Assembly: GCA_964557415.1 (NCBI GenBank)
Contig: CAZLBB010000001.1
Span: forward strand, 3,373-67,372
From: an uncultured Rhodospirillaceae bacterium
GTDB lineage: Bacteria; Pseudomonadota; Alphaproteobacteria; JAEULC01
DNA length: 64,000 nt
Direction: 5' to 3'
Shown: in pieces, positions 1-64,000 of the stretch
Position numbering within the stretch: the first letter of the stretch is position 1
Layout of the letters: each line of letters starts with the position of its first letter
Notes under the pieces: model-generated
What the model saw: only the letters and a program-made list of their open reading frames with translations
What the model was told of the DNA's origin: nothing
Databases searched by the model: none
Made by a program: the position numbers and the translations under genes

Positions 1-881
1 ATCGCCTCGATATGGATGCTGACCATCAGGTACAGATAGAAGACCAGCGCCGGAAACACGGTGGCAACCATGACGTCGAAATACGGAATGCCCGTGAGGC
101 CGACGATCAGGAACGCGGCCAGGCCGAGCACCGGCGGGGTGATCTGGCCGCCGGTCGAGGACACCGCCTCGACCGCGCCCGCGAATTCGCGCGAGAAGCC
201 GATCCGGCGCATGGTCGGGATCGTGTAGGGCCCCTGGGCGGCGACGTTGGCCACGGTGCTGCCGGAGATCATGCCGAACAGCGCGCTCGACACCACGGCC
301 ACCTGCGCCGGCCCGGCGCGCATGCGGCCGACCGCGGCGAAGGACAGCTTCATGATCAGGCTAGTGCCGCCGCTCGCCTGCAGCACTCCGGCGAACAGCA
401 TGAACATGAAGATCGTGCGCGCGGACTCGAGCGTCAGCGACCCGAACAGGCCCGTGAATGACGGAATCGACGTGTAGGAAATCAAGCGGTCGATGCTGAT
501 GCCGGAGTGGAATAGAAAGCCCTGCGGGATCAGGTAGCCGTAGCGGCCGTAGATCAATCCCAGGACCGCCAGCGCCGGGATGATCGCGCCCCATTCGCGC
601 CAGGCGGCGACCAGCACCAGGACCAGCATCAGGACCGCGATCCAACGGTCCGCCGGGTCGGGAAACAGCTGCCGCTCGCCGACCAGCGCGTCGTGCTCGG
701 CATGGATGTAGACAAGCGGGACGACCGCAAGCAGCGCCAGCGCCACGAGGGCGCGCCGCAGCCAGACCCGCCGCGGCGGCGTCCTGTCCGCGCACATCAG
801 GAAGACCACGACGGTCGCGGCATTCACATGCAGGCTGCGGAATTGCCCCGAAGGGAGCACGTACCAGACAGCCTGGATCAT
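1..881 (-). CDS. TRAP transporter fused permease (TAXI-type DctQ/DctM fusion), N-terminal 293 aa; gene continues beyond window start
   Basis: Not in ORF track because no stop lies inside the window. Hand translation of the minus strand in the register of the plus ORF 12..461 gives MIQAVWYVLPSGQF...ALFGMISGSTVANVAAQGPYTIPTMRRIGF...GGQITPPVLGLAAFLIVGLTGIPYFDV. This is hydrophobic with the TRAP large-permease SGSxxAN and TIPxMKR-like motifs. There is an in-frame stop just upstream of the Met at 881..879. Confidence 0.72.
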   Translation of the reverse strand, partial: MIQAVWYVLPSGQFRSLHVNAATVVVFLMCADRTPPRRVWLRRALVALALLAVVPLVYIHAEHDALVGERQLFPDPADRWIAVLMLVLVLVAAWREWGAIIPALAVLGLIYGRYGYLIPQGFLFHSGISIDRLISYTSIPSFTGLFGSLTLESARTIFMFMLFAGVLQASGGTSLIMKLSFAAVGRMRAGPAQVAVVSSALFGMISGSTVANVAAQGPYTIPTMRRIGFSREFAGAVEAVSSTGGQITPPVLGLAAFLIVGLTGIPYFDVMVATVFPALVFYLYLMVSIHIEA

Positions 882-1099
882 GTGCGTCAGCGCCAGGAAC
901 AGCGCCGCCGCGCCCGCCGTCAGCGCGAGCGCAAGACCCCGATCGGCGCCATCGTCTCCGCCCGGTACACCGCCGAGCCAAGCCCGCCAGCGCGGCCTCG
1001 CGTCGCCGTTCGGCAATTCCCCCACCGCTCCCCTTGACCGGAAGTTGGGCGGGCATGACTATCGCTGGAAATCGCCAAACAGGAAAGAGGGAGCAGCCC

Positions 1100-2098
1100 A
1101 TGTCTAAGTCGTTGACGCGCCGGCAAGCGCTTGCCGCGGCCTCGGGTCTGGTGATCGGCTCCAGCCTGGGCGGATTCCGCCCCCTGCTGGCGCAGAAGGC
1201 GCCGTTGCGCTGGGGCTCCGCCAGCCTCGGCTCCACGGGCTACGTCATCATCGAGGCGCTGGCCTCGACCGTGAACCGCCTGACGGACGTCAAGGGTTCG
1301 TCGGTTGCGACCTCCGGCGCGGTCGAGAACATGGCGCTGATCGGGCGCAAGGAAATCGACCTCGGGCAGACCTCGTCGCTGGAATGGCCGTTGGCTTACA
1401 AGGGCGAGGCGCCGTTCAAGCAGAAGATCGAGCCGGTGCAGCTGCTTTCCTATGCGATCTGGAGCCTGCATCCGCTGGTGCGCGCCGACTCCGGCATCAA
1501 GAAGCTCGAGGACCTCGTGGGCAAGCGCGTGAGCCCCGGCCCGGCGGGCGGCAATACCGCGCTGCTGTGGAAGATGATCTTCACCAAGGCGGGCATTTTC
1601 GACAAGGTGAAGTGGAACTATTCGTCCTGGCGCGAGACCTACGACGGCATGAAGGCCGGCGCGCTCGACTGCATCGGCTCGATCCTGGTCGCGGGCAAAC
1701 CGTCCTCGATCCTCAACGAGCTGGAACAGACGACAAAGGTCAGGGCGTTGCCGGTCGACCGTGCGCTGATCGAGGCCGTGCACAAGGACCATCCCGGCGC
1801 GCTGCTCTACACGATCACGCCGGACACGTGGAAGACGCTGGACGCCCCGCTTGATACGCCCGCCGCATCGGGCATCCTCGGCTCCCGGCCGGAAATCGAC
1901 GACGCCACGGGCTATACGATCGTCAAGACGATCTACGACAACGCCGACGACATCCGCAAGGTCTCGCCCGACCTGGCGTTGATCCGCGTCGACATGGCAA
2001 CCAAGTTCCTCATGACCGGGTTCCCGGTCAACGGCGGCGCGGCCAAGTACTACAAGGAGAAGAACGTCTGGCGCAGCGAGCTGACGGCGCGCGCGTAG
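1100..2098 (+). CDS. TAXI-family TRAP transporter solute receptor
   Basis: ORF 1034..2098 trimmed to MSKSLTRRQALAAASGLVIG, a Tat-like signal peptide. An AGAGGGAG SD lies 7 nt upstream. The TAXI (immunogenic protein) fold-family sequence is recognisable throughout. Confidence 0.85.
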   Translation: MSKSLTRRQALAAASGLVIGSSLGGFRPLLAQKAPLRWGSASLGSTGYVIIEALASTVNRLTDVKGSSVATSGAVENMALIGRKEIDLGQTSSLEWPLAYKGEAPFKQKIEPVQLLSYAIWSLHPLVRADSGIKKLEDLVGKRVSPGPAGGNTALLWKMIFTKAGIFDKVKWNYSSWRETYDGMKAGALDCIGSILVAGKPSSILNELEQTTKVRALPVDRALIEAVHKDHPGALLYTITPDTWKTLDAPLDTPAASGILGSRPEIDDATGYTIVKTIYDNADDIRKVSPDLALIRVDMATKFLMTGFPVNGGAAKYYKEKNVWRSELTARA

Positions 2099-2146
2099 GC
2101 CGCGCGCCGCGCACGGGGGCCGCCTCCGCTCCCGACTGTCCCGCGC

Positions 2147-2941
2147 TCAGCGGCCGACGAACGCCGGCTTGCGCTTCTCCATGAAGGCGCGGCGGCCTTC
2201 GACGTAGTCCTGGCTGGCGAAGCATTCCTTGACCAGCCGCTCGCACAAGGCGACGTCGCGCTCCTCGGCGTCCTTGATCGCCTCGCCGACGATCTGCTTG
2301 ATCGAGCGCACGGTGAGCGGCGCGTTGCCGGCGATCGTGTCGGCGTAGTTCTGCACGTAGTCCTGCAGCTCGGCCTCCGGCACCACGCGGTTCACCAGCC
2401 CCATCACCTCGGCGTCCCTCGCCGTGAACTGGCGCGCGGTGAAGAAGATCTCCTTGGCGAAGGAGGGCCCCACCAGGTCGACCAGACGCTTGACGCCCGG
2501 CAGCGCGTAGCCGAGGCCGAGCTTGGCCGCGGGCACGCCGAACTTCGAGTTGTCCGAGCAGATGCGCAGGTCGCAGCAAACGGCCAGCGCCACGCCGCCA
2601 CCGATGCAGTAGCCGCGGATCATGGCGATGCTCGGCTTGGCGATGTCGGACAGCGCGCGGTACACGCGGTCGGTCGTCTTGTTGTAGTTCTCGACCGCCT
2701 CGGCCGAGGCGCGCTCGCTCTCGAACTTCGAGATGTCCGCGCCCGAAACGAAGGCCTTGCCGCCCGCCCCGGTGATGACGATCACGCGCACCGCCGGGTC
2801 CTTGGCGAAGTCGGCCAGGATCTCCTCTGCCGCCAGCCACATCTCCATCGAGACGGCATTGTGCCGCTCGGGATTGTTGAATGTCATCCAGCCGACGGCG
2901 CCGTCCTTGCGGGCCAACATCTTGTCGGTAGCCATTTCCAT
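2147..2941 (-). CDS. Enoyl-CoA hydratase/isomerase (crotonase fold)
   Basis: ORF 2147..3148 trimmed to MEMATDKMLARKDGAVGWMTFNNPERHNAVS. An AAAGGAGAC SD lies immediately upstream. Crotonase motifs GAGGKAFVSGADI and CIGGGVALA are present. Confidence 0.85.
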   Translation of the reverse strand: MEMATDKMLARKDGAVGWMTFNNPERHNAVSMEMWLAAEEILADFAKDPAVRVIVITGAGGKAFVSGADISKFESERASAEAVENYNKTTDRVYRALSDIAKPSIAMIRGYCIGGGVALAVCCDLRICSDNSKFGVPAAKLGLGYALPGVKRLVDLVGPSFAKEIFFTARQFTARDAEVMGLVNRVVPEAELQDYVQNYADTIAGNAPLTVRSIKQIVGEAIKDAEERDVALCERLVKECFASQDYVEGRRAFMEKRKPAFVGR

Positions 2942-2957
2942 GTCTCCTTTGAGCTGA

Positions 2958-4157
2958 TCAAACGACCCGGCGCTGGCGGAAGCCGGCGATCGCCGCGTCG
3001 TCATAGCCGAATTCGCGCAGGATTTCGTCGGTGTGCTGGCCGATCTCGGGCGGCGGCAGCTGGCCCGAGCTCGGCGTGCGCTCGAGCCGGACCGCCTGGG
3101 CCACGAATTTGGTCGCCGGGCCGCGCGCGGGCGAGTCGATCTCGACATAGGTCTTCAGGTGCTCGACCTGCGGGTCGGCGAAGACCTGGTCCATCTTGTA
3201 GATTTGGCCGCAGGGCACGCCCGCGGCGTTGAGTTTCTCGATCACGGCGTCGCTGCCCATGCCCTGGAGCCGCTTCTCGATCTCGGCGTTGAGCGCATCG
3301 CGGTTCTTCGAGCGGTCGGCTGCGGTCGCGTAGTCCTTGTGCTCGATCAGGTCGGCGGCGCCGATCGCGTGGCAGAACCGCTCCCAGATTTTGCGGCCCG
3401 TGACGGCGATGTTGATGTGCCCGTCCGCCGTCTTGAACACGCCGGTCGGGATGCTGGTCGGATGGTTGTTGCCGGCCTGCGGCGGCACCTCGCCGTCCAT
3501 CAGCCAGCGCGCCGCCTGGAAGTCGAGCATGAAGATCTGCGCCTGCAGGAGCGACGTGTGCACAAATTGGCCCTGGCCCGAGACCTCGCGCTCGAGCAGG
3601 GCCACGACGATGCCGTAGGCGCAGAAGATTCCCGCTGTCAGGTCTGCGATCGGGATGCCGACCCGCACCGGGCCCTGGCCCGGCATGCCGGTGATCCACA
3701 TCAGCCCGCCCATGCCCTGCGCGATCTGGTCGAAGCCGGGCCGGTCGCGATACGGCCCCTCCTGGCCGAAGCCCGAGATGCTGCCGTAGACGATGCGCGG
3801 GTTCACCGCCCGCATCGCCTCGTAATCGATGCCGAGCCGCGTCTTCACATCGGGGCGGAAGTTCTCGACGATCACGTCGGCCTTCCTGGCCATCGTCTTC
3901 AGGATGTCGACGCCCTCTGGCGACTTCAGGTTCAGCGTCATGCTGCGCTTGTTGCGGTGCAGGTTCTGGAAGTCGGAGCCGTGGCGCGGGCCACCCGGCG
4001 CGTCGCCCGGCTCGAGACCCTCCGGCATTTCGATCTTGATGACGTTGGCGCCCCAGTCTGCAAGCTGCCGCACCGCCGTCGGACCGGACCGTACGCGCGT
4101 GAGGTCGAGCACGGTGAAGCGTTTGAGCGCGGACGAGGCAGGACGGAACGGCATCAT
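2958..4157 (-). CDS. CoA-transferase family III (CaiB/BaiF-type)
   Basis: ORF 2958..4265 trimmed to MMPFRPASSALKRFTVLDLTRVRSGPT. Typical family III N-terminus and GRKADVIVENFRPD motif. It sits 17 bp upstream of the hydratase, consistent with an operon. Confidence 0.85.
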   Translation of the reverse strand: MMPFRPASSALKRFTVLDLTRVRSGPTAVRQLADWGANVIKIEMPEGLEPGDAPGGPRHGSDFQNLHRNKRSMTLNLKSPEGVDILKTMARKADVIVENFRPDVKTRLGIDYEAMRAVNPRIVYGSISGFGQEGPYRDRPGFDQIAQGMGGLMWITGMPGQGPVRVGIPIADLTAGIFCAYGIVVALLEREVSGQGQFVHTSLLQAQIFMLDFQAARWLMDGEVPPQAGNNHPTSIPTGVFKTADGHINIAVTGRKIWERFCHAIGAADLIEHKDYATAADRSKNRDALNAEIEKRLQGMGSDAVIEKLNAAGVPCGQIYKMDQVFADPQVEHLKTYVEIDSPARGPATKFVAQAVRLERTPSSGQLPPPEIGQHTDEILREFGYDDAAIAGFRQRRVV

Positions 4158-4294
4158 CGACCTCTGGAACTTGAGGCAAGCATAAGCCGGCGGGCGGCCG
4201 CACATGCGAGCATGCACGACCAGGCAGCCATAGCAGAGTCTGAACCAAGTGAAAACTGTTGACAATTCACAACTAGGCCGGCCTGATAGGCCTG

Positions 4295-5053
4295 ATGGAC
4301 GAGCAGGCCGATCGCACGCCCAAGGCCCAATTGGGCGATACCGCGCTGGCGCTGAAGATCAGGCGCACGGAATCGCTCGCCTCGCTGGTGCGCAAGGAGC
4401 TCGAGCGCATGATCGTCACGGGCGAGCTCCAGGCCGGCGACCGCCTCAACGAGAACGCCCTGGCCGAACGGCTCGGCGTCAGCCGCGGCCCGATCCGCGA
4501 GGCCTGCCGCGGGCTGGAGCAGAGCGGGCTGGTCGAGGTGCAGGTCAACCGCGGCACCTTCGTGCGCCAGATCGGCCTGCAGCAGGCGCTCGACATCTAC
4601 GACCTGCGCGGCGCGTTGTTCGGCTTCGCCGGCCGCACGCTCGCGCTGCGCATCACGCCCGCCCAGCTTGCCCGCCTGACCGCGTTGGTCGAGGCGATGG
4701 ACCGGGCGGTCGAGGACATCGACGCCTACTACCCGCTCAACGTCGAATACCATTCGACGCTGGTCGAGTTCTGCGGCAACGCGCACCTGACGGCGACCTA
4801 CCGCAACCTGGCCAAGGAGCTGCATCTGTTCCGCCGCCGCGGCCTGGTGTCGGAAGGCGTGATGCGGACCTCCAACAGCGAGCATCGCGCCATATTGGAC
4901 GCGCTCGCCGCGCGCGACCCGCAACGCACCGCGGCGCTGATGGAGGCGCATATCCTCGCGGGCAAGGCGCGGCTCTTGAAGACGCTGGACAATGACAAGC
5001 AGACGCCGGCGGAAGCCGCACCGCGCCGCCGCAGGGCGGCCGCCGGCGCGTAA
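4295..5053 (+). CDS. GntR-family transcriptional regulator (FadR/FCD subfamily)
   Basis: wHTH segment LNENALAERLGVSRGPIREA followed by an FCD-type C-terminal domain. Divergent from the CoA-transferase operon and upstream of tctCBA. Confidence 0.8.
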   Translation: MDEQADRTPKAQLGDTALALKIRRTESLASLVRKELERMIVTGELQAGDRLNENALAERLGVSRGPIREACRGLEQSGLVEVQVNRGTFVRQIGLQQALDIYDLRGALFGFAGRTLALRITPAQLARLTALVEAMDRAVEDIDAYYPLNVEYHSTLVEFCGNAHLTATYRNLAKELHLFRRRGLVSEGVMRTSNSEHRAILDALAARDPQRTAALMEAHILAGKARLLKTLDNDKQTPAEAAPRRRRAAAGA

Positions 5054-5093
5054 CAGGCGCAGGCAAGACGGACCAAGCAAGGAGGAGACGACC

Positions 5094-6089
5094 ATGACCA
5101 GGAGAATGCTCGACATCCGCGGCCCCGCACTCACGCGCCGCGCCTTCGCCGCCAGCGCCGCTGCCACGACGGCGCTGGCCTGGAGCCCGTTGCGGGCACA
5201 GGAGAAGTTCCCGTCCAAGACGATCGAAGTGGTGACCCACGCCGGCGTCGGCGGCGGCACCGACATCACGGCGCGCATGATGATGGTGCATGCGCCGGGC
5301 GCATTCAAAACCGAGTTCGCGGTCGTCAACAAGGTCGGCGGCAGCGGCGCTGCGGCGCTCGCCTATGCCAACAGCCGTCCGCGCGACGGCTACACGATCC
5401 TGCTGGTCACGCAGACGCATCTCCTGACCATGATCCAGGGCAAGGCGCCGGTTAAGTACGACGAGATCGTGGCCCTGGCGCGCGCGACCGATGACCCGCA
5501 AGTGCTGATGGTCGGCAAGAACAGCCCGTTCAAGACGGCCAAGGATTTCCTCGACGCGGGCAAGACGAAGTCGATGAAGTACGGCGCCACGCAGCTCGGC
5601 GGCGTCGACCACCTGGCGGTGCTGGGATTCGCCAAGAAGGCCGGGCAGGAGAAGCCGACCGTCGTGCCGTTCCGCGGCGGCGGCGACATCGTGATCAACG
5701 TCGTCGGCGGCAACGTCGATGTCGGCATCCTAAACTATGCCGAGGCCGAATCGCAGATCAAGTCGGGCGACGTGAGGCCGCTCTTGACCCTCGCGCCGAA
5801 GCGTCTTGGGCCCCTGCCCGACGTGCCGTGCTCGAAGGACCTCGGCCTCGATGCCAGCTACTCGACCGTGCGCGGCTTCGTGACGCTGAAAGGCGCGCCA
5901 GAGGAGAATCTCAAGATCCTCGAGGAAGGCCTGATCAAGGCGATGAAGGGGCAGATGTACACGACCTACATCGAGACCTCGGGCCAGTCGCCGGACAGCG
6001 TGGTCGGGCGCAAGGAATGGCAGGCGCAGCTCGATGCCTTCTACAACGAAGGCGCCGAGGCGCTGAAGTCGATCGGCCTGCTGAAGTAG
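5094..6089 (+). CDS. tctC: Tripartite tricarboxylate transporter substrate-binding protein (TctC/Bug family)
   Basis: ORF 4992..6089 trimmed to MTRRMLDIRGPALTRRAFAASAAATTALAWSPLRAQE, a Tat-type signal. AAGGAGGAG SD upstream. Bug-family sequence throughout. Confidence 0.85.
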   Translation: MTRRMLDIRGPALTRRAFAASAAATTALAWSPLRAQEKFPSKTIEVVTHAGVGGGTDITARMMMVHAPGAFKTEFAVVNKVGGSGAAALAYANSRPRDGYTILLVTQTHLLTMIQGKAPVKYDEIVALARATDDPQVLMVGKNSPFKTAKDFLDAGKTKSMKYGATQLGGVDHLAVLGFAKKAGQEKPTVVPFRGGGDIVINVVGGNVDVGILNYAEAESQIKSGDVRPLLTLAPKRLGPLPDVPCSKDLGLDASYSTVRGFVTLKGAPEENLKILEEGLIKAMKGQMYTTYIETSGQSPDSVVGRKEWQAQLDAFYNEGAEALKSIGLLK

Positions 6090-6092
6090 CTA

Positions 6093-6590
6093 ATGTCCGG
6101 ATTGTCCGGACGTCCCGGCGAGGGCTCGCCTTCGCCGGGAACGGTCGACCGTCTCGTCGCCCTCGCAGCGCTGGGGTTCTGCGCGCTCGTCTACGGCCTG
6201 ACCTACACGTTCGACAGCGTGCCCGAGGCGCTGATGAGCGGGCTGGGCGCCGAGCTGTTTCCCCGCCTCGTCCTCATCGTCATGGCGATCCTGTCGCTTT
6301 TGATCGCGGTAGGCGTCGGCGCGCCACCGATCGGCGCGCTGCCGCGGCTGCCGGCGCGCGTCTGGGCGACCGGCGCGGTGCTGTTCGCCTTCGTCGGCGG
6401 GGTCCAGCTCATCGGCATGTTCCCGTCCTCCTTCCTGCTGCTGGTCGGGCTCGGCTGGATGTGGGGCGAGCGCCGGCTGCTCCCGCTGGTGCTCAGCGCC
6501 GCCGGCCTGTGTGCCGCGATCTACCTTCTGTTCGTCCGCTTCGTGGGGGTAAGCTTCCCGCGCAGCATGCTCGGCACGCTGTGGTCTTGA
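6093..6590 (+). CDS. tctB: Tripartite tricarboxylate transporter small permease (TctB-like)
   Basis: 165-aa, 4-TM hydrophobic protein starting 3 nt after the tctC stop and ending 13 nt before tctA. Confidence 0.7.
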   Translation: MSGLSGRPGEGSPSPGTVDRLVALAALGFCALVYGLTYTFDSVPEALMSGLGAELFPRLVLIVMAILSLLIAVGVGAPPIGALPRLPARVWATGAVLFAFVGGVQLIGMFPSSFLLLVGLGWMWGERRLLPLVLSAAGLCAAIYLLFVRFVGVSFPRSMLGTLWS

Positions 6591-6603
6591 GAAGTCCTCG
6601 CTG

Positions 6604-8085
6604 ATGGACGCCTTCCTCGCCGGCATGGCGATCCTGGTCGACCCCTACATGATGGGGCTTGTACTGTCCGGCACGCTGCTCGGCATCATCGTCGGCGCGC
6701 TGCCCGGCATCAGCGGCAGCACGACGACGGCGCTCCTGCTGCCGCTCACCATCACCATGCCGCCGGCCGGCGCGCTCGCCTTCCTCGGCTCGATCTATTG
6801 CGCGGCCAATTTCGGCGGCTCGATCACCGCGATCCTGATCAACGCGCCCGGCGATCCCTCGGCCTCGGCAACCGCCTTCGACGGCTACCCGATGGCGGCG
6901 CGCGGCGAGGCCGGCAAGGCGCTCGGCATCTCGGCGATCGCCAGCGCGATCGGCGGCATCTTCAGCGTGTTCGTGCTGATCGTCGCGGCGCCGCTGCTGG
7001 CGCGCGCCGCCTACAATTTCGGTCCGCCGGAGTACTTCGCGCTGGCGGTGTTCGGCCTGTCGATGGTGGCGGCGATCGGCGGCGACTCGCCGACCAAGAA
7101 CCTGCTGTCGGCCGCCTTCGGTGTGCTGCTGGCCACGGTCGGCCTGGATCTCACCACCGGCGTCGAGCGCTTCACCTTCGGCATCTATGCCTTGAGCGAA
7201 GGCATCGAGTTCATCCCCGTGCTGATCGGCCTGTTCGCCATGGCCGAGCTGCTCGAGCAGGCCGCGCACGGCAACGTGGTGAAGGACTACATCAGGCTGA
7301 GCGCGGTGAAGCTGCCGAGCCTGGCCGATTTCCGCAAGTGCGCCAAGGCGATCATCCTGTCGAGCGGGATCGGCACCTTCATCGGCACGCTGCCGGCGCT
7401 CGGCGCCACGACCGCCTCGATGATCTGCTACAACGAAAGCCGGCGCTGGTCGAAGCACAAGCTCGAGTTCGGCCGCGGCGCGATCGAGGGCGTCGCGGGC
7501 CCCGAGGCCGCCAACAACGCCGCGGTCGGCGGCGCCATGGTGCCGACGCTCGCGCTCGGCATTCCCGGCAGCGCCACGACCGCCATCATCCTGGTCGGGC
7601 TGATCGTGCAGGGCGTGCGCCCGGGACCGCACCTGTTCAATGAGCAGCCCACCCTGCTCTACGTCGTGTTCGCTTCGATGCTGGCAGCCAATGTGCTCTA
7701 TCTCGTGCTCGGGCTGGGCGCTGCCAAGCTGTTCGCGCGCGTGACGCTGATTCCCCCCGCCTACCTGTGGCCCGGCGTGTTCGTGCTGTCGGTCATCGGC
7801 GCCTATGCGCCGAACCAGTCGATGTTCGATGTCGGCGTGATGCTGGTCTTCGGCGTCCTCGGCCTCCTGTTCCGCCGCTTCGGCTTCTCGCCGGCGCCGC
7901 TGATCATGGGTTTGGTGCTCGGGCGCATGGTCGAGGAGACGTTCAAGCAATCGCTGCTGATCTTCGACCAGAACTGGCTGATGTTCTTTAGCCGGCCCAT
8001 CGTCGTCCTGCTGTTCGCGCTGACTGCGCTGGGCCTGAGCGCACCCGCGCTCGCGCATGCGTGGCGGCGGCTGCGGGCGCGCTGA
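6604..8085 (+). CDS. tctA: Tripartite tricarboxylate transporter large permease (TctA)
   Basis: 493-aa polytopic membrane protein with TctA-family signatures (GALPGISGSTTTALLLPLT, GIPGSATTAIIL). Confidence 0.9.
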   Translation: MDAFLAGMAILVDPYMMGLVLSGTLLGIIVGALPGISGSTTTALLLPLTITMPPAGALAFLGSIYCAANFGGSITAILINAPGDPSASATAFDGYPMAARGEAGKALGISAIASAIGGIFSVFVLIVAAPLLARAAYNFGPPEYFALAVFGLSMVAAIGGDSPTKNLLSAAFGVLLATVGLDLTTGVERFTFGIYALSEGIEFIPVLIGLFAMAELLEQAAHGNVVKDYIRLSAVKLPSLADFRKCAKAIILSSGIGTFIGTLPALGATTASMICYNESRRWSKHKLEFGRGAIEGVAGPEAANNAAVGGAMVPTLALGIPGSATTAIILVGLIVQGVRPGPHLFNEQPTLLYVVFASMLAANVLYLVLGLGAAKLFARVTLIPPAYLWPGVFVLSVIGAYAPNQSMFDVGVMLVFGVLGLLFRRFGFSPAPLIMGLVLGRMVEETFKQSLLIFDQNWLMFFSRPIVVLLFALTALGLSAPALAHAWRRLRAR

Positions 8086-8156
8086 GCTTGCTTTGCCACC
8101 CCGTCCGAATTGCGCCAAACTCCCACATCCGTCCTTCCAGCCGCAGGGATACCGGC

Positions 8157-10319
8157 ATGTCGATCATGGATGCCCGCTATCAAGCAGTTTTCGACACGAT
8201 CGCCAAGGTGCGCCGCATCGAACACGAGGACGGCGTGACGCAGGCGGCGCTGGAGCGGATCAAGCCGGTGCTGATCGAGCTTGCCTCGCGCACCGAGCTG
8301 TTTCCGAAGGACCAGTTCGCGGTGCCCGACGGCAGTCATGGTCGCATCTTTCGGCTGGCCGAGGACGCCGATCACCGCTTCGCGCTCTATGCGTCGGCGG
8401 GATCGCCGGGCAAGGCGCAGCCGCCGCACAACCACACGACCTGGGCCGTGATTGCCGGCGTCTACGGCAAGGAGCACAACGTCTTCTACGAACGCATTGA
8501 CAACCGCTCAGTGCCGGGCGAGGGCCGCATCCGCAAGACCGGCGAGCTGACCGTGGTCAAGGGCAATGCCGTGTCGTTCCTGCCCGACGACTTCCATACG
8601 ATCGAGGTGCTGGGCCGCGAGAAGTCGCTGCACCTGCATCTTTACGGCCGCAGCCTGGAGCACCTGCCCGAGCGCATCAACTTCGCGACGTCCGAGGGCG
8701 GCGCCTACAAGATCTTCCCCGCCAGCCCCAACATCTCCACGCCCGAGGTCGCGCCGCAGGCGCTCAAGGCCATGATCCGCGACGGCGGGGAGCTGGCGAT
8801 CCTCGATGTGCGCGAGGAGGGCGTATTCGCGCGCGAGCACCTGCTGTTCGCCGTGCCGCTGCCGCTGAGCCACCTCGAGCTGCGCGCCGACGCCCTGGTG
8901 CCGCGGCGCGGGACGCGCTTGGTCGTGGTCGACGCGGACGGCGGCACCCTGGCGCAGCGCGCGGCCTACCGCCTGTTCGATCTCGGCTACAAGAACATCG
9001 CCGTGCTCAAGGGCGGCGTGCGCGGCTGGCAGAAGGCGGGCTACGAGCTGTTCAGCGGCGTAAACGTGCCGAGCAAGGCCTTCGGCGAGATCGTCGAGCA
9101 CAGATGCGGCACGCCGCGCATCGAGCCGACCGAGCTCAAGGCACGGCTCGACCGCGGCGAGGACATCGTCATCCTCGACAGCCGGCCGCTGGAGGAGTAC
9201 CGGCGCATGAGCATCCCCGGCGGCATCGACTGCCCGGGCGCGGAGCTCGTGTATCGCGCCTTCGACCTGGTGAAGTCGCCCGACACGCTGGTGGTGGTGA
9301 ACTGCGCCGGCCGCACGCGCAGCATCATCGGCACACAGTCGCTGGTCAATGCCGGGCTGCCCAACAAGATCATGGCGCTGAAGAACGGCACGATGGGCTG
9401 GCATCTGGCCGGGCTGAAGCTGGACCAGGGCAGGACGCGGCACGCGCCGGCACCGGGGCCGGAAGGCCTCAAGCGCGCGCAGGAGGCGGCCCGGCGCGTG
9501 GCCGAGCGCTTCGGCGTGCGCCGCATCGACCACGCCGGCCTCGCCCGCTTCCGCGCCGAGGCGAACAAGCGTTCCCTCTACGTGCTCGACGTCCGCACTC
9601 CGGCCGAGTACGAGGCCGGCCACCTGCCCGGCAGCCGCTCGGCGCCCGGCGGACAGCTGGTGCAGGCGACCGACCAGTATGTCGGCGCGCTGAACGCGCG
9701 GCTGGTCCTGGTCGACGGCGAAGCGGTGCGCGCGCTCATGACCGCGTCGTGGCTGACCCAGCTGGGCTGGGGCGAGGTCTACGTGCTCGACAAGGCCCTG
9801 GATGGGCAGGCGCTCGAGCAGGGCGCGGAGAAGGCGACCATGCTGGGCGACGACGGGCCTGTCGCGACGATCTCGGCCGACGAGCTCAACCGGCAGCGCG
9901 ACCGCGCGACCGTCGTCGACCTGGACACGAGCCTCAAGTACCGCGCGGCGCACATCCCCGGGGCGTGGTTCGCGATCCGCGCGCGACTGGCGGACACCGT
10001 CGCCAGGCTGCCGGGCGACGGCCCGATCGTATTGACCTCGCACGACGGCACGCTCGCGCGCTTCGCCGCGCGGGACCTCGCGCCAAGGACGGCGCGCAAG
10101 GTGCTGATGCTCGAAGGCGGCACCGAGGCCTGGCGCGCCGCCGGCTACCGGATCGAGGCCGACGACGAGCGCTGGGCCGACCCGCCCGAGGACGTCTGGT
10201 ACAAGCCCTACGAGAACCGCGGCGCGCCCGAGGAGAAGATGCGCGAGTACCTGACCTGGGAGGTCGCGCTCGTTCCGCAGATCGAGCGCGACGGGGACGC
10301 GAAGTTCCGCGTCGGATAG
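8157..10319 (+). CDS. Cysteine-dioxygenase-like cupin domain fused to four rhodanese domains (one with a catalytic Cys)
   Basis: ORF 8061..10319 trimmed to MSIMDARYQ, with an AGGGA SD upstream. The N-terminal ~190 aa contain PHNHTTWAVIAGVYGKEHNVFYER, a CDO-type cupin His-x-His motif, plus a downstream His. Four rhodanese modules follow. Only module 2 keeps the active-site loop VVVNCAGRTRS. Modules 1, 3 and 4 have Asp or no Cys at that position (VVVDADGGT, VLVDGEAV, VLTSHDGT). Confidence 0.8.
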   Translation: MSIMDARYQAVFDTIAKVRRIEHEDGVTQAALERIKPVLIELASRTELFPKDQFAVPDGSHGRIFRLAEDADHRFALYASAGSPGKAQPPHNHTTWAVIAGVYGKEHNVFYERIDNRSVPGEGRIRKTGELTVVKGNAVSFLPDDFHTIEVLGREKSLHLHLYGRSLEHLPERINFATSEGGAYKIFPASPNISTPEVAPQALKAMIRDGGELAILDVREEGVFAREHLLFAVPLPLSHLELRADALVPRRGTRLVVVDADGGTLAQRAAYRLFDLGYKNIAVLKGGVRGWQKAGYELFSGVNVPSKAFGEIVEHRCGTPRIEPTELKARLDRGEDIVILDSRPLEEYRRMSIPGGIDCPGAELVYRAFDLVKSPDTLVVVNCAGRTRSIIGTQSLVNAGLPNKIMALKNGTMGWHLAGLKLDQGRTRHAPAPGPEGLKRAQEAARRVAERFGVRRIDHAGLARFRAEANKRSLYVLDVRTPAEYEAGHLPGSRSAPGGQLVQATDQYVGALNARLVLVDGEAVRALMTASWLTQLGWGEVYVLDKALDGQALEQGAEKATMLGDDGPVATISADELNRQRDRATVVDLDTSLKYRAAHIPGAWFAIRARLADTVARLPGDGPIVLTSHDGTLARFAARDLAPRTARKVLMLEGGTEAWRAAGYRIEADDERWADPPEDVWYKPYENRGAPEEKMREYLTWEVALVPQIERDGDAKFRVG

Positions 10320-10329
10320 CGCTCCGGGC

Positions 10330-11148
10330 CTACTTCGGCACGACTTGCCGCGGACCCGGCCCGTCGTAGGTCCACAGGTACTCGCGCGGGATCGGGCCCT
10401 TGTTGCGGCCGCCCTGCTGCGATTGCTCCCAGGCATGCGCCAGGATGCCGACCGAGCGCGACAGCACGAACAGGCCGCGCGCGAGCGGCGCAGGGAATCC
10501 CAGCTCGCCGTAGACGGCAGCGGTGGCGCCATCGATGTTCATGGTGATGCGTCTGCCCTTGTTTTGTGCCAGCGCGGCGTCGATCGCGCGCGCCGCGGCG
10601 GCGACGTTGCCCGAAACGGCGCCCGATGCGACGGCGCGGTCGATCAACTCCAGAAGTCGCGGCGGGCGCGGATCCACCGTGTGAAAGCGATGGCCGAAGC
10701 CGGGCACGTGCGCGATGCCGCGCGCAGCCAGCGCGTCGATTTCGGCCGTAGCGGCATCGTCGAGCGGCGCGCCGTCGGCCTGCCGCTTCAGCACGGCCTC
10801 GTAGAGCGCGAGCGCCTGCTCGCCCGCGCCGCCATGCACGTCGCCCAGCACGTTGGCGGCCGAGGCCATGGCGCCGTTGATGCCGACTCCACAGGTGATC
10901 GCCATGCGGGCGATGGCGATCGAGGGCGCCTGCGGCCCGTGGTCGACGCCAGCGACCATCGCCGCACCCAGCAGGTCGGCCTGGGCCGGTGTCGGCAGCT
11001 CGCCCTTCAGCATCAGCCAGATCATGCCGGGGAAGCTGATATCGCCGATCAGGTCCTCGATCGGGTAGCCGCGGAAGCGGATGACGTTCGGGCGCATCTC
11101 GATGATCGAGGTGCGCCACCAGTCCTCGGCAGCGTTGCGCGTATCCAT
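10330..11148 (-). CDS. Citrate-synthase-like small protein (citryl-CoA lyase family)
   Basis: 272 aa. Citrate-synthase-like motifs MIWLMLKGELPTPAQ, VDHGPQAPS, GHRFHTVDPR and GILAHAWEQ. Last gene of the MBL/CoA-transferase operon. Confidence 0.75.
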   Translation of the reverse strand: MDTRNAAEDWWRTSIIEMRPNVIRFRGYPIEDLIGDISFPGMIWLMLKGELPTPAQADLLGAAMVAGVDHGPQAPSIAIARMAITCGVGINGAMASAANVLGDVHGGAGEQALALYEAVLKRQADGAPLDDAATAEIDALAARGIAHVPGFGHRFHTVDPRPPRLLELIDRAVASGAVSGNVAAAARAIDAALAQNKGRRITMNIDGATAAVYGELGFPAPLARGLFVLSRSVGILAHAWEQSQQGGRNKGPIPREYLWTYDGPGPRQVVPK

Positions 11149-11185
11149 GGGAGAGCCCTTTCTGCGAGGCGGACCGGTCGAGGCA

Positions 11186-12376
11186 TCAGATCGTCTTGTC
11201 GGCCCTCAAGGCGGCGATGTCGTCGCTCGAGTAGCCGAGCGAGGCAAGGATCGCATCGGTATCGGCACCGAGCACCGGCGGCGGCAGCTCGGGCGCCGGA
11301 TCGCCGCTGCGAAGCTTGAAGCCGGCGCGCACCATTGCGACCGGCCGGTCGACGCCGGCGACCTCGTCGAAGCGCGTGACCAGGCCGCGCTCGCGCACCT
11401 GCGCGTGCTCCAGCACCTCGGGGACCGAGAGCACCTCGCCCGCGGGCACGCCGTGGCGGTTCAGGAGCCCGGCCCAGTTGCAGGCCGAGTCGTGCGCCAG
11501 GCCCTTCTCGATCTCCGCCTTCAGCGCCGCACGGTTGACGAGGCGATCCTCGCGATGGGCGAAGCGCGGGTCCGCGATCAGCTCGGGCCGGCCAATGACG
11601 TTGCACAGCTTTTCGAACTGCGCCTGCTTGTTGGCGGCGATGTTCAATGGACCCTGCCCGGTCGCGAAGGTGCCGGACGGGCTTGCCGTCACGTTCTCGT
11701 TGCCCATGGGCTCGCTCTTCACGCCGGCGATCAGCCAGTTCGATACCGCCCAGCCCATCGCCACCAGCGTGGACTCCAGCATCGACACGTCGACGAACTC
11801 GCCTTTTCCGGTGCGCGCGCGCTTGAGCAGCGCGGCGGCGATGGCGAAGGCGGCCGTGATGCCGCCCATCGTGTCGGCGACCGGGTAGCCCACCCGCAAC
11901 GGCCCGCTCGCAGCGTCGCCCGTCACGCTCATGACGCCAGAGAAGCCCTGGATGATCTGGTCGTAGGCCGGGTTGTCGCGCAAGGGCCCGTCCTGGCCGA
12001 AGCCGGAGATGGCGCAATAGACCAAGTCGGGCTTGATGCGCTTGAGCGCGTCGTAGCCGAGGCCGAGGCGGTCCATCACGCCGGGCCGGAAATTCTCGAC
12101 CACGGCATCGGCCGTGGCGACCAGACGGCGGAAGATTTCCTTCCCCTTCTCGCTCTTCAGGTTGATGGTGATCGAGCGCTTGCCGGCGTTCTGCGCGAGG
12201 AACGATGCGCCCATCTTGCGCCGGTTGAGGTCGGGCGCCGCGCCCAGCTCGCGCGCGAGGTCGCCGATTTCGGGAACCTCGACCTTGATCACCTCGGCCC
12301 CGAGCTGCGCGAGCTGGAAGCAGCAGAAGGGCCCCGCCAGCACGTTGGTCAGGTCGAGAACCCTGAGGCCCCGCAT
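11186..12376 (-). CDS. CoA-transferase family III (second copy)
   Basis: ORF 11186..12904 trimmed to MRGLRVLDLTNVLAGPFCCFQLAQLGAEVIKVE. The start lies 18 nt after the MBL-gene stop. Confidence 0.85.
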   Translation of the reverse strand: MRGLRVLDLTNVLAGPFCCFQLAQLGAEVIKVEVPEIGDLARELGAAPDLNRRKMGASFLAQNAGKRSITINLKSEKGKEIFRRLVATADAVVENFRPGVMDRLGLGYDALKRIKPDLVYCAISGFGQDGPLRDNPAYDQIIQGFSGVMSVTGDAASGPLRVGYPVADTMGGITAAFAIAAALLKRARTGKGEFVDVSMLESTLVAMGWAVSNWLIAGVKSEPMGNENVTASPSGTFATGQGPLNIAANKQAQFEKLCNVIGRPELIADPRFAHREDRLVNRAALKAEIEKGLAHDSACNWAGLLNRHGVPAGEVLSVPEVLEHAQVRERGLVTRFDEVAGVDRPVAMVRAGFKLRSGDPAPELPPPVLGADTDAILASLGYSSDDIAALRADKTI

Positions 12377-12393
12377 CAGGTCGGCCACGCGCC

Positions 12394-13347
12394 CTACCCC
12401 TGCAGCGCCTTCCACATCTCGATGTCGCGTTCGGCGGTCCAGATGCGCGGGTCGGCGATGCCCGAGACCTCGTCGAAGCAGCGCGAGATGTTGAACGGCA
12501 GGCAGTGCTCGAAGATCACCCACTGCCCGTATTTCGGCTGCAGCGCCTTGTAGGCCTGCTCGAACACGCCCTTCAGGTCCTTGCCCGCCTTGACGCCCGC
12601 TTCGACCGTCCCGCGCATCTCGCGCAGGAAGCCGGCGGTCGCGGCGATCGCCTTGTCGCTGGCCTCGGCCGTCATCATCGCGTCGCCGCGCCCGGGCACC
12701 AGCTTCTCCGGCTTGAAGCCGCGCAGCTTCTCCAGCGTCGCCGGCCATTCCTTCAGATAGGCGTCGCCGCAATAGGGCGTGGTGCCTTCCTCGACCAGGT
12801 CGCCGGCGAACATCACGCGCTCCTTGGGCAGCCAGGCGATGGTGTCGCCCTTGGAATGGCCCTTGCCGATATGCCTGATCCGCACCTCGGTCTTGCCCAT
12901 CCACAGGGTCAGAGCGTTCTCGAATACGAGGTTCGGCCAGGTGAGCCCGGGCACCGACTCGACCGAGCGGAACAGGCGCGGGAAGCGCTGCACCTCGCTG
13001 TCGAAGTCCTGCTTGCCACGCTCCTTGATCAGCTCGTAGGTGCCCTGGCTGGCGATGATGTACTCGGCCTTGTAGGCCGAGGCGCCCATCACCCGCACGG
13101 CATGGTAATGCGTCAGCAGCACGTATTTGAACGGCTTGTCGGTGACGGCCCGGACGTGGCGGATGACATCCTCGGCCATGGCAGGCGTGGCCCGCGTGTC
13201 GATCACCATCACGCCGTCGTCGCCGATGATGACGCCGGTGTTCGGATCGCCTTCGGCCGTCAGGCAGTAGGCGTTGTCCGCCAGCTTGACGAATTTCTCC
13301 TGTTTCGCCGCCAGGTCGCCCTGCGACGCGAATGACTTGGGCGTCAT
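12394..13347 (-). CDS. MBL-fold metallo-hydrolase-like protein with a non-canonical metal motif
   Basis: ORF 12394..13419 trimmed to MTPKSFASQGDLAAKQ. Beta-lactamase-fold layout (VIDTRATP...LLTHYHAVRVMG...GKGHSKGDTIAW...FAGDLV). The canonical HxHxDH is replaced by HYHAVR. Confidence 0.75.
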   Translation of the reverse strand: MTPKSFASQGDLAAKQEKFVKLADNAYCLTAEGDPNTGVIIGDDGVMVIDTRATPAMAEDVIRHVRAVTDKPFKYVLLTHYHAVRVMGASAYKAEYIIASQGTYELIKERGKQDFDSEVQRFPRLFRSVESVPGLTWPNLVFENALTLWMGKTEVRIRHIGKGHSKGDTIAWLPKERVMFAGDLVEEGTTPYCGDAYLKEWPATLEKLRGFKPEKLVPGRGDAMMTAEASDKAIAATAGFLREMRGTVEAGVKAGKDLKGVFEQAYKALQPKYGQWVIFEHCLPFNISRCFDEVSGIADPRIWTAERDIEMWKALQG

Positions 13348-13467
13348 CCTTCCTCTCCGCGCGTGGTCCGTCCGGGCCGGATGCAAGACCAGGACGCGCG
13401 CGGCGTCAACCCAAAGCAAGCCGCGCCCAGCGGGGCTGCCCGCCGGGCGCGAGGCATCAGCTCAGGG

Positions 13468-13887
13468 TCAATGATGCGCGGAAACGCTCTTGACGCATTC
13501 CGTCACCAGGTCGCCGGGTGCCGCCTGGCCGAGATCGCCCAGGCTCAGCATGCCGACCATGCGCTTGCTCTTGTTGATGACCGGCAGCCGACGCACCCTG
13601 AGCTGCTCCATATGGCGCACCGCGCGGGCGAGGTCGTCGTCCTCGCGGCAGCAGTGGATGCCTTGCGTCATCACGTCGCGCGCCTTCATGCGCCCGGCAT
13701 CGGCGCCGTTCTGCGCCAGGCCTTTGCAGACGATGTCGCGGTCGGTCACCATGCCGATGAGGCGGTCGTTCTCGCCGATCGGGATGGCGCCGATGTCGTA
13801 CTTGCGCATCAGCTTGGCGAGCTCGACGACCGGGGTGTCCGGGTCGACCCATTCGACGCCCCTGTGCATCACTTCCTTGACTTTCAT
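13468..13887 (-). CDS. CBS-domain pair protein
   Basis: ORF trimmed to MKVKEVMHRGVEWVDPDTPV. Two CBS motifs (DIGAIPIGENDRLIGMVTDRDI, RRLPVINKSKRMVGMLSLGDL). Confidence 0.7.
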   Translation of the reverse strand: MKVKEVMHRGVEWVDPDTPVVELAKLMRKYDIGAIPIGENDRLIGMVTDRDIVCKGLAQNGADAGRMKARDVMTQGIHCCREDDDLARAVRHMEQLRVRRLPVINKSKRMVGMLSLGDLGQAAPGDLVTECVKSVSAHH

Positions 13888-13982
13888 GGCGGACCTCCAG
13901 TGCTGGAATTGCCTGCACGCGTTGCGCGCTGCAGCGCGGTCCCCCTGCCCCAGGCACGCAAGTATACAATGGCCCGGTCCGC

Positions 13983-14531
13983 GTGGCACGGGAACTGCTT
14001 CCCTGGGAGTCCGTCTTGCTCGTCGCTTTCGTTCTGTTCGCCGTCACCTTTCGGCTGGCGATGCTCGCGGTCTCGATCCGCAACGAAGCCCGGTTGAAGG
14101 AGGCCGGCGCCATCGAGATCGGCCGGCACAACAGCACCGTCCTGGCGGCGGCGCATGTCGCCTACTACGCGGCGGCGATCGCTGAGGGATTCGCGTTGCG
14201 CGACCAAAAGATCGACGCCGCCGCCCTGGCGGGCCTGGTGCTTTACCTGTTTGGCATGGTGATGCTGCTGGTCGTGGTCCGGTCGCTCGGGCGCCTGTGG
14301 ACCATGAAGCTGCTGCTGGCCGCCGACCATGAGCTCGTCGCCACCCCGTTGTTTGGGTGGGTGCGGCATCCGAACTACTACTTGAGCATCCTGCCCGAGC
14401 TTGCCGGCTTCGCGCTTGCCGTCGGCGCCCATGGCACGCTGCTGCTGGGCCTGCCGCTCTACCTCATTCCGCTCATCGTCCGCATCCGGCAGGAGGAAGG
14501 CGCCATGCGGGCGCGGTTCCCGCGCTATTGA
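13983..14531 (+). CDS. Isoprenylcysteine carboxyl methyltransferase (ICMT)-family membrane methyltransferase
   Basis: Polytopic membrane protein with the C-terminal RHPNYYLSILPELAGFAL...EEGAMRARF signature. Confidence 0.7.
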   Translation: MARELLPWESVLLVAFVLFAVTFRLAMLAVSIRNEARLKEAGAIEIGRHNSTVLAAAHVAYYAAAIAEGFALRDQKIDAAALAGLVLYLFGMVMLLVVVRSLGRLWTMKLLLAADHELVATPLFGWVRHPNYYLSILPELAGFALAVGAHGTLLLGLPLYLIPLIVRIRQEEGAMRARFPRY

Positions 14532-15427
14532 GCGCTCCCGCCGCCGAGCGCGGTCCAGGTCCTGCCACCGTCACGGCTGACTTGAACGGCCTGGGCGCGC
14601 GTGTCCGTATCCATCGTCACGGCATAGAGGACGTTCGGGTCCGCGGGGGAGTCCGTCAGGTGCAGGATCGCGTGACGCCCAAACCGGCCGTTTACGAGCT
14701 GCCAGTCCAGGCGCTCCTCCGCGGCACGTACCAGGCCGACCCCGAAAATGAAAGCGAAGATCGTGCCGCCCGCCGTCGTGTGCACGCTCGTCGCCGGCTG
14801 CCGCGCCGGATGCCCTGGCGCCCATCCGCGTCCGCCACCGCGGCTGATCAGCAGTCCGCGCTGCGTAGCAGCATAAACCGTGTCGCGATTCCTGGCCGAT
14901 GCGGCGAGCGCGATCAGTCCTTCCGGCGCCGGGCCGATGCGGGCCCAGCTGCGGCCACCATCCAGGCTGCGCTGCAGGTCGCCGTAGGAACCGTAGATCA
15001 CGTTGGGATCGGCCTTGCTCACATCCATCTGGTGAAAATCGACCGGCCCGCCGACGCCATCCGACAGCTTGGTCCAGTTGCGCCCGCCGTCAGCCGACAT
15101 CATGAAACCCAGATTGCCGCCGCCGACGGGATGTCCGCTCGCGTAGAGGACGCCCGGCTGCGACGGATGCGGCGTGAACCCCATGTAGTCGTCGCGCCCC
15201 TGCGAGACCCGCGTCGCCTTGCCGTCGGATGCGACCACGTAGAAGCCGTGATGCGTCGCCAGGTGCAGCCGCGACGGATCGGCCTGGTCGACCGCGATAC
15301 CGTGGAAATGCGTCGTTCTGGCTAGGGCGGTCACCGTCGTTTCCTCGGCCCGCGACGCATGCGCGCCGGCGGCCGCCAAGACGAGCGCGCCGAAGACAGG
15401 GCCGGCCATGCGCCGATCGAGTTTCAC
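14525..15427 (-). CDS. Secreted BNR/Asp-box repeat protein (F510_1955/Ycf48-like beta-propeller)
   Basis: Signal peptide MAGPVFGALVLAAAGAHA. Repeated S/DxDGGxxW motifs (SADGGRNW, SLDGGRSW, SRGGGRGW, SRDGGRTW). Ends overlap the ICMT gene by 7 nt, convergently. Confidence 0.65.
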   Translation of the reverse strand: MKLDRRMAGPVFGALVLAAAGAHASRAEETTVTALARTTHFHGIAVDQADPSRLHLATHHGFYVVASDGKATRVSQGRDDYMGFTPHPSQPGVLYASGHPVGGGNLGFMMSADGGRNWTKLSDGVGGPVDFHQMDVSKADPNVIYGSYGDLQRSLDGGRSWARIGPAPEGLIALAASARNRDTVYAATQRGLLISRGGGRGWAPGHPARQPATSVHTTAGGTIFAFIFGVGLVRAAEERLDWQLVNGRFGRHAILHLTDSPADPNVLYAVTMDTDTRAQAVQVSRDGGRTWTALGGGSAQ

Positions 15428-15718
15428 GCGTTATCCTCCAGGTTCGTCTCGTTTTCGCCGATTGGCGCCAATTGGGCAAGCCGATAGGCCCTGTTCGGCC
15501 CGGTGCGCCATGCTGCGGGTCGGCCTGCCGTTCCATTTCGATCCGATCGTCGTCCGACTCGCGCGGGAGAAGTGGGCGATACGGATCTCGAGATGCGGCG
15601 CGCACTCGATTGGCCGATGCACGCCGAGCGAGAATGATATAAGACCCGGCCCGATGGCAGACTCGGGTACAGCCTGGCGCCAACAGACCGTCTGCGCTTC
15701 CAATGCGGGACCGATGCC

Positions 15719-17389
15719 GTGACCGGGTCAACGCAAGCGCCAAGCGCGACACTGGCTGAGGGCTTCAAGTCCGTCGTGCAAGGGGCCACGGCCACGCATT
15801 GGCGCGCCGTCGCCGTCCTCGCCGTCGTGGCGCTGCTCTCGTTCCTTCCCGGATTCTTTCAAATCCCTCCCGTCGATCGGGACGAGGCCCGCTATGCACA
15901 AGCCACGAGCCAGATGCGCGAAAGCGGCAACTATCTCGACATCCGCTTCCAGAACGAGCCCCGCCATCACCAGCCGATCGGCATCTACTGGCTGCAAAAC
16001 GCCGCCCTCCAGCTTGCGGGCTATGGCGAGCGGGCACAGATCTGGGTCTATCGCATTCCTTCCCTGCTGGGTGCGGTCGCGGCCGTCGTCCTGACCTATT
16101 GGGTGGCGCTTGCACTGACGAGCCCGTCCGGCGCGTTCATGGCCGGCCTGTTCGTCGCGACCTCGGTACTGCTCGGGTTCGAGGCGCGGCTGGCCAAGAC
16201 CGATGCGGTGTTGCTGGCCGCCACGCTCGGCGCGATCGGGCTGCTGGCGCGCGCCTACATGGGCCACAGCCTGGGCGCCGGCAGGGCCATGCTGTTCTGG
16301 ATTGCCTTGGCGGCAGGCATGATGGTCAAGGGACCCATGATCCTGCTCGTCGTCGGCGCGACCGCGTTGGTGCTGTGCGCATGGGACCGTTCCGCGGCGT
16401 GGCTCAAGGCGCTGCGTCCCGCGCCGGGGATCGTCCTGATGCTGCTCCTGGTCATGCCGTGGTTCATCGCCATCGGCGTGCTGAGCGGAGGCGGCTTCTT
16501 CGCGCGCTCGGTGGGCAGGAATCTGCTCGGCAAGGTCGCGGCCGGCGACCAGGGTCACGGCGCGCCGCCCGGATTCTACCTCGCGCTGTTCTGGCTGACG
16601 TTCCTTCCGACCGCAGCACTGGCACCGCTCGCGGCGCGATGGACCTGGCATAACCTGTCCCTGCGGCCCGTCCGCTTCGGCCTGGCCTGGATCGTCCCGA
16701 CCTGGGTCGTGTTCGAGCTGATCGTCACCAAGCTGCCGCACTACGTGCTGCCCACCTATCCGGCGATCGCCATCCTGACCGCCGTGGCGCTGCTGGACGG
16801 ACGGCGCCCGGGCCGAATTCTCTCCTGCCTCGTCGTCGCCAGCGTCCTCGCCGCCGCGGCGACGGGGCCCGTGCTGCTCCACGTGCTCGAGGGCGGCTTC
16901 GCCCCGGCGGCCACAGCCATTGCACTCGCCGGGGTGGTCGCCGCCGCGCTGACGATGCGATACCTACGCGACCAGCCCGTCGCCATGGCGGCGGGGCTGT
17001 CGGCCGCTGCCGTGATGCTGCATTCCAGCGCGTTCGGCCTCATCGCGCCGCGCCTCGACAGCGTGTGGATGACGCCGCGTCTCGTCGCCGCGATCAAGCG
17101 TCACGCGCCCTGTCCTGAACCTGCTGTCGTATCGGCCGGCTATCACGAGCCGAGCCTGGTCTTCATGGTCGGTACTCACATCCGGCTCACCTTCGCCGAG
17201 GACGCGGCGCGCTTCCTGGTGTCGGGCGGATGCCGCGTCGCCCTGATCAGCGCTCGGGACGAGCGGGTCTTCCAGGCCGAACTCGCCGCCCAGGCAAGCG
17301 GCGCCGACCTGCGCGAGCGGGTCGTGGGCAATCCGATGGGCTCCGCGCGCCGCGAGAGCGTCGGCGTCTTCGTGCCCATGGTGCGATGA
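15719..17389 (+). CDS. Glycosyltransferase family 39/83 (ArnT/PMT-like, polyprenyl-phosphate-sugar dependent)
   Basis: 556-aa polytopic protein with the N-terminal PVDRDEARYAQATSQM (DExRYA) motif typical of ArnT/PMT_2 enzymes. Confidence 0.8.
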   Translation: MTGSTQAPSATLAEGFKSVVQGATATHWRAVAVLAVVALLSFLPGFFQIPPVDRDEARYAQATSQMRESGNYLDIRFQNEPRHHQPIGIYWLQNAALQLAGYGERAQIWVYRIPSLLGAVAAVVLTYWVALALTSPSGAFMAGLFVATSVLLGFEARLAKTDAVLLAATLGAIGLLARAYMGHSLGAGRAMLFWIALAAGMMVKGPMILLVVGATALVLCAWDRSAAWLKALRPAPGIVLMLLLVMPWFIAIGVLSGGGFFARSVGRNLLGKVAAGDQGHGAPPGFYLALFWLTFLPTAALAPLAARWTWHNLSLRPVRFGLAWIVPTWVVFELIVTKLPHYVLPTYPAIAILTAVALLDGRRPGRILSCLVVASVLAAAATGPVLLHVLEGGFAPAATAIALAGVVAAALTMRYLRDQPVAMAAGLSAAAVMLHSSAFGLIAPRLDSVWMTPRLVAAIKRHAPCPEPAVVSAGYHEPSLVFMVGTHIRLTFAEDAARFLVSGGCRVALISARDERVFQAELAAQASGADLRERVVGNPMGSARRESVGVFVPMVR

Positions 17390-18171
17390 TGACTTTCGTC
17401 GGCCAGGATACCGGAGCCGACATGCACGGTCGATCGACCGCAACGTCCGGGGTGCGCTTCACGATCGTGGTTCCTGCCAGGAACGAGGCGGACAACCTGG
17501 GTGATGTCGTGCGCGAGATCGAAACCGTCCTTGGCAGGGAGAGCTTCGAGCTGATCGTGGTGGATGACGGCAGCAGCGACGGCACCACGGCGCTGCTGAC
17601 TGAGCTGTCGCGCCGGCACCGCTTCCTCCGTTGTCTCAGGCACAGAAAGAGCTGCGGCAAGAGCGCCGCGATCTCAAGCGGCATCCGCGCCGCGCGGGGT
17701 GCGCTGATCGCGACCATGGACGGCGACGGCCAGAACGACCCGCGCTTCCTCAAGCCGCTGCTCGCGCTGGCCGCAGAGCCCGGCGTCGGCCTCGCCGCCG
17801 GGCAGCGGACCCGGCACGCCCATTCGCCCGTCAGGCACTTCGCCTCGCGTTTAGCCAATCGGCTGCGCGCGTGGCTGCTCGGCGATGCGACGCGGGACAC
17901 GGCCTGCGGCCTCAAGGCGTTACGCAAGGACATCTTCCTGCAGCTGCCCTACTTCGACAACATGCACCGCTTCCTGCCGGCGCTAGTCTTGCATCAAGGC
18001 CTGGCGGTGCGGCATCTTGACGTCACCGACCGGCCACGCCTGCACGGGCGGTCGAAATATGGCCTGCTCGACCGGGCGCTCGCGGGCATGCTCGATCTTC
18101 TCGGCGTCGTCTGGCTGCTGCACCGGCGCCGGAATCTACCCGGCTTGTGGGAAGCGCCCCGCCGGCATTGA
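17386..18171 (+). CDS. Glycosyltransferase family 2 (ArnC/Dpm1-like polyprenyl-phosphate sugar synthase)
   Basis: ORF 17230..18171 trimmed to MMTFVGQD, which overlaps the upstream stop as ATGATGA. GT2 motifs FTIVVPARNEADNL, VVDDGSSDGT and DGDGQNDP. Confidence 0.75.
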   Translation: MMTFVGQDTGADMHGRSTATSGVRFTIVVPARNEADNLGDVVREIETVLGRESFELIVVDDGSSDGTTALLTELSRRHRFLRCLRHRKSCGKSAAISSGIRAARGALIATMDGDGQNDPRFLKPLLALAAEPGVGLAAGQRTRHAHSPVRHFASRLANRLRAWLLGDATRDTACGLKALRKDIFLQLPYFDNMHRFLPALVLHQGLAVRHLDVTDRPRLHGRSKYGLLDRALAGMLDLLGVVWLLHRRRNLPGLWEAPRRH

Positions 18172-18268
18172 TCCGGCCAGTCGCGCGCCGCGGCGGCCGT
18201 CGCCCGGCGAACACGCCGAGGCGCTTTTCGCGTGCATCCTCCCTGCTTGGCGCTATGGTTGCGCCCCC

Positions 18269-20104
18269 ATGGCTCCGCCTCCCCTACTCGCCTTGCGCGA
18301 CGCCGGCGTCCGTGTCGCCGAGCGGCAGATCTTCGCCGGCGTCAACCTGGCGCTCGGGCTCGGTGACCGCGTCTGCCTGGTCGGGCGCAACGGTTCCGGC
18401 AAGTCGACCCTGCTCAAGACGCTGGCCGGCGAGGCGGACCTCGACTCCGGCACGGTGTTCCGCCAGCCGGGGACGCGCGTCGCGTATGCACCGCAGGAGC
18501 CGATGTTCGATCCGGCGCTCACCGCCGGCGCGTTCGTCGCGCTCGGCCTGCCGCCGGAGGAGGCGGGGCAGGATCATCGCGTCGCGGCGGCGCTGGAAGA
18601 GGTCGTGATCGCCGCCGACCGCCCGCTCGCCACGCTGTCCGGCGGCGAGGGGCGGCGCCTGAGCCTCGCCCGGGCGCTGGTCGGCGAGCCCGACATCCTG
18701 CTGCTCGACGAGCCGACCAATCATCTGGACATCGCCGCGATCGAGTGGCTGGAGGCGCGCCTCGCCGCGCACCGTGCCGGGCTGCTGCTGATCAGCCACG
18801 ACCGCGCCTTCCTGGCGCGCCTGTCGCGCCGCACGCTGTGGCTCGACCGCGGCACGCTGCGCGAGCACGACCAGGGCTATGCCGCGTTCGAGGACTGGTC
18901 GGAGGCGATCCTCGCCGCCGAGAGCGCCGCCGACGCGAGGCTCGACAAGCTGATCGCGCGCGAGACGGCCTGGTCGCGCGAAGGCATCTCTGCCCGGCGC
19001 AAGCGCAACCAGGGGCGCCTGCGGCGCTTGCAGACGCTGCGACGCGAGCGCGCGGCGCGCGTCGTGCAGGGCATGGCCGTCATGGAAGCGGGTCGCGCCG
19101 AGACCGGCGGCCGGCTGGTATTCGAGCTGGATTCGGTGTCAAAGGCCTTTCCGGGCGCGGCCGCTCCGAAGATCATCGTGCGCAACTTTTCGACGCGCAT
19201 CCTGCGCGGCGACCGCGTCGGGCTGATCGGACGCAACGGCGCCGGCAAGTCCACGCTGGTCGGGCTCCTGACCGGTGCGATCGAGCCCGACGGCGGCACG
19301 GTACGCCGCGGCACGAACCTGTTGCCGGCGGTGTTCGAGCAGGATCGCGCGACGCTCGACCCTGACCGCACACTGTGGGACACGCTGACCGACGGCGGCG
19401 GCGAGATGATCGCCGTGCAGCAGACGCGGCGGCACGTCGCCTCGTACCTGAAGGACTTCCTGTTCGACGAGCGTCAGTTTCGCGCCAAGGTCTCGACCCT
19501 GTCCGGCGGCGAGCGCAACCGGCTGATGCTTGCCTGCATCCTGGCGCAGCCGTCGAACGTGCTGATCCTGGACGAGCCGACGAACGACCTCGACCTCGAG
19601 ACGCTCGACCTGCTGGAGCAGGTGCTGTCGGACTACGACGGCACGCTGCTGCTGGTCACGCACGACCGCGACTTCCTCGACCGCGTCGTCACCAGCACCA
19701 TCGCCGTCGAGGGCGACGGCGTGGTGCAGGAGTATGTCGGCGGCTACAGCGACTATTTGCGGCAGCGTCGCGCACCCGCACCGGCGAAGGCCGTGCCGCG
19801 ACCGGCGGCGAAGGAAGCATCGCGCCCGCCGGAAGCGCCACGCCCGCGCGCCGCGACGCGGCTCAGCTTCAGGGAGCAGCGCGAGCTCGATACGCTGCCT
19901 ACGGAGATCGAACGCCTGACGGCCGAGAAAGCCCGGATCGAATCCAGCCTCGCCGACCCCGACCTCATGGCCGGCGGCCGAGCGGCATTGGAGAGTGTCA
20001 CGCGCAGGCACGGCGAGCTGTCGGCGGCGCTGGCCGCCGCCGAGGAGCGCTGGTTGAATCTGGCGGAACGCGCGGAAGTGCTCACGCGACGAAAGGCGGA
20101 ATAG
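18269..20104 (+). CDS. ABC-F family ATPase (Uup/EttA-like, two ABC domains plus C-terminal coiled coil)
   Basis: ORF 18017..20104 trimmed to MAPPPLLALRDAGVRVAERQ. Two Walker A motifs (GRNGSGKST, GRNGAGKST), two LSGGE signatures and a C-terminal coiled-coil tail. Confidence 0.85.
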   Translation: MAPPPLLALRDAGVRVAERQIFAGVNLALGLGDRVCLVGRNGSGKSTLLKTLAGEADLDSGTVFRQPGTRVAYAPQEPMFDPALTAGAFVALGLPPEEAGQDHRVAAALEEVVIAADRPLATLSGGEGRRLSLARALVGEPDILLLDEPTNHLDIAAIEWLEARLAAHRAGLLLISHDRAFLARLSRRTLWLDRGTLREHDQGYAAFEDWSEAILAAESAADARLDKLIARETAWSREGISARRKRNQGRLRRLQTLRRERAARVVQGMAVMEAGRAETGGRLVFELDSVSKAFPGAAAPKIIVRNFSTRILRGDRVGLIGRNGAGKSTLVGLLTGAIEPDGGTVRRGTNLLPAVFEQDRATLDPDRTLWDTLTDGGGEMIAVQQTRRHVASYLKDFLFDERQFRAKVSTLSGGERNRLMLACILAQPSNVLILDEPTNDLDLETLDLLEQVLSDYDGTLLLVTHDRDFLDRVVTSTIAVEGDGVVQEYVGGYSDYLRQRRAPAPAKAVPRPAAKEASRPPEAPRPRAATRLSFREQRELDTLPTEIERLTAEKARIESSLADPDLMAGGRAALESVTRRHGELSAALAAAEERWLNLAERAEVLTRRKAE

Positions 20105-20110
20105 CGGACC

Positions 20111-20129
20111 CGCGCCCGTGAAGGGCGCG
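20111..20129. terminator. Short GC hairpin between convergent genes (possible bidirectional terminator)
   Basis: cgcgccc-gtgaa-gggcgcg, a 7-bp stem with a 5-nt loop, lies between the ABC-F stop and the stop of the minus-strand membrane protein. No clear U-tract follows. Confidence 0.25.
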
Positions 20130-20136
20130 CGTCGAA

Positions 20137-20976
20137 TCATGCACCCTGGTCGATGTTCATACCGCGGGCGACCAGCGAAGTCGGTGCGTCGTCCCGTGCT
20201 GGGACGCCCACCAGACCGACAAGACCTTGGGCAGGATGCCCGATCGATCGTGAGTTCCGCGATACGTGCCAGACGGTCATCCACAGCACGAAGATCAGGT
20301 TGATGATCAGCATCCACTCCCAGAGGGCCTTGCTGAAGACGAGCCAGGGCAGCTTTTTTTCCGGAAAGTCCGATCCGAACAGATCGGGGGAGTGCGTCGC
20401 CAGCCACACGATCTCGCAGATCCCGGTCGCGATCAGCGGCAACCCGATGAGGACGGCCGTGAGAGCGCCATACAACTGCGCATCGCGCGATCCCGGCGCC
20501 TGGCGGATCGCAATGGCCGTGAAGCAGGCAAAGCCGAAGGCGTAGCCGCCGAATCCGGCGCCGGTCGCCACTTCGTGGACGAATCGCACTTTCCCGAGAT
20601 TCGGAAAGAGAGCCCCCTCGATGCCCAGGGTCACCAACGCCACGGCGCCGATATACAGCAGCGCCAGGCCAAGACGGTTCAGCGATTGACGTCGCGGGAG
20701 CGTCAGGAACAGGTAGTGGACAACCGGCACCGACAGCAGGCCGACGAGGATCAGGCCGACACCGAAATAACGGTGGCCGAGAGGGTTGTCGCGCGCGGAG
20801 GCCAGGGAGGAAACCCAGCGGTAGCGCAGATCGAACGCGGTCGGGTAATAGGATGCGGCGATCGCGACCGAGCCGAAGAAGCTGGCCACGATCAGCAGGC
20901 ACAGGACATGGGCCGCCGTCGTGGATGGTGCCAGGGCGCGCAACGCACGGACGGCAGCCGGACTAACCAACGCCAC
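20137..20976 (-). CDS. Hypothetical polytopic membrane protein
   Basis: 279 aa, about 7 predicted TM segments, no recognisable motif. Overlaps the upstream LptF/G-like gene by 14 nt; the start is uncertain. Confidence 0.5.
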   Translation of the reverse strand: MALVSPAAVRALRALAPSTTAAHVLCLLIVASFFGSVAIAASYYPTAFDLRYRWVSSLASARDNPLGHRYFGVGLILVGLLSVPVVHYLFLTLPRRQSLNRLGLALLYIGAVALVTLGIEGALFPNLGKVRFVHEVATGAGFGGYAFGFACFTAIAIRQAPGSRDAQLYGALTAVLIGLPLIATGICEIVWLATHSPDLFGSDFPEKKLPWLVFSKALWEWMLIINLIFVLWMTVWHVSRNSRSIGHPAQGLVGLVGVPARDDAPTSLVARGMNIDQGA

Positions 20977-22156
20977 CGTCCCTCATCGACGGTGCGGTCC
21001 TGCGCCAGGTCGGCATGGAGAGCGCTGCGTAGCGCTGCAACCGACCAAGCAGCTCGCCGCGCGGAAGTCGCCTGTCGCAGTACGCGAGCATGAGCGCACA
21101 GGCAAGTCCCGGCAGGATCGTGTTCAGGTGGATAACCGGCACCAGAACCGTGGCTTTCGATGCCGCGCTGGCAAGGAGCAGGTTCAGCGCCTGCACGATC
21201 AGGACGGCGCCGCAGGCAAAGAGGATGCGCACGCGCGCGCCACGGCGGTCGTACGCTCCGACGAGCAATGCGCACAAAGCGATCGCGACATAGGTCAGGC
21301 ACAGCAGCGGCAAGGCAATGCGCTGATTGCCTTCCGCCAGGGATCGACCGTAGAGCTCGCGATCGCGCGGCGTCTCGGTCGGTGGATTCAGCAGCTCCAT
21401 GAGGCCGCGTTCGGCCATGCCGCGCTCGCGAATCCGGGCGGGTCCGGACTCGCGCATGTCGATCTCCGTGACGTGCTGCTCGAAATAGACCATCGAAAGC
21501 TTTCCGGTGCGCCGCTCGAACTCCTGCATATTGCCGCGCTTGAGCAGGACTTTGTTGACGTCGCCCACGCGCGACAAGAGGGCGCTTTCGGCGGTGACGG
21601 TCTTCGAGCGCTCCGGGTCGCGGTCGTCCTGGACGAGGACCCCGATCAGCTCGCCGCTTCGCGTGCGCTCCCGGACGTATATGGTGACCTTCGCCCCGAG
21701 CCGGCTGAACTCGCCCTCCTTGATCATCAGGTTCGCGACGCGGTGCTTCAGGAAGAATTCGATATCCTTGAACTCGCCGAACGATGCCGGCATGAAATAG
21801 GCCGACATCGACAGGCATACCAGCGTCGTGGCGCCGGCGACGATGACCGCAGGCAGCGCGAGCGCGGCGCTGCTCATGCCGGCCGAGCGCAGCACCACGA
21901 GCTCGTTGTCGATGCTCAGCTTGTGATAGATGAAAAGTACGCTGGCGAACCCGGCGAGCGGCAACAGGCCGAACAGCAGCATCGGCATGGTCAGCAGCAT
22001 GATGTACAGGTAGACGGAGACCGACAGGCCGCGGTTGATGATGTAGTCCAGGAACACCAGGGACCGCGTGATGCATGCGACGGCGACGACGATCGCGATA
22101 ACTGCGACGGTGGTCTTGACCAGGGCGCCGAGGATGTAGCGCTGCGGCAGGGTCAT
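20963..22156 (-). CDS. LptF/LptG (YjgP/YjgQ) family permease, orphan
   Basis: 397 aa. N-terminal MTLPQRYILGALVKTTV and overall YjgP/YjgQ topology. No LptB-like ATPase or partner permease is adjacent. Confidence 0.75.
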   Translation of the reverse strand: MTLPQRYILGALVKTTVAVIAIVVAVACITRSLVFLDYIINRGLSVSVYLYIMLLTMPMLLFGLLPLAGFASVLFIYHKLSIDNELVVLRSAGMSSAALALPAVIVAGATTLVCLSMSAYFMPASFGEFKDIEFFLKHRVANLMIKEGEFSRLGAKVTIYVRERTRSGELIGVLVQDDRDPERSKTVTAESALLSRVGDVNKVLLKRGNMQEFERRTGKLSMVYFEQHVTEIDMRESGPARIRERGMAERGLMELLNPPTETPRDRELYGRSLAEGNQRIALPLLCLTYVAIALCALLVGAYDRRGARVRILFACGAVLIVQALNLLLASAASKATVLVPVIHLNTILPGLACALMLAYCDRRLPRGELLGRLQRYAALSMPTWRRTAPSMRDGGVG

Positions 22157-22353
22157 GGCGCGCGCAGCACTCCGCGGCCATGCGCGCCGGCGCCCGGGGC
22201 CTGATTCGCGGTATTACCTCGCGAGTCGCGCATCGAGAATGCCCATCAACCAAATTGACCGCGCAAAACCGAACGACCGTAACATGCGGACGGCAGCCAA
22301 GAGAAGCCGTACCCCTTCCGGCCCGCCGTCCTGAACCGCGCTCCCCAAACGAA

Positions 22354-22384
22354 GAAGGACCGCTTCTCGCGAAGCGGCCCTTCC
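22354..22384 (-). terminator. Hairpin downstream of the DMGDH-family gene (candidate intrinsic terminator or 5' UTR structure)
   Basis: aaggaccgcttc-tcgc-gaagcggccctt, a 12-bp stem with one mismatch. On the minus-strand transcript it is followed by uucguuugg. It lies about 220 nt after the DMGDH stop and about 200 nt before the LptF/G-like start. Confidence 0.3.
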
Positions 22385-22605
22385 ATTGTCCCTCGGTCGG
22401 TGCCGAGGACCAAAACGTCGGATCAGCTCACGCCCTGTCCAAGGCGGAGACAACCCAGGTCCCGGTGGTCGACCGAACATGACAATGAGACACTGGATCA
22501 CCTCCTTTCACGTTGTTGAACATGTGCAGCAATATGGCAAGGCGGGCGCGGTGTCACAAGAGTATTATTGCAGGCGGTATGCTGAGAATTGCCGCCGAAT
22601 CGCCC

Positions 22606-25041
22606 CTACATCCGCATTCGCTTCGCCTCGGGATCGAATAGTGGCTCGGCGACGACGGTGGCCTTGCGGCGGGCGCCGATGATCTCGATCTCAAAGGCGC
22701 CCTTGCCCGGGTCGCCGGCCAGTTCCTTCGGCACGTAGCCCTGCGCCAGCGACCGGTCGACGAAGTGCCCGTAGCCGCCCGAGGTGACCCAGCCGACCAC
22801 CCTGCCCCGGTGCCAGATCGGCTCGTCGCCCAGCACGTCGGCGTCCCCCGCGTCGACCACCATGCTGACCCGGCGCAGCCTGCCGCCGGTCTCCTTTTCC
22901 TTCATCGCGGCGTCGCGGCCAACGAAGTCGTTCTTGGCCAGATCGACGAAGCGGTCGAGCCCCGCCTCGAAGGGGCCGTAGATCGGCCGGAGCTCGCGGT
23001 ACCAGGTGGGGAAATTCTTCTCGAGCCGCAGCGAAAGCAGCGCCCGCATGCCGAAATTGATGACGCCTAGATCCCGGCCCGCCACCATGATCGCCTGGTA
23101 GAGCCGGCGCTGGTATTCCGGCGCCACCCAGATCTCGTAGCCAAGATCACCCGTATAGGTGACCCGGTTGACCATGGCCGGCACGCTGGCGACGTCCATC
23201 GCGCGGTGGTCGAGGAACTTGAACGCGGCATTCGACACGTCCGCGTCGGTCAGCTTCTGCAGCAGGTCGCGCGACTTCGGACCGGCGATGGACAGGCCGA
23301 CCAGGCTCATGTCGTAGCGCCGGATGCGGACGGAGCCGTCCATCGGCAGATGCCGCTCGAACCAGCGCATGTGGTGCTTCTGCGCCTGCGACGAGCCCCA
23401 GACGACGAAGCGCTCGTCGCCCGCCTTGGCGATGGTGAAGTCGCCGATCAGCTTGCCTTGCGGGTTCAGCATGGGCGTCAGGACGATGCGGCCCGCGCGC
23501 GGCATGCGGTTGGTCATGAGACGCGACAGCAAGGCCTCGGCGCCGGGGCCGGCCACCTCGTACTTGGCGAAATTGGCGATCTCGGTGACGCCGACGCCGT
23601 TGCGCACGCCGAGGCATTCCGCCTTCACGTGCGGGAAGTCGTTGGAGCGGTGGAACGACACGATGTCGGCGGCCTCGACGCCCGGTGGCGCGAACCACAG
23701 CGGCGTCTCGAGGCCCCAGCTGTCGCCCATCACCGCACCCTGGGCGATCATGACGTCGTAGAGCGGCGTGGTCTGCTGCGGCCGTGCCGCCGGCAGTTCC
23801 TCGTTGGGGAAGCGGATCGAGAAGCGGCGCGAATAGTTCTCGCGCACCTTGGCGTTGGTGTAAGGGCGCGTCGCCCATTCGCCGAAGCGCGCGATATCCA
23901 TGGCCCAGACGTCGAAGCCCGGATCGCCATCGACCATCCATTGCGACAGCGCCAGGCCCACGCCGCCGCCCTGGCTGAACCCGGCCATGACGGCGCAGGC
24001 GCACCAGAAATTCCGCAGGCCCTGCACCGGGCCGACCAGGGGATTGCCGTCGGGCGAGAAGGTGAAGGGCCCGTTGATCACACGCTTGATGCCGGCCTTG
24101 GCCATGGCGGGGAAATGCCTGAACCCCAGCTCGAGCGACGGCGCGATGCGGTCGAGGTCGGGCGGCAGCAGCTCGGTGCCGAAATCCCACGGCGTGGTGC
24201 GCGGCTGCCAGGGCACGCAGGCCTTCTCGTAGGTGCCGAGCACCATGCCGCTGCGCTCCTGCCGCATGTAGATCTCGGCCTTGAAGTCGATGGCGTGCGG
24301 CAGTTCGCGCCCGTTCTCCTTGTTGAAGGCGATGACCTCGGGCATGTCCTCGGTCACGAGATACATGTGCTCCATGGCGAGCACCGGCAGCTCGAGCCCG
24401 ACCATGCGGCCGATCTCACGCGCCCACAGGCCGCCGCAATTCACCACGTGCTCGGCCTGGATGCTGCCCTTGGTCGTGACCACGTCCCAGCCCCCGTCCG
24501 TGCGGGGATTGAGCGCGGTCACGCGCGTCTGCAGATAGATTTCGGCGCCGGCGATGCGCGCCGACTTGGCGTAGGCGTGGGTCGTGCCGGCCGGGTCGAG
24601 GTTGCCGTCGGCGGCGTCGAGCATGGCGCCGACGAAATACCGGTCGTCGAGCAGCGGCATCAGCTTGCGCGCCTCGGCCGCGCTCATCAGCTCGGTCTCG
24701 AGTCCGAGATAGCGAGCGCGCGCATGCGCCATCTTGAGCCACTCCATGCGCTCGGGCGTGTCCGCCAGCATCAGCCCGCCGGAGCGGTGCAGGCCGCAGG
24801 ACTGGCCGGAGATCTTCTCCAGCTCGTCGTAGAGTCCGATCGTGTAGCCCTGCAGCTTGGCGACGTTGGGATCGCCGTTCAGCGTGTGGAAGCCGCCGGC
24901 CGCGTGCCAGGTCGAGCCCGAGGTGAGCTGGTCGCGTTCGACCAGCACCACGTCGCGCCAGCCGGCCTTGGTCAGGTGATAGAGAACGCTGCAGCCGACT
25001 ACGCCGCCGCCGACGACCACGACCTGCGCATGCGACTTCAT
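22606..25041 (-). CDS. Dimethylglycine/sarcosine dehydrogenase family protein (FAD oxidoreductase plus GcvT-like aminomethyltransferase domains)
   Basis: ORF 22606..25077 trimmed to MKSHAQVVVVGGGVVGCSVLYHL, an FAD Rossmann motif. C-terminal GcvT-like folate-binding domain (GRVVGWVTSGGYGHFVDRSLAQGYV). Confidence 0.85.
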   Translation of the reverse strand: MKSHAQVVVVGGGVVGCSVLYHLTKAGWRDVVLVERDQLTSGSTWHAAGGFHTLNGDPNVAKLQGYTIGLYDELEKISGQSCGLHRSGGLMLADTPERMEWLKMAHARARYLGLETELMSAAEARKLMPLLDDRYFVGAMLDAADGNLDPAGTTHAYAKSARIAGAEIYLQTRVTALNPRTDGGWDVVTTKGSIQAEHVVNCGGLWAREIGRMVGLELPVLAMEHMYLVTEDMPEVIAFNKENGRELPHAIDFKAEIYMRQERSGMVLGTYEKACVPWQPRTTPWDFGTELLPPDLDRIAPSLELGFRHFPAMAKAGIKRVINGPFTFSPDGNPLVGPVQGLRNFWCACAVMAGFSQGGGVGLALSQWMVDGDPGFDVWAMDIARFGEWATRPYTNAKVRENYSRRFSIRFPNEELPAARPQQTTPLYDVMIAQGAVMGDSWGLETPLWFAPPGVEAADIVSFHRSNDFPHVKAECLGVRNGVGVTEIANFAKYEVAGPGAEALLSRLMTNRMPRAGRIVLTPMLNPQGKLIGDFTIAKAGDERFVVWGSSQAQKHHMRWFERHLPMDGSVRIRRYDMSLVGLSIAGPKSRDLLQKLTDADVSNAAFKFLDHRAMDVASVPAMVNRVTYTGDLGYEIWVAPEYQRRLYQAIMVAGRDLGVINFGMRALLSLRLEKNFPTWYRELRPIYGPFEAGLDRFVDLAKNDFVGRDAAMKEKETGGRLRRVSMVVDAGDADVLGDEPIWHRGRVVGWVTSGGYGHFVDRSLAQGYVPKELAGDPGKGAFEIEIIGARRKATVVAEPLFDPEAKRMRM

Positions 25042-25119
25042 GGATGCCGCCCCCCCTTCGCGACAGCACTCGGCCACAGGCGGGCGGGACGCGTCAAGCG
25101 CGTGGCACCGCCCGCGCCC

Positions 25120-26121
25120 TCAATCTGGCACGGAGAACCGATACTCCGTGGTCTGGCGATATTCCTCGCCCGGGCGCAGGATGACCGTCGGGAAGTTCGG
25201 GTGATTGACGGAGTCGGGGAAGCGCTGAGGCTCCAGGCACAGACCGGCATGCGGGAAATGGCGCTGGCCGTCGATGCCGCGCGCGCCTGGACTGAGATTC
25301 GCGCTGTCGTAGAGCTGCAGGCCCGGCTCGGTGGTCCACAGCTCCATGGCCAGGTCGCGCACCGGCGATTCCGCGCGCGCCGCTCGCCTGAGCGTGCCGG
25401 ATGGGCCGCGCAGCACCATGTTGATGTCGTAGCGATGCCCCGACGCGCCGATGGCGCGCGGTGCGCGGAAATCGTATGGCGTGCCGGCGACGGGCGCGAT
25501 CACGCCGGTCGGGATCAGCCGGTCATCCGTCGGCGTGTAGGCATCGGCCTCGACCGTCAGGAGGTGATCGCGGATGTCGCCGGACGCCGCGAGCGTGAAG
25601 TAGGAATGCTGCGCCAGGTTGACCGGACCCGGCGCCGTCGTGCGCGCGCGCAATTCCACACGCAGCGTCGCCGGCGCCTCCAGGCTGTAGCGGCAAGTCG
25701 CCTCGACCGCGCCGGGATAGCCCTGGTCGCCGTCGGCCGAAGTGAGGCCGAGCCGCACATGCGCCGCGCCGGACTCGATCAGCCGCCACGGACGATGGCC
25801 GAAGCCGGGCGATCCGCCGTGCAGGTGCGTGCGGCCCTTTTCGTTCAGCGCCAAGCGGTATTCGCATCCGTCCAGCACGAAGCGGCCGCCGGCGATGCGG
25901 TTGGCGCAACGCCCGACCACGACGCCGAGATTGGCACGGTTGCCACGGTAGCTGTCCGGGTCGTCGAATCCCAGCACGACGCGCCGCGCTCCGTTGCGCA
26001 AGGGCACGACCAGCCCGCGGATCGCCGCACCCCAGGTCAACACCGAAGCGGCCATGCCGCCGAGGCGCAGACCGATCTCTTGTATGGGATCGAGGTCGCG
26101 CTTGTCCGCCAGGATCGGCAT
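25120..26121 (-). CDS. Aldose 1-epimerase (galactose mutarotase family)
   Basis: ORF trimmed to MPILADKRDLDPIQ. Mutarotase motifs NEKGRTHLHGG and GDQGYPG. Lies 78 bp upstream of the DMGDH gene on the same strand. Confidence 0.8.
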   Translation of the reverse strand: MPILADKRDLDPIQEIGLRLGGMAASVLTWGAAIRGLVVPLRNGARRVVLGFDDPDSYRGNRANLGVVVGRCANRIAGGRFVLDGCEYRLALNEKGRTHLHGGSPGFGHRPWRLIESGAAHVRLGLTSADGDQGYPGAVEATCRYSLEAPATLRVELRARTTAPGPVNLAQHSYFTLAASGDIRDHLLTVEADAYTPTDDRLIPTGVIAPVAGTPYDFRAPRAIGASGHRYDINMVLRGPSGTLRRAARAESPVRDLAMELWTTEPGLQLYDSANLSPGARGIDGQRHFPHAGLCLEPQRFPDSVNHPNFPTVILRPGEEYRQTTEYRFSVPD

Positions 26122-26318
26122 CTCGCTGCCTTGTCTACTCGAGAGCCGCGCACAGTGGCCCAGCCGGCGGCCGCGAGCAAGCCCGGCTGGACCGCAGGGC
26201 CGCGGCATTCCAGAAGCGCCGCCCACGGTGTAGGATTTCGGGCCGCAGTGGGGAGAACATGCCCGCACCACGTTCCGCCGGGAAGCCGCAGCTCGATGAT
26301 GGCGCGGACGAGCTTGTC

Positions 26319-26675
26319 ATGCCGGGAGACGACCTGCGGCTGATGGTACGCGTTGCCTTCGGCGAGCACGGCGCGCTCGGACCCGGCAAGATCAAGCTGC
26401 TCGAGCTGATCGAGCGGCACGGATCCATCACCGCGGCGGCCAAGGTCATGGGCGTCTCGTACCGGCGCGCCTGGCTGCTGGTCGAGGGCATGAAGCAGGC
26501 CTTCCGCGACCCCGTCGTCGCCACCCAGCATGGCGGCGCCAAGGGCGGTGGTTCGGGCTTGACGCCGATCGGCCGCGAGATCGTTCAGCGCTACCGCGCG
26601 ATCGAGCGCACCGCCCGCGCCGCCGTGGGCGGCCAGCTGCGCAGGCTCAAGCGGGTGCTGCGGAGCTCCGGGTAG
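26319..26675 (+). CDS. ModE N-terminal-domain-like winged-helix regulator (no TOBE domains)
   Basis: IKLLELIERHGSITAAAKVMGVSYRRAWLLVEGMKQAF...HGGAKGGGSGLTPIGREIV matches the ModE N-terminal HTH pattern. The start could be 26259, 26319 or 26343. Confidence 0.65.
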   Translation: MPGDDLRLMVRVAFGEHGALGPGKIKLLELIERHGSITAAAKVMGVSYRRAWLLVEGMKQAFRDPVVATQHGGAKGGGSGLTPIGREIVQRYRAIERTARAAVGGQLRRLKRVLRSSG

Positions 26676-26687
26676 GCTTCCGCCGGC

Positions 26688-27686
26688 TCACCCCATCGTC
26701 GCCAGCACCTCGGCCGTGACCCGATGCCGCAGCGGGCGGCCGTCGGTCCAGGCCTCGTACTCGTCGATGACGCAGTCGGCCAGGCGCACGACCTCGTCGC
26801 CGATCGTGCCGCCGATATGCGGGCTGATGACGAGGTTGGGCAGGGTCCAGAGCGGCGAATCGGGCGGCGGCGGCTCGGGCCAGGTGACGTCGACCAGCGC
26901 CGTCAGGTCGGGGCGCTCGCCGAGCACGGCAACGAGGTCGCTCTCCACGACCTGCGCGCCGCGGCCGGTGTTGACGAAGGTGGCGCCCTCGCGCATCGAG
27001 CGGAAGTGCCGCGCCGTCAGTATGCCGAGCGTCGCCGGCAGGTCGGGGATGTGGTTGCAGACGACGGCCGAGCGCTGGAACACCTGGTCGAGCGACACGC
27101 GCTCGACGCCGAGCGCCGTTGCCCGCTCGGCCGTCAGGAGCGGGTCGTGCGCGATCACCCCGAGCGGATAGGCCTTGAGCAGCCGCGTCAGGCGCGTGCC
27201 GATCTTGCCCATCCCGATCATGCCGATGGTCTCGCCGTTGACCCCGGTACGGTGGAAGCTCTTTGCCGCGAGGCTCTTCAGCGCCTGGTACTGTCGCACC
27301 GCGCGGAAATAGCCGCGCAGCGACAGCAGGATCTGCGACAGGCACATCTCGGCGACCGGTATCGCGTTGACCTCCCAGGCGCTGACCAGCACGACGCCGC
27401 GGGCGACGAGCGGCTCGGCGAAGGCCTTGACGTTGCCGGCGGCGTAGAACACGGCCTTCAGCCTGGGCATGGCGCGGAAATGCCGCTCCTCGAAGCGGAT
27501 CATGCCCCAGGTGGCGAAGACCGCCTCGACCTCGGAAATGCCGGACGCGTGCTGGTCGAAGTTGCCCGCATGGACGATGTGCGGATAGAGCTCGGCCAGC
27601 GTCGCGATGCGCTCGCGCCGCCCCTGGCCGAACACGTCGCCGTCACCGGCCGGATAGTCGTAGAAGAACGCCGCCTTGCGCCGCAT
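26688..27686 (-). CDS. D-isomer-specific 2-hydroxyacid dehydrogenase (NAD-binding)
   Basis: GMIGMGKIGTRL NAD motif. Catalytic-region residues characteristic of the D-2-hydroxyacid dehydrogenase family. Confidence 0.85.
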   Translation of the reverse strand: MRRKAAFFYDYPAGDGDVFGQGRRERIATLAELYPHIVHAGNFDQHASGISEVEAVFATWGMIRFEERHFRAMPRLKAVFYAAGNVKAFAEPLVARGVVLVSAWEVNAIPVAEMCLSQILLSLRGYFRAVRQYQALKSLAAKSFHRTGVNGETIGMIGMGKIGTRLTRLLKAYPLGVIAHDPLLTAERATALGVERVSLDQVFQRSAVVCNHIPDLPATLGILTARHFRSMREGATFVNTGRGAQVVESDLVAVLGERPDLTALVDVTWPEPPPPDSPLWTLPNLVISPHIGGTIGDEVVRLADCVIDEYEAWTDGRPLRHRVTAEVLATMG

Positions 27687-27783
27687 CGAATTCTCCCATG
27701 GCCGCGGCCGCTCCTGCCAGATCGCAGCGGGCGACGCAACGGTGTCGCTGCCGGCTGGCCCCGCGGGCCGCGCTTTCGGACCG

Positions 27784-28905
27784 TCAGCCGCCCCAGACCT
27801 CGCGCGCCGTCTCGACCACGAGCCTGAGCTTGGCGATTTCCTCGTCGAGCGTGATGCGGTTGCCTTCGACCGTGCTGGAGAAGCCGCATTGCGGGCTGAG
27901 CGCGAGCTGCTCGAGCGGCACGTAGCGCGCCGCCTCGTCGATGCGGCGCTTCAGCAGGTCCTTGCTCTCGAGCGCGCCGTGCTTGGTCGTGACCAGGCCC
28001 AGCACCACGATCCTGCCCTTGGGCACGAAGCGCAGCGGCTCGAAGCTGCCGGAGCGCGCGTCGTCATATTCCAGGAAATACCCGTCGACGCCGATCTCGT
28101 TGAACAGGATGTCCGCCACCGGCTCGTAGCCGCCTTCGGCGACCCAGGCGCTCCGGAAGTTGCCGCGGCACAGATGCATGGTGACTTTCATGTCCGCGGG
28201 CCGGCCGGCGATCACCGCGTTGATCAGCTTGCCGTAGGTGCGCGGCAGAGTCGCCGGATCCTCGCCAATGCCCGTGCGGACCTGTTCGCGCAGCTTCGGG
28301 TCGCAGAGATAGGCGAGGTTCACCTCGTCGAGCTGCAGGTACTTGCAGCCCGCGTCGGCGAGCGCGCGCACCTCCGCGCGGTAGACGCGCGCCAAATCGG
28401 TGTAGAACGACTCCATGTCGGGATAGGCATCACGGCTGATCGCCTTCCGGCCGCCGCGGAAGTGCATCATGCTGGGCGACGGGATGGTCTGCTTGGCCGT
28501 CTTTCCGGTCGCAGCCCTCACGAAGCGGAAATGGTCGACGAAGATCGGCCGGCCGCGGCCGAGCTTGCCGTCGACGCGCAGGCCGGGCGGCTCCAGCTCG
28601 ATGTCGCCTTCGTGCGTGTGGAACTTCACTTTCACGCGCGGCGGGATCACCGTGACGTTGTCGAACTTCTCGAGGAAGTCGAGATGCCACCAGGTGCGGC
28701 GGAACTCGCCGTCGGTGACGGAGTCGAGGCCGATGTCCTCCTGCAACCTGACAACCTCGCGGATCGCCGCGTCCTCGACCTCTGCCAGCGCCTCGGCCGT
28801 GATCTCGCCGCGCTTGCGCCGCTCGCGCGCGTCCAGCAGCTTTGGCGGGCGCAACAGGCTGCCGACATGATCGGCGCGGAACGGCGGCTCGGTGCGCTGG
28901 TCCAT
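27784..28905 (-). CDS. Cobalamin-independent methionine-synthase (MetE C-terminal/UROD-fold)-like methyltransferase
   Basis: 373 aa with MetE-like motifs (HVGSLLRP, IGLDSVTDGEF, HLCRGN, ALSPQCGFS). Confidence 0.8.
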   Translation of the reverse strand: MDQRTEPPFRADHVGSLLRPPKLLDARERRKRGEITAEALAEVEDAAIREVVRLQEDIGLDSVTDGEFRRTWWHLDFLEKFDNVTVIPPRVKVKFHTHEGDIELEPPGLRVDGKLGRGRPIFVDHFRFVRAATGKTAKQTIPSPSMMHFRGGRKAISRDAYPDMESFYTDLARVYRAEVRALADAGCKYLQLDEVNLAYLCDPKLREQVRTGIGEDPATLPRTYGKLINAVIAGRPADMKVTMHLCRGNFRSAWVAEGGYEPVADILFNEIGVDGYFLEYDDARSGSFEPLRFVPKGRIVVLGLVTTKHGALESKDLLKRRIDEAARYVPLEQLALSPQCGFSSTVEGNRITLDEEIAKLRLVVETAREVWGG

Positions 28906-28990
28906 GGTTTCCTCCCGATCGTTGGCGCGATTCTAGTCGGTACCCGCGTCCAAGCCCCACCCGTTGCTCGTCCGGAAATCGGACCGTCAG

Positions 28991-29012
28991 ATTGCATATT
29001 GTATAAAATCGA
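28991..29012. promoter_or_regulatory. AT-rich 22-bp operator-like motif GATTGcATATTGTATAAAATCG (copy 1)
   Basis: Sits in the divergent promoter between the MetE-like gene (minus) and the DapA-family gene (plus). A 16-mer is identical, and the 22-mer has one mismatch, to the reverse complement of 41666..41687. Confidence 0.55.
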
Positions 29013-29060
29013 CAATCTTGCTAATAATGCGTCCAGTCAGCCGTCCCAAGGGGGTGAAAC

Positions 29061-29990
29061 GTGGCATCCAAGAGCGCGTGGCAGGGCGTATTCCCTGCGG
29101 TGACGACCAAGTTTACGACGACCGATCGCCTGGACATTGCCGAGATGGAGCGCTGTTTCGCGCTTCAGGTCGACGCCGGCGTGCATGGGCTGATCGTCTG
29201 CGGCTCGCTCGGCGAGGCCTCGACGCTCGACCCCGACGAGAAGCTCGAGGTGCTGAAGACGGCGCTGCGCGTCGCCAAGGGCCGCATCCCCGTGCTGCTG
29301 ACGGTGTGCGACGGCTCGACAAGGCGCGCGCAGGCGATGGCCGAGGCCGGCGCCAAGGCGGGCGCGGCCGGCTTCATGGTGCTGCCCGGCCTGCCCTACA
29401 AGTCGGACCCGCGCGAGACGATGGCGCATTTCCGTGCCGTGGCGAAGGCCGGCGGCCTGCCGGTCATGATCTACAACAACCCGGTGGCCTACGGCGTCGA
29501 CCTGACGCCCCCGGTGCTGGCCGAGCTCGCCTCCGAGCCGCTGTTCGCCGCGGTCAAGGAATCGTCCGACGACGTCCGCCGCGTGACCAAGATCATCAAC
29601 CTCACGGGCGACCGCTATCGCATCTTCACCGGCGTCGACAACCTGGCGCTGGAGAGCATCGCCATGGGCGCGGTCGGCTGGGTCGCGGGCCTCGTCTGCG
29701 CCTTCCCCGACGAGACCATGGCGGTTTGGAACCTGGCGCGCGCCGGCCGCATGGACGAGGCGCTCGTGGTCTATCGCTGGTTCCAGCCGCTGCTCGACCT
29801 CGATGTCTCGACCAAGCTGGTGCAGAACATCAAGCTGGTCGAGGCGCTGGTGATCGACACCAACGACCGCTGCCGCGCCCCGCGCCTGCCCTTGGCCGGC
29901 GAGGAGCGCGCCCGCGTCGAGGCGGTGGTCAAGAAGGCGCTGGCCAACCGGCCCAAGCTCGAGAAGCCGAAGCGCGCCAAGTCGGCCTGA
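29061..29990 (+). CDS. DapA/NAL-family (dihydrodipicolinate-synthase-like) class I aldolase/lyase
   Basis: GTG start with an AAGGGGGTG SD. DapA-family motifs (GLIVCGSLGE, the Schiff-base Lys region, MIYNNP). Confidence 0.85.
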   Translation: MASKSAWQGVFPAVTTKFTTTDRLDIAEMERCFALQVDAGVHGLIVCGSLGEASTLDPDEKLEVLKTALRVAKGRIPVLLTVCDGSTRRAQAMAEAGAKAGAAGFMVLPGLPYKSDPRETMAHFRAVAKAGGLPVMIYNNPVAYGVDLTPPVLAELASEPLFAAVKESSDDVRRVTKIINLTGDRYRIFTGVDNLALESIAMGAVGWVAGLVCAFPDETMAVWNLARAGRMDEALVVYRWFQPLLDLDVSTKLVQNIKLVEALVIDTNDRCRAPRLPLAGEERARVEAVVKKALANRPKLEKPKRAKSA

Positions 29991-30014
29991 CGCATCCGGT
30001 TCGATGTGTGGCGC

Positions 30015-30183
30015 TTGACCCTCACCCTCCCGCCGAAACGGCGGGCCCCTCCCTCTCCCGCTGCGCGGGCGAGGGGTTTGAGAATCTGACCCTCGCCACC
30101 CGCGCTTCGCGGGGGGAGAGGGATACGAAGGGTTAGGCGCGGCTTTTTGGCCGCGCCTTACCCGCAGTTGGGTGAGGGGGGAA
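30015..30183. repeat. Intergenic palindromic repeat element, copy A (REP/MITE-like)
   Basis: Terminal imperfect inverted repeats ccctcaccctccc and gggtgaggggg. Internal G/C-rich palindromes and the hairpin aggcgcggc-tttttg-gccgcgcct at 30135..30158. Related in style and motifs (gggagaggg, gggtt) to copies B and C. Confidence 0.5.
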
Positions 30184-30223
30184 CGGCGCCGCACGAGCGG
30201 ATCATCCTTCCTTTGGAAACTCG

Positions 30224-32224
30224 ATGCCCCTCACCCTCACCGTCACCGCCCGCGCCGCCTTCGCCGACGGCCAGGGCTTCGGCGATAGCGGCGCTTACGA
30301 GTACCTGACCGGGCGCGCGGAATACGCGCTCGACCCGAAGGCGCCCGACCTGCAGGCGGTGACCGACATCGCCTTCGCGCCGGTGGGCGCGGACGGCAAG
30401 CTGCGCTTCGCCGCCGATTTCGCGCTGCTGAAGCCGATCGACATGGCGCGCGGCAACCGCCGGGTGTTCTTCGACTATGGCAACCGCGGCAACAAGCGCT
30501 GCCTGCAGTTCTTCAACGACGCGATCGGCTCGAACGCGCCGAGCGCGCCGGAGCATGCCGGCAACGGCTTCCTGATGCGGCGCGGCTACACCGTGGCATG
30601 GCTCGCCTGGCAGGGCGACCTGCAGCCGGGCGAAGGCCGCGTGCTGATCGACCTGCCCGTGGCGACCGACCAGGGCAAGACGATCACCGGCCCGGTGCGC
30701 GTCGAGTACATCGTCAGCGAGCCGAACGTCTTCTCCCTGCCCCTGAGCGGCCAGGCGGCGGCGCGCTCCTATCCCACGGTCTCGCGCGACACGGCCAAGG
30801 CGCAGCTCACGCGGCGGCGCTACGCCGACAGCAAGCGCGAGCCGATCCCGGCCGATGCCTGGTCCTTCGCCCGGCTGGAGCACGGCACGACCGTCGACGG
30901 CGGCGGGCGCGAGCGCGCCGTCATCCCCGTGGACGACTACATCTACCTCGAGAAGGGCTTCGAGCCGGGCTGGATCTACGAGCTGGTCTACACCGCGCGC
31001 GACCCGATCATCCTCGGGCTCGGCCACGTGGCCGTGCGCGACTTCGTCAGCTTCCTGAAGCACGGCGACAGCGGCAATCCGCTCGGGAGAGGGATCGAGA
31101 AGGCCTATGCCTGGGGCCGTTCGCAGACCGGGCGCTGCATCCGCGACTTCGTCTACCTGGGATTCAACGCCGATGCCGCCGGCCGACGCGTATTCGACGG
31201 CGTGATGCCCCATGTCGCCGGCGGCGGCCGCATGTGGATGAACCACCGCTTCGCCGCGATCATGCCGCTGCCCGGCCAGGAATACGAGAACCACTTCACG
31301 CCGGTCGACCGCTTCCCCTTCTCCTACGCGCGCACGACCGACCACCTGACCGGCCGCACCGACGCCATCCTGAAGCGGCCCGAGACCGATCCGCTGGTGA
31401 TCCACACCGACACGGCGACCGAGTACTGGCTGCGGCGCGGCTCGCTGGTCGTGACCGACACGCAAGGCAGCGACATCCCCCTGCCCGACACGGTGCGCGT
31501 CTACATGTGGGCGAGCTCGCAGCACTATGCCGACCCGCAGATGAAGGAGCCGCCGCGCGGCATCTGCCTCTATCCGGCCAACGTGGTCGTCACCTCGATG
31601 CTGTTCCGCGCCGCGCTCGACAACCTCGACCGCTGGGCCACGACCGGCAAGGCGCCGCCGCCGGGCCGCCATCCGCGCCGGGCGGACGGCACGCTGGTCG
31701 CGGCCGAGGAATGGCGCAAGCAGTTCCCCGCCATCCCGGGCGCCGTGATCCCGCGCGGCCCCAGCAAGCTCGACCTGCTGGATTTCGGCCCCGACATCGA
31801 CCGTGGCCTGATCGCGAAGGAGCCGCCCTTGGTGATCGCCGGCAAGCGCTATGCCGTGCTGGTGCCGGCGGTCGACCCGGACGGCAACGACGTCGCCGGC
31901 GTCCGCGCGCCGATGGTGCAGGCACCGCTTGCCACCTATGCCGGCTGGAACATGCGCGCGCCGGGCCTGGGATTCGGCGCCATGGGGCCGATCGTCGGCA
32001 GCACGATCGCTTTTGCCGACACCCCGGAGGAGCGCGAGCGCACCGGCGACCCGCGCCGCTCGGTGTTCGAACGCTACGGCAGCAAGGACGTCTATGTGCG
32101 CGCAATCACCGAGGCCGCCCGCCGCCTCGTCGCCGACGGGCTGATGCTGGAGGAGGACATCGAGCGCGCCGCCGCCCGCGCGGCCCACTGGGGCCGCCCG
32201 CGCCACAACGTGAAGCTGGACTGA
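30224..32224 (+). CDS. Uncharacterized 666-aa protein (no signal peptide, no recognisable catalytic motif)
   Basis: Long ORF with coding-like composition. The 5' end (ATGCCCCTCACCCTCACC) resembles the terminal repeat of element A. Confidence 0.6.
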   Translation: MPLTLTVTARAAFADGQGFGDSGAYEYLTGRAEYALDPKAPDLQAVTDIAFAPVGADGKLRFAADFALLKPIDMARGNRRVFFDYGNRGNKRCLQFFNDAIGSNAPSAPEHAGNGFLMRRGYTVAWLAWQGDLQPGEGRVLIDLPVATDQGKTITGPVRVEYIVSEPNVFSLPLSGQAAARSYPTVSRDTAKAQLTRRRYADSKREPIPADAWSFARLEHGTTVDGGGRERAVIPVDDYIYLEKGFEPGWIYELVYTARDPIILGLGHVAVRDFVSFLKHGDSGNPLGRGIEKAYAWGRSQTGRCIRDFVYLGFNADAAGRRVFDGVMPHVAGGGRMWMNHRFAAIMPLPGQEYENHFTPVDRFPFSYARTTDHLTGRTDAILKRPETDPLVIHTDTATEYWLRRGSLVVTDTQGSDIPLPDTVRVYMWASSQHYADPQMKEPPRGICLYPANVVVTSMLFRAALDNLDRWATTGKAPPPGRHPRRADGTLVAAEEWRKQFPAIPGAVIPRGPSKLDLLDFGPDIDRGLIAKEPPLVIAGKRYAVLVPAVDPDGNDVAGVRAPMVQAPLATYAGWNMRAPGLGFGAMGPIVGSTIAFADTPEERERTGDPRRSVFERYGSKDVYVRAITEAARRLVADGLMLEEDIERAAARAAHWGRPRHNVKLD

Positions 32225-32227
32225 CCC

Positions 32228-33823
32228 CTACGCCACGCCGGCGACATACCCGTCGCGCTGCGGGTCGGCGCCGCCTTCGAGCATGCCGTCGAACATCGTG
32301 ATGCCGTGCGGCGCCGCGAAGGGAAAGGTCGCGGGCCAGCGCTTGACCTTGTAGCCCATCGCCTGAAGCTCGCGCTCGACGCGGCGCGGGATGCGGTTGC
32401 CGATGTCGATCGTGTTGGTGGTGGCCGAGAAGCGCGGCGCCTCGACGGCTTCCTGCATCGTCATGCCCCAGTCGAACACGTTGAGGATGACCTGCAGGAT
32501 GGCGACGCCGATCCAGGCGCCGCCGGGCGACGACACGGTCGCCACCGGCTTGCCGCCCTCGAACACGATGGTCGGGGTCAGCGACGAGAAGCGGCGCTTG
32601 CCCGGCGCGATCGACCCGGCGCGGCCGGGCCGCGGGTCGTACCAGTTCATCGCGCCGTTGAGCATGAAGCCGGTGCCGGGCACGATCACGCCGGAGGGCG
32701 TGCCGAGCGTATGCGTCAGCGAGACGACCATCCCGTCGGCATCGACGCAGCTGACCGTCGTGGTGCCCTTGGCATCGCCGGTCATGCGCGCGAAGTCGAC
32801 CTTGTGGCCGCGCTTGATGCCGGCGGCGCATTGCGCGGCGTAGCCGTCGGACAACAGGTGGTCGAGCGGCGCCGGCTGGAAGTCCGGGTCGCCGATGTGA
32901 TTCTCCTTGTCGCGCCCGGCGATCTTCATCGCCTCGGCGACGACACGGATGTAATCGGCGCTGTTGTGGCCGAGCGATACGAGGTCGAAATGCTCGAGGG
33001 TGCGCAGCATCTCGGCCACCACGATGCCGCCGGCGGGCGGCGGCGGCAGGGCGAAGACGCGGCCGCGATAGCCGACCTTGAGCGGCTTTTCGGTGCGGGG
33101 CTTGAAGTTCCTCAGGTCGTCGAGAGTCAGCGGCCCGCCGTTTGCTTCCATGTCCGCGACGATGCGCCGGGCGATCGCGCCGGTGTAGAAGCTCTCCGCC
33201 CCGTCGCGGGCGATGCCGCGGAGCGTCTCCGCCAGTTCCTGGTTGCGCACCGCGTCGCCGACCCGCTTGGGCGTGCCGTCCGGCCGCAGATAGAGCCGAG
33301 CGCCGTCCGGCGTGAAGGCGAGCTTCGCGCGATAAGGCAGGCGCCCGAGCCAAGCCTCGTCGAGCGAGAACATGGTGTAGACATGCGGGCGCACGATCCA
33401 GCCTTCCTCGGCCGCGGCGATAGCGGCGTCGAAGAGCTGGCCCCAGGGCTTGCGGCCGAACCGGGCATGGGCGAGGCCGAACACCCGCAGGATTCCCGGC
33501 GTGGTGACCGCGGTGCGTCCAAGCTCGTTGACGCCGCCCTTGAGCACGAAGCCGTAGCCGTCGGCGCATTCGCGCTCGAACAGATGCGCCCACATGTCGG
33601 GCCTCGAGCTGCCGGGACAGGTGGACAGCCCGTCGAGCACGAGATTGGCGCCCGTCCTGGGATCGTAGATCTGCAGGCTGCCGAGCCCGCCGATGCCGCT
33701 CATCAGCGGATCGACCACGCCCTGCGTGAACGCCGCAGCCAGCGCCGCGTCCAGCGCGTTGCCGCCGGCGCCGAGCATCTCCGATCCCGCCTCGACCGCT
33801 TCCGGCTGCGGCGCCGTGATCAT
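32228..33823 (-). CDS. Gamma-glutamyltransferase-family protein (Ntn hydrolase), no signal peptide
   Basis: ORF trimmed to MITAPQPEAVEAGSEML. GGT motifs (GGNALDAALA, the catalytic Thr region GTTTVSCVDADG, PGTGFMLN). Confidence 0.85.
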   Translation of the reverse strand: MITAPQPEAVEAGSEMLGAGGNALDAALAAAFTQGVVDPLMSGIGGLGSLQIYDPRTGANLVLDGLSTCPGSSRPDMWAHLFERECADGYGFVLKGGVNELGRTAVTTPGILRVFGLAHARFGRKPWGQLFDAAIAAAEEGWIVRPHVYTMFSLDEAWLGRLPYRAKLAFTPDGARLYLRPDGTPKRVGDAVRNQELAETLRGIARDGAESFYTGAIARRIVADMEANGGPLTLDDLRNFKPRTEKPLKVGYRGRVFALPPPPAGGIVVAEMLRTLEHFDLVSLGHNSADYIRVVAEAMKIAGRDKENHIGDPDFQPAPLDHLLSDGYAAQCAAGIKRGHKVDFARMTGDAKGTTTVSCVDADGMVVSLTHTLGTPSGVIVPGTGFMLNGAMNWYDPRPGRAGSIAPGKRRFSSLTPTIVFEGGKPVATVSSPGGAWIGVAILQVILNVFDWGMTMQEAVEAPRFSATTNTIDIGNRIPRRVERELQAMGYKVKRWPATFPFAAPHGITMFDGMLEGGADPQRDGYVAGVA

Positions 33824-33869
33824 CGAGCGGGCGGCCGGCAGCCGCCGCGCGGGCCTGGGCATGGGTCGA

Positions 33870-34079
33870 CTAGCGGCGGCTCGGGCTCGGCAGGACCAGC
33901 TTCGCCACCATATGGATGATGGCGCCCAGCACGAACCAGGTCGCCAGGAACGCGCCGGTCTCGAGCAGGAAGCTCTTGAACTTGTAGAACAGCTCCGCGA
34001 TCACCAGCGCGGCGATGAAGCTGACTGGCTCGCTGAGCCAGACCTGGCGATCCTTGAGCGACTTCAGCAGCGTGAACAT
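33870..34079 (-). CDS. Small 69-aa two-TM membrane protein
   Basis: MFTLLKSLKDRQVWLSEPVSFIAALVIAELFYKFKSFLLETGAFLATWFVLGAIIHMVAKLVLPSPSRR, with a strong AAAGGAGGA SD 6 nt upstream. Lies 23 nt downstream of the BNR giant gene. It is in the ORF track only as the tail of the antisense ORF 33870..36368. Confidence 0.5.
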   Translation of the reverse strand: MFTLLKSLKDRQVWLSEPVSFIAALVIAELFYKFKSFLLETGAFLATWFVLGAIIHMVAKLVLPSPSRR

Positions 34080-34102
34080 CCAGTCCTCCTTTGAATCGGG
34101 AA

Positions 34103-37100
34103 TCAGCCGACCGCCGCCAAGCCCGCCTGGTCCATGGCAGCGTTGAGGGCGGGCAGCGACTTCTCGCGAACGCGCTGCCAGCGCGCCGTCAGGGCGTCGA
34201 GCTCGGCGGTCAGCACGGCATAGACGTCGCGCGCCTGCTGCGCGGGGGCGAAGTCGCCGCTGTCGACCGTGTCGAACAGGGCGTTGAGCTTCTCGTGCAG
34301 GCCGCTGCCGTAGAGCTGCGCGCCGGGATAGTGCACGTCGATCAAGGCGCCCCGGATCGATCGCAGCTCGGCGGCGAGCTTGGCCGCCCCGTCGCGCACG
34401 GCGGCGCGCTCGCCGGCTCGGCGCCCGACGAGCGCGGTCTGCGCCAGCAGCGCGTCGATGTCGTTGATCATCGTGTTGACCGCGGTGAGCCTGCCGATGA
34501 TCTCGCCGAGGAAGATGAACTGCGCCTTGAGGTCGGCGAGCTTCGTCCTGACGCGCGGGTCGCGCTCGATCTCGAAGGACTGCGTCTGGCTCGCGCCGTC
34601 GACCACCAAGCGCACCGCGTAGCGGCCCGGCACGACCATGGCGCCGTCGGCGCGGTTCCACGGCTCCAGGTCCTTCGCCAGCACATTGGGTACGCCAATG
34701 AGACGCCGGTTCCACAGGAAGCGGTTGACGCCCGGCTCGGCGGGCACATCGGCGTAGTGCCTCAGCTCCCTGCCCTTCTCGTCGAGGAAGGTCAGGCTCG
34801 CGCCGCCCTTCGGCTTTTCGGGCAGGTAGTACTGCACGACCACGCCGTAGGGCGGGTTCTTGCCGGAATCGAGCAGCAGGTTGTCGTAGCTGCCGTCCGG
34901 CTGCTTCAGCGGCAGCACGCGGATCACGTTGGTGCCGGTGCGCGGATAGCTGATCATTCCCGGCCAGGCCGGACCGCGCGACGCGGTCGCCTGCGCCGCG
35001 ACCCCGCCGAAGCCGCCGATCACGCGCATGCGCACGCGCGAGCGCGGCTGGAACAGGTGCGCCGTCGGCTTGCCGCTCTTCTTTTCCTTGATCAGGTCGT
35101 AGAGCTGGTGGAACGGCGTCAGGTCGTCGAGGATCCAGATCGACCTTCCGTGCGTCGCCACCACCATCTCGACGCCCTTGATCACGAGGTCGTAGATCGG
35201 CGCCACCGGCAGGTTGCCGCCCAGGCGGTGCCACTGGCCGCCGTCGTCGAACGAGACGTAGATGCCGGTCTCGGTGCCGCAATAGAGCAGGCCGCGGCGG
35301 CTGGGGTCCTCGCGGATCGTGCGCGTGAATTCGCCGTCGGGAATGCCGGAGACGATCTTCGTCCAGCTCTTGCCGCCGTCCGCGGTCTTGTAGAGATAGG
35401 GCCTGGTGTCGTCGAGCTTGTAGCGCGTCGCGGCGATGTAGCAGGCGTCCTGGTGATGCGGCGAGGCCTCGACGATGCTGATCAACGCCCATTCGGGCAG
35501 CGCGTTGGCCCTGGCGCCCTCGACCTTCGCGTTCCTGCCGTCGGGCGTGATGTCGTCCCAGCGCTTGCCGCCGTCCCTGGAGCGGTGCACGAGCCCGTCG
35601 TCCGTGCCGCACCATAGCCAGTTGCGCCGCTGCGGCGATTCGGCCAGCGCGAAGATCGTGCAATAGACCTCGGCGCCGGTGTTGTCGCGCGTGATCGGCC
35701 CGCCCGAGGGGCCGAGCCGCGACCTGTCGTTGCGCGTCAGGTCGGGGCTCACCACCTCCCAGCACGCCCCGTTGTCGCGCGAGCGATGCAGGTGCTGCGA
35801 GCAGACCCACAGCACGTCGGGATCGTGCCGGCTGTAGTGGATCGGGAAGGTCCAGTTGAAGCGGTACTTCAGCGCGTCGGCGCCGACGCCCCAGCCGTAG
35901 AGTTCGGGCCAGACCGTGTTCTGCCAGTCCTGTCCCGTCTTGTGGTCGAACAGGTACATGACGTCGTTGGTGCAGCGCCGCCCGATCGGACCGGAGGCGA
36001 CCACCAGATCGGGGTTGTCGTGCTTGATGGCGATGTAGCCGCTCTCGCCGCCGCCCGGCTTGATCCAGTCGCGCTCGGTGATCGCCCCGATCGGCGAGGC
36101 GCTGGGGATGCTGATCGCGGTGTTGTCCTGCTGCGAGGCGTAGACGCGGTAGGGGAACCGGCTGTCGGTGGTGACGTGGTAGAGCTGCGCGGTCGGCTGG
36201 TTGTAGATCGACGACCAGGACTGGCCGCCGGTGAAACTGACACAGGCGCCACCGTCGTTGCCCTCGATCATGCGCTTCGGATTCTTCGGGTCGATCCACA
36301 GCGCATGGTCGTCGCCATGCGGCGTCGGCACCTGCAGGAAGGTCCTGCCGGCGTCGATCGACTTCCACAGACGGTAGTTCTGCACATAGACCGTGTCGGG
36401 GTCCTGCGGATCGGCGGTCACGTGCATGTAGTACCAGGGCCGCGTGCGCAGGCCGGAGAACTCGGACGCGCGCTCGAAGCTCCGCCCGCCGTCGTCGGAG
36501 CGGAACATGGCGCCGTCGTCGGCCTCGACCAGCGCCCAGACGCGGCCATAGCCGCGCCCGCCGACCGGCTCGGGCGAGACGGCGACGCCGATCTTGCCGA
36601 GCAGGCCCTTGGGCAGGCCGGACGCGCGCGAGATGTCAGTCCAGGTGTCGCCGCCGTCGGTCGAGCGCCACAGCCCGCATTCCTCGCCGCCGCTGATCAG
36701 CACGTGCGGATAGCGCTGCGCCTGCCAGATCGGCGCGTAGAGGATGTTCGGGTTGACCGGGTCGAGCGCGATGTCGTGCGAGCCGGCGCGGTCGCTCTTG
36801 TAGAGCACGTTCTCCCAGGTCCTGCCGCCGTCCTTCGAGCGGAACACGCCGCGCTGCCGGTTGCGGCCCCAGGCATGGCCCAGCGCCGCGACATAGACGA
36901 GATCCGGGTCGGCCGGATGCACGACGATGCGGCCAATATGGCGCGTGTCGTCGAGGCCGAGATGGGTCCAGGTCTTGGCCCCGTCGACCGACTTGTAGAC
37001 GCCGTCGCCGTGCGACACGTCGTTGCGGATGCAGGCCTCGCCGGTGCCGGCATAGATGACATTGGGCGCCGAGGGCGCTACGGCGATCGCGCCGACCGCC

Positions 37101-37321
37101 GCGGTACGGAAGAACCCGTCGGTCATGCAGAGCCAGGTCTGCCCGGCGTCGGTCGTCTTCCACACGCCGCCGGCACAGGCGCCGAAATAGAAGGTGGCAG
37201 GATCCGCCGGGCAGCCGGCGACGGCCACCACGCGCCCGCCGCGATGCGGGCCGATCAGACGCCAGTCCAGGCTGCTTAGGAGGCTCGCCTGAATCCCCTG
37301 TACCGCGCTCGCCAAGGTCAT
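34103..37321 (-). CDS. 1072-aa BNR/Asp-box repeat protein (sortilin/VPS10- or GH74-like double beta-propeller), no signal peptide
   Basis: More than 10 SxDxGxTW-type repeats (TDAGQTW, SVDGAKTW, SKDGGRTW, STDGGDTW, SIDAGRTF, SRDGGKRW, TADGGKSW). ORF trimmed to MTLASAVQG. Confidence 0.8.
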   Translation of the reverse strand: MTLASAVQGIQASLLSSLDWRLIGPHRGGRVVAVAGCPADPATFYFGACAGGVWKTTDAGQTWLCMTDGFFRTAAVGAIAVAPSAPNVIYAGTGEACIRNDVSHGDGVYKSVDGAKTWTHLGLDDTRHIGRIVVHPADPDLVYVAALGHAWGRNRQRGVFRSKDGGRTWENVLYKSDRAGSHDIALDPVNPNILYAPIWQAQRYPHVLISGGEECGLWRSTDGGDTWTDISRASGLPKGLLGKIGVAVSPEPVGGRGYGRVWALVEADDGAMFRSDDGGRSFERASEFSGLRTRPWYYMHVTADPQDPDTVYVQNYRLWKSIDAGRTFLQVPTPHGDDHALWIDPKNPKRMIEGNDGGACVSFTGGQSWSSIYNQPTAQLYHVTTDSRFPYRVYASQQDNTAISIPSASPIGAITERDWIKPGGGESGYIAIKHDNPDLVVASGPIGRRCTNDVMYLFDHKTGQDWQNTVWPELYGWGVGADALKYRFNWTFPIHYSRHDPDVLWVCSQHLHRSRDNGACWEVVSPDLTRNDRSRLGPSGGPITRDNTGAEVYCTIFALAESPQRRNWLWCGTDDGLVHRSRDGGKRWDDITPDGRNAKVEGARANALPEWALISIVEASPHHQDACYIAATRYKLDDTRPYLYKTADGGKSWTKIVSGIPDGEFTRTIREDPSRRGLLYCGTETGIYVSFDDGGQWHRLGGNLPVAPIYDLVIKGVEMVVATHGRSIWILDDLTPFHQLYDLIKEKKSGKPTAHLFQPRSRVRMRVIGGFGGVAAQATASRGPAWPGMISYPRTGTNVIRVLPLKQPDGSYDNLLLDSGKNPPYGVVVQYYLPEKPKGGASLTFLDEKGRELRHYADVPAEPGVNRFLWNRRLIGVPNVLAKDLEPWNRADGAMVVPGRYAVRLVVDGASQTQSFEIERDPRVRTKLADLKAQFIFLGEIIGRLTAVNTMINDIDALLAQTALVGRRAGERAAVRDGAAKLAAELRSIRGALIDVHYPGAQLYGSGLHEKLNALFDTVDSGDFAPAQQARDVYAVLTAELDALTARWQRVREKSLPALNAAMDQAGLAAVG

Positions 37322-37385
37322 TCTCTCCCCTTCACGGGCGCGCACGGGGCGCGCCGTATCGCTCCGAAATCACGGCGCCGACCGG

Positions 37386-38288
37386 TTACCGCCGATAGCG
37401 CCGCTGCACCATGAGGTTGGCGGCGGCCGTGAGCACGAGCGTCGCCGACATGAGGATGAAGGCGACGGCGCTGCCGAGCGGCCAGTTGCTCTTGATCGCG
37501 AACTGGATGTAGACGAGCGGCCCCATCATGACGAACTGCGGCCCGCCCAGCAGCACCGGCGTGGCATAGGCGTTCATCGTGAGGATGAAGCAGAAGATTC
37601 CGCCGGCGACGAAGCCGGGCAGTGCCAGCGGCAGCAGCACGCGGCGGAACATGGTCCAGGGGCCGGCGCCCAGGCTGAAGGCCGCCTCCTCGACCGCGCG
37701 GTCGATGCCCTCGATCACGCTCTGCAGCGTCAGCACGACATAGGGCAGGTTCACGGCCAGGATGCCGACGATGACGGCGGTCTCGGTGAACATGATGGTC
37801 AACGGCTCGCCGATCAACCCGAGCCACTGCAGGCTGACGTTGAGAAAGCCCTTGTTGCCGAACAGGGTCATCCATCCGGCCGCGCGCACCGCGTTGCCGA
37901 CGAACAGCGGCAGCACGACCAGCATGATCAGCAGGTGCTTGTACCGGCTCTGCGTCCGCGCGATCACGTAGGCGAGCGGAAACGCAAGGACCACGCAGAT
38001 CGCGGTGACGATCACGGCGACGCGCAGCGTGCGATAGAACGCGGCGAGGAAATACGGATCGGTAAAGAACAAGACGTACTGCTTGATCGTGAACGCGTCG
38101 ATCATCAGCACGCCGGGCTTGAAGTCGTTCAGGCTGTAGCGGAACAGGAACAGGATCGGCAGCAGCAGTCCGACCGTGACGAAGATCGTCGCCGGCCCGA
38201 TCAAGAGTCCGGCGGTCGACAGCCGCCCGCCGCGCATTTCGCGCGCGGCGAGCGACTGCAACGTGCCGGCCGTGGCGGACGCGGTCAT
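37386..38288 (-). CDS. ABC transporter permease (PotB/PotH-like)
   Basis: 300 aa, 6 TM segments and an EAA-like loop (EEAAFSLGAGPWTMFRRVLLPLALPG). Confidence 0.85.
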   Translation of the reverse strand: MTASATAGTLQSLAAREMRGGRLSTAGLLIGPATIFVTVGLLLPILFLFRYSLNDFKPGVLMIDAFTIKQYVLFFTDPYFLAAFYRTLRVAVIVTAICVVLAFPLAYVIARTQSRYKHLLIMLVVLPLFVGNAVRAAGWMTLFGNKGFLNVSLQWLGLIGEPLTIMFTETAVIVGILAVNLPYVVLTLQSVIEGIDRAVEEAAFSLGAGPWTMFRRVLLPLALPGFVAGGIFCFILTMNAYATPVLLGGPQFVMMGPLVYIQFAIKSNWPLGSAVAFILMSATLVLTAAANLMVQRRYRR

Positions 38289-38298
38289 GCCTCCGTCC

Positions 38299-38459
38299 TG
38301 TCCCCCCTCCCCTTGCGGGAGAGGGTTAGGGGAAGGGGTATGTTACCGCGAGGCACGTCGTGCCCGACGTGGAAAGAGTGTTCCCGCGCTACCGCGCGGA
38401 AACCCCTCCCCCAGTCCCCCTCCCGCCCCTTCGACAAGAGCTCAGGAGGGAGGGGGAAC
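38299..38459. repeat. Intergenic palindromic repeat element, copy B (REP/MITE-like), between the binding-protein and permease genes
   Basis: Starts gtcccccctccccttgcgggagagggttagggg, which is near-identical to the start of copy C. The right end gggagggggaac is an imperfect inverted copy. Several internal hairpins (ggcacgtcgtgcc, ccgcgctaccgcgcgg). Confidence 0.55.
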
Positions 38460-38501
38460 TGAAATATCGTCCCGTCGGGCACTGTTCGGACCTTCGCGCT
38501 G

Positions 38502-39587
38502 CTAGGCCTTGAACTGCTTGTCCCAGAAGTCGCGCAGGTCCGGGCCCTTCTTGGTGAGGAACTCCAGGTCCGGGTTGACCAGCAAGGCCGCCTCTTCCTC
38601 GGAGAAGCCGATGCGCTTCCTGAGTTCGGGGTCGACCTTGGCGTTGCTGACGACCGGGTTGTAGCCCATGTCGACGGCGAAGGCCTCCTGCGCCGATGGC
38701 TCGAGCGCCGAGTTGAGGAAGGCATAGGCGCCTTCCTTGTTCGGCGCGTTCTTTGGGATGGTGAAGCCCGACATGTAGGTGATGATGCCGTCCTTGGGCG
38801 CGATCGTCTGCACCGGGATGCCGGCGTTCTGCCACTGCACCGCGCGCGCCTTCCACATGATGCAGAGCCCGATCTCCTCGGTCTTGAGCCCTTGTGCCAG
38901 CGCCTCGTTGGTCGGGTAGATCCGCGGCTTCAGCTTCTTCAGCTCCAGCAGCATCTTCTTGGCGGTCTCGAAGTCACCGGTCTTGCCGCCGCCGGCCAGC
39001 GCCGCAGCCATGGTCGTGTAGTTGAACTGGATGTCGATCACGCCGACCTTGCCCTGGTGCTTCGGGTCCCACAGATCGACGATCTTGGTCGGCGGCGTCG
39101 GGATCAGCTTCGGGTTGTAGAGCACGACCTTGCCGCTGTAGATGTGCGGCGAGATGTACGAGCCCTTGTCGATGCTGAAGTTCTTCAGGATGTTCTTGGA
39201 GTTCGGCATCTTCGCCGGGTCGAGCTTCTCCAGGAGCCCGAGCTCGGTCAGCTCGCCGATGTCGGTGTCGGCGAGCGCCTGGATGTCGGACGTGCCCTTG
39301 GGCAGACGCGCCTCGGCCTGAACCTTGGTCTTGCGCTGCTGGCTGCCGAGATCGTCGTGCACCATCTCCCAGCCCTTCGGCGCCATCAGCGGGTTGGAGA
39401 TGTTCTTGGCGAGCAGCTTGGAATAGTCGCCGCCCCAGGTGCCGAGCACAACTTTCTTGCTCTGCGACCAGGCTTGGCCGGTCGGCCCGAAGATGCCGAG
39501 CGCGCTCGCGCCGGCAACGGCCGCGGCGCCGCCCTTGAGCGCCTCGCGGCGGGTGATGATGGTGGGTGTCCCCAGACGTTTGGTCAT
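38502..39587 (-). CDS. ABC transporter periplasmic binding protein (PotD/PotF-like, family 1)
   Basis: ORF trimmed to MTKRLGTPTIITRREALKGGAAAVAGASALG, a Tat signal. PotD-like fold sequence. Confidence 0.85.
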   Translation of the reverse strand: MTKRLGTPTIITRREALKGGAAAVAGASALGIFGPTGQAWSQSKKVVLGTWGGDYSKLLAKNISNPLMAPKGWEMVHDDLGSQQRKTKVQAEARLPKGTSDIQALADTDIGELTELGLLEKLDPAKMPNSKNILKNFSIDKGSYISPHIYSGKVVLYNPKLIPTPPTKIVDLWDPKHQGKVGVIDIQFNYTTMAAALAGGGKTGDFETAKKMLLELKKLKPRIYPTNEALAQGLKTEEIGLCIMWKARAVQWQNAGIPVQTIAPKDGIITYMSGFTIPKNAPNKEGAYAFLNSALEPSAQEAFAVDMGYNPVVSNAKVDPELRKRIGFSEEEAALLVNPDLEFLTKKGPDLRDFWDKQFKA

Positions 39588-39633
39588 CGTGTCTCTCCTC
39601 CTGTTTGAGCCGTTGTCGAACGCATCCGGCGCG

Positions 39634-40704
39634 TCAGGCCTGCGGCCTGCCGGCCTCCTCCGCAAACACGACGCCGGCCTCGGACGGCCAGCCGACCTCG
39701 ACCTTGTCGCCCTCGCTCGGCAGTCTCCCGTCGGCGCGGTTCGGCTGGCTGACCACGACGCGATCGGCCGCCGAGACGCGCACGTGCACGTCGATGTTGG
39801 CGCCGAGATAGGAGACGAACTCCACCGTACCCGGCAGGCGGTTGGGCAGGCCCTGCGCCGCGGGACCGAGCGCCAGCCGCTCGGGCCGGAGCGCGATCAC
39901 CGCCGGGCCGGCCTGGCCGCCGGCGCAGGCGATCTTGAGGCCGCCCGCCGTCTCGAACTGGCCAGGGCCGACCACCTTGCCCGGCAGGATGTTGCTGCGG
40001 CCGACGAAGCCGGCGACGAAGCGGTCGGCCGGCCGCTCGTAGAGGTCGCGCTGCGAGCCGACCTGACGCACCTCGCCCTCGGACATGACCACCAGCCGGT
40101 CGGCCATGATCAGCGCCTCTTCCTGGTCGTGCGTCACCATCACCGTGGTGATGCCGAGCTGGCGCTGCAGCTCGCGGATCTCCACGCGCACCGTCTCGCG
40201 CAGCTTGGCGTCGAGGTTCGACAGCGGCTCGTCCAGCAGCAGCACGTCGGGCCGGATGGCGAGCGCGCGCGCCAGCGCCACGCGCTGCTGCTGCCCACCC
40301 GAGAGCTGGCGCGGCAGGCGCTCGGCGAAGCCGTCGAGCCGGACCATGCGCAGCGCCTCGGCGACGCGCGGCTTGGTCTCGGCCGGCGCGATCTTGCGCA
40401 TCTCGAGGCCGAAGGCGACGTTCTCCGCCACGGTCAGGTGCGGGAACAAGGCATAGCTCTGGAATACCATCCCGGCGTTGCGCTTCCACGGCGGCAGCGC
40501 CGTGACCTCGCGCCCGCCCAGGCGTACGCGCCCGCCGGTTGGCGCGACGAATCCGGCGATCATGCGCAAGGTCGTGGTCTTGCCGCAGCCGCTCGGCCCC
40601 AGCAGCACGACGAACTCGCCGTCGGCGATGTCGAGCGTGACGTCGCTGACCGCGACCGTCGGGCCGAAATGCTTGGAAAGATGCTGCAGTTCGAGCCGCG
40701 CCAT
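39634..40704 (-). CDS. ABC transporter ATP-binding protein (PotA-like, with C-terminal TOBE-like domain)
   Basis: Walker A GPSGCGKTT, LSGGQQQRVALARAL and Walker B LLLDEPLSNLD. Confidence 0.9.
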   Translation of the reverse strand: MARLELQHLSKHFGPTVAVSDVTLDIADGEFVVLLGPSGCGKTTTLRMIAGFVAPTGGRVRLGGREVTALPPWKRNAGMVFQSYALFPHLTVAENVAFGLEMRKIAPAETKPRVAEALRMVRLDGFAERLPRQLSGGQQQRVALARALAIRPDVLLLDEPLSNLDAKLRETVRVEIRELQRQLGITTVMVTHDQEEALIMADRLVVMSEGEVRQVGSQRDLYERPADRFVAGFVGRSNILPGKVVGPGQFETAGGLKIACAGGQAGPAVIALRPERLALGPAAQGLPNRLPGTVEFVSYLGANIDVHVRVSAADRVVVSQPNRADGRLPSEGDKVEVGWPSEAGVVFAEEAGRPQA

Positions 40705-40708
40705 TTCC

Positions 40709-41536
40709 CTACACCACGCGCGAGAGCTTGACGAAACGGTCTGTAATGATCATCGCGCCCGCGATCAGCCCGATCTGCAGCACGGAGACCGCGGCGATGG
40801 TCGGGTCGATCTTCCATTCCAGGTACTGCAGGATCGCGATCGGCAGCGTGGTGCGGCCGGCGCCGACCAAAAACAGCGTCATCTCGAGATTGCCGAACGA
40901 GACGACGAAGCCGAACAGCGCCGCCGCGACGATGCCCGGGCGGATGGTCGGCAGCGTCACGCGGAAGAAGGTCCGAACCGGCGTGGCCCCGAGATTCTGC
41001 GCCGCCTCCTCGATGCTGCGGTCGAAGCCGGCGAGGCTCGCCGTCACCAGGCGCACGCACCAGGGAATGACCAGCAGGATGTGGCCGGCGACAAGGCCGG
41101 CGATCGAGCCGAGGATCGGCAGTTCGGTCCAGATCGTGACTTCGACGTGGAACACGTAGATCGAGGTGCCGAGCACGATGCCCGGCACGACCAGCGGCAT
41201 CAGCAGCAGGCTGTTGAGCGCTTCGCGGCCGGGAAAGCGGAAGCGCGACACGCACAGCGCCGCCGGCACGCCGATCGACAGGCCCACGACCATGGCCGTC
41301 ACCGCGACCTGCAGGCTGAGCAGGAAGCCGTCGAAGAACTTCGGGTTGTTCCAGATCGAGGCGAACCAGCGCAGGCTGTAGCCGTCGGGCGGAAACGACG
41401 GGATCTCCTGGCGGAAGAAGGCAAGCCAGGTGACGAAGAACAGCGGCAGCAGGATGAAACCCAGCACGGCGCCGGCGGCGCCGTTGAGCGCCCAGCGCCC
41501 GAGCGTGCGGCTGTACACGGCGCCTTGCGAGGTCAT
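40709..41536 (-). CDS. ABC transporter permease (PotC/PotI-like)
   Basis: ORF 40709..41731 trimmed to MTSQGAVYSRTLGRWALNGAAGAVLGFILLPL. EAA loop EEAAQNLGATPVRTFFRVTLP. Confidence 0.85.
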   Translation of the reverse strand: MTSQGAVYSRTLGRWALNGAAGAVLGFILLPLFFVTWLAFFRQEIPSFPPDGYSLRWFASIWNNPKFFDGFLLSLQVAVTAMVVGLSIGVPAALCVSRFRFPGREALNSLLLMPLVVPGIVLGTSIYVFHVEVTIWTELPILGSIAGLVAGHILLVIPWCVRLVTASLAGFDRSIEEAAQNLGATPVRTFFRVTLPTIRPGIVAAALFGFVVSFGNLEMTLFLVGAGRTTLPIAILQYLEWKIDPTIAAVSVLQIGLIAGAMIITDRFVKLSRVV

Positions 41537-41665
41537 GCCGGGTCTCGACGGTCGCGCGCGACCGGGGCCCGTGCGCCGCCACGGCGCGCCCCGCGCTGCT
41601 GCTGCCGTTTTCCCCGATCGATCATGCGCCCCCGCGCCGAAGTTGCGACTCCATAGCAAGGCTGC

Positions 41666-41687
41666 CGATTTTATACAATATCCAATC
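41666..41687. promoter_or_regulatory. AT-rich 22-bp operator-like motif (copy 2, reverse orientation) inside the inverted repeat GCCGATT-N13-AATCGGC
   Basis: cgattttatacaatatccaatc is the reverse complement of copy 1 with one mismatch. It lies in the 230-bp divergent promoter region between the Pot-like operon start and the second GntR gene. Confidence 0.55.
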
Positions 41688-41766
41688 GGCATATTGCGGC
41701 ACGCCGTGTAGCCATGATACCAGGGCTGCAAGGCAAGCGCCCATAAGCCGCGCGTCCATACCTCTT

Positions 41767-42489
41767 ATGCAGGGCATCGCCCGCTTCCGGATCGAGGGCA
41801 TGAGCATTTCCGCCCCCAGGACCCCGAGCATGCCGTTCTCGCACCGCACGGTGGCCGCCTCGGCCGCGGACGCGATCCGGCGCAAGATCTTCGATGGCCA
41901 GCTCAAGGACGGCGAGCCGCTGCGCCAGGACCTGCTCGCCGCCGAGTTCGGCATCAGCCGCACGCCGGTACGCGAGGCGCTGGTGCAGCTCGAGGCCGAG
42001 GGCCTGGTCAAGATCGAGCCCCACAAGGGCGCCGTCGTCGCCGGCACGTCGCTGGCCAGCGTCGAGGAAACCTTCGAATTGCGCGAGGTTCTGGAGCCGA
42101 TGCTGCTCGAGCGCTCGGCGCCGCGCCTGACCGAGGACGACTTCCGCCAGATCGACGCCGTGCTGCAGGAATACTCGGACGAACTGCGCAATCACAACGT
42201 CAAGCGCTGGGGCGAGCTCAACACGCTGCTGCACGCCAAGCTCTATGCGCGCGCCGAGCGGCCGCAGATCCAGGCGATCGTCGACAAGCTGCTCAATACG
42301 TCGGACCGGTTCACCCGGCTGCAGCTGATCCTGACCCACGACCTCGAGCGCGCCGAGCGCGAGCACGACGAGATCGTCACGCTGTGCCGCAAGGGCGACT
42401 TCGCCGCCGCCGCCGCGACGCTGCGGCGCCACATCCGCGCGGTCAAGGACGCACTGGTCAAGTTCCTGGCGGAGCGGCCGGGCGCGTAG
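41767..42489 (+). CDS. GntR-family transcriptional regulator (FadR/FCD subfamily), second copy
   Basis: wHTH LRQDLLAAEFGISRTPVREAL plus an FCD domain. The start is ambiguous (41767, 41800 or 41830). Confidence 0.8.
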   Translation: MQGIARFRIEGMSISAPRTPSMPFSHRTVAASAADAIRRKIFDGQLKDGEPLRQDLLAAEFGISRTPVREALVQLEAEGLVKIEPHKGAVVAGTSLASVEETFELREVLEPMLLERSAPRLTEDDFRQIDAVLQEYSDELRNHNVKRWGELNTLLHAKLYARAERPQIQAIVDKLLNTSDRFTRLQLILTHDLERAEREHDEIVTLCRKGDFAAAAATLRRHIRAVKDALVKFLAERPGA

Positions 42490-42852
42490 CCCCGCGCTAC
42501 CGCGGTGTTGCGCCGTGCGGGGCGGGCCGACTTGGAGCGGAGATCGCATGCAAGAGCGTGGGAGCCGCTGGCGACGTCGGCCCGGTGCGGGGAGCGGACT
42601 GGCGAACAGGCGGGCGGGACAAGGCAGTCTCCGCCATTGCGCGCCCGGGATCGCACCAGCTGCAACCGGTTTCTTCCACCCCTCTTCAAGCGGTCATCGC
42701 GAGAGCGCGGCCGACCAAGACGAGGATCGCGCCGAACAGCAAACGGCGATCCAAGATCTGGCCCGACATTGCAGCCGCAGCGGCGACGTTGCTGCTGGCA
42801 GCGAGGGGCCGCCGTGCTACGATAGCCCATAGTTTCAGTTCTGGTCGTCTTC

Positions 42853-43824
42853 ATGTCGAGCGAAGGCGCCGCGGCCACGCGGCCCGATCCCTCACTGCCA
42901 AGCCTCGTCCAACGCGACGCAAGCCCTTCCATGCGAAGCGTCGGGGCTATGCTGCTGCTCGCCGTCATGTGGGGGCTCTCGATCCCGGTAACGAAGCTCG
43001 GCCTGGTGACAATGCCGCCGTTGACGCTGACGGCGTTGCGGTTCGCGGTCGCCGTGCCACTGCTGTTCCTTTTCGTTGTGGGAAGGCAGCGGCTTCCGTG
43101 GCGGGCCTTCCCGCACGTGGCCGCGCTTGGAATCCTCGGCATTGGCGTAGGCCAGGTCGCGCAAACACTGGGCGTGGTCGGCACGTCGGCATCTGTCGGC
43201 ACCGTCATCTCCGCAACCATTCCGGTCTTCGTCGTCATCTTCGCCGCGCTGCGCCTGAAACAGGCCGTGTCCGGTCGGCAAGCATCGGGGCTGCTGGCAG
43301 CTTTCGTCGGAATCGCGCTGGTCGCGTCTGGAAATGGCGGCGAGGCGGGCACGGCGTCCGAAACCACCGCGGCCGGTGTCGGTCTCATGCTGCTCTCCGC
43401 GCTCGCGGTCGCTTTCTATTACGTCTGGAGCGTCGAACTCACGAACACGTATGGCACCGCCACCGTGGCGGCTTGGAGCACCTTCTTCGGGTTGGCAGTG
43501 TTGTTGCCGTGGGCAGGCTGGGAGATGTGGCGGGTTCCGTTCCACATCACCGCCGAGGCCGTCGGGGCCGCAGTATACCTTGGCGTCGTGGTGACAGCAG
43601 CGGGCCTCTTCGTGTGGCTCCATCTGCTACGCATAGTCCCGGCTCGCACCGCAGCCAGCGTGCAATACCTCCAGCCGATAGTGGGCATCGTCGCTTCATC
43701 TGTGATGTTCGGTGACAGGCTCGGATTTCTCTTCGTTGCCGGAGTGATACTGGTTCTGGCCGGCCTTGCTCTATCCATGGCCTCGCGGCGCAAAGGCGCG
43801 GATGCTCTGCAGGCATCGCCCTAG
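42853..43824 (+). CDS. DMT-superfamily (EamA-like) transporter
   Basis: Ten TM segments with two EamA-like halves. The start could be 42931 (MRSVGAMLLLAV). Confidence 0.75.
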   Translation: MSSEGAAATRPDPSLPSLVQRDASPSMRSVGAMLLLAVMWGLSIPVTKLGLVTMPPLTLTALRFAVAVPLLFLFVVGRQRLPWRAFPHVAALGILGIGVGQVAQTLGVVGTSASVGTVISATIPVFVVIFAALRLKQAVSGRQASGLLAAFVGIALVASGNGGEAGTASETTAAGVGLMLLSALAVAFYYVWSVELTNTYGTATVAAWSTFFGLAVLLPWAGWEMWRVPFHITAEAVGAAVYLGVVVTAAGLFVWLHLLRIVPARTAASVQYLQPIVGIVASSVMFGDRLGFLFVAGVILVLAGLALSMASRRKGADALQASP

Positions 43825-43974
43825 GGTGGCCAGTCCCGCAAGTCCGCCTCGGGTGAGAAGCAGACTCACGTTCGCGACACCCACACCGCCCGAGCCGCCG
43901 CCATCCCCCGATTTGAACCCCACCGCCGCCGCCGTGTAGCGTAGGATATCGCCCCGATCGCGGAGGTTCGGCCG

Positions 43975-44814
43975 ATGCCCCGTCACATCGTCTGCCTGAC
44001 CGTCGACTTCGACGCCATGTCGCCGTTCGTCGCGCGCGGCCTCGTCTCGCCGTCCGCGCTCTCGCGCGGCGAGTTTTCGCTGGTGGGCGCCGACCGCCTG
44101 CTTCGGCTGTTCAATCGCTACGGCGTCCGCTCGACCTGGTTCACGCCCGGCGTCGAGATCGACACCTATCCCGACATGGCGCGCCGGGTGGTCGACGAGG
44201 GCCACGAGATGGCGCATCACGGCTATACGCACCGCCCGCCGAACACGATCGGCCGCGCCGACGAGGAGGCGGAGCTCGTGCGCGGCAACGAGGCGATCGC
44301 CCGGCTGACCGGCCGGCAGGCGCGCGGCTATCGCTCGCCCTCGTGGGAGCTGAGCCCGCACTCGATCGAGCTCCTGCTGCAGCACGGCTTCGGGTACGAC
44401 AGCAGCCTGATGGGTCACGACCATTTGCCCTACTACGCGCGGCAGGGCGACGTCATCGCCCCCGACCGGCCGCCGCGCTTCGGCCGGCCGACGGACCTCG
44501 TCGAGATGCCGATCAGCTGGTCGCTCGACGACTTCCCCCATTTCGAGTACCTGCGCCTTCCCAACAGCCTGCAGCCCGGCCTGATGTCGGCGCGCGCGGT
44601 CATGGACAACTGGCTCGACGACTTCGTCTACATGGTCGAAACCACGGACTGGGGCGTGCTGACCTACACCTTCCATCCCTTCGTCATCGGCCGCGGCCAC
44701 CGCATCATGATGCTCGAGCTGCTGATCCGGCGGATGCAGGAAAGCGAAGCCGTGTTCCTGCGCATGGACGAGGCGGTCGACGAGTTCCGGTCGCGACGCG
44801 CGGCTGCCGCGTGA
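43975..44814 (+). CDS. Polysaccharide deacetylase (NodB-homology) family protein
   Basis: NodB motifs CLTVDFDA (TxDD-like) and HEMAHHGYTH (His-His zinc site). Confidence 0.8.
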   Translation: MPRHIVCLTVDFDAMSPFVARGLVSPSALSRGEFSLVGADRLLRLFNRYGVRSTWFTPGVEIDTYPDMARRVVDEGHEMAHHGYTHRPPNTIGRADEEAELVRGNEAIARLTGRQARGYRSPSWELSPHSIELLLQHGFGYDSSLMGHDHLPYYARQGDVIAPDRPPRFGRPTDLVEMPISWSLDDFPHFEYLRLPNSLQPGLMSARAVMDNWLDDFVYMVETTDWGVLTYTFHPFVIGRGHRIMMLELLIRRMQESEAVFLRMDEAVDEFRSRRAAAA

Positions 44815-45692
44815 GCGCGCCCGCGCCCGCCGGCGACAGCATCGTCCACGGCGTGCTCTGGGCCGTCTTCGCCGTCTTCCTGTTCTCCGCCCTGGGCGCG
44901 CTGGTCAAATGGACCAGCGCCGGCTACGCGGTCACGCAGCTCGCCTTCTTCCGCGCGACCTTCGCGCTGCTGCCGATCCTGCCGCTGCTGCTGGCGGACG
45001 GCCGGGCGTCCTTCGAGCGGCCGACCTGGCTCGGTGGGATGATCCTGCGCGGTGTGATCGGCGTCGCTGGCATGGTGATGGTCTTCTATGGCGTCGCCAA
45101 CCTGCCGCTGGCGGATTCCGTCGCGATCTCCTTCACGGTGCCGCTATGGGTGACGGCACTGGCCGCCCCGTTCCTCGGCGAACGCGTCGGCCTGCGCGGC
45201 TGGATCGCGGTCGCCGCGGGTTTCCTCGGCGTGATGATCATCGCGCCGCCGACCGGACGCTCCGATCTCGTGCCGGCGCTGGTCTGCCTCGTGGGCAACG
45301 GGCTGATCGGCTGCACGCTGATCCTGCTGCGCCGTTTGGGGCGCCATCACCGTACCGCCACGATCGTCTTCTACTACACGGTCGCGCTGATCATCGGCAC
45401 CGCCTGCCTCGCGCCGCTGGACTGGCGTACGCCGGAGACGGGCGACTGGCCGTTTCTTGTCGCGCTCGGCGTGATGGGCGGGTCGGCACACCTGGTGCTG
45501 ACCCAGGCCTACCGCCTGGCGCCGGCGCCGACGGTCGCGACGATCGACTACACCGCGATCTTCTGGGGCGTGCTGTTCGGCTACGCGATTTGGGGCGAAC
45601 GGCCGGGCGTCAATCTCGCGCTCGGCGCAGCGGTCGTGATCGCCAGCGGTCTCTATATCGTGCGCCGACGCCAGCCCGCGCCGGTCGCTTAA
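44811..45692 (+). CDS. DMT-superfamily (EamA-like) transporter, GTG start overlapping the upstream stop
   Basis: GTGA overlap with the deacetylase stop. Hydrophobic EamA-like sequence (VHGVLWAVFAVFLFSALGALVKW...). The ORF-track entry 44343..45692 is over-extended upstream. Confidence 0.7.
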   Translation: MSAPAPAGDSIVHGVLWAVFAVFLFSALGALVKWTSAGYAVTQLAFFRATFALLPILPLLLADGRASFERPTWLGGMILRGVIGVAGMVMVFYGVANLPLADSVAISFTVPLWVTALAAPFLGERVGLRGWIAVAAGFLGVMIIAPPTGRSDLVPALVCLVGNGLIGCTLILLRRLGRHHRTATIVFYYTVALIIGTACLAPLDWRTPETGDWPFLVALGVMGGSAHLVLTQAYRLAPAPTVATIDYTAIFWGVLFGYAIWGERPGVNLALGAAVVIASGLYIVRRRQPAPVA

Positions 45693-46378
45693 GCCTTGCG
45701 CCGGGCGCCGGCCAGCACGATCGGCGGCGCGCGGTCGGGATCAAGGGCGCGCGCGACGTAGCTCGTCATGTGCGGCTCGTAGCCGGTCCATATCCGCCGC
45801 AGTTCCGCGACCGGCCGCTCGTGCCAGTCGACGCGCAGGTCGACCACCGGCCACACCTCGCGGTCGGCCACCTTCAATCCGGCCGCGCGCTCCTCCATGT
45901 ACTCGCCGCCGGCGGCAAGCCCGGCCTCCAGCGCGCGCAGCAGCCGTTCCGCGAGATGGAGCTCCGGCCCGGTCGCCTCGAAGGCTGCGACCATGGCGCG
46001 CGGCACGCCGTCGTTCGCCACGACGTTGCAGCCCGACGCGCAGTCTCTACCTTCGGCGGTCGCACTCACCGGACCGCAGCGCGCGCCGGTGAAACAGGCC
46101 GTGCGCCCGGCGCGATCGATGACCGCAAGCTGACGCCAGGGCGCCTGCGCTCCGGCCGCCGCAACCAGCGCATCGCGCGCCGTCGGCGCGTCGTAGCCGC
46201 GTCCCAGCAGGTCGAGCCCCAGCGATCCCAGGCGCGGATCGGTGATGTGCAGCGTGGCGACGGCGCCGACACCGGCCGCCGCCCAAGCGCAGCGGCTCGC
46301 GACAACGACGGCGGAGGAGGAAAGCGCCACGCCGATCATGCCCGTCCGCGCGCATCGCGCCACCAGCGAAAACGTCAC
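45689..46378 (-). CDS. DUF1028-family protein (Ntn-hydrolase-like fold)
   Basis: ORF 45689..46498 trimmed to a GTG start giving (M)TFSLVARCARTGMIGVALSSS, the typical DUF1028 N-terminus. AGGA lies 10 nt upstream. Confidence 0.65.
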   Translation of the reverse strand: MTFSLVARCARTGMIGVALSSSAVVVASRCAWAAAGVGAVATLHITDPRLGSLGLDLLGRGYDAPTARDALVAAAGAQAPWRQLAVIDRAGRTACFTGARCGPVSATAEGRDCASGCNVVANDGVPRAMVAAFEATGPELHLAERLLRALEAGLAAGGEYMEERAAGLKVADREVWPVVDLRVDWHERPVAELRRIWTGYEPHMTSYVARALDPDRAPPIVLAGARRKA

Positions 46379-46527
46379 GGGTTCATCATCCTGAACGCTC
46401 GCGCCTCGGCCAAAGTCCCGCCCGATCGCATTGACCGCGCTTACAGCATCGTTCAGACTTTCGCAATCGAAGAACGACGCGGCATCGAACGGCCGCACGA
46501 GTCTGTGGGGGTTGGATCGGCGCGGCG

Positions 46528-47688
46528 ATGTTGCAGACGGACGCTGCGGCCGCTCGCACCTCGGTCGACTTGCGGCTCGAGGAGGTGAGCAAGAGTTTCG
46601 GCAGCGTCGCGGCGCTGCGGCCCTCGTCGCTTGCCGTCGAAGCGGGGCTCCTGGTCTCTCTGCTCGGTCCCTCCGGCTGCGGCAAGACGACCACGCTGCG
46701 GCTGATCGCCGGGTTCGAGGCGCCCGATACCGGCCGCATCGTGATCGGAGGCCAGGACGTCGGCGACCTGCCGCCGAACCGGCGGCGGCTCGGCATGGTG
46801 TTCCAGAACTACAGCCTGTTCCCGCACATGACCGTCGGCGAGAACGTCGCCTTCGGCCTGAAGATCGCGGGCATCGGGCGCGACGAGGCGCGCCGCCGCG
46901 TGCGCTCGATCCTGGAGCTGGTGCGGCTGCCCGGTTTCGAGGACCGCTTCGCGCACCAGCTCTCGGGCGGCCAGCAGCAGCGCGTTGCGCTCGCCCGCTC
47001 TCTCATCACCAATCCTTCGGTCCTGCTGCTCGACGAGCCGCTCGGCGCGCTCGACAAGAACCTGCGCGAGAGCATGCAGTTCGAGCTGCGCCGCATCCAG
47101 CAGAGCCTCGGCACCACGACGATCCTGGTGACGCACGACCAGGAGGAAGCTCTGACCATGAGCGATCGCGTCGCCGTCATGAACCACGGGTCGATCCTGC
47201 AATACGGCACGCCGACCGAGGTATACGAGCATCCGCGTACGCGTTTCGTTTCCGAGTTTCTCGGCACCTCCAACCTGTTCCGCGGACACGCGGCGCGCAG
47301 CGCCAACGGCACCGGGCTCCGCCTCGAGGTGGCGCGTGACGGCGCGCCGCCCATCGTGCTGCGGGTCGCGCGCAACGGCGCGGAGCCGAAGCCGGGTGAG
47401 CAAGCGCTGGTCGCGATCCGGCCGGAGAAGATGCGCCTCACCCGCACGGCGCCGGCGGCGCTGGGACGCGAGCTCGACGGCGTGACGGCCAAGGTGATCG
47501 ACTCCGTGTTCCGCGGTACCTACCACGCCTATCAGGTCGGGCTTTCCGGCCGCGGCGACCCTCTGTTCGTCTACCAGCAGGCGATCGACGCCGACGGGCA
47601 GGGCGTGTTCCCGCCCGGCAGCGACGTTCACGTCACCTGGTCGCCGGACAACGTCGTCGCGCTGGCCGACGACGGGGACGCGGCATGA
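46528..47688 (+). CDS. ABC transporter ATP-binding protein (PotA-like)
   Basis: Walker A GPSGCGKTT and LSGGQQQRVALARSL. The stop overlaps the hyuA start (ATGA). Confidence 0.9.
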   Translation: MLQTDAAAARTSVDLRLEEVSKSFGSVAALRPSSLAVEAGLLVSLLGPSGCGKTTTLRLIAGFEAPDTGRIVIGGQDVGDLPPNRRRLGMVFQNYSLFPHMTVGENVAFGLKIAGIGRDEARRRVRSILELVRLPGFEDRFAHQLSGGQQQRVALARSLITNPSVLLLDEPLGALDKNLRESMQFELRRIQQSLGTTTILVTHDQEEALTMSDRVAVMNHGSILQYGTPTEVYEHPRTRFVSEFLGTSNLFRGHAARSANGTGLRLEVARDGAPPIVLRVARNGAEPKPGEQALVAIRPEKMRLTRTAPAALGRELDGVTAKVIDSVFRGTYHAYQVGLSGRGDPLFVYQQAIDADGQGVFPPGSDVHVTWSPDNVVALADDGDAA

Positions 47689-49754
47689 CGGCGGTCGCCG
47701 CGCCAGCGCGCTGCCGCGTCGGCATCGATGTCGGCGGCACCTTCACCGACTTCGTGTTGACGGACACGGGGACCGGCGCGCTGACCTACTTCAAGGAGCC
47801 GAGCGTGCCGTCCGATCCGTCGCTGGCGGTCGAGCGCGGCATGCTGGGTCTGCTCGAGCGCGCCCGGAAAACCCCGGCTCAGGTGGAGCTTGTCGTGCAC
47901 GGCACGACCCTCGGCGTCAACGCGATCATCCAGCGACGCGGCGCGCGCGTCGCGCTGGTCACCAGCCGCGGCAACCGCGACGTGCTGGAGATCGCGCGCT
48001 GCCGCATGCCGTCCTCCTACGACCTGCACGCCGGCAAGGAGGAACCGCTCGTGCCGCGCAACCTGTCGTTCGAGATCGCCGCGCGCGGCCGCGCCGACGG
48101 CTCGGCGGCGCTCGAACCGACCGACGCGGAGATCGCCGCCCTGGCCGAGCGCATCGCGGCGGCGGGGGTGTCGGCTGTCGCAGTGATGCTGCTCAACTCC
48201 TATGCCGATCCCGCGCTGGAGCGCCGCGTCGCCGACGGCCTCGGCGCACGCCTGCCCGGCGTCCTGGTGAGCTGCTCGGCCGAGGTCTGGCCCGAGATCC
48301 GCGAGTACGAACGCGCGCTCGTGGCGACGCTCAATGCCTACATCCATCCGTTGCTGGACCGCTACTACACCACGCTGCGCGAGCGCATGGACCGCATCGG
48401 CGTGCGCGCACCGCTCTACATCACGGCGTCGAACGGCGGTTCGCTCAGCCTCGAGAGCGCACGGGCGCGACCGATCGAGACGGCGATGTCGGGACCGGCC
48501 TCGGGCGTCGTGGCCGCCGCGCGCACCTCCGCCCTGGCGGACCGACCGCGCATCATCACCTTCGACATGGGCGGGACCAGCAGCGACATCGCCGTCTCGG
48601 AGGGCGGCGAGCCGGAATACACGACGCGGACAATGATCGGGGATTTCCCGCTGGTGCTGCCGGTCGTCAACGTGTCCTCGATCGGCGCCGGCGGCGGTTC
48701 GCTGGTGTGGGTCGATCCCCAGGGCGTGCTGAAGGTCGGGCCCGACAGCGCCGGCGCCGATCCCGGGCCGATCTGCTACCGGCGCGGCGGCACGCAGCCG
48801 ACCGTGACCGATTGCTACGTCGCGACCGGCATCATCGACCCGGCGGCGTTCCTCGGCGGGCGCATGACACTCGACCGCGACGCGGCCGTCGCCGCGCTCG
48901 ACCGCGTCGCCGGGGCGATCGGCGTCGAGGGACCTGACGCGGCAGCCCGCGCGGCCGAGTCGGCGCTGGCCGTCGCCACGGCCCGCATGGCGACCGAGCT
49001 GTTCAAGGGACTGGCGCAGCGCGGGCTCGATCCGCGCCGCTTCGCGCTCGTGCCGTTCGGCGGCGCCGGACCGACGCACAGCAACCTGTTGGCGGAAGAG
49101 GCGCGCCTCGACACGATCGTCGTGCCGCCTGCGCCCGGCACGTTCTGCGCCATGGGCGCCATCCTCGCCGACATCAAGCGCGACTACGTGCGCACCGTGC
49201 GGAGCCGCCTGGACGCCGGCCTCGCGCGCCGGCTTTGCGAGCTGTTCGGCGAGCTGGCGGCGGAGGCGCGCGCCTGGCTCGACCACGAGGGCGATATCGT
49301 CGGCGCCACCCGCATGCGCTACGGCGCCGACATGCGCTACGCCGGCCAGGCCTACGAACTGCCGGTCGTGCTGCCGGCGATGACGGGTGAGGTCGATGCC
49401 GCGGCGATCGCCGAACTGTTCCACGAGGCGCACGAGCGGGTCTACGGGTTCCGCGACGCCGCCAGTCCGATCGAGATCACCACGATCCGGCTCGGCATCG
49501 CCGGCAAGGTGCCGCCGGTCGCAGCGCCCCGCCGCGCGCCGACCGCCGGCGCGCCCGAGCCGCATGGCCGGCGCCGGGTGTTCCGCCGCGGCGGCTGGGT
49601 CGAGGCCCGGGTCTATCGCCGCACGGCGCTTGCTCCCGGGGCGACGTTCGCCGGCCCGGCGCTGGTCGAGCAGGAAGACACCACGACCTGGGTCCTGCCG
49701 GGGTGGCGGGCGAAGGTCGATGACGCCGACAACATCCACATCACGCGCGATTGA
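47685..49754 (+). CDS. hyuA: Hydantoinase/oxoprolinase A-subunit family (HyuA-like)
   Basis: N-terminus RVGIDVGGTFTDFVL. 689-aa HyuA-family sequence. Confidence 0.9.
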   Translation: MTAVAAPARCRVGIDVGGTFTDFVLTDTGTGALTYFKEPSVPSDPSLAVERGMLGLLERARKTPAQVELVVHGTTLGVNAIIQRRGARVALVTSRGNRDVLEIARCRMPSSYDLHAGKEEPLVPRNLSFEIAARGRADGSAALEPTDAEIAALAERIAAAGVSAVAVMLLNSYADPALERRVADGLGARLPGVLVSCSAEVWPEIREYERALVATLNAYIHPLLDRYYTTLRERMDRIGVRAPLYITASNGGSLSLESARARPIETAMSGPASGVVAAARTSALADRPRIITFDMGGTSSDIAVSEGGEPEYTTRTMIGDFPLVLPVVNVSSIGAGGGSLVWVDPQGVLKVGPDSAGADPGPICYRRGGTQPTVTDCYVATGIIDPAAFLGGRMTLDRDAAVAALDRVAGAIGVEGPDAAARAAESALAVATARMATELFKGLAQRGLDPRRFALVPFGGAGPTHSNLLAEEARLDTIVVPPAPGTFCAMGAILADIKRDYVRTVRSRLDAGLARRLCELFGELAAEARAWLDHEGDIVGATRMRYGADMRYAGQAYELPVVLPAMTGEVDAAAIAELFHEAHERVYGFRDAASPIEITTIRLGIAGKVPPVAAPRRAPTAGAPEPHGRRRVFRRGGWVEARVYRRTALAPGATFAGPALVEQEDTTTWVLPGWRAKVDDADNIHITRD

Positions 49755-49773
49755 GCGAGAAGCGGTGACAACG

Positions 49774-51792
49774 ATGCGAACCGACCCGGTGCTGCTGGAG
49801 ATCCTCTCCAACAAGGCCATCGCGACGGCCGAGGAGATGGGCTACGCGCTGCAGCGCACCGGCCGCACGCTGTACGTGAAGGAGACGGCGGACTTCGGCA
49901 CCGCGCTGGTCAAGCCCGACGGCAAGTTCTTCGCCTATCCGGCCGCGATCGGCGTGTCCGGCTTCATCGACCTGGATTGCGGTCCCTCCATCCGCGCCGT
50001 CAAGGAGCTCGCGCCGGGCGACGTGATCATCACCAACCACCCATACGCCTCGGAGGGCCTCGCGACGCACACGCCGGACGTGCACCTGATCCAGCCCTAT
50101 TTCCACCAGGGGCGGATCGTCTGCTACGGCTGGTCCTTCATCCATATCAGCGACGTCGGCGGCGCCGTTCCGTCGAGCATCTCGCCGCGCAGCCGCGAAG
50201 TGTACCAGGAAGGATTCCTGATCCCGCCGATGAAGCTGCGCCGCGGCAGCGAGCTGAATCCGGACTTCCTGACCTTGTTCCTCGCGAACTGCCGCACGCC
50301 CGAAACCAATCTCGGCGACATCCGCGCGATGCTCGCCGCCCTCGAGGTCGGCCGGCGCCGCGTCGACGAGATGATCGGGCAGCACGGGCTCGACGTGTTC
50401 CTGCAGGCCCAGGAGGACATCGTCGTCTACACCGCGCGCCGGGCGCGCGACGCGCTGCGCCGTCTGGCCGACGGGCGCTACGAGTTCTGGGACTATCTCG
50501 ACGACGACCTCGCCACGGGCATCCCCTTGCGCGTGCGCGTAGCGGTGACCATCCGCGACGGCGAGGCCCAGGTCGACTACACCGGCACCGATCCGCAGGT
50601 GATGGCTGCCTACAATATTCCCACGGGCGGCAAGCGGCATCCGTGGCTCACGCTCAAGCTCGTGCATTTCGTCTGCACGATGGATCGCGGCATCCCGCTG
50701 AACGAGGGCCTGTTCCATCCCGTGCACGTGACCGCGCCCAGCGGCAGCATCGTGAACCCCGAGTTCCCGGCCGCCACCGGCGTCCGGCACGCGGCCGCCA
50801 TCAGGGTCAACGACGCCTTGAACGGCGCGCTCGCCAAGGCGGCCCCGGACATCGTGCCGGCCTGCAACGGCGGCGTCACCATTCCCGTGGTGCTGGCCGA
50901 GGCGACCGGCGCCACCGGCCAGCGCAACGTGATCGTGATCGAGCCGATGATCGGCGGCATGGGCGCGCGCAAGGGCCATGACGGCGTCGACGGGCGCGAC
51001 AGCAGCATCTCCAACCTGGCGAACAACCCGCTGGAGACGGTCGAAGCCGACGCCGCCATCGAGGTGCTCGACTACGCCGTGCGGCCCGATTCCGGCGGCG
51101 CCGGGCAATGGCGCGGCGGCAACGGTCTCGTGCTGACCTTCCGCGTGCTGAGCGAGGGCGCGTCGATCCTGGGCCGCGGCATGGAGCGCTTCCGCTTCCA
51201 GCCCTATGGCGTCGCCGGCGGCCAGCCTGGGGCGCCGGCGCGCACGGTGCTCGACATGGGCCGTCCCGGCGAGCGCGAGCTCGGCAAGATCGACATGCTG
51301 GACCTGAAGGCGGGTGACGTGGTGACGGTGATGACACCCGGCGGCGGCGGCTGGGGCGATCCGCTCGAGCGCGATCCGCAGGCGGTAGTGGCCGACGTGT
51401 CGCGCGGCTTCGTCAGCGCCGAGGCAGCGGCCCGAGTCTATGGCGTGGTCATCCGCGAGGAACGCCTCGACGCGGCCGCGACCCAGGCCCGCCGCCACGC
51501 CGTGCCCGCGCGGCCGGCCGAGGCCTTCTCCTTCGGACCGGAGCGGACGGCGTGGGAGCGCGTATTCGACGACCGGCGCGCCGTCGCGCTGAATGCGGCG
51601 CTCGAGCCGTTGCCGGTGGCGCAGCGGCAGCACGAGCGCCGCCGCGCGATCCTGGCGGTGGTGCCGGAACTGGCGGACGACCCGAAGGCTGTCCTTGCGG
51701 AAGCCTTGCGCGACGCCGCCGCGCGGGAACGGCGGCTCGATGCCGAGCTCGCGCGGCTCGGCGCCGCGCGGATCGGCCGCGCGGCGGAATAG
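49774..51792 (+). CDS. hyuB: Hydantoinase B/oxoprolinase family (HyuB-like)
   Basis: ORF 49387..51792 trimmed to MRTDPVLLEILSNKAIATAEEMGYALQRTG, the typical HyuB N-terminus. Confidence 0.9.
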   Translation: MRTDPVLLEILSNKAIATAEEMGYALQRTGRTLYVKETADFGTALVKPDGKFFAYPAAIGVSGFIDLDCGPSIRAVKELAPGDVIITNHPYASEGLATHTPDVHLIQPYFHQGRIVCYGWSFIHISDVGGAVPSSISPRSREVYQEGFLIPPMKLRRGSELNPDFLTLFLANCRTPETNLGDIRAMLAALEVGRRRVDEMIGQHGLDVFLQAQEDIVVYTARRARDALRRLADGRYEFWDYLDDDLATGIPLRVRVAVTIRDGEAQVDYTGTDPQVMAAYNIPTGGKRHPWLTLKLVHFVCTMDRGIPLNEGLFHPVHVTAPSGSIVNPEFPAATGVRHAAAIRVNDALNGALAKAAPDIVPACNGGVTIPVVLAEATGATGQRNVIVIEPMIGGMGARKGHDGVDGRDSSISNLANNPLETVEADAAIEVLDYAVRPDSGGAGQWRGGNGLVLTFRVLSEGASILGRGMERFRFQPYGVAGGQPGAPARTVLDMGRPGERELGKIDMLDLKAGDVVTVMTPGGGGWGDPLERDPQAVVADVSRGFVSAEAAARVYGVVIREERLDAAATQARRHAVPARPAEAFSFGPERTAWERVFDDRRAVALNAALEPLPVAQRQHERRRAILAVVPELADDPKAVLAEALRDAAARERRLDAELARLGAARIGRAAE

Positions 51793-51830
51793 CAACCCGT
51801 CCCAAGGGGACGACAACAAGGGAGAGCGAC

Positions 51831-52898
51831 ATGGAGACGATGGACAGAATGCGGCGACGCCGCTTCTTGCAGGCGATGGCGGCGGCCAGCGCAGCGGTGT
51901 GCATGCCGCTGGGCGGCCGGAATGCGTTCGGCCAGGGTCAGACGCTGACGGTCACGTCCTACGGCGGCATCTGGGAAAAAGCGATCAAGGAGTGCTTCGT
52001 CGCCGACTTCGAGAAGAAGAACCCCGGCGCGAAGGCCAACATCGTGCTCGGTGGGCCGGCGCAGTGGATGGGGCAGGTCGAGGCCAACCAGGCCAACCCG
52101 CCGATCCATGCCATCATGAACACCGTCGGCCTGTCCCTGATCGCCGGCCGCAAGGGCCTGGTCGAGAAGATCTCGGCCGAGAAGGTGCCGAACCTGAAGG
52201 ACGTGCCGCCCAGGTTCGCCGAGGTCGCCGATTGGTGGGGCGCCTGCTTCGACTACGGTTCGTTCGGCATCGCCTACCACCGCGACCGCGTCAAGAACCC
52301 GCCGAAGAGCTTCGCCGAGTTCATCGATCGTACGGCGAAGGGCGAATGGATGGCCGGCCTGCCGACCATCTCCTACCCGTCGACCGAGCAGATCCTGATC
52401 TGGTCCTTCTCCGACATCCTCGGCGGCGGCGTCGACAACATCGACCCGTTCTTCAAGGCGGCCGACCGCATGAAGAAGAATATCCTGTGGTGGGCCAGCG
52501 TCACGGACTTCCTGAACCAGCTCGACAGCGGCGAGATCGACATCGGCATGTACTGGGACGGCCGCACCTGGGCGCACTACGACAGCGGCGCCAAGCACAT
52601 CGCCTACGTCAATCCGAAGGAAGGCGGCGTCATGAACCCCGTCGTCGTCCAGAAGCCGAAGAACGCGCCCGAGCTGGCGTGGAAGTACATCGACTCCATG
52701 TTCGCGCCCGAGCCGCAGGCGAAGTTCGCCGAGATGCTCAATTACGGCGTCACCAACAGCAAGGTCGTCTTCAACGAAAAGCTCAAGGAGCGCATCACGC
52801 CCTGGGAGCAGACGCGCTGGCCGCCGTTCGAGAAGATCGCCGAGAAGCTGCCGGAATGGACCGAGCGGTGGAACAAGGAAATCGGCAAGAAGGGCTGA
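51831..52898 (+). CDS. ABC transporter periplasmic binding protein (family 1, PotD-like)
   Basis: ORF trimmed to METMDRMRRRRFLQAMAAASAAVCMPLGG, a Tat signal. AAGGGAGAG SD upstream. Confidence 0.85.
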   Translation: METMDRMRRRRFLQAMAAASAAVCMPLGGRNAFGQGQTLTVTSYGGIWEKAIKECFVADFEKKNPGAKANIVLGGPAQWMGQVEANQANPPIHAIMNTVGLSLIAGRKGLVEKISAEKVPNLKDVPPRFAEVADWWGACFDYGSFGIAYHRDRVKNPPKSFAEFIDRTAKGEWMAGLPTISYPSTEQILIWSFSDILGGGVDNIDPFFKAADRMKKNILWWASVTDFLNQLDSGEIDIGMYWDGRTWAHYDSGAKHIAYVNPKEGGVMNPVVVQKPKNAPELAWKYIDSMFAPEPQAKFAEMLNYGVTNSKVVFNEKLKERITPWEQTRWPPFEKIAEKLPEWTERWNKEIGKKG

Positions 52899-52956
52899 CG
52901 CGAGGGAGCGGGCGGCAAGCAGCCTCTTGCCGCCCGCGCCCTCGAAGGGTCCGAAC

Positions 52957-53856
52957 ATGACCGCCGCCGTCGCCGCACCCGCCGCATCGGCGCCCGCGCG
53001 CCGCCGCAAGGCGCATTCCGGCGCGTTGTCGATCTGGTGGGTGCTGCCGGCGGTCCTGTTCCTGATCGTTTTCTACATCTTCCCCATCGCACAGAACGGC
53101 TATCGCGGCTTCTATCCCGAGTTCGCCGGCGCGGGTCTTGCGTTCAACCTCCAGGCCTATGCCAAGCTGCTGGGCGATTCCTTCTACCTGGGCGTCATCT
53201 TCGACACGTTCTGGCTGAGCGCGCTCGTGACACTGATCTGCCTGGCGATCGGCTATCCGGTCGCCTACTTCCTGGTGCGCTATTCCGGCCGATGGAGCGG
53301 CCTCATCATCTTCCTGCTGATCGCCCCGCTCCTGACCTCGATCATCATGCGCACCTACGGCTGGCGCGTGCTGCTGGCCCGGCGCGGCCTCGTCAACAAT
53401 CTTCTACTCGACCAGCTCGGCTGGATCGATGCGCCGCTCCGGCTCGTCAACACGCAGGGCTCCGCTGTCGTCGGGCTCGTGCATGTGCTGGTCCCGTTCA
53501 TGGTGCTGGCGATCGCCTCGGTGCTGCAGGGCATCGACACGCGCCTTGAGGAATCGGCGCGCATCCTGGGCGCCAACCGGTGGCAGACCTTCCTGCGCGT
53601 GACGCTGCCGCTCAGCCTCGACGGCATCGGCACCGGGGCGATCATGGTGTTCATGATCGCCAACGGCAGCTTCGTCACCCTGCTGCTGATCGGCGGCGAC
53701 AGCTTCCGCACCCTGCCCCTGCTGATCTACCAGCAGTTCAACACGACGCGCGACTTCGGCTTCGCGGCGGCGATGGGCAACCTGCTGCTGCTGTCGGCGG
53801 TGGGATGCCTATACCTGCAGCTTCGGCTCATACGACGGCGCGGGGTCAAGGGCTGA
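52957..53856 (+). CDS. ABC transporter permease (PotB-like)
   Basis: 6-TM permease with an EAA loop (EESARILGANRWQTFLRVTLP). The start could be 52927 or 52957. Confidence 0.8.
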   Translation: MTAAVAAPAASAPARRRKAHSGALSIWWVLPAVLFLIVFYIFPIAQNGYRGFYPEFAGAGLAFNLQAYAKLLGDSFYLGVIFDTFWLSALVTLICLAIGYPVAYFLVRYSGRWSGLIIFLLIAPLLTSIIMRTYGWRVLLARRGLVNNLLLDQLGWIDAPLRLVNTQGSAVVGLVHVLVPFMVLAIASVLQGIDTRLEESARILGANRWQTFLRVTLPLSLDGIGTGAIMVFMIANGSFVTLLLIGGDSFRTLPLLIYQQFNTTRDFGFAAAMGNLLLLSAVGCLYLQLRLIRRRGVKG

Positions 53857-54671
53857 TGCGCCTGTGGCGCCGGTTCAAGCGCAATCCCGAGGCGCCGGTG
53901 CTGGGCGCCTTCGTGGTCCTGTTCTTCGCTTTCATGCTGGCGCCGATCCTCATCGTCGTGATCGTCGCCTTCAACGACGCCAACTTCATCGCCTTCCCCT
54001 TGCGCGGCTACTCGCTGCGCTGGTTCTATCGGATCGTCGAATACAGGCCATTCCTCGACTCCTTCATCGTCAGCCTGGAGCTCGCCTTTGCCTCGACCCT
54101 CGTGGCGTGCCTGCTTGGCGTGCCGGCGTCGCTGGCGCTGGTACGCGGGCGGTCGCGCTACGCCAACGCGGTCGCAACCTTTCTGTTGTCGCCGCTCGCG
54201 ATGCCGCTGATCGTGCTCGGCCTCGCCTTCCTGTTCTACCTCTCGGCGCTCGGCCTCGGCGTCTCGTTCCTGTCGCTGCTCATCTCGCACACGGTGGTCG
54301 GCCTGCCCTACATCATGCGCACCGTCGCCGGCGTCTACCGCGGCGTCTCGTCGGATTTCGAGGAGACCGCCTCGATCCTGGGGGCGAACCGGCTGCAGAC
54401 CTTCTGGTACGTCACCCTGCCCCTGATCCGGCCCGGCATCTTCGCCGGCGCGCTGTTCTCGATTCTCATCTCGTTCGACAACCTGCCGATCTCGTTCTTC
54501 TTCGGCAGCGCCGAGACCAACACGCTGCCGGTCGTGATGCTGAGCTACATCGAGCACCAGTTCGACCCCTCGATCGCGGCGCTCAGCGCCGTGCAGATGC
54601 TGCTGGCCGTGTTCGCTCTGCTGGTGGTCGAGCGCATCTACGGCCTCAAGCACATGAGCGCGCCGACCTGA
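53856..54671 (+). CDS. ABC transporter permease (PotC-like)
   Basis: ORF 53580..54671 trimmed to MRLWRRFKRNPEAPVLGAF. The start overlaps the upstream stop (TGATG). EAA loop EETASILGANRLQTFWYVTLP. Confidence 0.8.
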   Translation: MRLWRRFKRNPEAPVLGAFVVLFFAFMLAPILIVVIVAFNDANFIAFPLRGYSLRWFYRIVEYRPFLDSFIVSLELAFASTLVACLLGVPASLALVRGRSRYANAVATFLLSPLAMPLIVLGLAFLFYLSALGLGVSFLSLLISHTVVGLPYIMRTVAGVYRGVSSDFEETASILGANRLQTFWYVTLPLIRPGIFAGALFSILISFDNLPISFFFGSAETNTLPVVMLSYIEHQFDPSIAALSAVQMLLAVFALLVVERIYGLKHMSAPT

Positions 54672-54697
54672 CCACGGCGCCGGCCCAGAGGAGCCCC

Positions 54698-55870
54698 ATG
54701 CAGGACTTTGCGAATTCGCGCCTGTTCTCGCCCTTCACGCTGGGCGGCGTCACGCTGCCCAACCGCATCGTCATCGCACCGATGCAGATGTACGAGGCCG
54801 AGGACGGCTTCGCGAACGACTGGCACCTGGCGCATCTCGGCCGCTTTGCCATCGCGCGCGCCGGCCTCGTGTTCACGGAAGTGCTTTGCGTCGAGCCGCG
54901 CGGCCGCAGCACGTACCGCGACTGCGGCATCTGGAAGGACGAGCACATCGCGCCGCTCGCCCGCGTCGCCGCGCTGCTCAGGCGCTGCGGCTCGGTGCCG
55001 GGCGCGCAGATCGGGCATTGCGGGCCCAAGGCGGCGCGCCAGAAGCCGTGGGACGGATTGAGGCCGCTGGGACCCGAGGACGCGGTGCGCGGCGAGCCGC
55101 CCTGGACGCCGGTCGCGAGCACCGCCGAGCCGTCTGCCGATGGCTATCACGTGCCCGCCGCCTTGACGCTCGCCGAGATCGCTGCCGTGGTCGACATGTT
55201 CGGCCAGGGCGCGCGGCGGGTCGCGGCGGCGGGCTTCGACGTGCTCGACATCCACGCGGCGCACGGCTACCTGATCCACAGCTTCCTTTCGCCGATCGCC
55301 AACAAGCGGAGCGACGCCTATGGCGGCGACCGGCAGGGGCGCATGCGCTTCGCCCTCGAAATCGCCGAGGCGGTGCGCGCGCATTTCCCGCGGCCCAAGC
55401 CCATCCTGTTCCGGCTGTCCTGCATCGACCGCGTCGATTCCGGCTGGGACATGGCGGACACGCTGGTCCTTGCGGCCGAGTTGAGGGCCCGCGGCATCGA
55501 TGCGATCGACTGCTCCTCGGGCGGCATCCGCGGCGCGAACTCGCTCGCCGTGTTCGACAAGATCGGCGGACCGCCGCCCGGCTACCAGGTTCCGTTCGCC
55601 GCCGAGATCCGCGGCAAGCTGGGCATGCCGACCATGGCCGTCGGCCTGATCACCGAGCCCACGCACGCGGAGGACATCCTGGCGCAGGGCCAGGCCGACC
55701 TCGTCGCCATCGGGCGCGAGGCGCTCTACGACCCGAACTGGCCCCTTCACGCCGCGATCGCGCTCGCCGGCAAGCGCGACAACCAGCGCCAGTTCGGGTA
55801 TTGGCCGCCCAACTACGGCTGGTGGCTGCAGTACCGCGAGAAGCAGCAGGCGCGTCGGCCGGCGGGGTAG
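54698..55870 (+). CDS. NADH:flavin oxidoreductase (Old Yellow Enzyme family)
   Basis: ORF 53864..55870 trimmed to MQDFANSRLFSPFTLGGVTLPNRIVIAPM, the typical OYE N-terminus. AGAGGAG SD upstream. Confidence 0.85.
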   Translation: MQDFANSRLFSPFTLGGVTLPNRIVIAPMQMYEAEDGFANDWHLAHLGRFAIARAGLVFTEVLCVEPRGRSTYRDCGIWKDEHIAPLARVAALLRRCGSVPGAQIGHCGPKAARQKPWDGLRPLGPEDAVRGEPPWTPVASTAEPSADGYHVPAALTLAEIAAVVDMFGQGARRVAAAGFDVLDIHAAHGYLIHSFLSPIANKRSDAYGGDRQGRMRFALEIAEAVRAHFPRPKPILFRLSCIDRVDSGWDMADTLVLAAELRARGIDAIDCSSGGIRGANSLAVFDKIGGPPPGYQVPFAAEIRGKLGMPTMAVGLITEPTHAEDILAQGQADLVAIGREALYDPNWPLHAAIALAGKRDNQRQFGYWPPNYGWWLQYREKQQARRPAG

Positions 55871-55887
55871 CCCCGCGCCGGCGGCGG

Positions 55888-56256
55888 CTAGTCGAACCGC
55901 AGCACCGACCTGCCGACCCAGCCCGGCAGCTGGTCCGGGCGCGCGGGCGCGAAGAGCTCGTAGTAGACGCAGCCTTGCGGCCCCACGCCGACGGCGGCGT
56001 GGCGGCTGCCCGGCGGGAAGAAGACGAGGTCGCCGGGCATCGCCTCGACGGTCCTGTCGTCGATCTTCAGGGTGATGCTGCCCGAGACCACGATCAGCAT
56101 CTGTTCGTTGTCGTGCCAATGGGTCTTGCCGTCGAACTTCGCGTCGGGCGTCGTGGAGACCAGGACCGCCGACATCTTGTCGCCGCACACGCCGCGGCGG
56201 GTCGATCCCGCGCGCATGCCCGCGACGACCGGGATTTTTTGCCAATCGATCAGCAT
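55888..56256 (-). CDS. Cupin-2 domain small protein
   Basis: ORF 55888..56673 trimmed to MLIDWQKIPVVAG. Cupin core HWHDNEQMLIVVSGSITL...GDLVFFPPGSRHA. Confidence 0.65.
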   Translation of the reverse strand: MLIDWQKIPVVAGMRAGSTRRGVCGDKMSAVLVSTTPDAKFDGKTHWHDNEQMLIVVSGSITLKIDDRTVEAMPGDLVFFPPGSRHAAVGVGPQGCVYYELFAPARPDQLPGWVGRSVLRFD

Positions 56257-56289
56257 CCGTTTTGTCTCCCTGTTGCATGTCACCGCTGC

Positions 56290-56530
56290 GTTCGTCACGT
56301 AAGGTGAAGGGGACGGTGGTGGACGAAGCGACGATCGCCGCCAAGCGCCCGTTTGCTTCCTCCGAGCGCTTGCGTTCGGTGACGTCCAGGGCGACGCCGC
56401 GGATCCAGCGCGAACGGCCATCGGCGTCCCGCGCGACGATGCCGCGCCGGTGCAGCCAGCGCAGCTCGCCGCTCGGCCAGACGACGCGGCATTCCTGCTC
56501 GAAGTGTTGGATCTCGCCGCGGCGCGCCGT
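56290..56530 (-). pseudogene. Remnant of a PAS/PAC sensor gene (PAC motif plus start of a following PAS domain)
   Basis: Minus-strand translation gives EIQHFEQECRVVWPSGELRWLHRRGIVARDADGRSRWIRGVALDVTERKRSEEANGRLAAIVASSTTVPF. This is a textbook PAC box plus linker and the onset of a next PAS domain (AIVxSS). It begins right after an in-frame stop and runs into the cupin gene, with no PAS core upstream and no kinase domain downstream. Confidence 0.5.
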
Positions 56531-56799
56531 TCATGGATGTCGATGCTCCTGGCGACATAGCCGGCGCGTCGCCCCGCCCCGGGGAGTCGCGACCTTCCCC
56601 GCTGCCTCGCTTCCCCCGCTCGGATCTGCTGCACCCGATCTCCTCCCGGCCCTCCCGGCCGGGCCTTATGCACGGCACAGTAGACCGGCTATGCCGGCGA
56701 AGATAGCACCGCCGCGCCCGATCGATACCGCCCGCGCCTTGACGCGGGGCAGCGCCCCCTTTCAAGCTGGCCCGCGCAAGAGCGAGGGAGGAAAAGGCG

Positions 56800-57858
56800 A
56801 TGAAGGGCGTGGTGTTTCCGGGCGACCGCCGGATCGAGTTCAGGGAGTTTCCCGATCCGACGCCCGGGCCCGGCGAGGTCGTGCTCGAGATCAAGGCCTC
56901 GGGCATGTGCGGCAGCGACCTCAAGTTCTACCGTGCCAGCGCCGCGTCCGGTGCCGCCTCGCTCGGGCTCGGCGGCGGCAAGGGCCCGGTCATCGCCGGC
57001 CATGAGCCCTGCGGCGTGGTCGCCGCGGTCGGCGCCGGCGTGCCGGAGAACCAGGCGCGGCCCGGCATGCGCACCATGCAGCACCACTACCGCGGCTGCG
57101 GCGTCTGCCCGCATTGCTCGACCGGCTGGATGCAACTCTGCGTCGAGGGCGTTGCGGAAGTCTACGGCGTGACCGGCCACGGCGCGCATGCGCGCTACAT
57201 GAAATGCCCGGCACGCACGCTTGTGCCGCTGCCGGAGGAGCTGAGCTTCGACGCCGGCGCGGCGATCGCCTGCGGCACCGGCACGGCCTGGGGCGCGCTG
57301 CAGCGGCTCGGCCTGCAGGGCCACCACACCATCGCCGTGTTCGGCCAGGGTCCGGTCGGGCTCTCGGCGACGATGCTGGCCTCGGCCATGGGCGCACGTG
57401 TCATCGCGCTCGATACCAACGACCAGCGCCTGGGGCGTGCCAAGGAGTTCGGCGCCGACGTTCTGCTGAACCCGAAGAACACCAACAACGTGGTGCAGGC
57501 CATCCGCGACCTGACGCACGGGCGCGGCGCGCATCTGTCGCTCGACGCCTCGTCGTCGCCACAGGCGCGGGCCGAGGCCGTGCGCTGCGTGCGCACCTGG
57601 GGCAAGGCGTGCTTCGTCGGCGAGGGCGACACCGTCACGCTCGACGTCAGCAACGACCTGTTGCGCCGGCAGGTGACCCTGATCGGCTCCTGGACCTTCT
57701 CCGCCGTCGGCCAGGCGGAATGCGCGCGCTACATCGCCGATCGCGGCATCGCGGTCGACCGGCTGTTCACCCACCGATGGACGCTGGACCAGGCCGAAGA
57801 AGCCTATCGCCTGTTCGACCGACAAAGCGACGGCAAGGGCGTCATCCATCCGTCCTGA
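56800..57858 (+). CDS. Zinc-dependent alcohol dehydrogenase (MDR family)
   Basis: GHEPCGVV catalytic zinc motif, CGVCPHCSTG structural zinc motif and GQGPVGL NAD-binding motif. Confidence 0.85.
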   Translation: MKGVVFPGDRRIEFREFPDPTPGPGEVVLEIKASGMCGSDLKFYRASAASGAASLGLGGGKGPVIAGHEPCGVVAAVGAGVPENQARPGMRTMQHHYRGCGVCPHCSTGWMQLCVEGVAEVYGVTGHGAHARYMKCPARTLVPLPEELSFDAGAAIACGTGTAWGALQRLGLQGHHTIAVFGQGPVGLSATMLASAMGARVIALDTNDQRLGRAKEFGADVLLNPKNTNNVVQAIRDLTHGRGAHLSLDASSSPQARAEAVRCVRTWGKACFVGEGDTVTLDVSNDLLRRQVTLIGSWTFSAVGQAECARYIADRGIAVDRLFTHRWTLDQAEEAYRLFDRQSDGKGVIHPS

Positions 57859-57909
57859 CCGAGCGCCCGGGCCTGCCCGCGCACACCGGCCGTAGCCGCA
57901 CGACCGTTC

Positions 57910-59880
<1,971 letters not shown>

Positions 59881-59888
<8 letters not shown>

Positions 59889-60780
59889 CGCGCTCCCCCT
59901 TGAGCTTGGGATCGACGAAGTCGCGCAGCCCGTCGCCGATCATGTTGAGGGCGAAGACGACGACCAGGATGGCGACGGACGGCGCCATCGACAGCCACCA
60001 GGTGTCCAAGATGTTCTCGAAGCCCTCGCGGATCATGCCGCCCCAGGTCGGCGTCGGTGGCCGCACGCCGAGCCCGATGAAGCTCAACGAGGCCTCGACG
60101 CGGATGGCGGTGGCGAGCCACAGGCTGCCCATCACCAGGATCTCGGGGAAGATGTTGGGCAGGATGTGCACGGCCATGATGCGCGGGTGCGAGTAGCCGA
60201 GCGCCCGGCAGGCCTCGATGTAATCGCGCTCCTTGACGCTGACCGTCGGCGCGCGGGCGATGCGGGCGAAGGGCGGGATCGCCGTCAGCGCGATGGCGAA
60301 GATCAGGTTGCCGACGCTGGGCCCCATCATCGCCACGACCATGAGGCCGAGGATCAGCGACGGGAAGGACAGCAGCACGTCCATCACCTGCATGATGGCG
60401 ATGTCCAGCCGCCCGCCGAAATACCCCGCCACCATGCCGATCAGCGAGCCGATCACCATCGCGATCAGGATCGAGACGCCGCCGATCCACAAGCTGAGGC
60501 GCGCGCCGTAGACCAGGCGCGACCAGATGTCCCGGCCGTAACCGTCGGTGCCGAGGATGAACTCCCCCGACGGTCCCTTCAGCTTCTCCAGGAAGTTCTG
60601 CTCGAGCGGATCGTGCGTCGCGAGCACTGGCGCGAGGATAGCCGTCACCACCACGATCGCGAACGTCACGAGCCCGACCCAGGAGGTCTTGTTCGTGTTG
60701 AACGCGGACAGAAGCTGCCGCAGCGCGCGACTGGAGCGCAGCGGGGCGGCGGCGGCCGAATCCCCGGTCGCGACGTTCAT
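59881..60780 (-). CDS. ABC transporter permease (DppC/OppC-like)
   Basis: ORF 59881..61812 trimmed to [16 protein letters not shown]. The start overlaps the upstream stop (ATGA). Confidence 0.85.
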
Positions 60781-61718
60781 TGGTACTTCACCCGCGGGTC
60801 GATGAAGCCGTAGGTCAGGTCGGTCAGCAGATTCACGACCACGATGATGAAGGTGTAGACCACCATCAGGCCCTGCAGCATCGTGTAGTCGCGCTGCGTC
60901 AGCGCGCCGACGATCAGCTTGCCGAGGCCCGGCCGGTTGAACACGATCTCGGTCAGCACCGAGTTGCCGATCAGGATGCCGAGATACAGGCCGACCACGG
61001 TAACGACCGGGATCAGCGCGTTGCGCAGGCAGTGCTGCCAGACGACCGCAAGATGCGGCACGCCCTTGGCGCGCGCGGTGCGCACGTAGTCCTCGCCCAG
61101 CACCTCGAGCATCGAGGAGCGCGTCACGCGCGTAATATAGGCGGCCATGATGATGCCGAGATTGACCGAGGGCAGCGCCAGGTGCTGCAGCCGCTCGCCG
61201 AGCGAGCCGCCGCCGCCCGAGCTGATCACCGGGAACCACGACAGCTGGATGGCGAAGGCGAGCAGCAGCATGATCGCCATGACGAAGGCCGGGAAGGACA
61301 GGCCGAGCAGCGAGCCGATGCGCGTGGCGTAGTCGATCAGGCTGTTGCGATGCAGCGCGGACCAGGCGCCGAGCGGCACGCCGATGAGCGCGCCCAGCAG
61401 GATCGAGGCCAGCGTCAGTTCGATCGTGAAGGGGATGACGTTCAGCACCTCGCCGAGCACCGGGCGGCCGGTCACCAGCGACTCGCCCCAGTCGCCGCTG
61501 AGCGCGCCTTGCATGAAATCGACGTATTGCTCGACCAGCGGCCGGTCGAGGCCGAGGCGGACGCGCAGGGCCTGGATCGCCTCGGCCCCCGCCTGCTCGC
61601 CCAGCATCACCTGCGCCGGGTCGCCTGGCAGCACCCGCGCGACGAAGAACACGACGGTCAGCACGGCCAGCAGCGTCGGGACGGCGTATAGCAGGCGCTT
61701 GATCAGGTATTGCAGCAT
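60777..61718 (-). CDS. ABC transporter permease (DppB/OppB-like)
   Basis: [19 protein letters not shown], the typical DppB N-terminus. 313 aa. Confidence 0.85.
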
Positions 61719-61730
61719 CGCTTTTCTGCA

Positions 61731-61903
61731 TGTCCCCCCTCCCCTTGCGGGAGGGGGTTTGGGGGAGAGGCAATGGCGCCAAGCGGCAACGCATTGCCGC
61801 TTGGCGCTTCAACCGAACCCTTGGCCGACACTTCGACTTTTCTTTGCGTGCCGCCGCGCGTCCCCTTCCTCCTAACCCCCTCCCGCAAGGGGAGGGGGGA
61901 TCG
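61731..61903. repeat. Intergenic palindromic repeat element, copy C (REP/MITE-like), between the binding-protein and first permease gene
   Basis: Perfect 24-25-bp terminal inverted repeats (tcccccctccccttgcgggaggggg ... ccccctcccgcaaggggagggggga). A central perfect palindrome ggcgccaagcggcaa-cgca-ttgccgcttggcgc lies between them. Confidence 0.6.
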
Positions 61904-61916
61904 GAGTAGAGTCAGC

Positions 61917-63479
61917 TCACTTGAAATGCGTCGTCTCGAGGATCGGCGGACCCAGGCTCAGGCTGCCCTTGAGGTCGTAGCCGAACACCAGGTTGGACTT
62001 GTAGGCGAACACCTGGAGCTGCTCGTGGCTGGGCACGGCGCAGACGTTCTCCATCAGCTTGATCTGCGCGGTGCGCCACAGCGCCTTGGCCTTTGCCGGG
62101 TCGGGCTCGCTGCGCGCGGCGTCGATCTCTGCGTCGGCCTGGTTGCAGTGGGTGAAGTTGGTCACCGCCGTCGGCGTGTTCACCTGGCTGCGCGAATGGA
62201 AGAACTGCGTCAGGTAGATGTCCGCCACCGGCGGGCGCGCCGCCGCGTAGTGCACGATCGGGCTCAGGTCCTTGCGGATCTGCGCATGGAAGGTGGCGTG
62301 CTCGACGACGTCGATCTCCAGGTTGATGCCGACCTTCTTCAGCATCGCCTGCCAGGCCTGCATGGTGGGCAGCATGCCCGACAGGTTGGTGTGGATGATC
62401 TTGAGCGTGAAGCCGTTCGGGTGTCCGGCCTCCTTCAAAAGGGCCTTCGACTTCTCCAAATCGAACGGCAGCAGCGGCACGTCGTCGGCCTGGCCGAGAT
62501 AGCCGATCGGCACGATCGACTTGGCCTCGCGCGCGGTCGAGGCGCCCTTGAGCTGCACCATCGCCTTGCGGTCGATCGCGTGCGCGATCGCCTTGCGCAC
62601 CCGGATGTCCTTGAGGATCTCGTGCTTCGTGTTCAGGTAGATGGACGACAGTTCGGCCGGCTCGATCACGGCCACGACCGCGTCCTTTACCTTCTTGGTG
62701 CGCTCGACCCAGGTCTCGTCCTGCCGGCCGTAGACGAGGTCGAGCTCGCCCGAGGCGAAGGCCAGGTCGCGGCTGGCGTCGGATTCGATGTAGCGGTAGA
62801 CGATCCGCTCCAGCTTCGGCGCGCCGCGGAAATACTGCTTGTTGGCGACCAGCGTCACCGACTGCTGCGGCTTGTACTCCTCGAACATGAATGGGCCGGT
62901 GCCGACCGGCTTGACCTTGAAGTTCTCGCCCGCCTCCTCCGCCGCCTTCTTGCACACGATGTTGCCGCCGTGCAGGTTCGCGACGAACAGCAGCAGGCTG
63001 GGAATCGCGCTCTTCAGCGTGATCTTCACCGTGTACTTGTCGGGCGCCTCGATCTTGTCGATGTCCTTGTAGTCGCTGGCGAACGACGAGGTCTTGGTAT
63101 CGGACGCCCGCTTCAGCGAGTAGACCACGTCGTCCGACGTCAGCTCGCCGTAGCCGCGATGGCATTGCACGCCCTGGCGCAGCGTGAACACCCATTCCTT
63201 CCCGTCCGTGGACCGCGTCCATTTCTCGGCGAGGTCGGGCTCCATCTGCTCCAGGTTGAGCGAGCCCGGCTTGAAGCGCACCAGGCCGTTGAAGATCATC
63301 TGCAGCAGCGCCTTGTCCGGCGTGGTGGCGGTCAGGTGCGGATCCAGCCGGCCCATGTCCTTGGACGCCATGCCGTAGTTCAGCACCGTCTTCTGCGCCT
63401 GCGCCTCGCCCGCCAAGGGCGCCGCGACCAGCAGCGCCGCCCCTGCGAGCAGCGCCGTTGTCAGCCTTCTCATCGTCAT
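61917..63479 (-). CDS. ABC transporter periplasmic binding protein (family 5, DppA/OppA-like)
   Basis: ORF trimmed to MTMRRLTTALLAGAALLVAAPLAGEAQA, a Sec signal. Family-5 binding-protein sequence. Confidence 0.85.
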   Translation of the reverse strand: MTMRRLTTALLAGAALLVAAPLAGEAQAQKTVLNYGMASKDMGRLDPHLTATTPDKALLQMIFNGLVRFKPGSLNLEQMEPDLAEKWTRSTDGKEWVFTLRQGVQCHRGYGELTSDDVVYSLKRASDTKTSSFASDYKDIDKIEAPDKYTVKITLKSAIPSLLLFVANLHGGNIVCKKAAEEAGENFKVKPVGTGPFMFEEYKPQQSVTLVANKQYFRGAPKLERIVYRYIESDASRDLAFASGELDLVYGRQDETWVERTKKVKDAVVAVIEPAELSSIYLNTKHEILKDIRVRKAIAHAIDRKAMVQLKGASTAREAKSIVPIGYLGQADDVPLLPFDLEKSKALLKEAGHPNGFTLKIIHTNLSGMLPTMQAWQAMLKKVGINLEIDVVEHATFHAQIRKDLSPIVHYAAARPPVADIYLTQFFHSRSQVNTPTAVTNFTHCNQADAEIDAARSEPDPAKAKALWRTAQIKLMENVCAVPSHEQLQVFAYKSNLVFGYDLKGSLSLGPPILETTHFK

Positions 63480-63592
63480 TCGGTTAACCCCCGTGCCTAT
63501 CGCCTGCCGGCCTGAAGGCCGCGCGGCGTCGGCCGGATGGTCGCCGGTTTTGCCGGTCCGATGCAAGCCCGAAGGTTGCGCTCCATCGTCGC

Positions 63593-64000
63593 TCAACCGG
63601 TGGTCGCTGCCGGGGCAGGACCGGTCGCAAAGCGATCGATGGCGAAGGGGCGCAGATCCACGTCGGTGCGCCCGTCCAGTGCAAGCTCGCCCAGGATCGC
63701 GCCCATGCCGGGGCCGAGCTGGAAGCCATGGCCGGAAAAGCCGAAGGCGTGGATCAGGCCGGGCGTGGTGCGGCTCGGCCCGATCACCGGGATCTCATCC
63801 GGCATGTTGCCCTCGAGCCCGGTCCAGGTGCGGATCAGCCGCGCGGCCTTGAGCCGCGGCACGGCGTCCAGCACCTCGGCCAGGGACGTGACCGTCGCGC
63901 CCGGGTCCGGGCGCGACAGCCAGGTACCGCGGTCGCCGACGCCGCGCCCGCCGCCGAAGATGACGTTGCCGCGCGCGATCTGGCGCAGGTAGATGCTGCC
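63593..64000 (-). CDS. FAD-dependent oxidoreductase (DAO/glycine-oxidase-like), C-terminal part; start beyond window end
   Basis: C-terminal ...IHAFGFSGHGFQLGPGMGAILGELALDG... motif. The reading frame stays open upstream to the window end (GSIYLRQIARGNVIFGGG). Confidence 0.65.
   Translation of the reverse strand, partial: GSIYLRQIARGNVIFGGGRGVGDRGTWLSRPDPGATVTSLAEVLDAVPRLKAARLIRTWTGLEGNMPDEIPVIGPSRTTPGLIHAFGFSGHGFQLGPGMGAILGELALDGRTDVDLRPFAIDRFATGPAPAATTG

Follow-up and report, generated by a model that had tools for sequence, protein, structure and literature searches.

The stretch of DNA analysed here (the window, 64,000 nt from an uncultured Rhodospirillaceae bacterium) contains a same-strand gene cluster that begins with a regulator of the GntR/FCD family (4295..5053, +; Pfam FCD, E = 9.6e-30; GntR, E = 9.4e-19). 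It is followed by genes for a TctC/Bug periplasmic carboxylate-binding protein (4992..6089, +; Pfam TctC, E = 1.2e-22; the true start probably lies downstream of 4992), the small membrane subunit TctB (6093..6590, +; Pfam TctB, E = 8.1e-14) and the large membrane subunit TctA (6604..8085, +; Pfam TctA, E = 1.6e-153). An interval of 71 nt, which holds no terminator-like site, separates the end of TctA from the gene of principal interest (8157..10319, +; stop codon 10317-10319), whose 720-residue product joins a thiol dioxygenase to four rhodanese modules.

The reading frame of this gene has no internal stops on translation (720 codons plus stop), its GC3 (0.92) exceeds the overall GC of the window (0.69), and an NCBI protein (P0001) is identical over all 720 residues. 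Initiation at ATG 8157, 8 nt downstream of an AGGGA Shine-Dalgarno sequence, is favoured over the upstream GTG 8061 (which would generate a protein of 752 residues and is rejected) because of that Shine-Dalgarno sequence and because homologues, which form more than 120 full-length clusters at NCBI, are 716-730 residues long. A merger of two genes through sequencing error is likewise rejected, since 55 species have the same uninterrupted frame. The architecture is genuine and lies well outside what chance could produce. The AF2 model of the whole protein has a pLDDT of 93.4 and a pTM of 0.92.

The cupin domain (residues 1-190; 8157..8726, +) belongs with mercaptosuccinate dioxygenase (MSDO). 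A phmmer search of PDB sequences matches residues 3-184 to the MSDO structure 8VNI with E = 7.8e-38 and 38% identity, the matches to 3-mercaptopropionate dioxygenase (3MDO; 4e-8) and to bacterial cysteine dioxygenase (CDO) chains (1e-6) being weaker. In a Foldseek comparison the model, a cupin beta-barrel of the CDO/3MDO/MSDO superfamily, superposes on 8VNI with a target-normalised TM-score (TMt) of 0.88 and an rmsd of 1.9 A; its TMt is 0.74-0.78 with 3MDO and about 0.7 with rat and human CDO. (Pfam finds nothing in the N-terminal 198 residues, even at E<=10, but as an argument against a dioxygenase this is overruled by the unambiguous sequence search of the PDB and fold search.) The original prediction, made from the DNA letters, had described a CDO-like cupin. 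A thiol dioxygenase cupin it is, in the MSDO clade rather than CDO proper: kinship with CDO is distant (identity 16-20%), and the Pfam scan that was proposed at the time returns Rhodanese four times and CDO_I (PF05995) not at all.

Residue roles at the iron site and in its second sphere can be transferred from the MSDO structure paper through the 8VNI alignment. The motif PPHNHTTWAVIAGVYGKEHNVFYER (residues 89-113) holds His91-x-His93 (8427..8435, +), which correspond to the Fe(II) ligands His93 and His95 of MSDO; the third ligand is His147 (8595..8597, +; MSDO His149). The histidine triad that was to be looked for is thus present, and it is invariant in 74/74 homologues (57 fused and 17 free). 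The second-sphere motif His159-x-His161-x-Tyr163 (8631..8645, +) corresponds to MSDO His161/His163/Tyr165; Tyr163 is found in 74/74 homologues and His161 in 73/74 (56/57 fused, 17/17 free). Both the 3-His site and the second-sphere His/Tyr pair are shared with CDO. On the other hand, the place of the cysteine in the Cys-Tyr crosslink, a feature that the original prediction had singled out for inspection, is taken by Ala97, so that no crosslink can form; MSDO also has alanine here, and the Cys-Tyr pair of eukaryotic-type CDO is absent. Arg173 (8673..8675, +; 74/74) is the counterpart of MSDO Arg175, which in the MSDO crystal structures makes a salt bridge to the iron-bound proximal carboxylate of the substrate. 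The segment GGAYKIFPASPNISTPEVA (residues 181-199; 8697..8753, +) is the equivalent of the C-terminal segment that is described as the active-site lid of MSDO, and runs directly into rhodanese module 1; Gly181, Gly182, Tyr184, Ala189 and Pro191 of this lid/linker are at least 90% conserved and Ile193 is invariant. Alignment and modelled fold identify the N-terminal domain as a full 3-His Fe(II) thiol dioxygenase of the MSDO clade, with predicted activity.

The far side of the substrate pocket is where the fused domain departs from its closest characterised relatives. In MSDO of Variovorax paradoxus B4 (MsdoB4), Gln64, Arg66 and Asn82 hold the distal carboxylate of mercaptosuccinate, and Arg66 is essential. 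A MAFFT alignment of 75 domains places Gly62, Ile64 and Ser80 (8394-8396) at these positions, within (for the first two) an altered strand Gly62-Arg63-Ile64-Phe65-Arg66 (8340..8354, +) in which an arginine is displaced by +2: Arg66 stands where MSDO has Leu68. Of the 57 fused proteins, 56 have I/V/L at MSDO position 66, 44 have arginine at position 68 and 54 have serine at position 82. (The arginine at the position equivalent to Arg60 of CDO, which is position 66 of MSDO and Ile64 here, is missing by the same token.) Because the residues that hold the distal carboxylate are replaced, the domain is filed as an MSDO-clade dioxygenase that retains the equivalent of Arg175, and not as MSDO in the strict sense; for the same reason its substrate is probably an anionic thiol different from, or additional to, mercaptosuccinate. 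The altered pocket would then point to a specificity class of thiol dioxygenases that lacks prior description.

Residues ~205-717 match a single protein of Pseudomonas aeruginosa (PA2603; structure 1YT8) from end to end, with E = 1e-141 and 50% identity in the phmmer search of the PDB (residues 14-526 of the 529-residue C-terminal piece that served as query), and the AF2 model superposes on 1YT8 with a TMt of 0.96 and an rmsd of 1.6 A over 525 residues (Foldseek). When the modules are scanned separately, each matches Pfam Rhodanese, as the claim of four rhodanese modules in one 720-residue polypeptide had it (E from 6.6e-14 to 2.6e-9). Module 1 (residues 200-299; 8754..9053, +; E = 6.6e-14) has Asp259 in place of the catalytic cysteine. 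Module 2 (residues 320-424; 9114..9428, +; E = 5e-11) is, by its loop, the catalytic one: the loop, Asn382-Cys383-Ala-Gly-Arg-Thr-Arg-Ser389 (9300..9323, +), is of the six-residue sulfurtransferase type. Module 3 (residues 455-556; 9519..9824, +; E = 1.8e-10), with Asp520, and module 4 (residues 570-668; 9864..10160, +; E = 2.6e-9), with Ser628-His-Asp630, are non-catalytic. That module 2 alone retains a catalytic cysteine loop (NCAGRTRS, residues 382-389), the others having Asp or no Cys, was read correctly at the outset. The protein contains only three cysteines (317, 359 and 383), all of them within or just before module 2. Cys359 (9231..9233, +), the second conserved cysteine of that module in the homologue alignment, is invariant in 54 close homologues; a cysteine stands there in 48 of 55 fused relatives and in 13 of 25 unfused ones.

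A 52-residue C-terminal tail (residues 669-720; 10161..10316, +) belongs to the same unit: it aligns with 1YT8 up to the last residues, forms a helix (691-712) in the model, and has Trp681, Tyr682, Pro684, Tyr685, Tyr698, Trp701 and Glu702 as its conserved residues. The four modules and the tail, colinear with 1YT8, are in this light one pre-existing unit and not an ad hoc array, as far as alignment and model can tell. 1YT8 shares the NCAGRTRS loop and differs in having a cysteine in the module 4 loop (Ser628 here) and a valine in place of Cys359. The C-terminal 520 residues thus appear as a sulfurtransferase of the PA2603/1YT8 type, with Cys383 as the sole predicted catalytic cysteine in a putative anion-binding six-residue loop.

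Is this unit anything more than ballast? One can conceive of the protein as an ordinary mercaptosuccinate (or 3-mercaptopropionate) dioxygenase whose rhodanese array is a structural, oligomerisation or regulatory appendage (sensing thiosulfate, sulfite or persulfide, for example, and gating the lid). Three of the four modules are devoid of cysteine, the MSDO lid segment is tethered directly to module 1, and deletion of tst, the PA2603 homologue of Pseudomonas protegens, has no significant effect on 3-mercaptopropionate levels, which indicates that the rhodanese is not needed for dioxygenation itself. What makes this reading quite unlikely is that the CAGRTRS sequence is invariant in all 80 relatives (55/55 fused and 25/25 unfused), implying selection for catalysis, and that the specificity residues are unlike those of MSDO. 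The non-catalytic modules are themselves well conserved in their substitutions (Asp259 in 78/80 relatives, Asp520 in 79/80, the module 4 serine in 70/80). Pairing of an inactive with an active rhodanese domain in tandem is the normal design of catalytic sulfurtransferases, and inactive modules beside an active one fit that design.

The distribution of the fusion was surveyed in the best 80 species loci: the fused gene occurs in 55, a pair of separate but adjoining genes in 14, and only the rhodanese unit in 11. In the split pairs a dioxygenase gene of ~200 codons lies directly upstream of a four-rhodanese gene of ~530 codons, with stop and start overlapping or within 3 nt in 8/14, and the tree shows fused and split forms intermingled. 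Operon pairs are also found elsewhere. In P. aeruginosa the gene for PA2603, a separate protein, adjoins that for PA2602, a 3MDO that is about 21% identical to the fused domain; the homologous 3mdo and tst genes of P. protegens apparently form one transcription unit; and msdo is clustered with a gene for a rhodanese-domain protein in V. paradoxus B4 and Advenella mimigardefordensis. Since covalent fusion, split genes with coupled translation and operon pairs all point the same way, the two halves very likely work together on one pathway, and the wide occurrence of the fusion is strong evidence of this from genomes. The fusion accordingly confirms a gene pairing that was known but unexplained (3mdo-tst, msdo with rhodanese), rather than revealing a new one. 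The statement that thiol dioxygenases normally stand alone holds for the proteins, in that Msdo of V. paradoxus B4 (8VNI, 9NYV, 9NYW) and of A. mimigardefordensis DPN7T is a free ~200-residue protein of the same cupin fold, whereas here the dioxygenase is covalently joined; it does not hold for the genes, which already adjoin the rhodanese unit. 3MDO and MSDO have so far been studied as isolated enzymes, and the large neighbouring rhodanese protein has been ignored or left unexplained. The original prediction, which knew of no characterised member with this architecture, had allowed that the fusion might prove common and already characterised: common it is (55/80), but a literature search found no paper on this fusion of a thiol dioxygenase with four rhodanese modules. 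It likewise found neither a paper citing 1YT8 nor a published assay of that protein, whose name, 'thiosulfate sulfurtransferase', is an annotation.

On another reading, the rhodanese unit would relay sulfur for synthesis of the molybdenum cofactor (or another thio-cofactor) and so serve a molybdoenzyme that oxidises the sulfite arising downstream of the dioxygenase, a role proposed in print for the V. paradoxus B4 rhodanese protein; the fusion would then reflect co-regulation and not chemical coupling. At one locus (L081) the fused gene begins 29 nt after the end of MoaA, and L082 has the same order; a MoaB/Mog-like gene is nearby in the Reyranella clade, and the best partial NCBIfam matches of the rhodanese modules, though far below cut-off, are to MoeB/MoeZ rhodanese domains. 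These neighbours, however, are confined to few loci, which are related (the Reyranella clade) or carry copies of one protein (L081/L082); the fusion protein has neither a MoeB adenylation domain nor a MoaD partner; and repeated covalent fusion along with translational coupling is hard to explain through co-regulation alone. Taken together, this makes a cofactor relay very improbable. A tblastn search of the 64,000-nt window detects no homologue of MoaB, and none of cystathionine lyase, TauD or free MSDO/3MDO.

The reading that we prefer, to which we tentatively assign a probability of roughly 45%, is that of a cytoplasmic bifunctional sulfur enzyme that oxidises a thiol to its sulfinate and uses Cys383 to handle the accompanying sulfur species. 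The substrate of the dioxygenase would be an anionic thiol of low molecular weight, bound by its thiolate and by a neighbouring carboxylate (the latter held by Arg173) and oxidised with O2 to the sulfinate at the iron site. In this bacterium the thiol would probably be a mercapto-carboxylate that is imported by the upstream TctCBA system under control of the GntR/FCD regulator. (A TctC of V. paradoxus TBEA6 is needed for growth on, and uptake of, an organosulfur dicarboxylate.) The rhodanese unit would act on sulfur species that accompany thiol oxidation. In the version that we favour, a Cys383 persulfide would give up its sulfane sulfur to sulfite derived from the sulfinate, generating thiosulfate, or else to the sulfinate itself, generating a thiosulfonate; such transfer would keep free sulfite from escaping. 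In a close variant, Cys383 would remove sulfane sulfur from a thiol persulfide, and the dioxygenase would then receive the plain thiol. Simple sulfite capture cannot explain the pairing of 3MDO with PA2603, because 3-sulfinopropionate, the product of 3MDO, is stable and is metabolised further instead of decaying to sulfite. Sulfinosuccinate does decay, to succinate and sulfite, and sulfurtransferases pass sulfane sulfur to sulfite as well as to the sulfinate hypotaurine. The coupling of the two halves, whether through capture of sulfite or sulfinate or through persulfide handling ('channelling' in the original prediction), is what we infer from these considerations. The window was searched for genes that might supply sulfane sulfur to Cys383; none for cystathionine lyase, SQR or a comparable enzyme turned up.

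A precedent for covalent coupling of this kind is CstB of Staphylococcus aureus, which, like other persulfide dioxygenase-rhodanese fusions (PRFs), joins a non-heme Fe(II) sulfur dioxygenase to a pseudo-rhodanese and a catalytic rhodanese; it is an iron persulfide dioxygenase whose coupled sites make thiosulfate without releasing sulfite. CstB differs in its ETHE1 metallo-beta-lactamase fold, in its persulfide substrate and in having two rhodanese-type modules, as against a cupin and four modules here. The fused domain, as a cupin, is not an ETHE1-like dioxygenase of the kind that defines PRFs; the dioxygenase parts are not homologous, and the parallel is to be taken as one of functional analogy. 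It nevertheless raises the thought that the fusion is a persulfide dioxygenase built on a cupin and convergent with CstB/ETHE1 and the PRFs, in which the iron site acts on a low-molecular-weight RSSH or on the persulfide of Cys383 in module 2 (the four-rhodanese unit being in the latter case an obligate substrate carrier) and yields, from the sulfane sulfur of persulfides or thiosulfate, sulfite or thiosulfate in place of an organic sulfinate. The CstB-like order of iron dioxygenase, pseudo-rhodanese and catalytic rhodanese, with the tight coupling of sites known for CstB, is suggestive, as are the remodelling of the distal-carboxylate pocket in all fused proteins and the fixed inter-domain arrangement that a pTM of 0.92 would imply. 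Loci with the fused gene, moreover, often encode a free dioxygenase of the MSDO or 3MDO type as well, suggesting that the fused domain has another job; persulfide oxidation, if true, would explain the retention of these paralogues and also the wide pairing of thiol dioxygenase genes with PA2603-type genes. Two invariant features argue against it: Arg173, whose counterpart in MSDO and 3MDO holds the iron-bound carboxylate of the substrate, and a lid segment typical of small-thiol dioxygenases. The model superposes closely on MSDO, which is without the peripheral features that serve peptide substrates in ADO and PCO, and in the split pairs the Cys383 loop could reach the iron site only by docking in trans. 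We regard this possibility as unlikely. The fusion offers one polypeptide in which the coupling of dioxygenation to sulfane-sulfur transfer can be tested. In Proteobacteria of soil and fresh water, such enzymes determine what becomes of organosulfur carboxylates and govern toxic sulfite release.

A conserved neighbourhood that would name the substrate was sought across the species loci, and none exists. Because gene neighbourhoods are poorly conserved, the Tct link holds in a minority of genomes only, although TctC, with 11/118 neighbour proteins, heads the list of immediate neighbours across species. Other neighbours are confined to subsets of loci and comprise ABC transporters, acyl-CoA dehydrogenases, TauD-type dioxygenases, cystathionine beta-lyase-like enzymes and CoA-transferases.

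The gene at 8157-10319 (+) is a Rosetta-stone fusion that joins a gene pair already in the literature as 3mdo-tst and msdo-rhodanese. (MSDO and 3MDO are the mercaptosuccinate and 3-mercaptopropionate dioxygenases; tst encodes a rhodanese of the PA2603 type). In P. protegens the genes homologous to PA2602 (3MDO) and PA2603 (tst) appear to make up one transcription unit, and deletion of tst does not significantly change 3-mercaptopropionate levels (PMC12947264). The msdo gene of V. paradoxus B4 and A. mimigardefordensis clusters with genes for a rhodanese-domain protein as well as for a cystathionine beta-lyase (PMC5373536). The pairing is thus already visible as operons, and is unexplained in the literature. 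The fusion is widespread and uncharacterised and overturns nothing, but offers a concrete, testable way into the question of why the thiol dioxygenases of bacteria are accompanied by a multi-rhodanese protein of their own.

Translation of 8157-10319 (+) yields 720 codons uninterrupted by a stop, with a GC3 of 0.92 (window GC, 69%), as is typical of genuine genes in this genome. A ribosome-binding site, AGGGA, lies 8 nt 5' of the ATG at 8157. This ATG is the start because an identical 720-aa protein is present at NCBI and homologues are 716-730 aa long; the same lengths speak against the upstream GTG at 8061. The two motifs singled out in the original prediction, PPHNHTTWAVIAGVYGKEHNVFYER and NCAGRTRS, are found at aa 89-113 and 382-389, respectively. 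An AlphaFold model of the whole protein, built from a 54-sequence alignment, is confident (pLDDT 93.4, pTM 0.92).

For aa 1-198, Pfam and NCBIfam return no match at thresholds up to E 10, which taken alone would place this domain outside the cupin and thiol dioxygenase families. In contrast, a sequence search of solved structures aligns aa 3-184 with MSDO of Variovorax paradoxus B4 (PDB 8VNI) at E 7.8e-38, with weaker matches to 3MDO (E 4e-8) and bacterial cysteine dioxygenase, CDO (E 1e-6). The cupin is accordingly a thiol dioxygenase, as originally proposed, but belongs to the MSDO clade and not to CDO proper. The modelled domain superimposes on 8VNI with a target-normalised TM-score (TMt) of 0.88 and an rmsd of 1.9 A, and identity to the characterised MSDO is 38%. 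Residue roles can be mapped from the MSDO structure paper (bioRxiv 10.64898/2026.05.19.726356): the iron ligands His93, His95 and His149 are His91, His93 and His147 in the fusion, completing the expected three-His site; second-sphere His161, His163 and Tyr165 are His159, His161 and Tyr163; and Arg175, which forms a salt bridge to the iron-bound carboxylate, is Arg173. The position of the CDO crosslinking Cys, Ala99 in MSDO, is also alanine (Ala97) in the fusion, so that no Cys-Tyr crosslink is possible. Across 57 fused and 17 free homologues these positions are invariant, except for two that are near-invariant. The C-terminal lid segment of MSDO is kept in the fusion family as GGAYxxFPAxPNI, and leads straight into rhodanese module 1. 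On the strength of the structural match, the superposition, the conserved mapped residues and the lid, the N-terminal domain is a complete MSDO-clade thiol dioxygenase; the domain identities are assigned with very high confidence.

Membership of the clade does not extend to the substrate pocket. MSDO holds the distal carboxylate of mercaptosuccinate through Gln64, Arg66 and Asn82, of which Arg66 is essential (bioRxiv 10.64898/2026.05.19.726356). In the 57 fused proteins Gln64 is replaced by Gly (39 of 57), Arg66 by Ile, Val or Leu (56 of 57) and Asn82 by Ser (54 of 57); because of these changes it would be wrong to class the fused domain as a mercaptosuccinate dioxygenase. Leu68 becomes Arg in 44 of the 57 and, being two residues on in the same strand, lies on the same face as position 66. 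The fusion thus carries a distinct active-site signature. Free homologues that retain Arg66 and Asn82 exist, and in several Burkholderiales share a locus with a fused gene (L058, L059, L060, L063, L068). Judged from these replacements, the fused dioxygenase most likely takes another anionic thiol, still chelating iron through thiolate and carboxylate.

Pfam identifies four rhodanese stretches in the rest of the protein, and each module scanned alone passes the curated threshold (E 6.6e-14 to 2.6e-9), bearing out the predicted fourfold array. Residues ~205-717 align without a break (E 1e-141) with 1YT8, a solved 539-aa 'thiosulfate sulfurtransferase' of Pseudomonas aeruginosa (no papers citing this structure were found), and the fusion model superimposes on it over 525 residues (TMt 0.96, rmsd 1.6 A, 50% identity). 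Given this end-to-end match, the array of four modules, together with its conserved 52-aa tail, is a single pre-existing structural unit. The whole fusion protein contains only three cysteines (317, 359 and 383). The sole catalytic one is in module 2, as first read; the corresponding positions of modules 1, 3 and 4 are Asp259, Asp520 and Ser628. Arginine-rich six-residue rhodanese loops are of the sulfurtransferase type, seven-residue loops of the phosphatase type. The C-A-G-R-T-R-S loop, six residues long and of the sulfurtransferase type, is invariant in 80 of 80 relatives and identical in 1YT8. Modules 1 and 2 look like a classical inactive-plus-active tandem, and modules 3 and 4 of the fusion are both of the inactive type. 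The module-4 loop, in contrast, has a Cys in 1YT8 where the fused family has Ser628 (10038-10040), while Cys359 of module 2 (9231-9233), conserved chiefly among fused relatives (48 of 55, against 13 of 25 unfused), is Val in 1YT8, so that the number and placement of reactive cysteines differ between the Pseudomonas and fused types.

Relatives of the rhodanese unit are present in at least 588 species (one genome per species). The best 80 loci comprise 55 fusions (700-800 aa), 14 in which a ~200-aa dioxygenase gene lies directly upstream of a ~530-aa four-rhodanese gene, and 11 in which only the rhodanese gene is present. The stop of the first gene and the start of the second overlap or are <=3 nt apart in 8 of the 14 split pairs. 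Dioxygenase and rhodanese units are genetically linked in three ways: by fusion, by translational coupling and as operons. A neighbour-joining tree built on the rhodanese part intermixes fused, split and solitary forms, which suggests repeated fusion or fission. Carriers are mainly Alphaproteobacteria (Stellaceae, Reyranella, Rhodospirillales) and Burkholderiales; cultured ones include Variovorax sp. GB4P3, Cupriavidus neocaledonicus STM6070, Delftia sp. PS-11, Achromobacter dolens LMG 26840 and Pseudorhodoferax sp. Leaf267. When the N-terminal domain is searched against representatives of clusters at 50% identity, 882 proteins match at E<=0.001 and, at the stricter E<=1e-30, 81; the best 150 matches include ~17 full-length fusions and many more truncated ones. 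In databases such proteins go under the name 'rhodanese-like domain-containing protein' or 'sulfurtransferase' (at JGI also 'predicted metal-dependent enzyme (double-stranded beta helix)'). The architecture is therefore common, but full-text searches found no paper on it, in agreement with the initial impression that no member had been characterised.

Both catalytic centres are intact and strongly conserved. The dioxygenase would oxidise a small anionic thiol to its sulfinate, and the rhodanese would handle sulfur species accompanying the oxidation. The version of the coupling chemistry that we prefer, with modest confidence, is that Cys383-SSH passes its sulfane sulfur to released sulfite, generating thiosulfate, or to the sulfinate, generating a thiosulfonate. 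Three precedents favour it: sulfinosuccinate decays to sulfite (PMC5373536); sulfurtransferases accept sulfite and sulfinates as acceptors (PMC7545470); and in CstB, where an iron persulfide dioxygenase is joined to a pseudo-rhodanese plus a rhodanese, thiosulfate is formed with no release of sulfite (PMC12934615). Against this version, genes for a sulfane-sulfur source are not evident within the window, and the P. protegens tst mutant has no clear phenotype (PMC12947264). The 3MDO product is not known to release sulfite spontaneously, and sulfite capture would for that reason not be the general explanation of the pairing. One rival is a cupin with persulfide dioxygenase activity, whose substrate would be Cys383-SSH or a persulfide of low molecular weight. 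Another holds the rhodanese array to be merely structural or regulatory. The third is a Moco-related sulfur relay by the rhodanese unit, an idea published for V. paradoxus strain B4 (PMC5373536) and favoured by one locus (L081) in which MoaA (Radical_SAM + Mob_synth_C; 8977-9972) ends 29 nt upstream of the fused gene (10001-12166; homologue P0008, 69% identical). In Reyranella-clade loci (L026, L032, L033, L039-L049) a MoaB/Mog-like gene and, on the divergent strand, a 3MDO-like CDO homologue (~205 aa) are encoded upstream of the fused gene, at a distance of a few genes, with F0 ATP synthase genes downstream.

As to the source of the thiol, one Burkholderiales locus (L068) has a free MSDO-type gene retaining Arg66 and Asn82 (5452-6126) beside a cystathionine beta-lyase-like PLP enzyme (6126-7331) and a LysR regulator (7425-8768), followed by the fused gene (8950-11157); in L058 the lyase and amino-acid ABC transporter genes are also present. 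This arrangement parallels that published for msdo in A. mimigardefordensis, and suggests that the natural thiol arises by C-S lyase cleavage of an imported S-substituted cysteine. Two other proteins, P0185 (599 aa) and P0267 (534 aa), have an MSDO-like dioxygenase preceded by a PLP domain with the class I/II aminotransferase fold, which is also that of MalY/PatB-type C-S lyases; these fusions are independent evidence tying a possible C-S lyase step to the clade. In P0165 (348 aa) a Polyketide_cyc2/SRPBCC domain precedes the MSDO-like dioxygenase. Frames of ~1375 aa predicted in L036 (4650-8795) and L037 (7099-11223), with the dioxygenase domain starting near aa 640-680, are probably artefacts, open through the antisense of an upstream lytic-transglycosylase-like gene in high-GC genomes.

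In the window, the fusion gene is the last of a same-strand cluster consisting of a GntR/FCD regulator (4295-5053), TctC (~4992-6089), TctB (6093-6590) and TctA (6604-8085); the genes beyond are convergent. The gap between TctA and the fusion gene is 71 nt, in which no terminator-like site was found. TctC is the commonest immediate neighbour across species (11 of 118 neighbour proteins), and no other conserved neighbourhood was found across them. V. paradoxus TBEA6 needs a TctC protein to grow on (take up) 3,3'-thiodipropionate, an organosulfur dicarboxylate (PMC8102459), which makes import of a mercapto-carboxylate by TctCBA plausible here. The convergent minus-strand set (10330-13419) comprises a citryl-CoA lyase (10330-11148; NF004864, 430 bits against a cut-off of 261), a family III CoA-transferase (~11186-12400) and a metallo-beta-lactamase-fold protein (12394-13419) whose best NCBIfam matches, SoxH-related hydrolases, are below cut-off; the set resembles a CoA-dependent route for cleaving di- or tricarboxylates, beside the Tct transporter. 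Upstream of the regulator, the minus strand (2147-4265) encodes an enoyl-CoA hydratase and another family III CoA-transferase. The same pair (69% and 66% identity) adjoins the fused gene of a Stellaceae MAG (L012, 11642-13675), and family III CoA-transferases are found <=9 kb from the gene in about a dozen loci. The 82-nt tRNA-Arg(TCG) that ARAGORN places at 21121-21202 (+), where a high-GC3 ORF (20963-22156) occupies the other strand, may be a false positive. At 22356-22517 (-) the sequence matches Rfam RF01867 (Caulobacter sRNA CC2171) with 76.4 bits, just over the gathering score of 75 (E 6.7e-14), which is consistent with an alphaproteobacterial origin of the window.

Follow-up and report, generated by a model that had tools for sequence, protein, structure and literature searches.

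The window, meaning the whole stretch of 64,000 nucleotides that was analysed, has a GC content of about 68-70% and contains two copies of an AT-rich sequence, designated O1 and O2, each lying between divergent genes. Open reading frames were called with GC3 as a guide, gene families were assigned with Pfam, and comparison loci are designated by L-numbers (L001, L003 and so on). The gene calls made beside both copies in the first-pass annotation were upheld by Pfam (Meth_synt_2, DHDPS, Pot-like ABC, BNR/Sortilin, GGT and GntR+FCD). The same annotation had described two distant loci. The gene layout puts two convergent operons between the copies, so that the supposedly distant sites mark the outer limits of a single contiguous 12.6 kb cluster. 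The features are:

27784-28905, minus strand: MetE-like gene (Meth_synt_2, by Pfam), divergent from O1
28990..29010, plus strand: candidate operator O1, 21-mer GATTGCATATTGTATAAAATC; the same site lies 5′ of DHDPS orthologues in L003, L011 and L021
29061-29990, plus strand: DHDPS-family gene (by Pfam), the first gene after O1
30224-32224, plus strand: Abhydrolase_10 gene (by Pfam), second gene of the O1 operon; synteny in L003, L008, L011 and L021
32228..41536, minus strand: the whole O2 operon; synteny kept in L001, L008, L018, L019 and L033
40709-41536, minus strand: permease of the Pot-like ABC importer, first in the O2 operon
39634-40704, minus strand: ATPase of the Pot-like ABC importer, second in the O2 operon
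38502-39665, minus strand: PotD-like binding protein, third in the O2 operon
37386-38288, minus strand: permease, fourth in the O2 operon
34103-37345, minus strand: BNR/Sortilin-like protein of 1080 aa, fifth in the O2 operon
33870-34079, minus strand: small ORF of 69 aa, sixth in the O2 operon
32228-33862, minus strand: GGT, last in the O2 operon
41667..41687, minus strand: candidate operator O2, 21-mer GATTGGATATTGTATAAAATC as read on the minus strand; invariant except at position 6 in 10 orthologous regions
41800-42489, plus strand: HypR-like GntR/FCD regulator of the FadR subfamily (GntR+FCD, by Pfam), divergent from O2

O1 and O2 are oriented alike with respect to the operons that they face, GATTG...AAAATC reading into the cluster. 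The small ORF between the BNR/sortilin-like gene and GGT encodes a hydrophobic product and has a strong AGGAGG ribosome binding site; a counterpart of 72-76 aa is called in L001, L003 and L008.

The two copies share the 22-mer GATTG[C/G]ATATTGTATAAAATCG, which is found at 28990-29011 on the plus strand (GATTGCATATTGTATAAAATCG) and at 41666-41687 on the minus strand (GATTGGATATTGTATAAAATCG). The reverse-complement copy lies exactly where it was first reported; the O1 copy is present as described, one base to the left of its annotated position of 28991-29012. Sixteen nucleotides are identical in both copies (28996-29011 and 41666-41681), and the likeness extends beyond the 22-mer to 34 nucleotides with 88% identity (28990-29023 against 41654-41687), terminating at a CTTGCTA box common to both. 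We estimate at about 2e-7 the probability that a 16-mer with 13 A/T positions would occur a second time. In 100 dinucleotide-preserving shuffles of the window no match to the repeat was obtained, even with two or three mismatches allowed, which bears out the earlier view that exact recurrence of so AT-rich a 16-mer is unlikely by chance. A search of the 64-kb window with up to six mismatches found no copies besides O1 and O2.

The 12-mer core ATTGTATAAAAT lies at 28998-29009 in O1 and at 41668-41679 in O2. Its centre of symmetry, TTGTA|TAAAA, is conserved among orthologous sites, and five of the six positions pair in the 12-mer ATTGTA|TAAAAT. Read as TTGT-AT-AAAA, the core has a complete TKGT box and an ACMA box with three of four positions; the right half-site is degenerate. 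A conserved CGATTG box lies to the left of the dyad, centred about 10.5 nucleotides from the dyad centre. In O1 the core and its flanks form a 28-bp imperfect palindrome (28990-29017, GATTG...CAATC). O2 lies within the inverted repeat GCCGATT-N13-AATCGGC, which is present at 41664-41690 as first annotated; its outer GCC/GGC palindrome is not conserved in L004, L033 or L041, and the repeat was rejected as the functional dyad. The register of the site is ambiguous, and can be read either as the 12-mer core with an extra box or as a 21-bp palindrome, ATTGGATA-N3-TATMMAAT.

Conservation was assessed in a footprint set of ten importer/GntR intergenic regions (the window, L001, L004, L033, L035 and L037-L041), which were found by protein similarity alone and whose regulators are 70-90% identical. 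Loci derived from the pattern are biased towards exact matches, and unbiased conservation was taken only from protein-derived loci; loci found by protein identity or similarity keep synteny. The 21-mer is invariant except at position 6 in all ten regions, with a mean pairwise identity of 0.98 compared with 0.26-0.56 in flanking 21-nucleotide windows. In a MAFFT alignment of the ten regions the only invariant runs of at least four nucleotides were CGATTG and ATATTGTATAAAATC. The motif also lies 5′ of DHDPS or Abhydrolase_10 orthologues in L003, L008, L011 and L021. L003 was found by protein and has the same 21-mer 5′ of DHDPS; no site within six mismatches was found upstream of its GntR/GGT pair.

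In 21 independent loci, which include members of the footprint set, the motif stands directly beside a gene orthologous to the second GntR, with regulators 47-94% identical (L001, L004, L013, L014, L019, L023, L024, L028, L030, L031, L033, L035, L037-L042, L044, L050 and L052). In the Dongiaceae locus L024 the regulator is only 47% identical and the 21-mer is unchanged, between DHDPS and GntR. L028, L030 and L042 have regulators 64-67% identical, divergent from a DHDPS orthologue 71-72% identical to that of the window, and their sites read GATTGGATATTGTATCCAAT[T/C], with CCAA as the ACMA box. The L042 site is GATTGGATATTGTATCCAATC, with near-identical sites in L028 and L030, and its dyad is perfect, ATTGGATA-N3-TATCCAAT. 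In L031 (regulator 58%) and in Duganella L050 (59%), where DHDPS and GntR form one operon, ATTGTATAAAAT is followed by ATCCAA, the mirror image of the window site. On plasmid pMaq22A_1p of Methylobacterium aquaticum (L052), where the GntR orthologue (49%) lies at about 118.9-119.6 kb, the exact 12-mer separates GntR from DHDPS (61.5%), and a further site is found 5′ of GntR. The constant association drawn from these diverged loci is thus one of the regulator clade, a DHDPS-subfamily gene and a ATTGTATA(A/C)AAT core. The Nordella homologue (L048) was rejected as a carrier of the motif, having neither a site nor a DHDPS neighbour.

Distant orthologues of the regulator always adjoin a DHDPS-family gene, either divergent or in the same operon (L028, L030, L031, L042, L049, L050 and L052). 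The other genes of these loci vary: some have a Liv-type ABC transporter, others FAD oxidoreductases or an MR/MLE enzyme. This pattern suggests that the DHDPS-family enzyme, the partner that the regulator clade keeps most widely, is the ancestral core of the regulon.

The pattern GATTTTATACAATATNNAATC was used to scan one genome per species from 185,579 species, and 21 stretches matched. Ten of these were in low-GC taxa (29-50% GC), as chance expects. The other 11 were in Alphaproteobacteria or Proteobacteria MAGs with 64-69% GC, for which we estimate that about 0.003 matches would be expected by chance. Nine of the 11 immediately precede orthologues of the permease/GntR pair, DHDPS or Abhydrolase_10; of the remaining two, the match in L025 adjoins a Liv-type ABC operon and that in L016 a phosphonate-type ABC/IMPase divergon. 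The first-pass annotation had named frequent occurrence at unrelated sites as evidence against a shared operator. Such occurrence was not found: each high-GC genome with a match has one or two near-exact copies, and no genome has more than two.

The MetE-like gene was treated separately. Its ATG is 95 bp from the centre of O1, and outside the window the gene adjoins the site only in L011, the closest relative, which is 90-95% identical. Co-control had been proposed for the MetE-like/DapA-family pair as a whole. The proposal gains support on the DHDPS side, where the motif recurs 5′ of orthologues, and has none for the MetE-like gene beyond close relatives. Because the adjacency is limited to these two loci, membership of the MetE-like gene in the regulon, as a target of O1, is possible but unproven.

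Candidate promoter elements were located next to both sites:

29011..29027, plus strand: putative promoter elements of the DHDPS operon, with a -35-like TTGTAT at 28999-29004 inside O1 and TGc-TAATAA at 29019-29027
41650..41666, minus strand: putative promoter elements of the ABC/BNR/GGT operon, with a -35-like TTGTAT at 41673-41678 inside O2 and TGc-TATGGA at 41650-41658
41694..41723, plus strand: putative GntR promoter, with TTGCGG at 41694-41699 and TGa-TACCAG at 41715-41723

The proposed spacer is 17 nucleotides in both the DHDPS and importer promoters, and the -10 boxes are of the extended type. The proposed -35 and -10 hexamers each have three of six consensus positions, and scans of both operator regions for E. 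coli-type promoters (sigma-70 consensus) and for terminators called nothing. Because the hexamers are weak and the E. coli-consensus scan was empty, these assignments are putative. A known alphaproteobacterial promoter type is CTTGAC-N17-CTATAT, which the proposed promoters resemble. Next to O2, the conserved blocks GGCATATTGC and CATGATAC contain the candidate GntR promoter elements, and the GntR promoter probably lies within them. O2 would be centred near -53 of this promoter, so that autoregulation of GntR through O2 is possible but unproven.

Two further features follow the motif at fixed distances, a TTG(C/A)TA box at +7 to +13 and a GGGGG-N4-6-ATG block at +34 to +45. In L004, L013, L014, L033 and L041 the conserved ATG is the permease start, 42-47 nucleotides past the motif. 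The DHDPS gene of the window starts with GTG 50 nucleotides past O1, with GGGGG at 29050-29054 as its ribosome binding site. Since the start codons are only 42-50 nucleotides past the motif, RNA polymerase must bind over or next to the operator. In the window the permease ATG (41536) is 131 nucleotides from O2, because a GC-rich upstream ORF of 30 codons intervenes. This ORF (41533-41625, minus strand; MIDRGKRQQQRGARRGGARAPVARDRRDPA and then a stop) starts at the conserved GGGGG-ATG box after O2, and its TGA overlaps the ATG of the first permease (ATGA at 41536). In L004 and L033 the ATG equivalent to the start of the upstream ORF is the permease start, and in L001 the extension is in frame. 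Folding of the leader (41530-41645) was no better than that of shuffled sequences (z = 0.95), and neither O1 nor O2 matched an Rfam family; an RNA element was rejected on these grounds. Also rejected were a sigma-54 promoter, CGGCAG-CCTTGC, whose GG-to-GC spacing by our reading is 9 nucleotides where the consensus needs 12, and an IHF site (WATCAA-N4-TTR), which the sequence does not fit.

The regulator encoded beside O2 scores 2.3e-17 for GntR and 3.8e-21 for FCD in Pfam (ORF 41767-42489). The longest ORF begins at 41767; the ATG at 41800, with a GAGGG ribosome binding site, fits the length of its many homologues, about 225 aa. Its DNA-binding domain is 64% identical to that of Shewanella SO2852 HypR (35/55 aa), compared with 47% for the first GntR of the window (4295-5053). 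All motif-associated regulators share a conserved recognition helix and wing (SR[TI]P[IVL]REAL...EPHKGAVV), from which the first GntR differs. No NCBIfam equivalog was assigned at cutoff, the best being phnR_burk with 105.7 bits against a cutoff of 271.5. The best plasmid-borne homologue in S. meliloti is 46% identical and adjoins a TRAP transporter; since its gene is not in the hyp cluster, it was rejected as the hyp-cluster regulator. The divergent intergenic region of this paralogue, between the TRAP transporter and GntR genes of the S. meliloti megaplasmid, contains AATGTATAAAAT (L051, 8931-8942), which hints that the core motif is common to a wider clade of HypR-like FCD regulators.

HypD is a deaminase of the DHDPS family, and hypO encodes a D-Hyp oxidase of the DAO family. 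Within the GntR family, HypR itself belongs to the FadR subfamily; it represses hydroxyproline/proline utilisation and has been the subject of experiments in Sinorhizobium meliloti, and its regulon in Proteobacteria has been reconstructed by comparative genomics (RegPrecise; PMC5343134, PMC4494728). In S. meliloti it is a repressor whose inducer is 4-hydroxy-L-proline, and the core regulon consists of hypR, hypE, hypO, hypD and hypH (Leyn et al. 2016, PMC5343134). Sites bound by the FadR subfamily take the form of AT-rich palindromes whose TKGT/ACMA boxes are separated by 3 nucleotides, or by 2 in some groups including HypR; they often lie in divergons together with the gene of the regulator, and often have a further half-site box 7-12 nucleotides from the centre (Suvorova et al. 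2015, PMC4494728). The supplementary table of that study gives GGATATTGTA-TACAATATCC as the consensus of the predicted HypR sites, among which the 12-mer ATTGTATAAAAT appears unchanged at Csal_2705-2706, HCH_03167-03168 and Shew_1685 (PMC4494728).

The window sites resemble HypR operators in several respects. Their core is one base from the HypR core ATTGTATACAAT, with ATTGTATAAAAT itself among the predicted HypR sites, and the left arm of O2, GGATATTGTA, is that of the HypR consensus. Over the 12-mer core there is one mismatch at both sites, and over 20 positions there are four mismatches in O2 and five in O1; the GT and AC pairs are 2 nucleotides apart, as in the HypR motif. The regulator has the same architecture of GntR wHTH and FCD domains, one site lies within the divergon that holds its gene, and the conserved target belongs to the DHDPS family, that of HypD. 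The differences are that the right arm of the window operator is degenerate and an extra conserved CGATTG box lies at its left, that the best S. meliloti homologue of the regulator (46%) is outside the hyp cluster, and that the gene set comprises a PotABCD-like importer, the 1080-aa BNR/sortilin-like protein, GGT and Abhydrolase_10. No gene for 4-hydroxyproline epimerase (hypE) or ketoglutarate-semialdehyde dehydrogenase (hypH) was seen near the sites, and the window ORFs scanned against Pfam had no match to proline-racemase-family or aldehyde-dehydrogenase-family models. A DAO-family oxidase gene adjoins the site only in L021. The core Hyp pathway genes (hypE, hypO, hypD and hypH) are thus represented beside the sites only by the DHDPS-family gene. 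The regulator would act in the manner of HypR, but membership of the hydroxyproline regulon fails on gene content, and it is described here as HypR-like.

Assignment of a function to the DHDPS-family enzyme was attempted and abandoned: no NCBIfam equivalog was found at cutoff, and the best-matching proteins in the PDB are listed as 'putative DHDPS' and are themselves uncharacterised. Sinorhizobium is absent from the ten most frequent organisms in the 190 plasmid records matching the protein at E<=1e-30, which hints that the window DHDPS belongs to a different subfamily. Among plasmids, near-identical DNA was limited to partial matches to ABC genes, and a literature search for the exact sequence and gene combination found nothing relevant.

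More broadly, the operators of FadR, PdhR, LldR, DgoR and UxuR are likewise AT-rich dyads with TKGT/ACMA boxes. An operator of the FadR type is typically a single site that separates the regulator gene from a divergently transcribed catabolic or transport operon, with repression relieved by a small carboxylate-type ligand, and extra half-site boxes 7-12 nucleotides from the centre are a further point of likeness (PMC4494728). The window conforms, having a cognate GntR wHTH + FCD regulator encoded nearby and sites both in the regulator divergon (O2) and 5′ of another operon (O1), with both positions conserved. It departs from the type in its imperfect ACMA box (AAAA in the window, CCAA in L028, L030 and L042), in the skew of conservation to the left arm, and in exact conservation of 21 nucleotides across many genera, which is tighter than usual. 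The site can also be read as ATTGGAT-ATTGTAT heptad repeats followed by an inverted box, similar to the direct-repeat sites of NanR, NagQ and FarR (PMC4494728). The dyad reading better explains the mirrored L031 and L050 sites and the perfect palindrome of L042, and no evidence of pure direct-repeat recognition was found among the sites compared.

O1 and O2 are best explained as operators of the HypR-like repressor encoded at 41800-42489, lying over or next to the inward-facing promoters, a reading to which we give a probability of about 0.8. The comparative data support the shared operator proposed in the first-pass annotation, which had named the second GntR or another regulator, and fit the second GntR: the motif is the sole invariant block in the importer/GntR intergenic regions, recurs 5′ of DHDPS orthologues, is rare within genomes and matches the predicted operator of HypR-type regulators, which resemble this GntR in their DNA-binding domain. 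The operator would have two parts, an imperfect palindrome of the HypR type, ATATTGTA|TAAAAT, in which the GT-N2-AC geometry of the family is kept apart from one change of C to A, and an extra half-site-like box, CGATTG, one heptad upstream; the latter would fit the 'additional box' of FadR-subfamily sites (PMC4494728). A dimer of the regulator, possibly with a further subunit on the extra box, would block both promoters, acting from O1 on the DHDPS-family and Abhydrolase_10 genes and from O2 on the Pot-like ABC importer, BNR/sortilin-like, small ORF and GGT genes. Binding of a small-molecule inducer to the FCD domain would release the repressor, as in S. meliloti HypR and other FadR-type repressors. 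From the observed sequences, their conservation, their genomic associations and their match to a published predicted motif, we infer binding by the regulator, the sign of regulation, the promoter hexamers and the inducer.

The sign of regulation could be the opposite. If the motif is a true binding site at which the adjacent regulator activates or acts dually, RNA polymerase would be recruited to weak promoters in the presence of inducer. The weak -35 and -10 hexamers and the empty consensus scan suit this arrangement, as do the fixed orientation towards the catabolic operons at both sites, appropriate to a class I or II activator, and the location of O2 near -53 of the putative GntR promoter, which we regard as a typical activator position. 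The distance from motif to start codon is nevertheless too short for a site upstream of the -35 element of the structural operons, in L031 and L050 the core has the reverse orientation with respect to the extra box, which speaks against a strict orientation requirement, and the experimentally studied HypR is a repressor (PMC5343134). We consider activation unlikely. Binding by some other protein, either the first GntR/FCD (4295-5053) or a global factor, would make the adjacency of the second GntR incidental. L003 has a site at DHDPS and none before its GntR, in L016 and L025 the fetched stretch contains the motif but no GntR gene, and many HypR-like paralogues share similar cores, the TRAP-linked paralogue of S. 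meliloti having AATGTATAAAAT. Against this stand the 21 independent loci in which the motif adjoins an orthologue of the second GntR, over a range of 47-94% regulator identity, and the lack of fit to IHF-type or sigma-54-type consensus sequences. The first GntR was itself rejected as the binder: no motif lies near it, the window has no other match within six mismatches, and its DNA-binding domain is less HypR-like (47% against 64%). A different binder is accordingly very improbable.

The repeat might instead owe nothing to a dedicated regulator, being a duplicated promoter cassette (UP element, -35 and -10) or the remnant of a small repeat or mobile element. The similarity of O1 and O2 does reach the putative -10 box, over 34 nucleotides at 88%, and both copies are oriented alike relative to their own operons. 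Promoters are not normally invariant over 20 of 21 bases when the regulators are 70-90% identical and hexamer-adjacent bases are drifting, and the site has dyad symmetry, perfect in L042, accompanies a single regulator clade, and corresponds to a regulator motif already catalogued. There is no Rfam family at either site, nor are there terminal repeats or target duplications, and a mobile or repeat element was rejected because only two copies are present in the window even at six mismatches, with one or two per genome. We regard this origin as the least credible of those considered.

We offer, as a tentative proposal with the odds clearly against it, that the HypR-like regulator and its two operators define an uncharacterised catabolic module of PotD-like importer, BNR/sortilin-like putative glycosidase, GGT, Abhydrolase_10 and a distinct DHDPS-family enzyme, which may handle a conjugate related to proline or hydroxyproline, or a gamma-glutamyl one (fragments of peptides or glycopeptides, for instance), rather than free hydroxyproline, and that the asymmetric three-box operator may reflect higher-order binding by a dimer plus an extra subunit. 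The arrangement is most likely an ordinary local regulon of a FadR-subfamily GntR regulator, in which only the regulator and the gene set are uncharacterised; the operator pair does not reveal a new regulatory principle. It ties 12.6 kb of genes with poor annotation to a HypR-like regulator as a single predicted regulon, and adds Rhodospirillales-like Alphaproteobacteria and a new gene set to the known range of the catalogued HypR-type motif. The predicted regulon offers a concrete handle on the substrate of the cluster, with testable inducers for its catabolic genes, and the same operator is found in cultured relatives, Methylobacterium aquaticum MA-22A, Duganella Leaf isolates and Paraburkholderia acidisoli.

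Other features of the window lie outside the cluster. The first GntR/FCD gene (4295-5053) is situated between a family III CoA-transferase/enoyl-CoA hydratase pair (2958-4265, minus strand) and TctCBA (4992-8085, plus strand), a tripartite tricarboxylate transporter; this locus has no HypR-type site and looks like a separate local regulon. Downstream of the second GntR, 46528-54671 encodes a hydantoinase/oxoprolinase A and B pair with another Pot-like ABC transporter, adjoining DUF1028 and polysaccharide deacetylase genes; no operator copies were found in this region. A GC-rich REP-like palindromic element (CCCCTCCCCTTGCGGGAGGGG...) occurs three times in the window, at 38296-38338, 61731-61770 and 61863-61905. 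One copy is within the ABC operon, between the permease and binding-protein genes, and the other two form an inverted pair near an Opp-like operon.

Follow-up and report, generated by a model that had tools for sequence, protein, structure and literature searches.

The minus-strand importer genes of the window (the whole 64,000-nucleotide stretch of DNA analyzed here), together with the gene for a BNR-repeat protein, are a real nutrient-uptake operon of an uncultured alphaproteobacterium, apparently under the control of a GntR-type regulator. We give an even chance to the reading that the locus is substrate-inducible and serves to catabolize an organic, nitrogen-containing compound that the cell imports; this would most likely be a peptide or an amino-acid or peptide conjugate. 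The context of the same genes in other genomes points to the breakdown of imported peptide-like compounds, rather than to polyamine or classical gamma-glutamyl chemistry.

All seven minus-strand genes that a sequence-only reading had proposed were found in their places, and the second GntR gene is indeed divergent. The genes encode a PotC-like permease (40709-41536; 275 aa; BPD_transp_1, 4.1e-11), an ABC ATPase with a TOBE domain (39634-40704; 356 aa; ABC_tran, 1.8e-37; C-terminal TOBE_2, 2e-19), a binding protein of the SBP_bac_8 family with a PotD fold and a twin-arginine signal (38502-39587; 361 aa; 5.4e-28), a PotB/PotH-like permease (37386-38288; 300 aa; BPD_transp_1, 1e-9), a signal-less Asp-box tandem beta-propeller protein of the BNR/Sortilin-Vps10 type (34103-37321; 1072 aa; Sortilin-Vps10, 5e-24), a small membrane protein of 69 aa (33870-34079) and a signal-less Ntn hydrolase of the gamma-glutamyltransferase (GGT) family, T03 (32228-33862; 544 aa; G_glu_transpept, 3.5e-121). 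The gaps along the operon are 4, 46, 213, 64, 23 and 7 nt, the third being occupied by a repeat element. Ribosome-binding sites can be read before the genes for the binding protein (AGGAGG), PotB (GGAGG) and the BNR protein (GGGGAG), and the strong Shine-Dalgarno sequence claimed for the 69-aa gene is present as AAGGAGG. A Logan contig from the same strain, processed by an independent gene caller, likewise yields proteins of 1,072 and 69 aa. A promoter scan of the operon found no sigma-70-like promoter, and terminator-like hairpins numbered 3, against 4.2 expected by chance, all of them within coding sequence; hence, no internal signal for an independent promoter or terminator rose above chance. 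As the genes are co-directional, their order is kept in other loci and an operator-like motif adjoins the divergent GntR gene, the proposal of one regulated operon on a single transcript is plausible.

The repeat element (38289-38501, unstranded; 213 nt) lies between the binding-protein gene and potB and is a REP- or MITE-like nested hairpin with four inverted-repeat pairs and a predicted RNA fold of -124.6 kcal/mol (z = -6.1). Units of 34 to 39 nt from it recur at 61731-61764 and 61862-61900. The element is present in the same-strain Logan contig and absent from L001 and L005, which have a 25-nt spacer at this point; on our reading it is a strain-specific insertion. REP sequences in malE-malF stabilize the upstream part of the mRNA, and by analogy the hairpin may do the same here.

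The divergent gene (41767-42489, plus strand) encodes an FCD-type GntR transcription factor of 240 aa (Pfam GntR, 2.3e-17; FCD, 3.8e-21) and occupies the same position in L001, L005, L007, L009 and L098. Between it and the operon, some 128 nt before the start of the PotC-like gene, lies an AT-rich operator- or promoter-like motif, GCCGATTGGATATTGTATAAAATCGGC (41664-41690, unstranded), with the inverted repeat CGATT..AATCG. The core of this 27-nt motif is invariant in five loci, where the flanks diverge and the proteins are 70 to 94% identical. The GntR protein would bind this motif and control one promoter within the 230-bp divergent region. The gene order of the operon is kept in no fewer than seven further loci (L001, L005, L007, L009, L098, L099 and L105); the GntR, transporter and BNR genes occur in this order in these and also in L006 and L103, with BNR identities of 74 to 93%. 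These comparisons indicate that the three are conserved across an alphaproteobacterial clade together with an invariant operator-like motif.

A signal peptide is excluded for the BNR and GGT-family proteins because their reading frames leave no room for one upstream: the former can be extended by 8 codons only (to a GTG at 37345), the latter already uses the earliest start codon available behind a stop, and neither N-terminus has a hydrophobic stretch. Both are therefore signal-less, as had been claimed, and revision of the start sites uncovers no cryptic signal peptide; for the GGT-family protein, Met14 (33823), the start of the L091 homologue, is the more likely true start. The lack of a signal peptide is unusual for the BNR protein, since many full-length relatives carry a classical one. 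It had been thought exceptional for the GGT also, but GGTs residing in the cytoplasm have been described in S. aureus, N. meningitidis, Geobacillus, Thermus and Deinococcus (PMC10355420, PMC8062742).

The BNR protein matches Pfam Sortilin-Vps10 at 85 bits (cut-off, 33). Asp-boxes are present, although the earlier count of more than 10 SxDxGxTW repeats was generous: five are strict (S.D.G..W), nine loose and about 11 are reached when two degenerate ones are added by eye. An AlphaFold model (pLDDT, 86.8; pTM, 0.88) has propellers at residues ~20-735, a beta-sandwich at ~800-920 and a helical bundle at ~928-1065. Its top structural matches are GH74 xyloglucanases (best E, 2.5e-24; range, 1e-24 to 1e-19), with TM scores (by target) of 0.50 to 0.59, the best of them reaching 0.56 to 0.59, and 15% identity. 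The predicted architecture is thus GH74-like in its tandem propeller, to which a beta-sandwich and a helical bundle are added. A sortilin-type 10-blade wheel, one of the folds suggested earlier, was rejected (TM by target, ~0.2; two propellers predicted). Orthologues from Alphaproteobacteria and Chloroflexota are 59 to 93% identical and all lack a signal peptide; a signal-less clade with 59% identity between phyla fits a conserved enzymatic role. Across 108 diverse relatives and the query, the polar residues R99, D337, H339, D356, Y381, Q398, D399, R487 and R726, outside the Asp-boxes, are kept in at least 93%, with D337 and H339 forming an HGDxH motif. Hydrolytic activity is presumed, but no catalytic mechanism can be assigned to this protein, whose role could be that of a scaffold or binding protein instead of an enzyme.

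The genes downstream of the BNR gene are less constant. The triad of BNR, 69-aa and GGT genes is found in some lineages only, namely, the window's own clade, L098 and L107. L098 keeps the complete arrangement of the window (78% BNR and 71% GGT identity), and L107 keeps the downstream half, from BNR to DHDPS. Two convergent plus-strand genes beyond the operon had been overlooked in the sequence-only reading. One encodes an Abhydrolase_10 protein (30224-32224; 666 aa; PF20091, 3.3e-39), whose stop codon lies 3 nt from that of the GGT gene and whose model (pLDDT, 80) gives weak alpha/beta-hydrolase matches. The other, upstream of it, encodes an enzyme of the DHDPS/N-acetylneuraminate-lyase family (29061-29990; 309 aa), with putative DHDPS proteins as its PDB relatives (7e-37). 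An Abhydrolase_10 gene accompanies either the BNR gene or the pair of 69-aa and GGT genes in L001, L005, L007, L091, L092 (in the order BNR, Abhydrolase_10, 69-aa), L094, L098 and L107; a DHDPS-family gene is annotated as PF00701 in L001, L005 and L091 and adjoins the BNR gene in four Chloroflexota-type loci. On this comparison, the GGT, Abhydrolase_10 and DHDPS-family genes are recurrent partners in shuffled arrangements, and the latter two are more faithful partners than the GGT.

Our preference for a peptide-like substrate derives from the neighbourhoods of BNR genes at 78 loci, mostly from different species representatives and given here as raw counts. Peptide importers are frequent (SBP_bac_5 in 25 loci and Opp permeases in 20), as are enolase superfamily enzymes (21) and M81/MlrC peptidases (15), followed by aldehyde dehydrogenase (8), DPP-IV (7), prolyl oligopeptidase (6), proline dehydrogenase (5) and M24 Xaa-Pro peptidase (3). 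In 11 of the 78, a proline-specific peptidase gene lies immediately upstream of the BNR gene on the same strand, in one case with a gap of 30 bp, and the orthologous gene of Chloroflexota shares operons with genes for oligopeptide import, prolyl peptidases and proline catabolism. This peptide context comes from Chloroflexota with Opp-type importers, whereas the alphaproteobacterial importer is Pot/Phn-like, and the substrate may therefore differ. Divergent sugar-type ABC genes adjoining the BNR gene in some Chloroflexota loci also count against a peptide.

The importer had been described as of the polyamine type, a label that holds for its fold only. Classical polyamine uptake by PotABCD, coupled to gamma-glutamyl or glutathione-type metabolism by a bona fide gamma-glutamyltransferase, would agree with the top named family matches (PotA, PotB, PotC, PotD and gamma-glutamyltransferase), with PotD as the nearest solved structure to the binding protein (E, 3e-21) and with hydantoinase/oxoprolinase-family genes 14 kb away, but we find it hardly credible. 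The scores of the PotC-like permease (114 bits against 326; labelled PotC/PhnV-like, its start at 41536 matching 275-aa homologues), the PotB-like permease (163 against 348) and the binding protein (70.7 against 582 for PotD) are far under the NCBIfam cut-offs, and the top matches of the ATPase, PhnT2 and PotA, are both under theirs. In pairwise HMMER alignments at ~25 to 30% identity, PotD residues D168, E171, D257 and W255 align with I, N, S and Y of the binding protein, so that three of four mapped polyamine contacts are replaced and the ligand is probably not a polyamine. The GGT-family protein falls just short of TIGR00066 (356.5; cut-off, 357.85) and keeps the catalytic T367, T385, S426/S427 and G447/G448. 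However, in alignments of the same kind, R114, N411, Q430 and D433 of E. coli GGT align with L79, G387, A404 and W407; the gamma-glutamyl pocket differs at four of six residues, among them the Asp by which the alpha-amino group is held, which weakens the idea of a gamma-glutamyl substrate. A rather unlikely alternative is that the propeller protein works as a genuine glycoside hydrolase, GH74- or sialidase-like, stripping a sugar from a glyco-conjugate once it has been imported into the cytoplasm. This is close to the earlier idea of a glyco-conjugated amine, and one could speculate about a glycopeptide with a hydroxyproline-linked glycan. The exclusively GH74 top structural matches, sequence matches to GH74 and BNR "glycosyl hydrolase" chains, the NCBI name "glycosyl hydrolase" of BNR relatives, a LacI-type regulator with sugar-type ABC genes divergently upstream in several Chloroflexota loci and the nearby DHDPS/NAL-family lyase and NanR-like FCD regulator all speak for it. 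Yet identity to GH74 is ~15%, the sequence alignments fall in shifted blade registers, and the GH74 matches, whose chains have ~700 to 770 residues against 1,072 here, miss the C-terminal beta-sandwich and helical bundle. What we take to be the position of the GH74 N-terminal catalytic Asp, judged by motif and not by a residue-level superposition, would align with a GACAGG segment that lacks any acidic residue and is variable in the wider family. Xyloglucan and sialic-acid genes are absent from the neighbourhood, where same-strand neighbours are dominated by peptidases and proline catabolism genes. Hence, the context of the orthologues favours peptides over a glyco-conjugated amine.

The 69-aa protein has no family match in Pfam, NCBIfam or PHROG, but its own family comprises 221 clusters with an invariant core, AELFYKFxSFLLETGAFLxTW. 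The two transmembrane segments proposed for it are plausible but not certain, as the first is weakly hydrophobic and bears conserved charged residues. Loci were counted as informative when each flank reached 2.5 kb or more; 16 of these 21 have a same-strand BNR-family gene no more than 1.2 kb away, and in the 19 loci examined every BNR N-terminus beside a 69-aa gene lacks a signal-like segment. These associations indicate that the small protein specifically partners BNR proteins lacking a signal peptide. It is improbable that the 69-aa and GGT genes merely ride along, having been inserted behind a transporter-BNR operon unrelated to them, so that their adjacency would mean nothing functionally. 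Both are missing from L005 and L006 at 81% BNR identity, with the BNR and Abhydrolase_10 stops abutting there, and the 69-aa gene occurs without a GGT gene in L007, L103 and L105. Against this, the 16 loci include distant subfamilies with the small gene on either side of BNR, the arrangement recurs in full in L098 and from BNR to DHDPS in L107, and L091, which lacks BNR, keeps GntR, then 69-aa and GGT, then the same Abhydrolase_10 and DHDPS genes. A holin-like or other nonclassical export function, by which the BNR protein (perhaps also the GGT) would act outside the cytoplasm before import, is very improbable. It would suit the classical signal peptides of many full-length relatives and the presence of so small a membrane partner beside signal-less BNR proteins only. 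However, the family resembles no holin or phage membrane-protein family, its invariant charged residues E29, K33 and E40 are unlike a simple pore-former, and most signal-less BNR genes have no 69-aa neighbour (among Chloroflexota-type loci, only L085 has one). Moreover, these BNR genes share their operons with genes for importers and for cytoplasmic enzymes, proline dehydrogenase and aldehyde dehydrogenase among them.

Cytoplasmic processing after import, as first proposed, remains the best reading. On the preferred, peptide-directed reading, the solute would be captured by the Tat-exported PotD-fold binding protein (twin-arginine motif, TRREALK), whose pocket is unlike the polyamine type, and the PotABC-type importer would then carry it into the cytoplasm. 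There the signal-less tandem-propeller protein would act on it as the conserved core enzyme, probably at the membrane and in contact with its dedicated 69-aa partner. The products might then be processed by the GGT-family Ntn amidohydrolase with its altered pocket, the Abhydrolase_10 hydrolase and the DHDPS-family lyase or deaminase.

A literature search found no paper on the BNR clade, the 69-aa family or Abhydrolase_10, and no characterized member. Among known systems, E. coli PotABCD has the same parts (a TOBE ATPase, two BPD_transp_1 permeases and a PotD-fold binding protein) and supplies the top named family matches, yet all equivalog scores are far under cut-off, the gene order differs (C-A-D-B in the window), the window binding protein bears a Tat signal and lacks the acidic polyamine contacts, and Phn (2-aminoethylphosphonate-type) models score at least as high as Pot models for the ATPase. 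GH74 xyloglucanases, such as Xgh74A of C. thermocellum (2CN2/2CN3), are the closest structural counterparts of the first 750 residues of the BNR model, a tandem Asp-box beta-propeller, but such enzymes are secreted and have a catalytic Asp pair, which was not identified in the window protein; the latter is signal-less, ~15% identical, extended by a C-terminal beta-sandwich and helical bundle of 330 residues and without xyloglucan context. Sortilin/Vps10 receptors share the Asp-box blades and the above-cut-off Pfam match, but are eukaryotic membrane receptors with a single 10-bladed propeller and a Cys-rich 10CC module, in contrast to the two propellers predicted here. The Chloroflexota BNR orthologue is embedded co-directionally in proline-specific peptide catabolic operons (Opp/Dpp with S9/M24 and PutA-type genes), where the twin-propeller protein has no described role; the window, by contrast, has a Pot/Phn-like importer and no S9 or M24 peptidase. 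The S. aureus GisABCD-Ggt system lacks a propeller protein and a small membrane partner, its binding protein is of another class and its Ggt is a proven gamma-glutamyl hydrolase, whereas the window enzyme has an altered pocket. Nevertheless, this glutathione import system provides an experimental precedent for an ABC importer encoded together with a signal-less, cytoplasmic GGT-family enzyme, its substrate being imported intact and cleaved inside the cell (PMC10355420).

The reading that our analysis supports best, and to which we give an even chance, is that the seven minus-strand genes at 32228-41536 form a GntR-controlled catabolic operon that imports and processes a peptide-like solute. 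All seven were recovered with the coordinates and sizes of the sequence-only reading, in the order PotC/PhnV-like permease (40709-41536, 275 aa), ABC ATPase with a TOBE domain (39634-40704, 356 aa), SBP_bac_8 binding protein (38502-39587, 361 aa), PotB/PotH-like permease (37386-38288, 300 aa), BNR/Sortilin-Vps10 protein (34103-37321, 1072 aa; the BNR protein), unannotated small protein (33870-34079, 69 aa) and GGT-family protein (32228-33862, 544 aa). The divergent gene at 41767-42489 encodes an N-terminal GntR winged helix (Pfam, 2.3e-17) and a C-terminal FCD domain (3.8e-21), the architecture of the FadR/FCD subfamily. GC content of the window is high (about 68-70%), real reading frames are clearly marked by third-position GC, and gene calling on a Logan contig from this strain likewise gives proteins of 1072 and 69 aa. 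Intergenic spacings along the operon are 4, 46, 213, 64, 23 and 7 nt, with good ribosome-binding sites upstream of the binding-protein, potB, BNR and 69-aa genes. A single transcript had been proposed, and our scan for independent promoters or terminators between the genes found nothing above chance: the operon yielded no sigma-70-like promoter, and its three terminator-like hairpins (4.2 expected by chance) all lie within coding sequence. There was no Rfam match across 31000-43000 and no tRNA gene within 28000-46000. For the operator of GntR and for the promoter, a good candidate is a 27-nt AT-rich motif with an inverted repeat at 41664-41690, whose core is invariant in five conserved loci and whose flanks have diverged. 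At the far end of the operon, the stop codons of the GGT gene and the convergent Abhydrolase_10 gene (30224-32224, plus strand) are 3 nt apart (TGAcccCTA, 32222-32230); this gap leaves no room for a terminator, so overlap or mutual read-through of the two transcripts is unavoidable. The homologous locus L005 shows the same convergent abutment, there between the Abhydrolase_10 gene and the BNR gene itself.

Nested inverted repeats occur in the 213 nt that separate the binding-protein gene from potB; as RNA, this spacer folds at -124.6 kcal/mol (z = -6.1), and its 34-39-nt units recur at 61731-61764 and 61862-61900. These copies represent a CCCCTCCC...GGGAGGGG hairpin unit inside the spacer 61718-61917 between two minus-strand genes, and a weaker match lies at 30052-30076, between the DHDPS-family and Abhydrolase_10 genes; the copies suggest a dispersed repeat family in this genome. 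As the spacer measures only 25 nt in L005 and in L001, a 93%-identical locus, the 213-nt element is an insertion specific to this strain, in which a dispersed REP/MITE-like repeat entered an operon that was already in place. A REP element is known in malE-malF, and by analogy the insertion may stabilise the upstream mRNA.

The BNR protein matches the Pfam Sortilin-Vps10 family (PF15902; 5e-24, 85.3 bits against a cut-off of 33) and carries five Asp-boxes by a strict definition and nine by a loose one. Sialidase, GH74 and sortilin folds had been put forward for it, and a confident AlphaFold model built from 71 homologues (pLDDT 86.8, pTM 0.88) sides with GH74. Beta-propeller structure extends over about residues 20-735, followed by a beta-sandwich (about 800-920) and a helical bundle (about 928-1065), and the two tandem propellers form a substrate cleft as in GH74. 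The top 23 matches in a Foldseek search of the PDB were all GH74, with xyloglucanases at the top (best E 2.5e-24, target-normalised TM 0.50-0.59, about 15% identity), and this search found no closer solved relative; sortilin, SorLA and SorCS2 gave target-normalised TM values of 0.18-0.22 with rmsd of 18-33 Å. The model thus predicts a GH74-like tandem propeller and not a sortilin wheel. A sortilin-type single 10-bladed propeller closed by a 10CC module was rejected, as the model has two propellers and then the sandwich and bundle. Also rejected was a pairing of sialidase and NanA lyase, suggested by the BNR protein, the DHDPS-family gene and a NanR-like regulator, because the twin propeller is not a 6-bladed GH33 fold and there are no sialic-acid genes. 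GH74 enzymes have a catalytic Asp pair, e.g., D70 and D480 of Xgh74A. When the BNR family was compared with PDB sequences, by sequence and by profile, only blade-level, out-of-register matches emerged, so these catalytic residues cannot be placed by sequence. Polar residues conserved family-wide outside the Asp-boxes include R99, D337 and H339 (HGDxH), D356, Y381, Q398/D399 (QQD), R487 and R726.

The family to which this protein belongs is very large (7,711 representative clusters of ~1050-aa proteins at E < 1e-30) and is annotated just as "glycosyl hydrolase" or "PSII assembly factor-like". Many full-length relatives have classical signal peptides, and among 52 scorable relatives a signal-like N-terminus was present in 34 and absent from 18. 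The clade of the window's protein is signal-less throughout and spans Alphaproteobacteria, Chloroflexota, Rokubacteria and other phyla, with 59% identity between phyla, in agreement with the earlier suggestion of a cytoplasmic version of a normally exported scaffold. That the BNR and GGT proteins of the window both lack signal peptides was likewise borne out: the BNR frame can be extended upstream of the chosen ATG by eight codons only, the GGT frame has no possible start codon between its own and the preceding stop, and neither N-terminus has a hydrophobic segment, so that revision of the start sites cannot yield a cryptic signal peptide. The true GGT start is probably Met14 (33823), as in the 73%-identical homologue of L091, a locus without a BNR gene. 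A GACAGGVWK segment including Cys49 of the BNR protein is invariant across the signal-less clade, and the Cys49 position varies (S, G, N, D or T) in signal-peptide-bearing relatives; Cys49 is a candidate clade-specific functional residue. In some Chloroflexota, two paralogous signal-less BNR genes lie close together (L054, 4168-7275 and 10001-13129; L058, 9-2369 and 2533-5727).

The strongest functional clue comes from the neighbours of BNR orthologues in other phyla. We surveyed 78 loci, most from different species representatives, clustering and annotating ten flanking genes per locus. In raw locus counts, the neighbours were SBP_bac_5 peptide-binding proteins (25 loci), enolase-superfamily (MR_MLE) enzymes (21), Opp/Dpp permeases (20), M81/MlrC peptidases (15), Opp ATPases (11), aldehyde dehydrogenases and beta-lactamase-like proteins (8 each), DPP-IV (7), prolyl oligopeptidases (6), proline dehydrogenases (5) and M24 Xaa-Pro peptidases (3). 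In 11 of the 78 loci, the gene directly preceding BNR on the same strand encodes a proline-specific peptidase; one such operon reads OppBC-OppBC-SBP5-DPPIV-BNR-Aldedh-ProDH, with BNR preceded by a 30-bp gap. These raw counts point to a role of the cytoplasmic BNR clade within peptide, especially proline-peptide, catabolism.

The 69-aa protein belongs to a family of 221 clusters (64-106 aa, all unnamed) with the invariant core AELFYKFxSFLLETGAFLxTW. Pfam, NCBIfam and PHROGs assign it to no family, and no Pfam family is common to the 24 members scanned; similarity to a known holin family was not found, the best PHROGs match (E-value 0.11) being to an unnamed membrane protein. We examined 84 loci, 80 from a metagenome scan and four further ones. 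A BNR-family gene lies beside the 69-aa gene in 48, the rest being mostly contigs of 1-2 kb. Where at least 2.5 kb is available on both sides (21 loci), 16 have a same-strand BNR-family gene within 1.2 kb, upstream of the 69-aa gene in 12 and downstream in 4. One of the five exceptions is a Reyranella sp. chromosome (L090, 7728-9219), in which the 69-aa-family gene follows a gene for a 405-aa protein without a Pfam match and the locus has no BNR-family match. The partners include distant BNR subfamilies, 24-31% identical, and a signal-like segment is missing from all 19 of the partner N-termini inspected. One such subfamily is signal-less, about 1165 aa long and 24-31% identical, with a Lys/Arg-rich N-terminal extension; its gene is directly downstream of a 69-aa-family gene in L158 (10210-13707) and also in L136, L150, L152, L159 and L170. 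In the genome survey, a 69-aa gene was directly upstream of the BNR gene in one Rokubacteria and one Dehalococcoidia locus. Homologues of the 69-aa or Abhydrolase_10 proteins are also found in records from Reyranella, Thalassobaculum and Aurantimonas. Its gene neighbourhoods mark the 69-aa family as a partner dedicated to signal-less BNR proteins.

Whether BNR, 69-aa and GGT genes form a conserved triad had also been asked, and in part they do. The arrangement of the window recurs in L001-L004 (BNR 93% identical; L001 complete, the others partial contigs) and in L098 (78%), which has the GntR gene, four transporter genes, BNR, 69-aa and GGT (71%) genes and the convergent Abhydrolase_10 and DHDPS genes; L107 (74%) retains the half from BNR to DHDPS. 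Elsewhere the set is incomplete. L005 and L006 (81%) have the regulator, transporter, BNR, Abhydrolase_10 and DHDPS genes without 69-aa and GGT genes, the BNR stop abutting the Abhydrolase_10 stop, and L007, L103 and L105 (74-77%) have BNR and 69-aa genes without GGT. L091 combines GntR, 69-aa, GGT and convergent Abhydrolase_10 and DHDPS genes, with no BNR gene or Pot-type transporter, and L092 (50%) has co-directional BNR, Abhydrolase_10 and 69-aa genes. Across these loci, the stable alphaproteobacterial core is the regulator, transporter and BNR genes, with 69-aa, GGT, Abhydrolase_10 and DHDPS genes as recurrent partners in shuffled arrangements; this pattern speaks for functional linkage and against a fixed triad. 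The idea that the 69-aa and GGT genes were acquired recently from a foreign source was rejected, as their GC3 equals that of their neighbours and the arrangement is kept at 71-78% identity elsewhere. The Abhydrolase_10 model (pLDDT 80) gave only weak alpha/beta-hydrolase matches in the PDB (MHETase, 3e-4; acetyl-xylan and glucuronoyl esterases, TM 0.2-0.3), and this search provided no clue to specificity and no support for kinship with S15/CocE-type peptidases. Beyond the GntR gene, 42853-51792 encodes an EamA transporter, a polysaccharide deacetylase, a DUF1028 protein, a second ABC ATPase with TOBE, and hydantoinase/oxoprolinase A and B; this block also occurs close to the locus in L001, and in L005 on its opposite side, and may belong to the same metabolic neighbourhood. 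The upstream neighbours at 22606-28905 include genes for an 823-aa DAO-FAO_M-GCV_T fusion (dimethylglycine/sarcosine-dehydrogenase-like), an aldose 1-epimerase, a D-2-hydroxyacid dehydrogenase and a MetE-like (Meth_synt_2) protein.

The description of the importer as polyamine-type is correct for its fold and component set and not for its probable ligand. It consists of ABC_tran plus TOBE_2, BPD_transp_1 twice and SBP_bac_8 (Pfam), and the closest solved structure to the binding protein is PotD (E 3e-21). However, no NCBIfam equivalog cut-off was passed (PotA 365 against 482, PotB 163 against 348, PotC 114 against 326, PotD 70.7 against 582), and for the ATPase the Phn (2-aminoethylphosphonate) models score at least as high as the Pot models. 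In a pairwise HMMER alignment at low identity, and hence moderately reliable, the contact residues D168, E171, D257 and W255 of E. coli PotD align with I186, N189, Ser and Tyr, and only W229 is kept. The resemblance of the transporter to PotD is one of fold only, and a polyamine ligand is improbable. The translated N-terminus of the binding protein, TRREALKGGAAAVAGASALGIFGPTGQAWS-Q, has a twin-arginine motif, TRREALK (consensus S/T-R-R-x-F-L-K), a hydrophobic region and an A-x-A-type cleavage site, as in Tat substrates.

The GGT assignment holds for the domain and the catalytic machinery. PF01019 matches over profile positions 2-512 of 512 (3.5e-121), and T367, T385, S426/S427 and G447/G448 correspond in the alignment to T391, T409, S462/S463 and G483/G484 of the E. 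coli enzyme, so that the autoprocessing and catalytic Thr, the second Thr, the Ser-Ser pair and the Gly-Gly oxyanion hole are all kept. In E. coli GGT, R114, N411, Q430 and D433 hold the alpha-carboxylate and alpha-amino groups of the gamma-glutamyl moiety. These align with L79, G387, A404 and W407, with identical substitutions in the L001 and L091 homologues, and the TIGR00066 equivalog was marginally missed (356.5 bits against 357.85). The alignments describe a GGT-family (MEROPS T03) Ntn hydrolase with a remodelled pocket, whose action on gamma-glutamyl substrates is doubtful because the pocket residues are replaced. Its lack of a signal peptide, earlier considered exceptional, is not so, given that cytoplasmic or intracellular GGTs are on record from S. 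aureus (where the GisABCD importer is encoded alongside), N. meningitidis, Geobacillus, Thermus, Deinococcus and B. subtilis (YwrD) (PMC10355420, PMC8062742). Family names can over-predict substrate: since both binding pockets are remodelled, "polyamine transporter" and "gamma-glutamyltransferase" both overstate what the sequences support.

In the peptide-uptake reading, the importer would take up a non-polyamine nitrogenous solute, most likely peptide-like, and the twin-propeller BNR protein would be the core enzyme that processes it in the cytoplasm, probably assisted by the 69-aa membrane protein; the products would then be substrates for the GGT-type amidohydrolase with its remodelled pocket, for the Abhydrolase_10 hydrolase and for the enzyme of the DHDPS family. 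A further proposal, tentative and less likely than not, is that the 69-aa and signal-less tandem-propeller proteins constitute a conserved two-protein, membrane-associated cytoplasmic hydrolase, an unrecognised enzyme family that would have arisen from a GH74-like scaffold, normally secreted, and would break down peptides or peptide conjugates; HGDxH, QQD and GGxE would then make up an active site of a new kind, possibly metal-dependent, and not a glycosidase site. The fold favours instead a glycosidase acting on an imported glyco-conjugate, which we consider unlikely in view of the genomic context and the absence of an evident catalytic pair.

Other explanations concern the partner genes and the names of the system. 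That the 69-aa and GGT genes are incidental passengers is contradicted by their recurrent associations, and we give this idea little credence. Holin-like export of the BNR protein by the 69-aa protein is very improbable, as the latter has no holin similarity, most signal-less BNR genes have no 69-aa partner and the operon partners are cytoplasmic enzymes. A classical polyamine/gamma-glutamyl system, with both pockets remodelled, receives scarcely any weight.

In summary, this is an ordinary-looking regulated catabolic operon of uncharacterised parts. The novelty is in the evidence on these parts: within a very large, secreted propeller family there is a subclade that is cytoplasmic, is tightly paired with a small membrane protein lacking annotation and sits inside peptide/proline catabolic operons. 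The occurrence of this subclade in peptide/proline operons in Chloroflexota, and with a small membrane partner in Proteobacteria and other phyla, provides a testable hypothesis for a family whose current annotation may mislead. We found no experimental study in the literature on bacterial Vps10/BNR proteins, Abhydrolase_10/PF20091 or a link between BNR proteins and peptides. Identifying the substrate could reveal a new route of organic-nitrogen turnover in soil bacteria, and the significance would be clearly higher if a new kind of cytoplasmic two-protein hydrolase were involved. Among known systems, PotABCD has the same component set as the importer described here, but the latter scores below all four Pot equivalog cut-offs.
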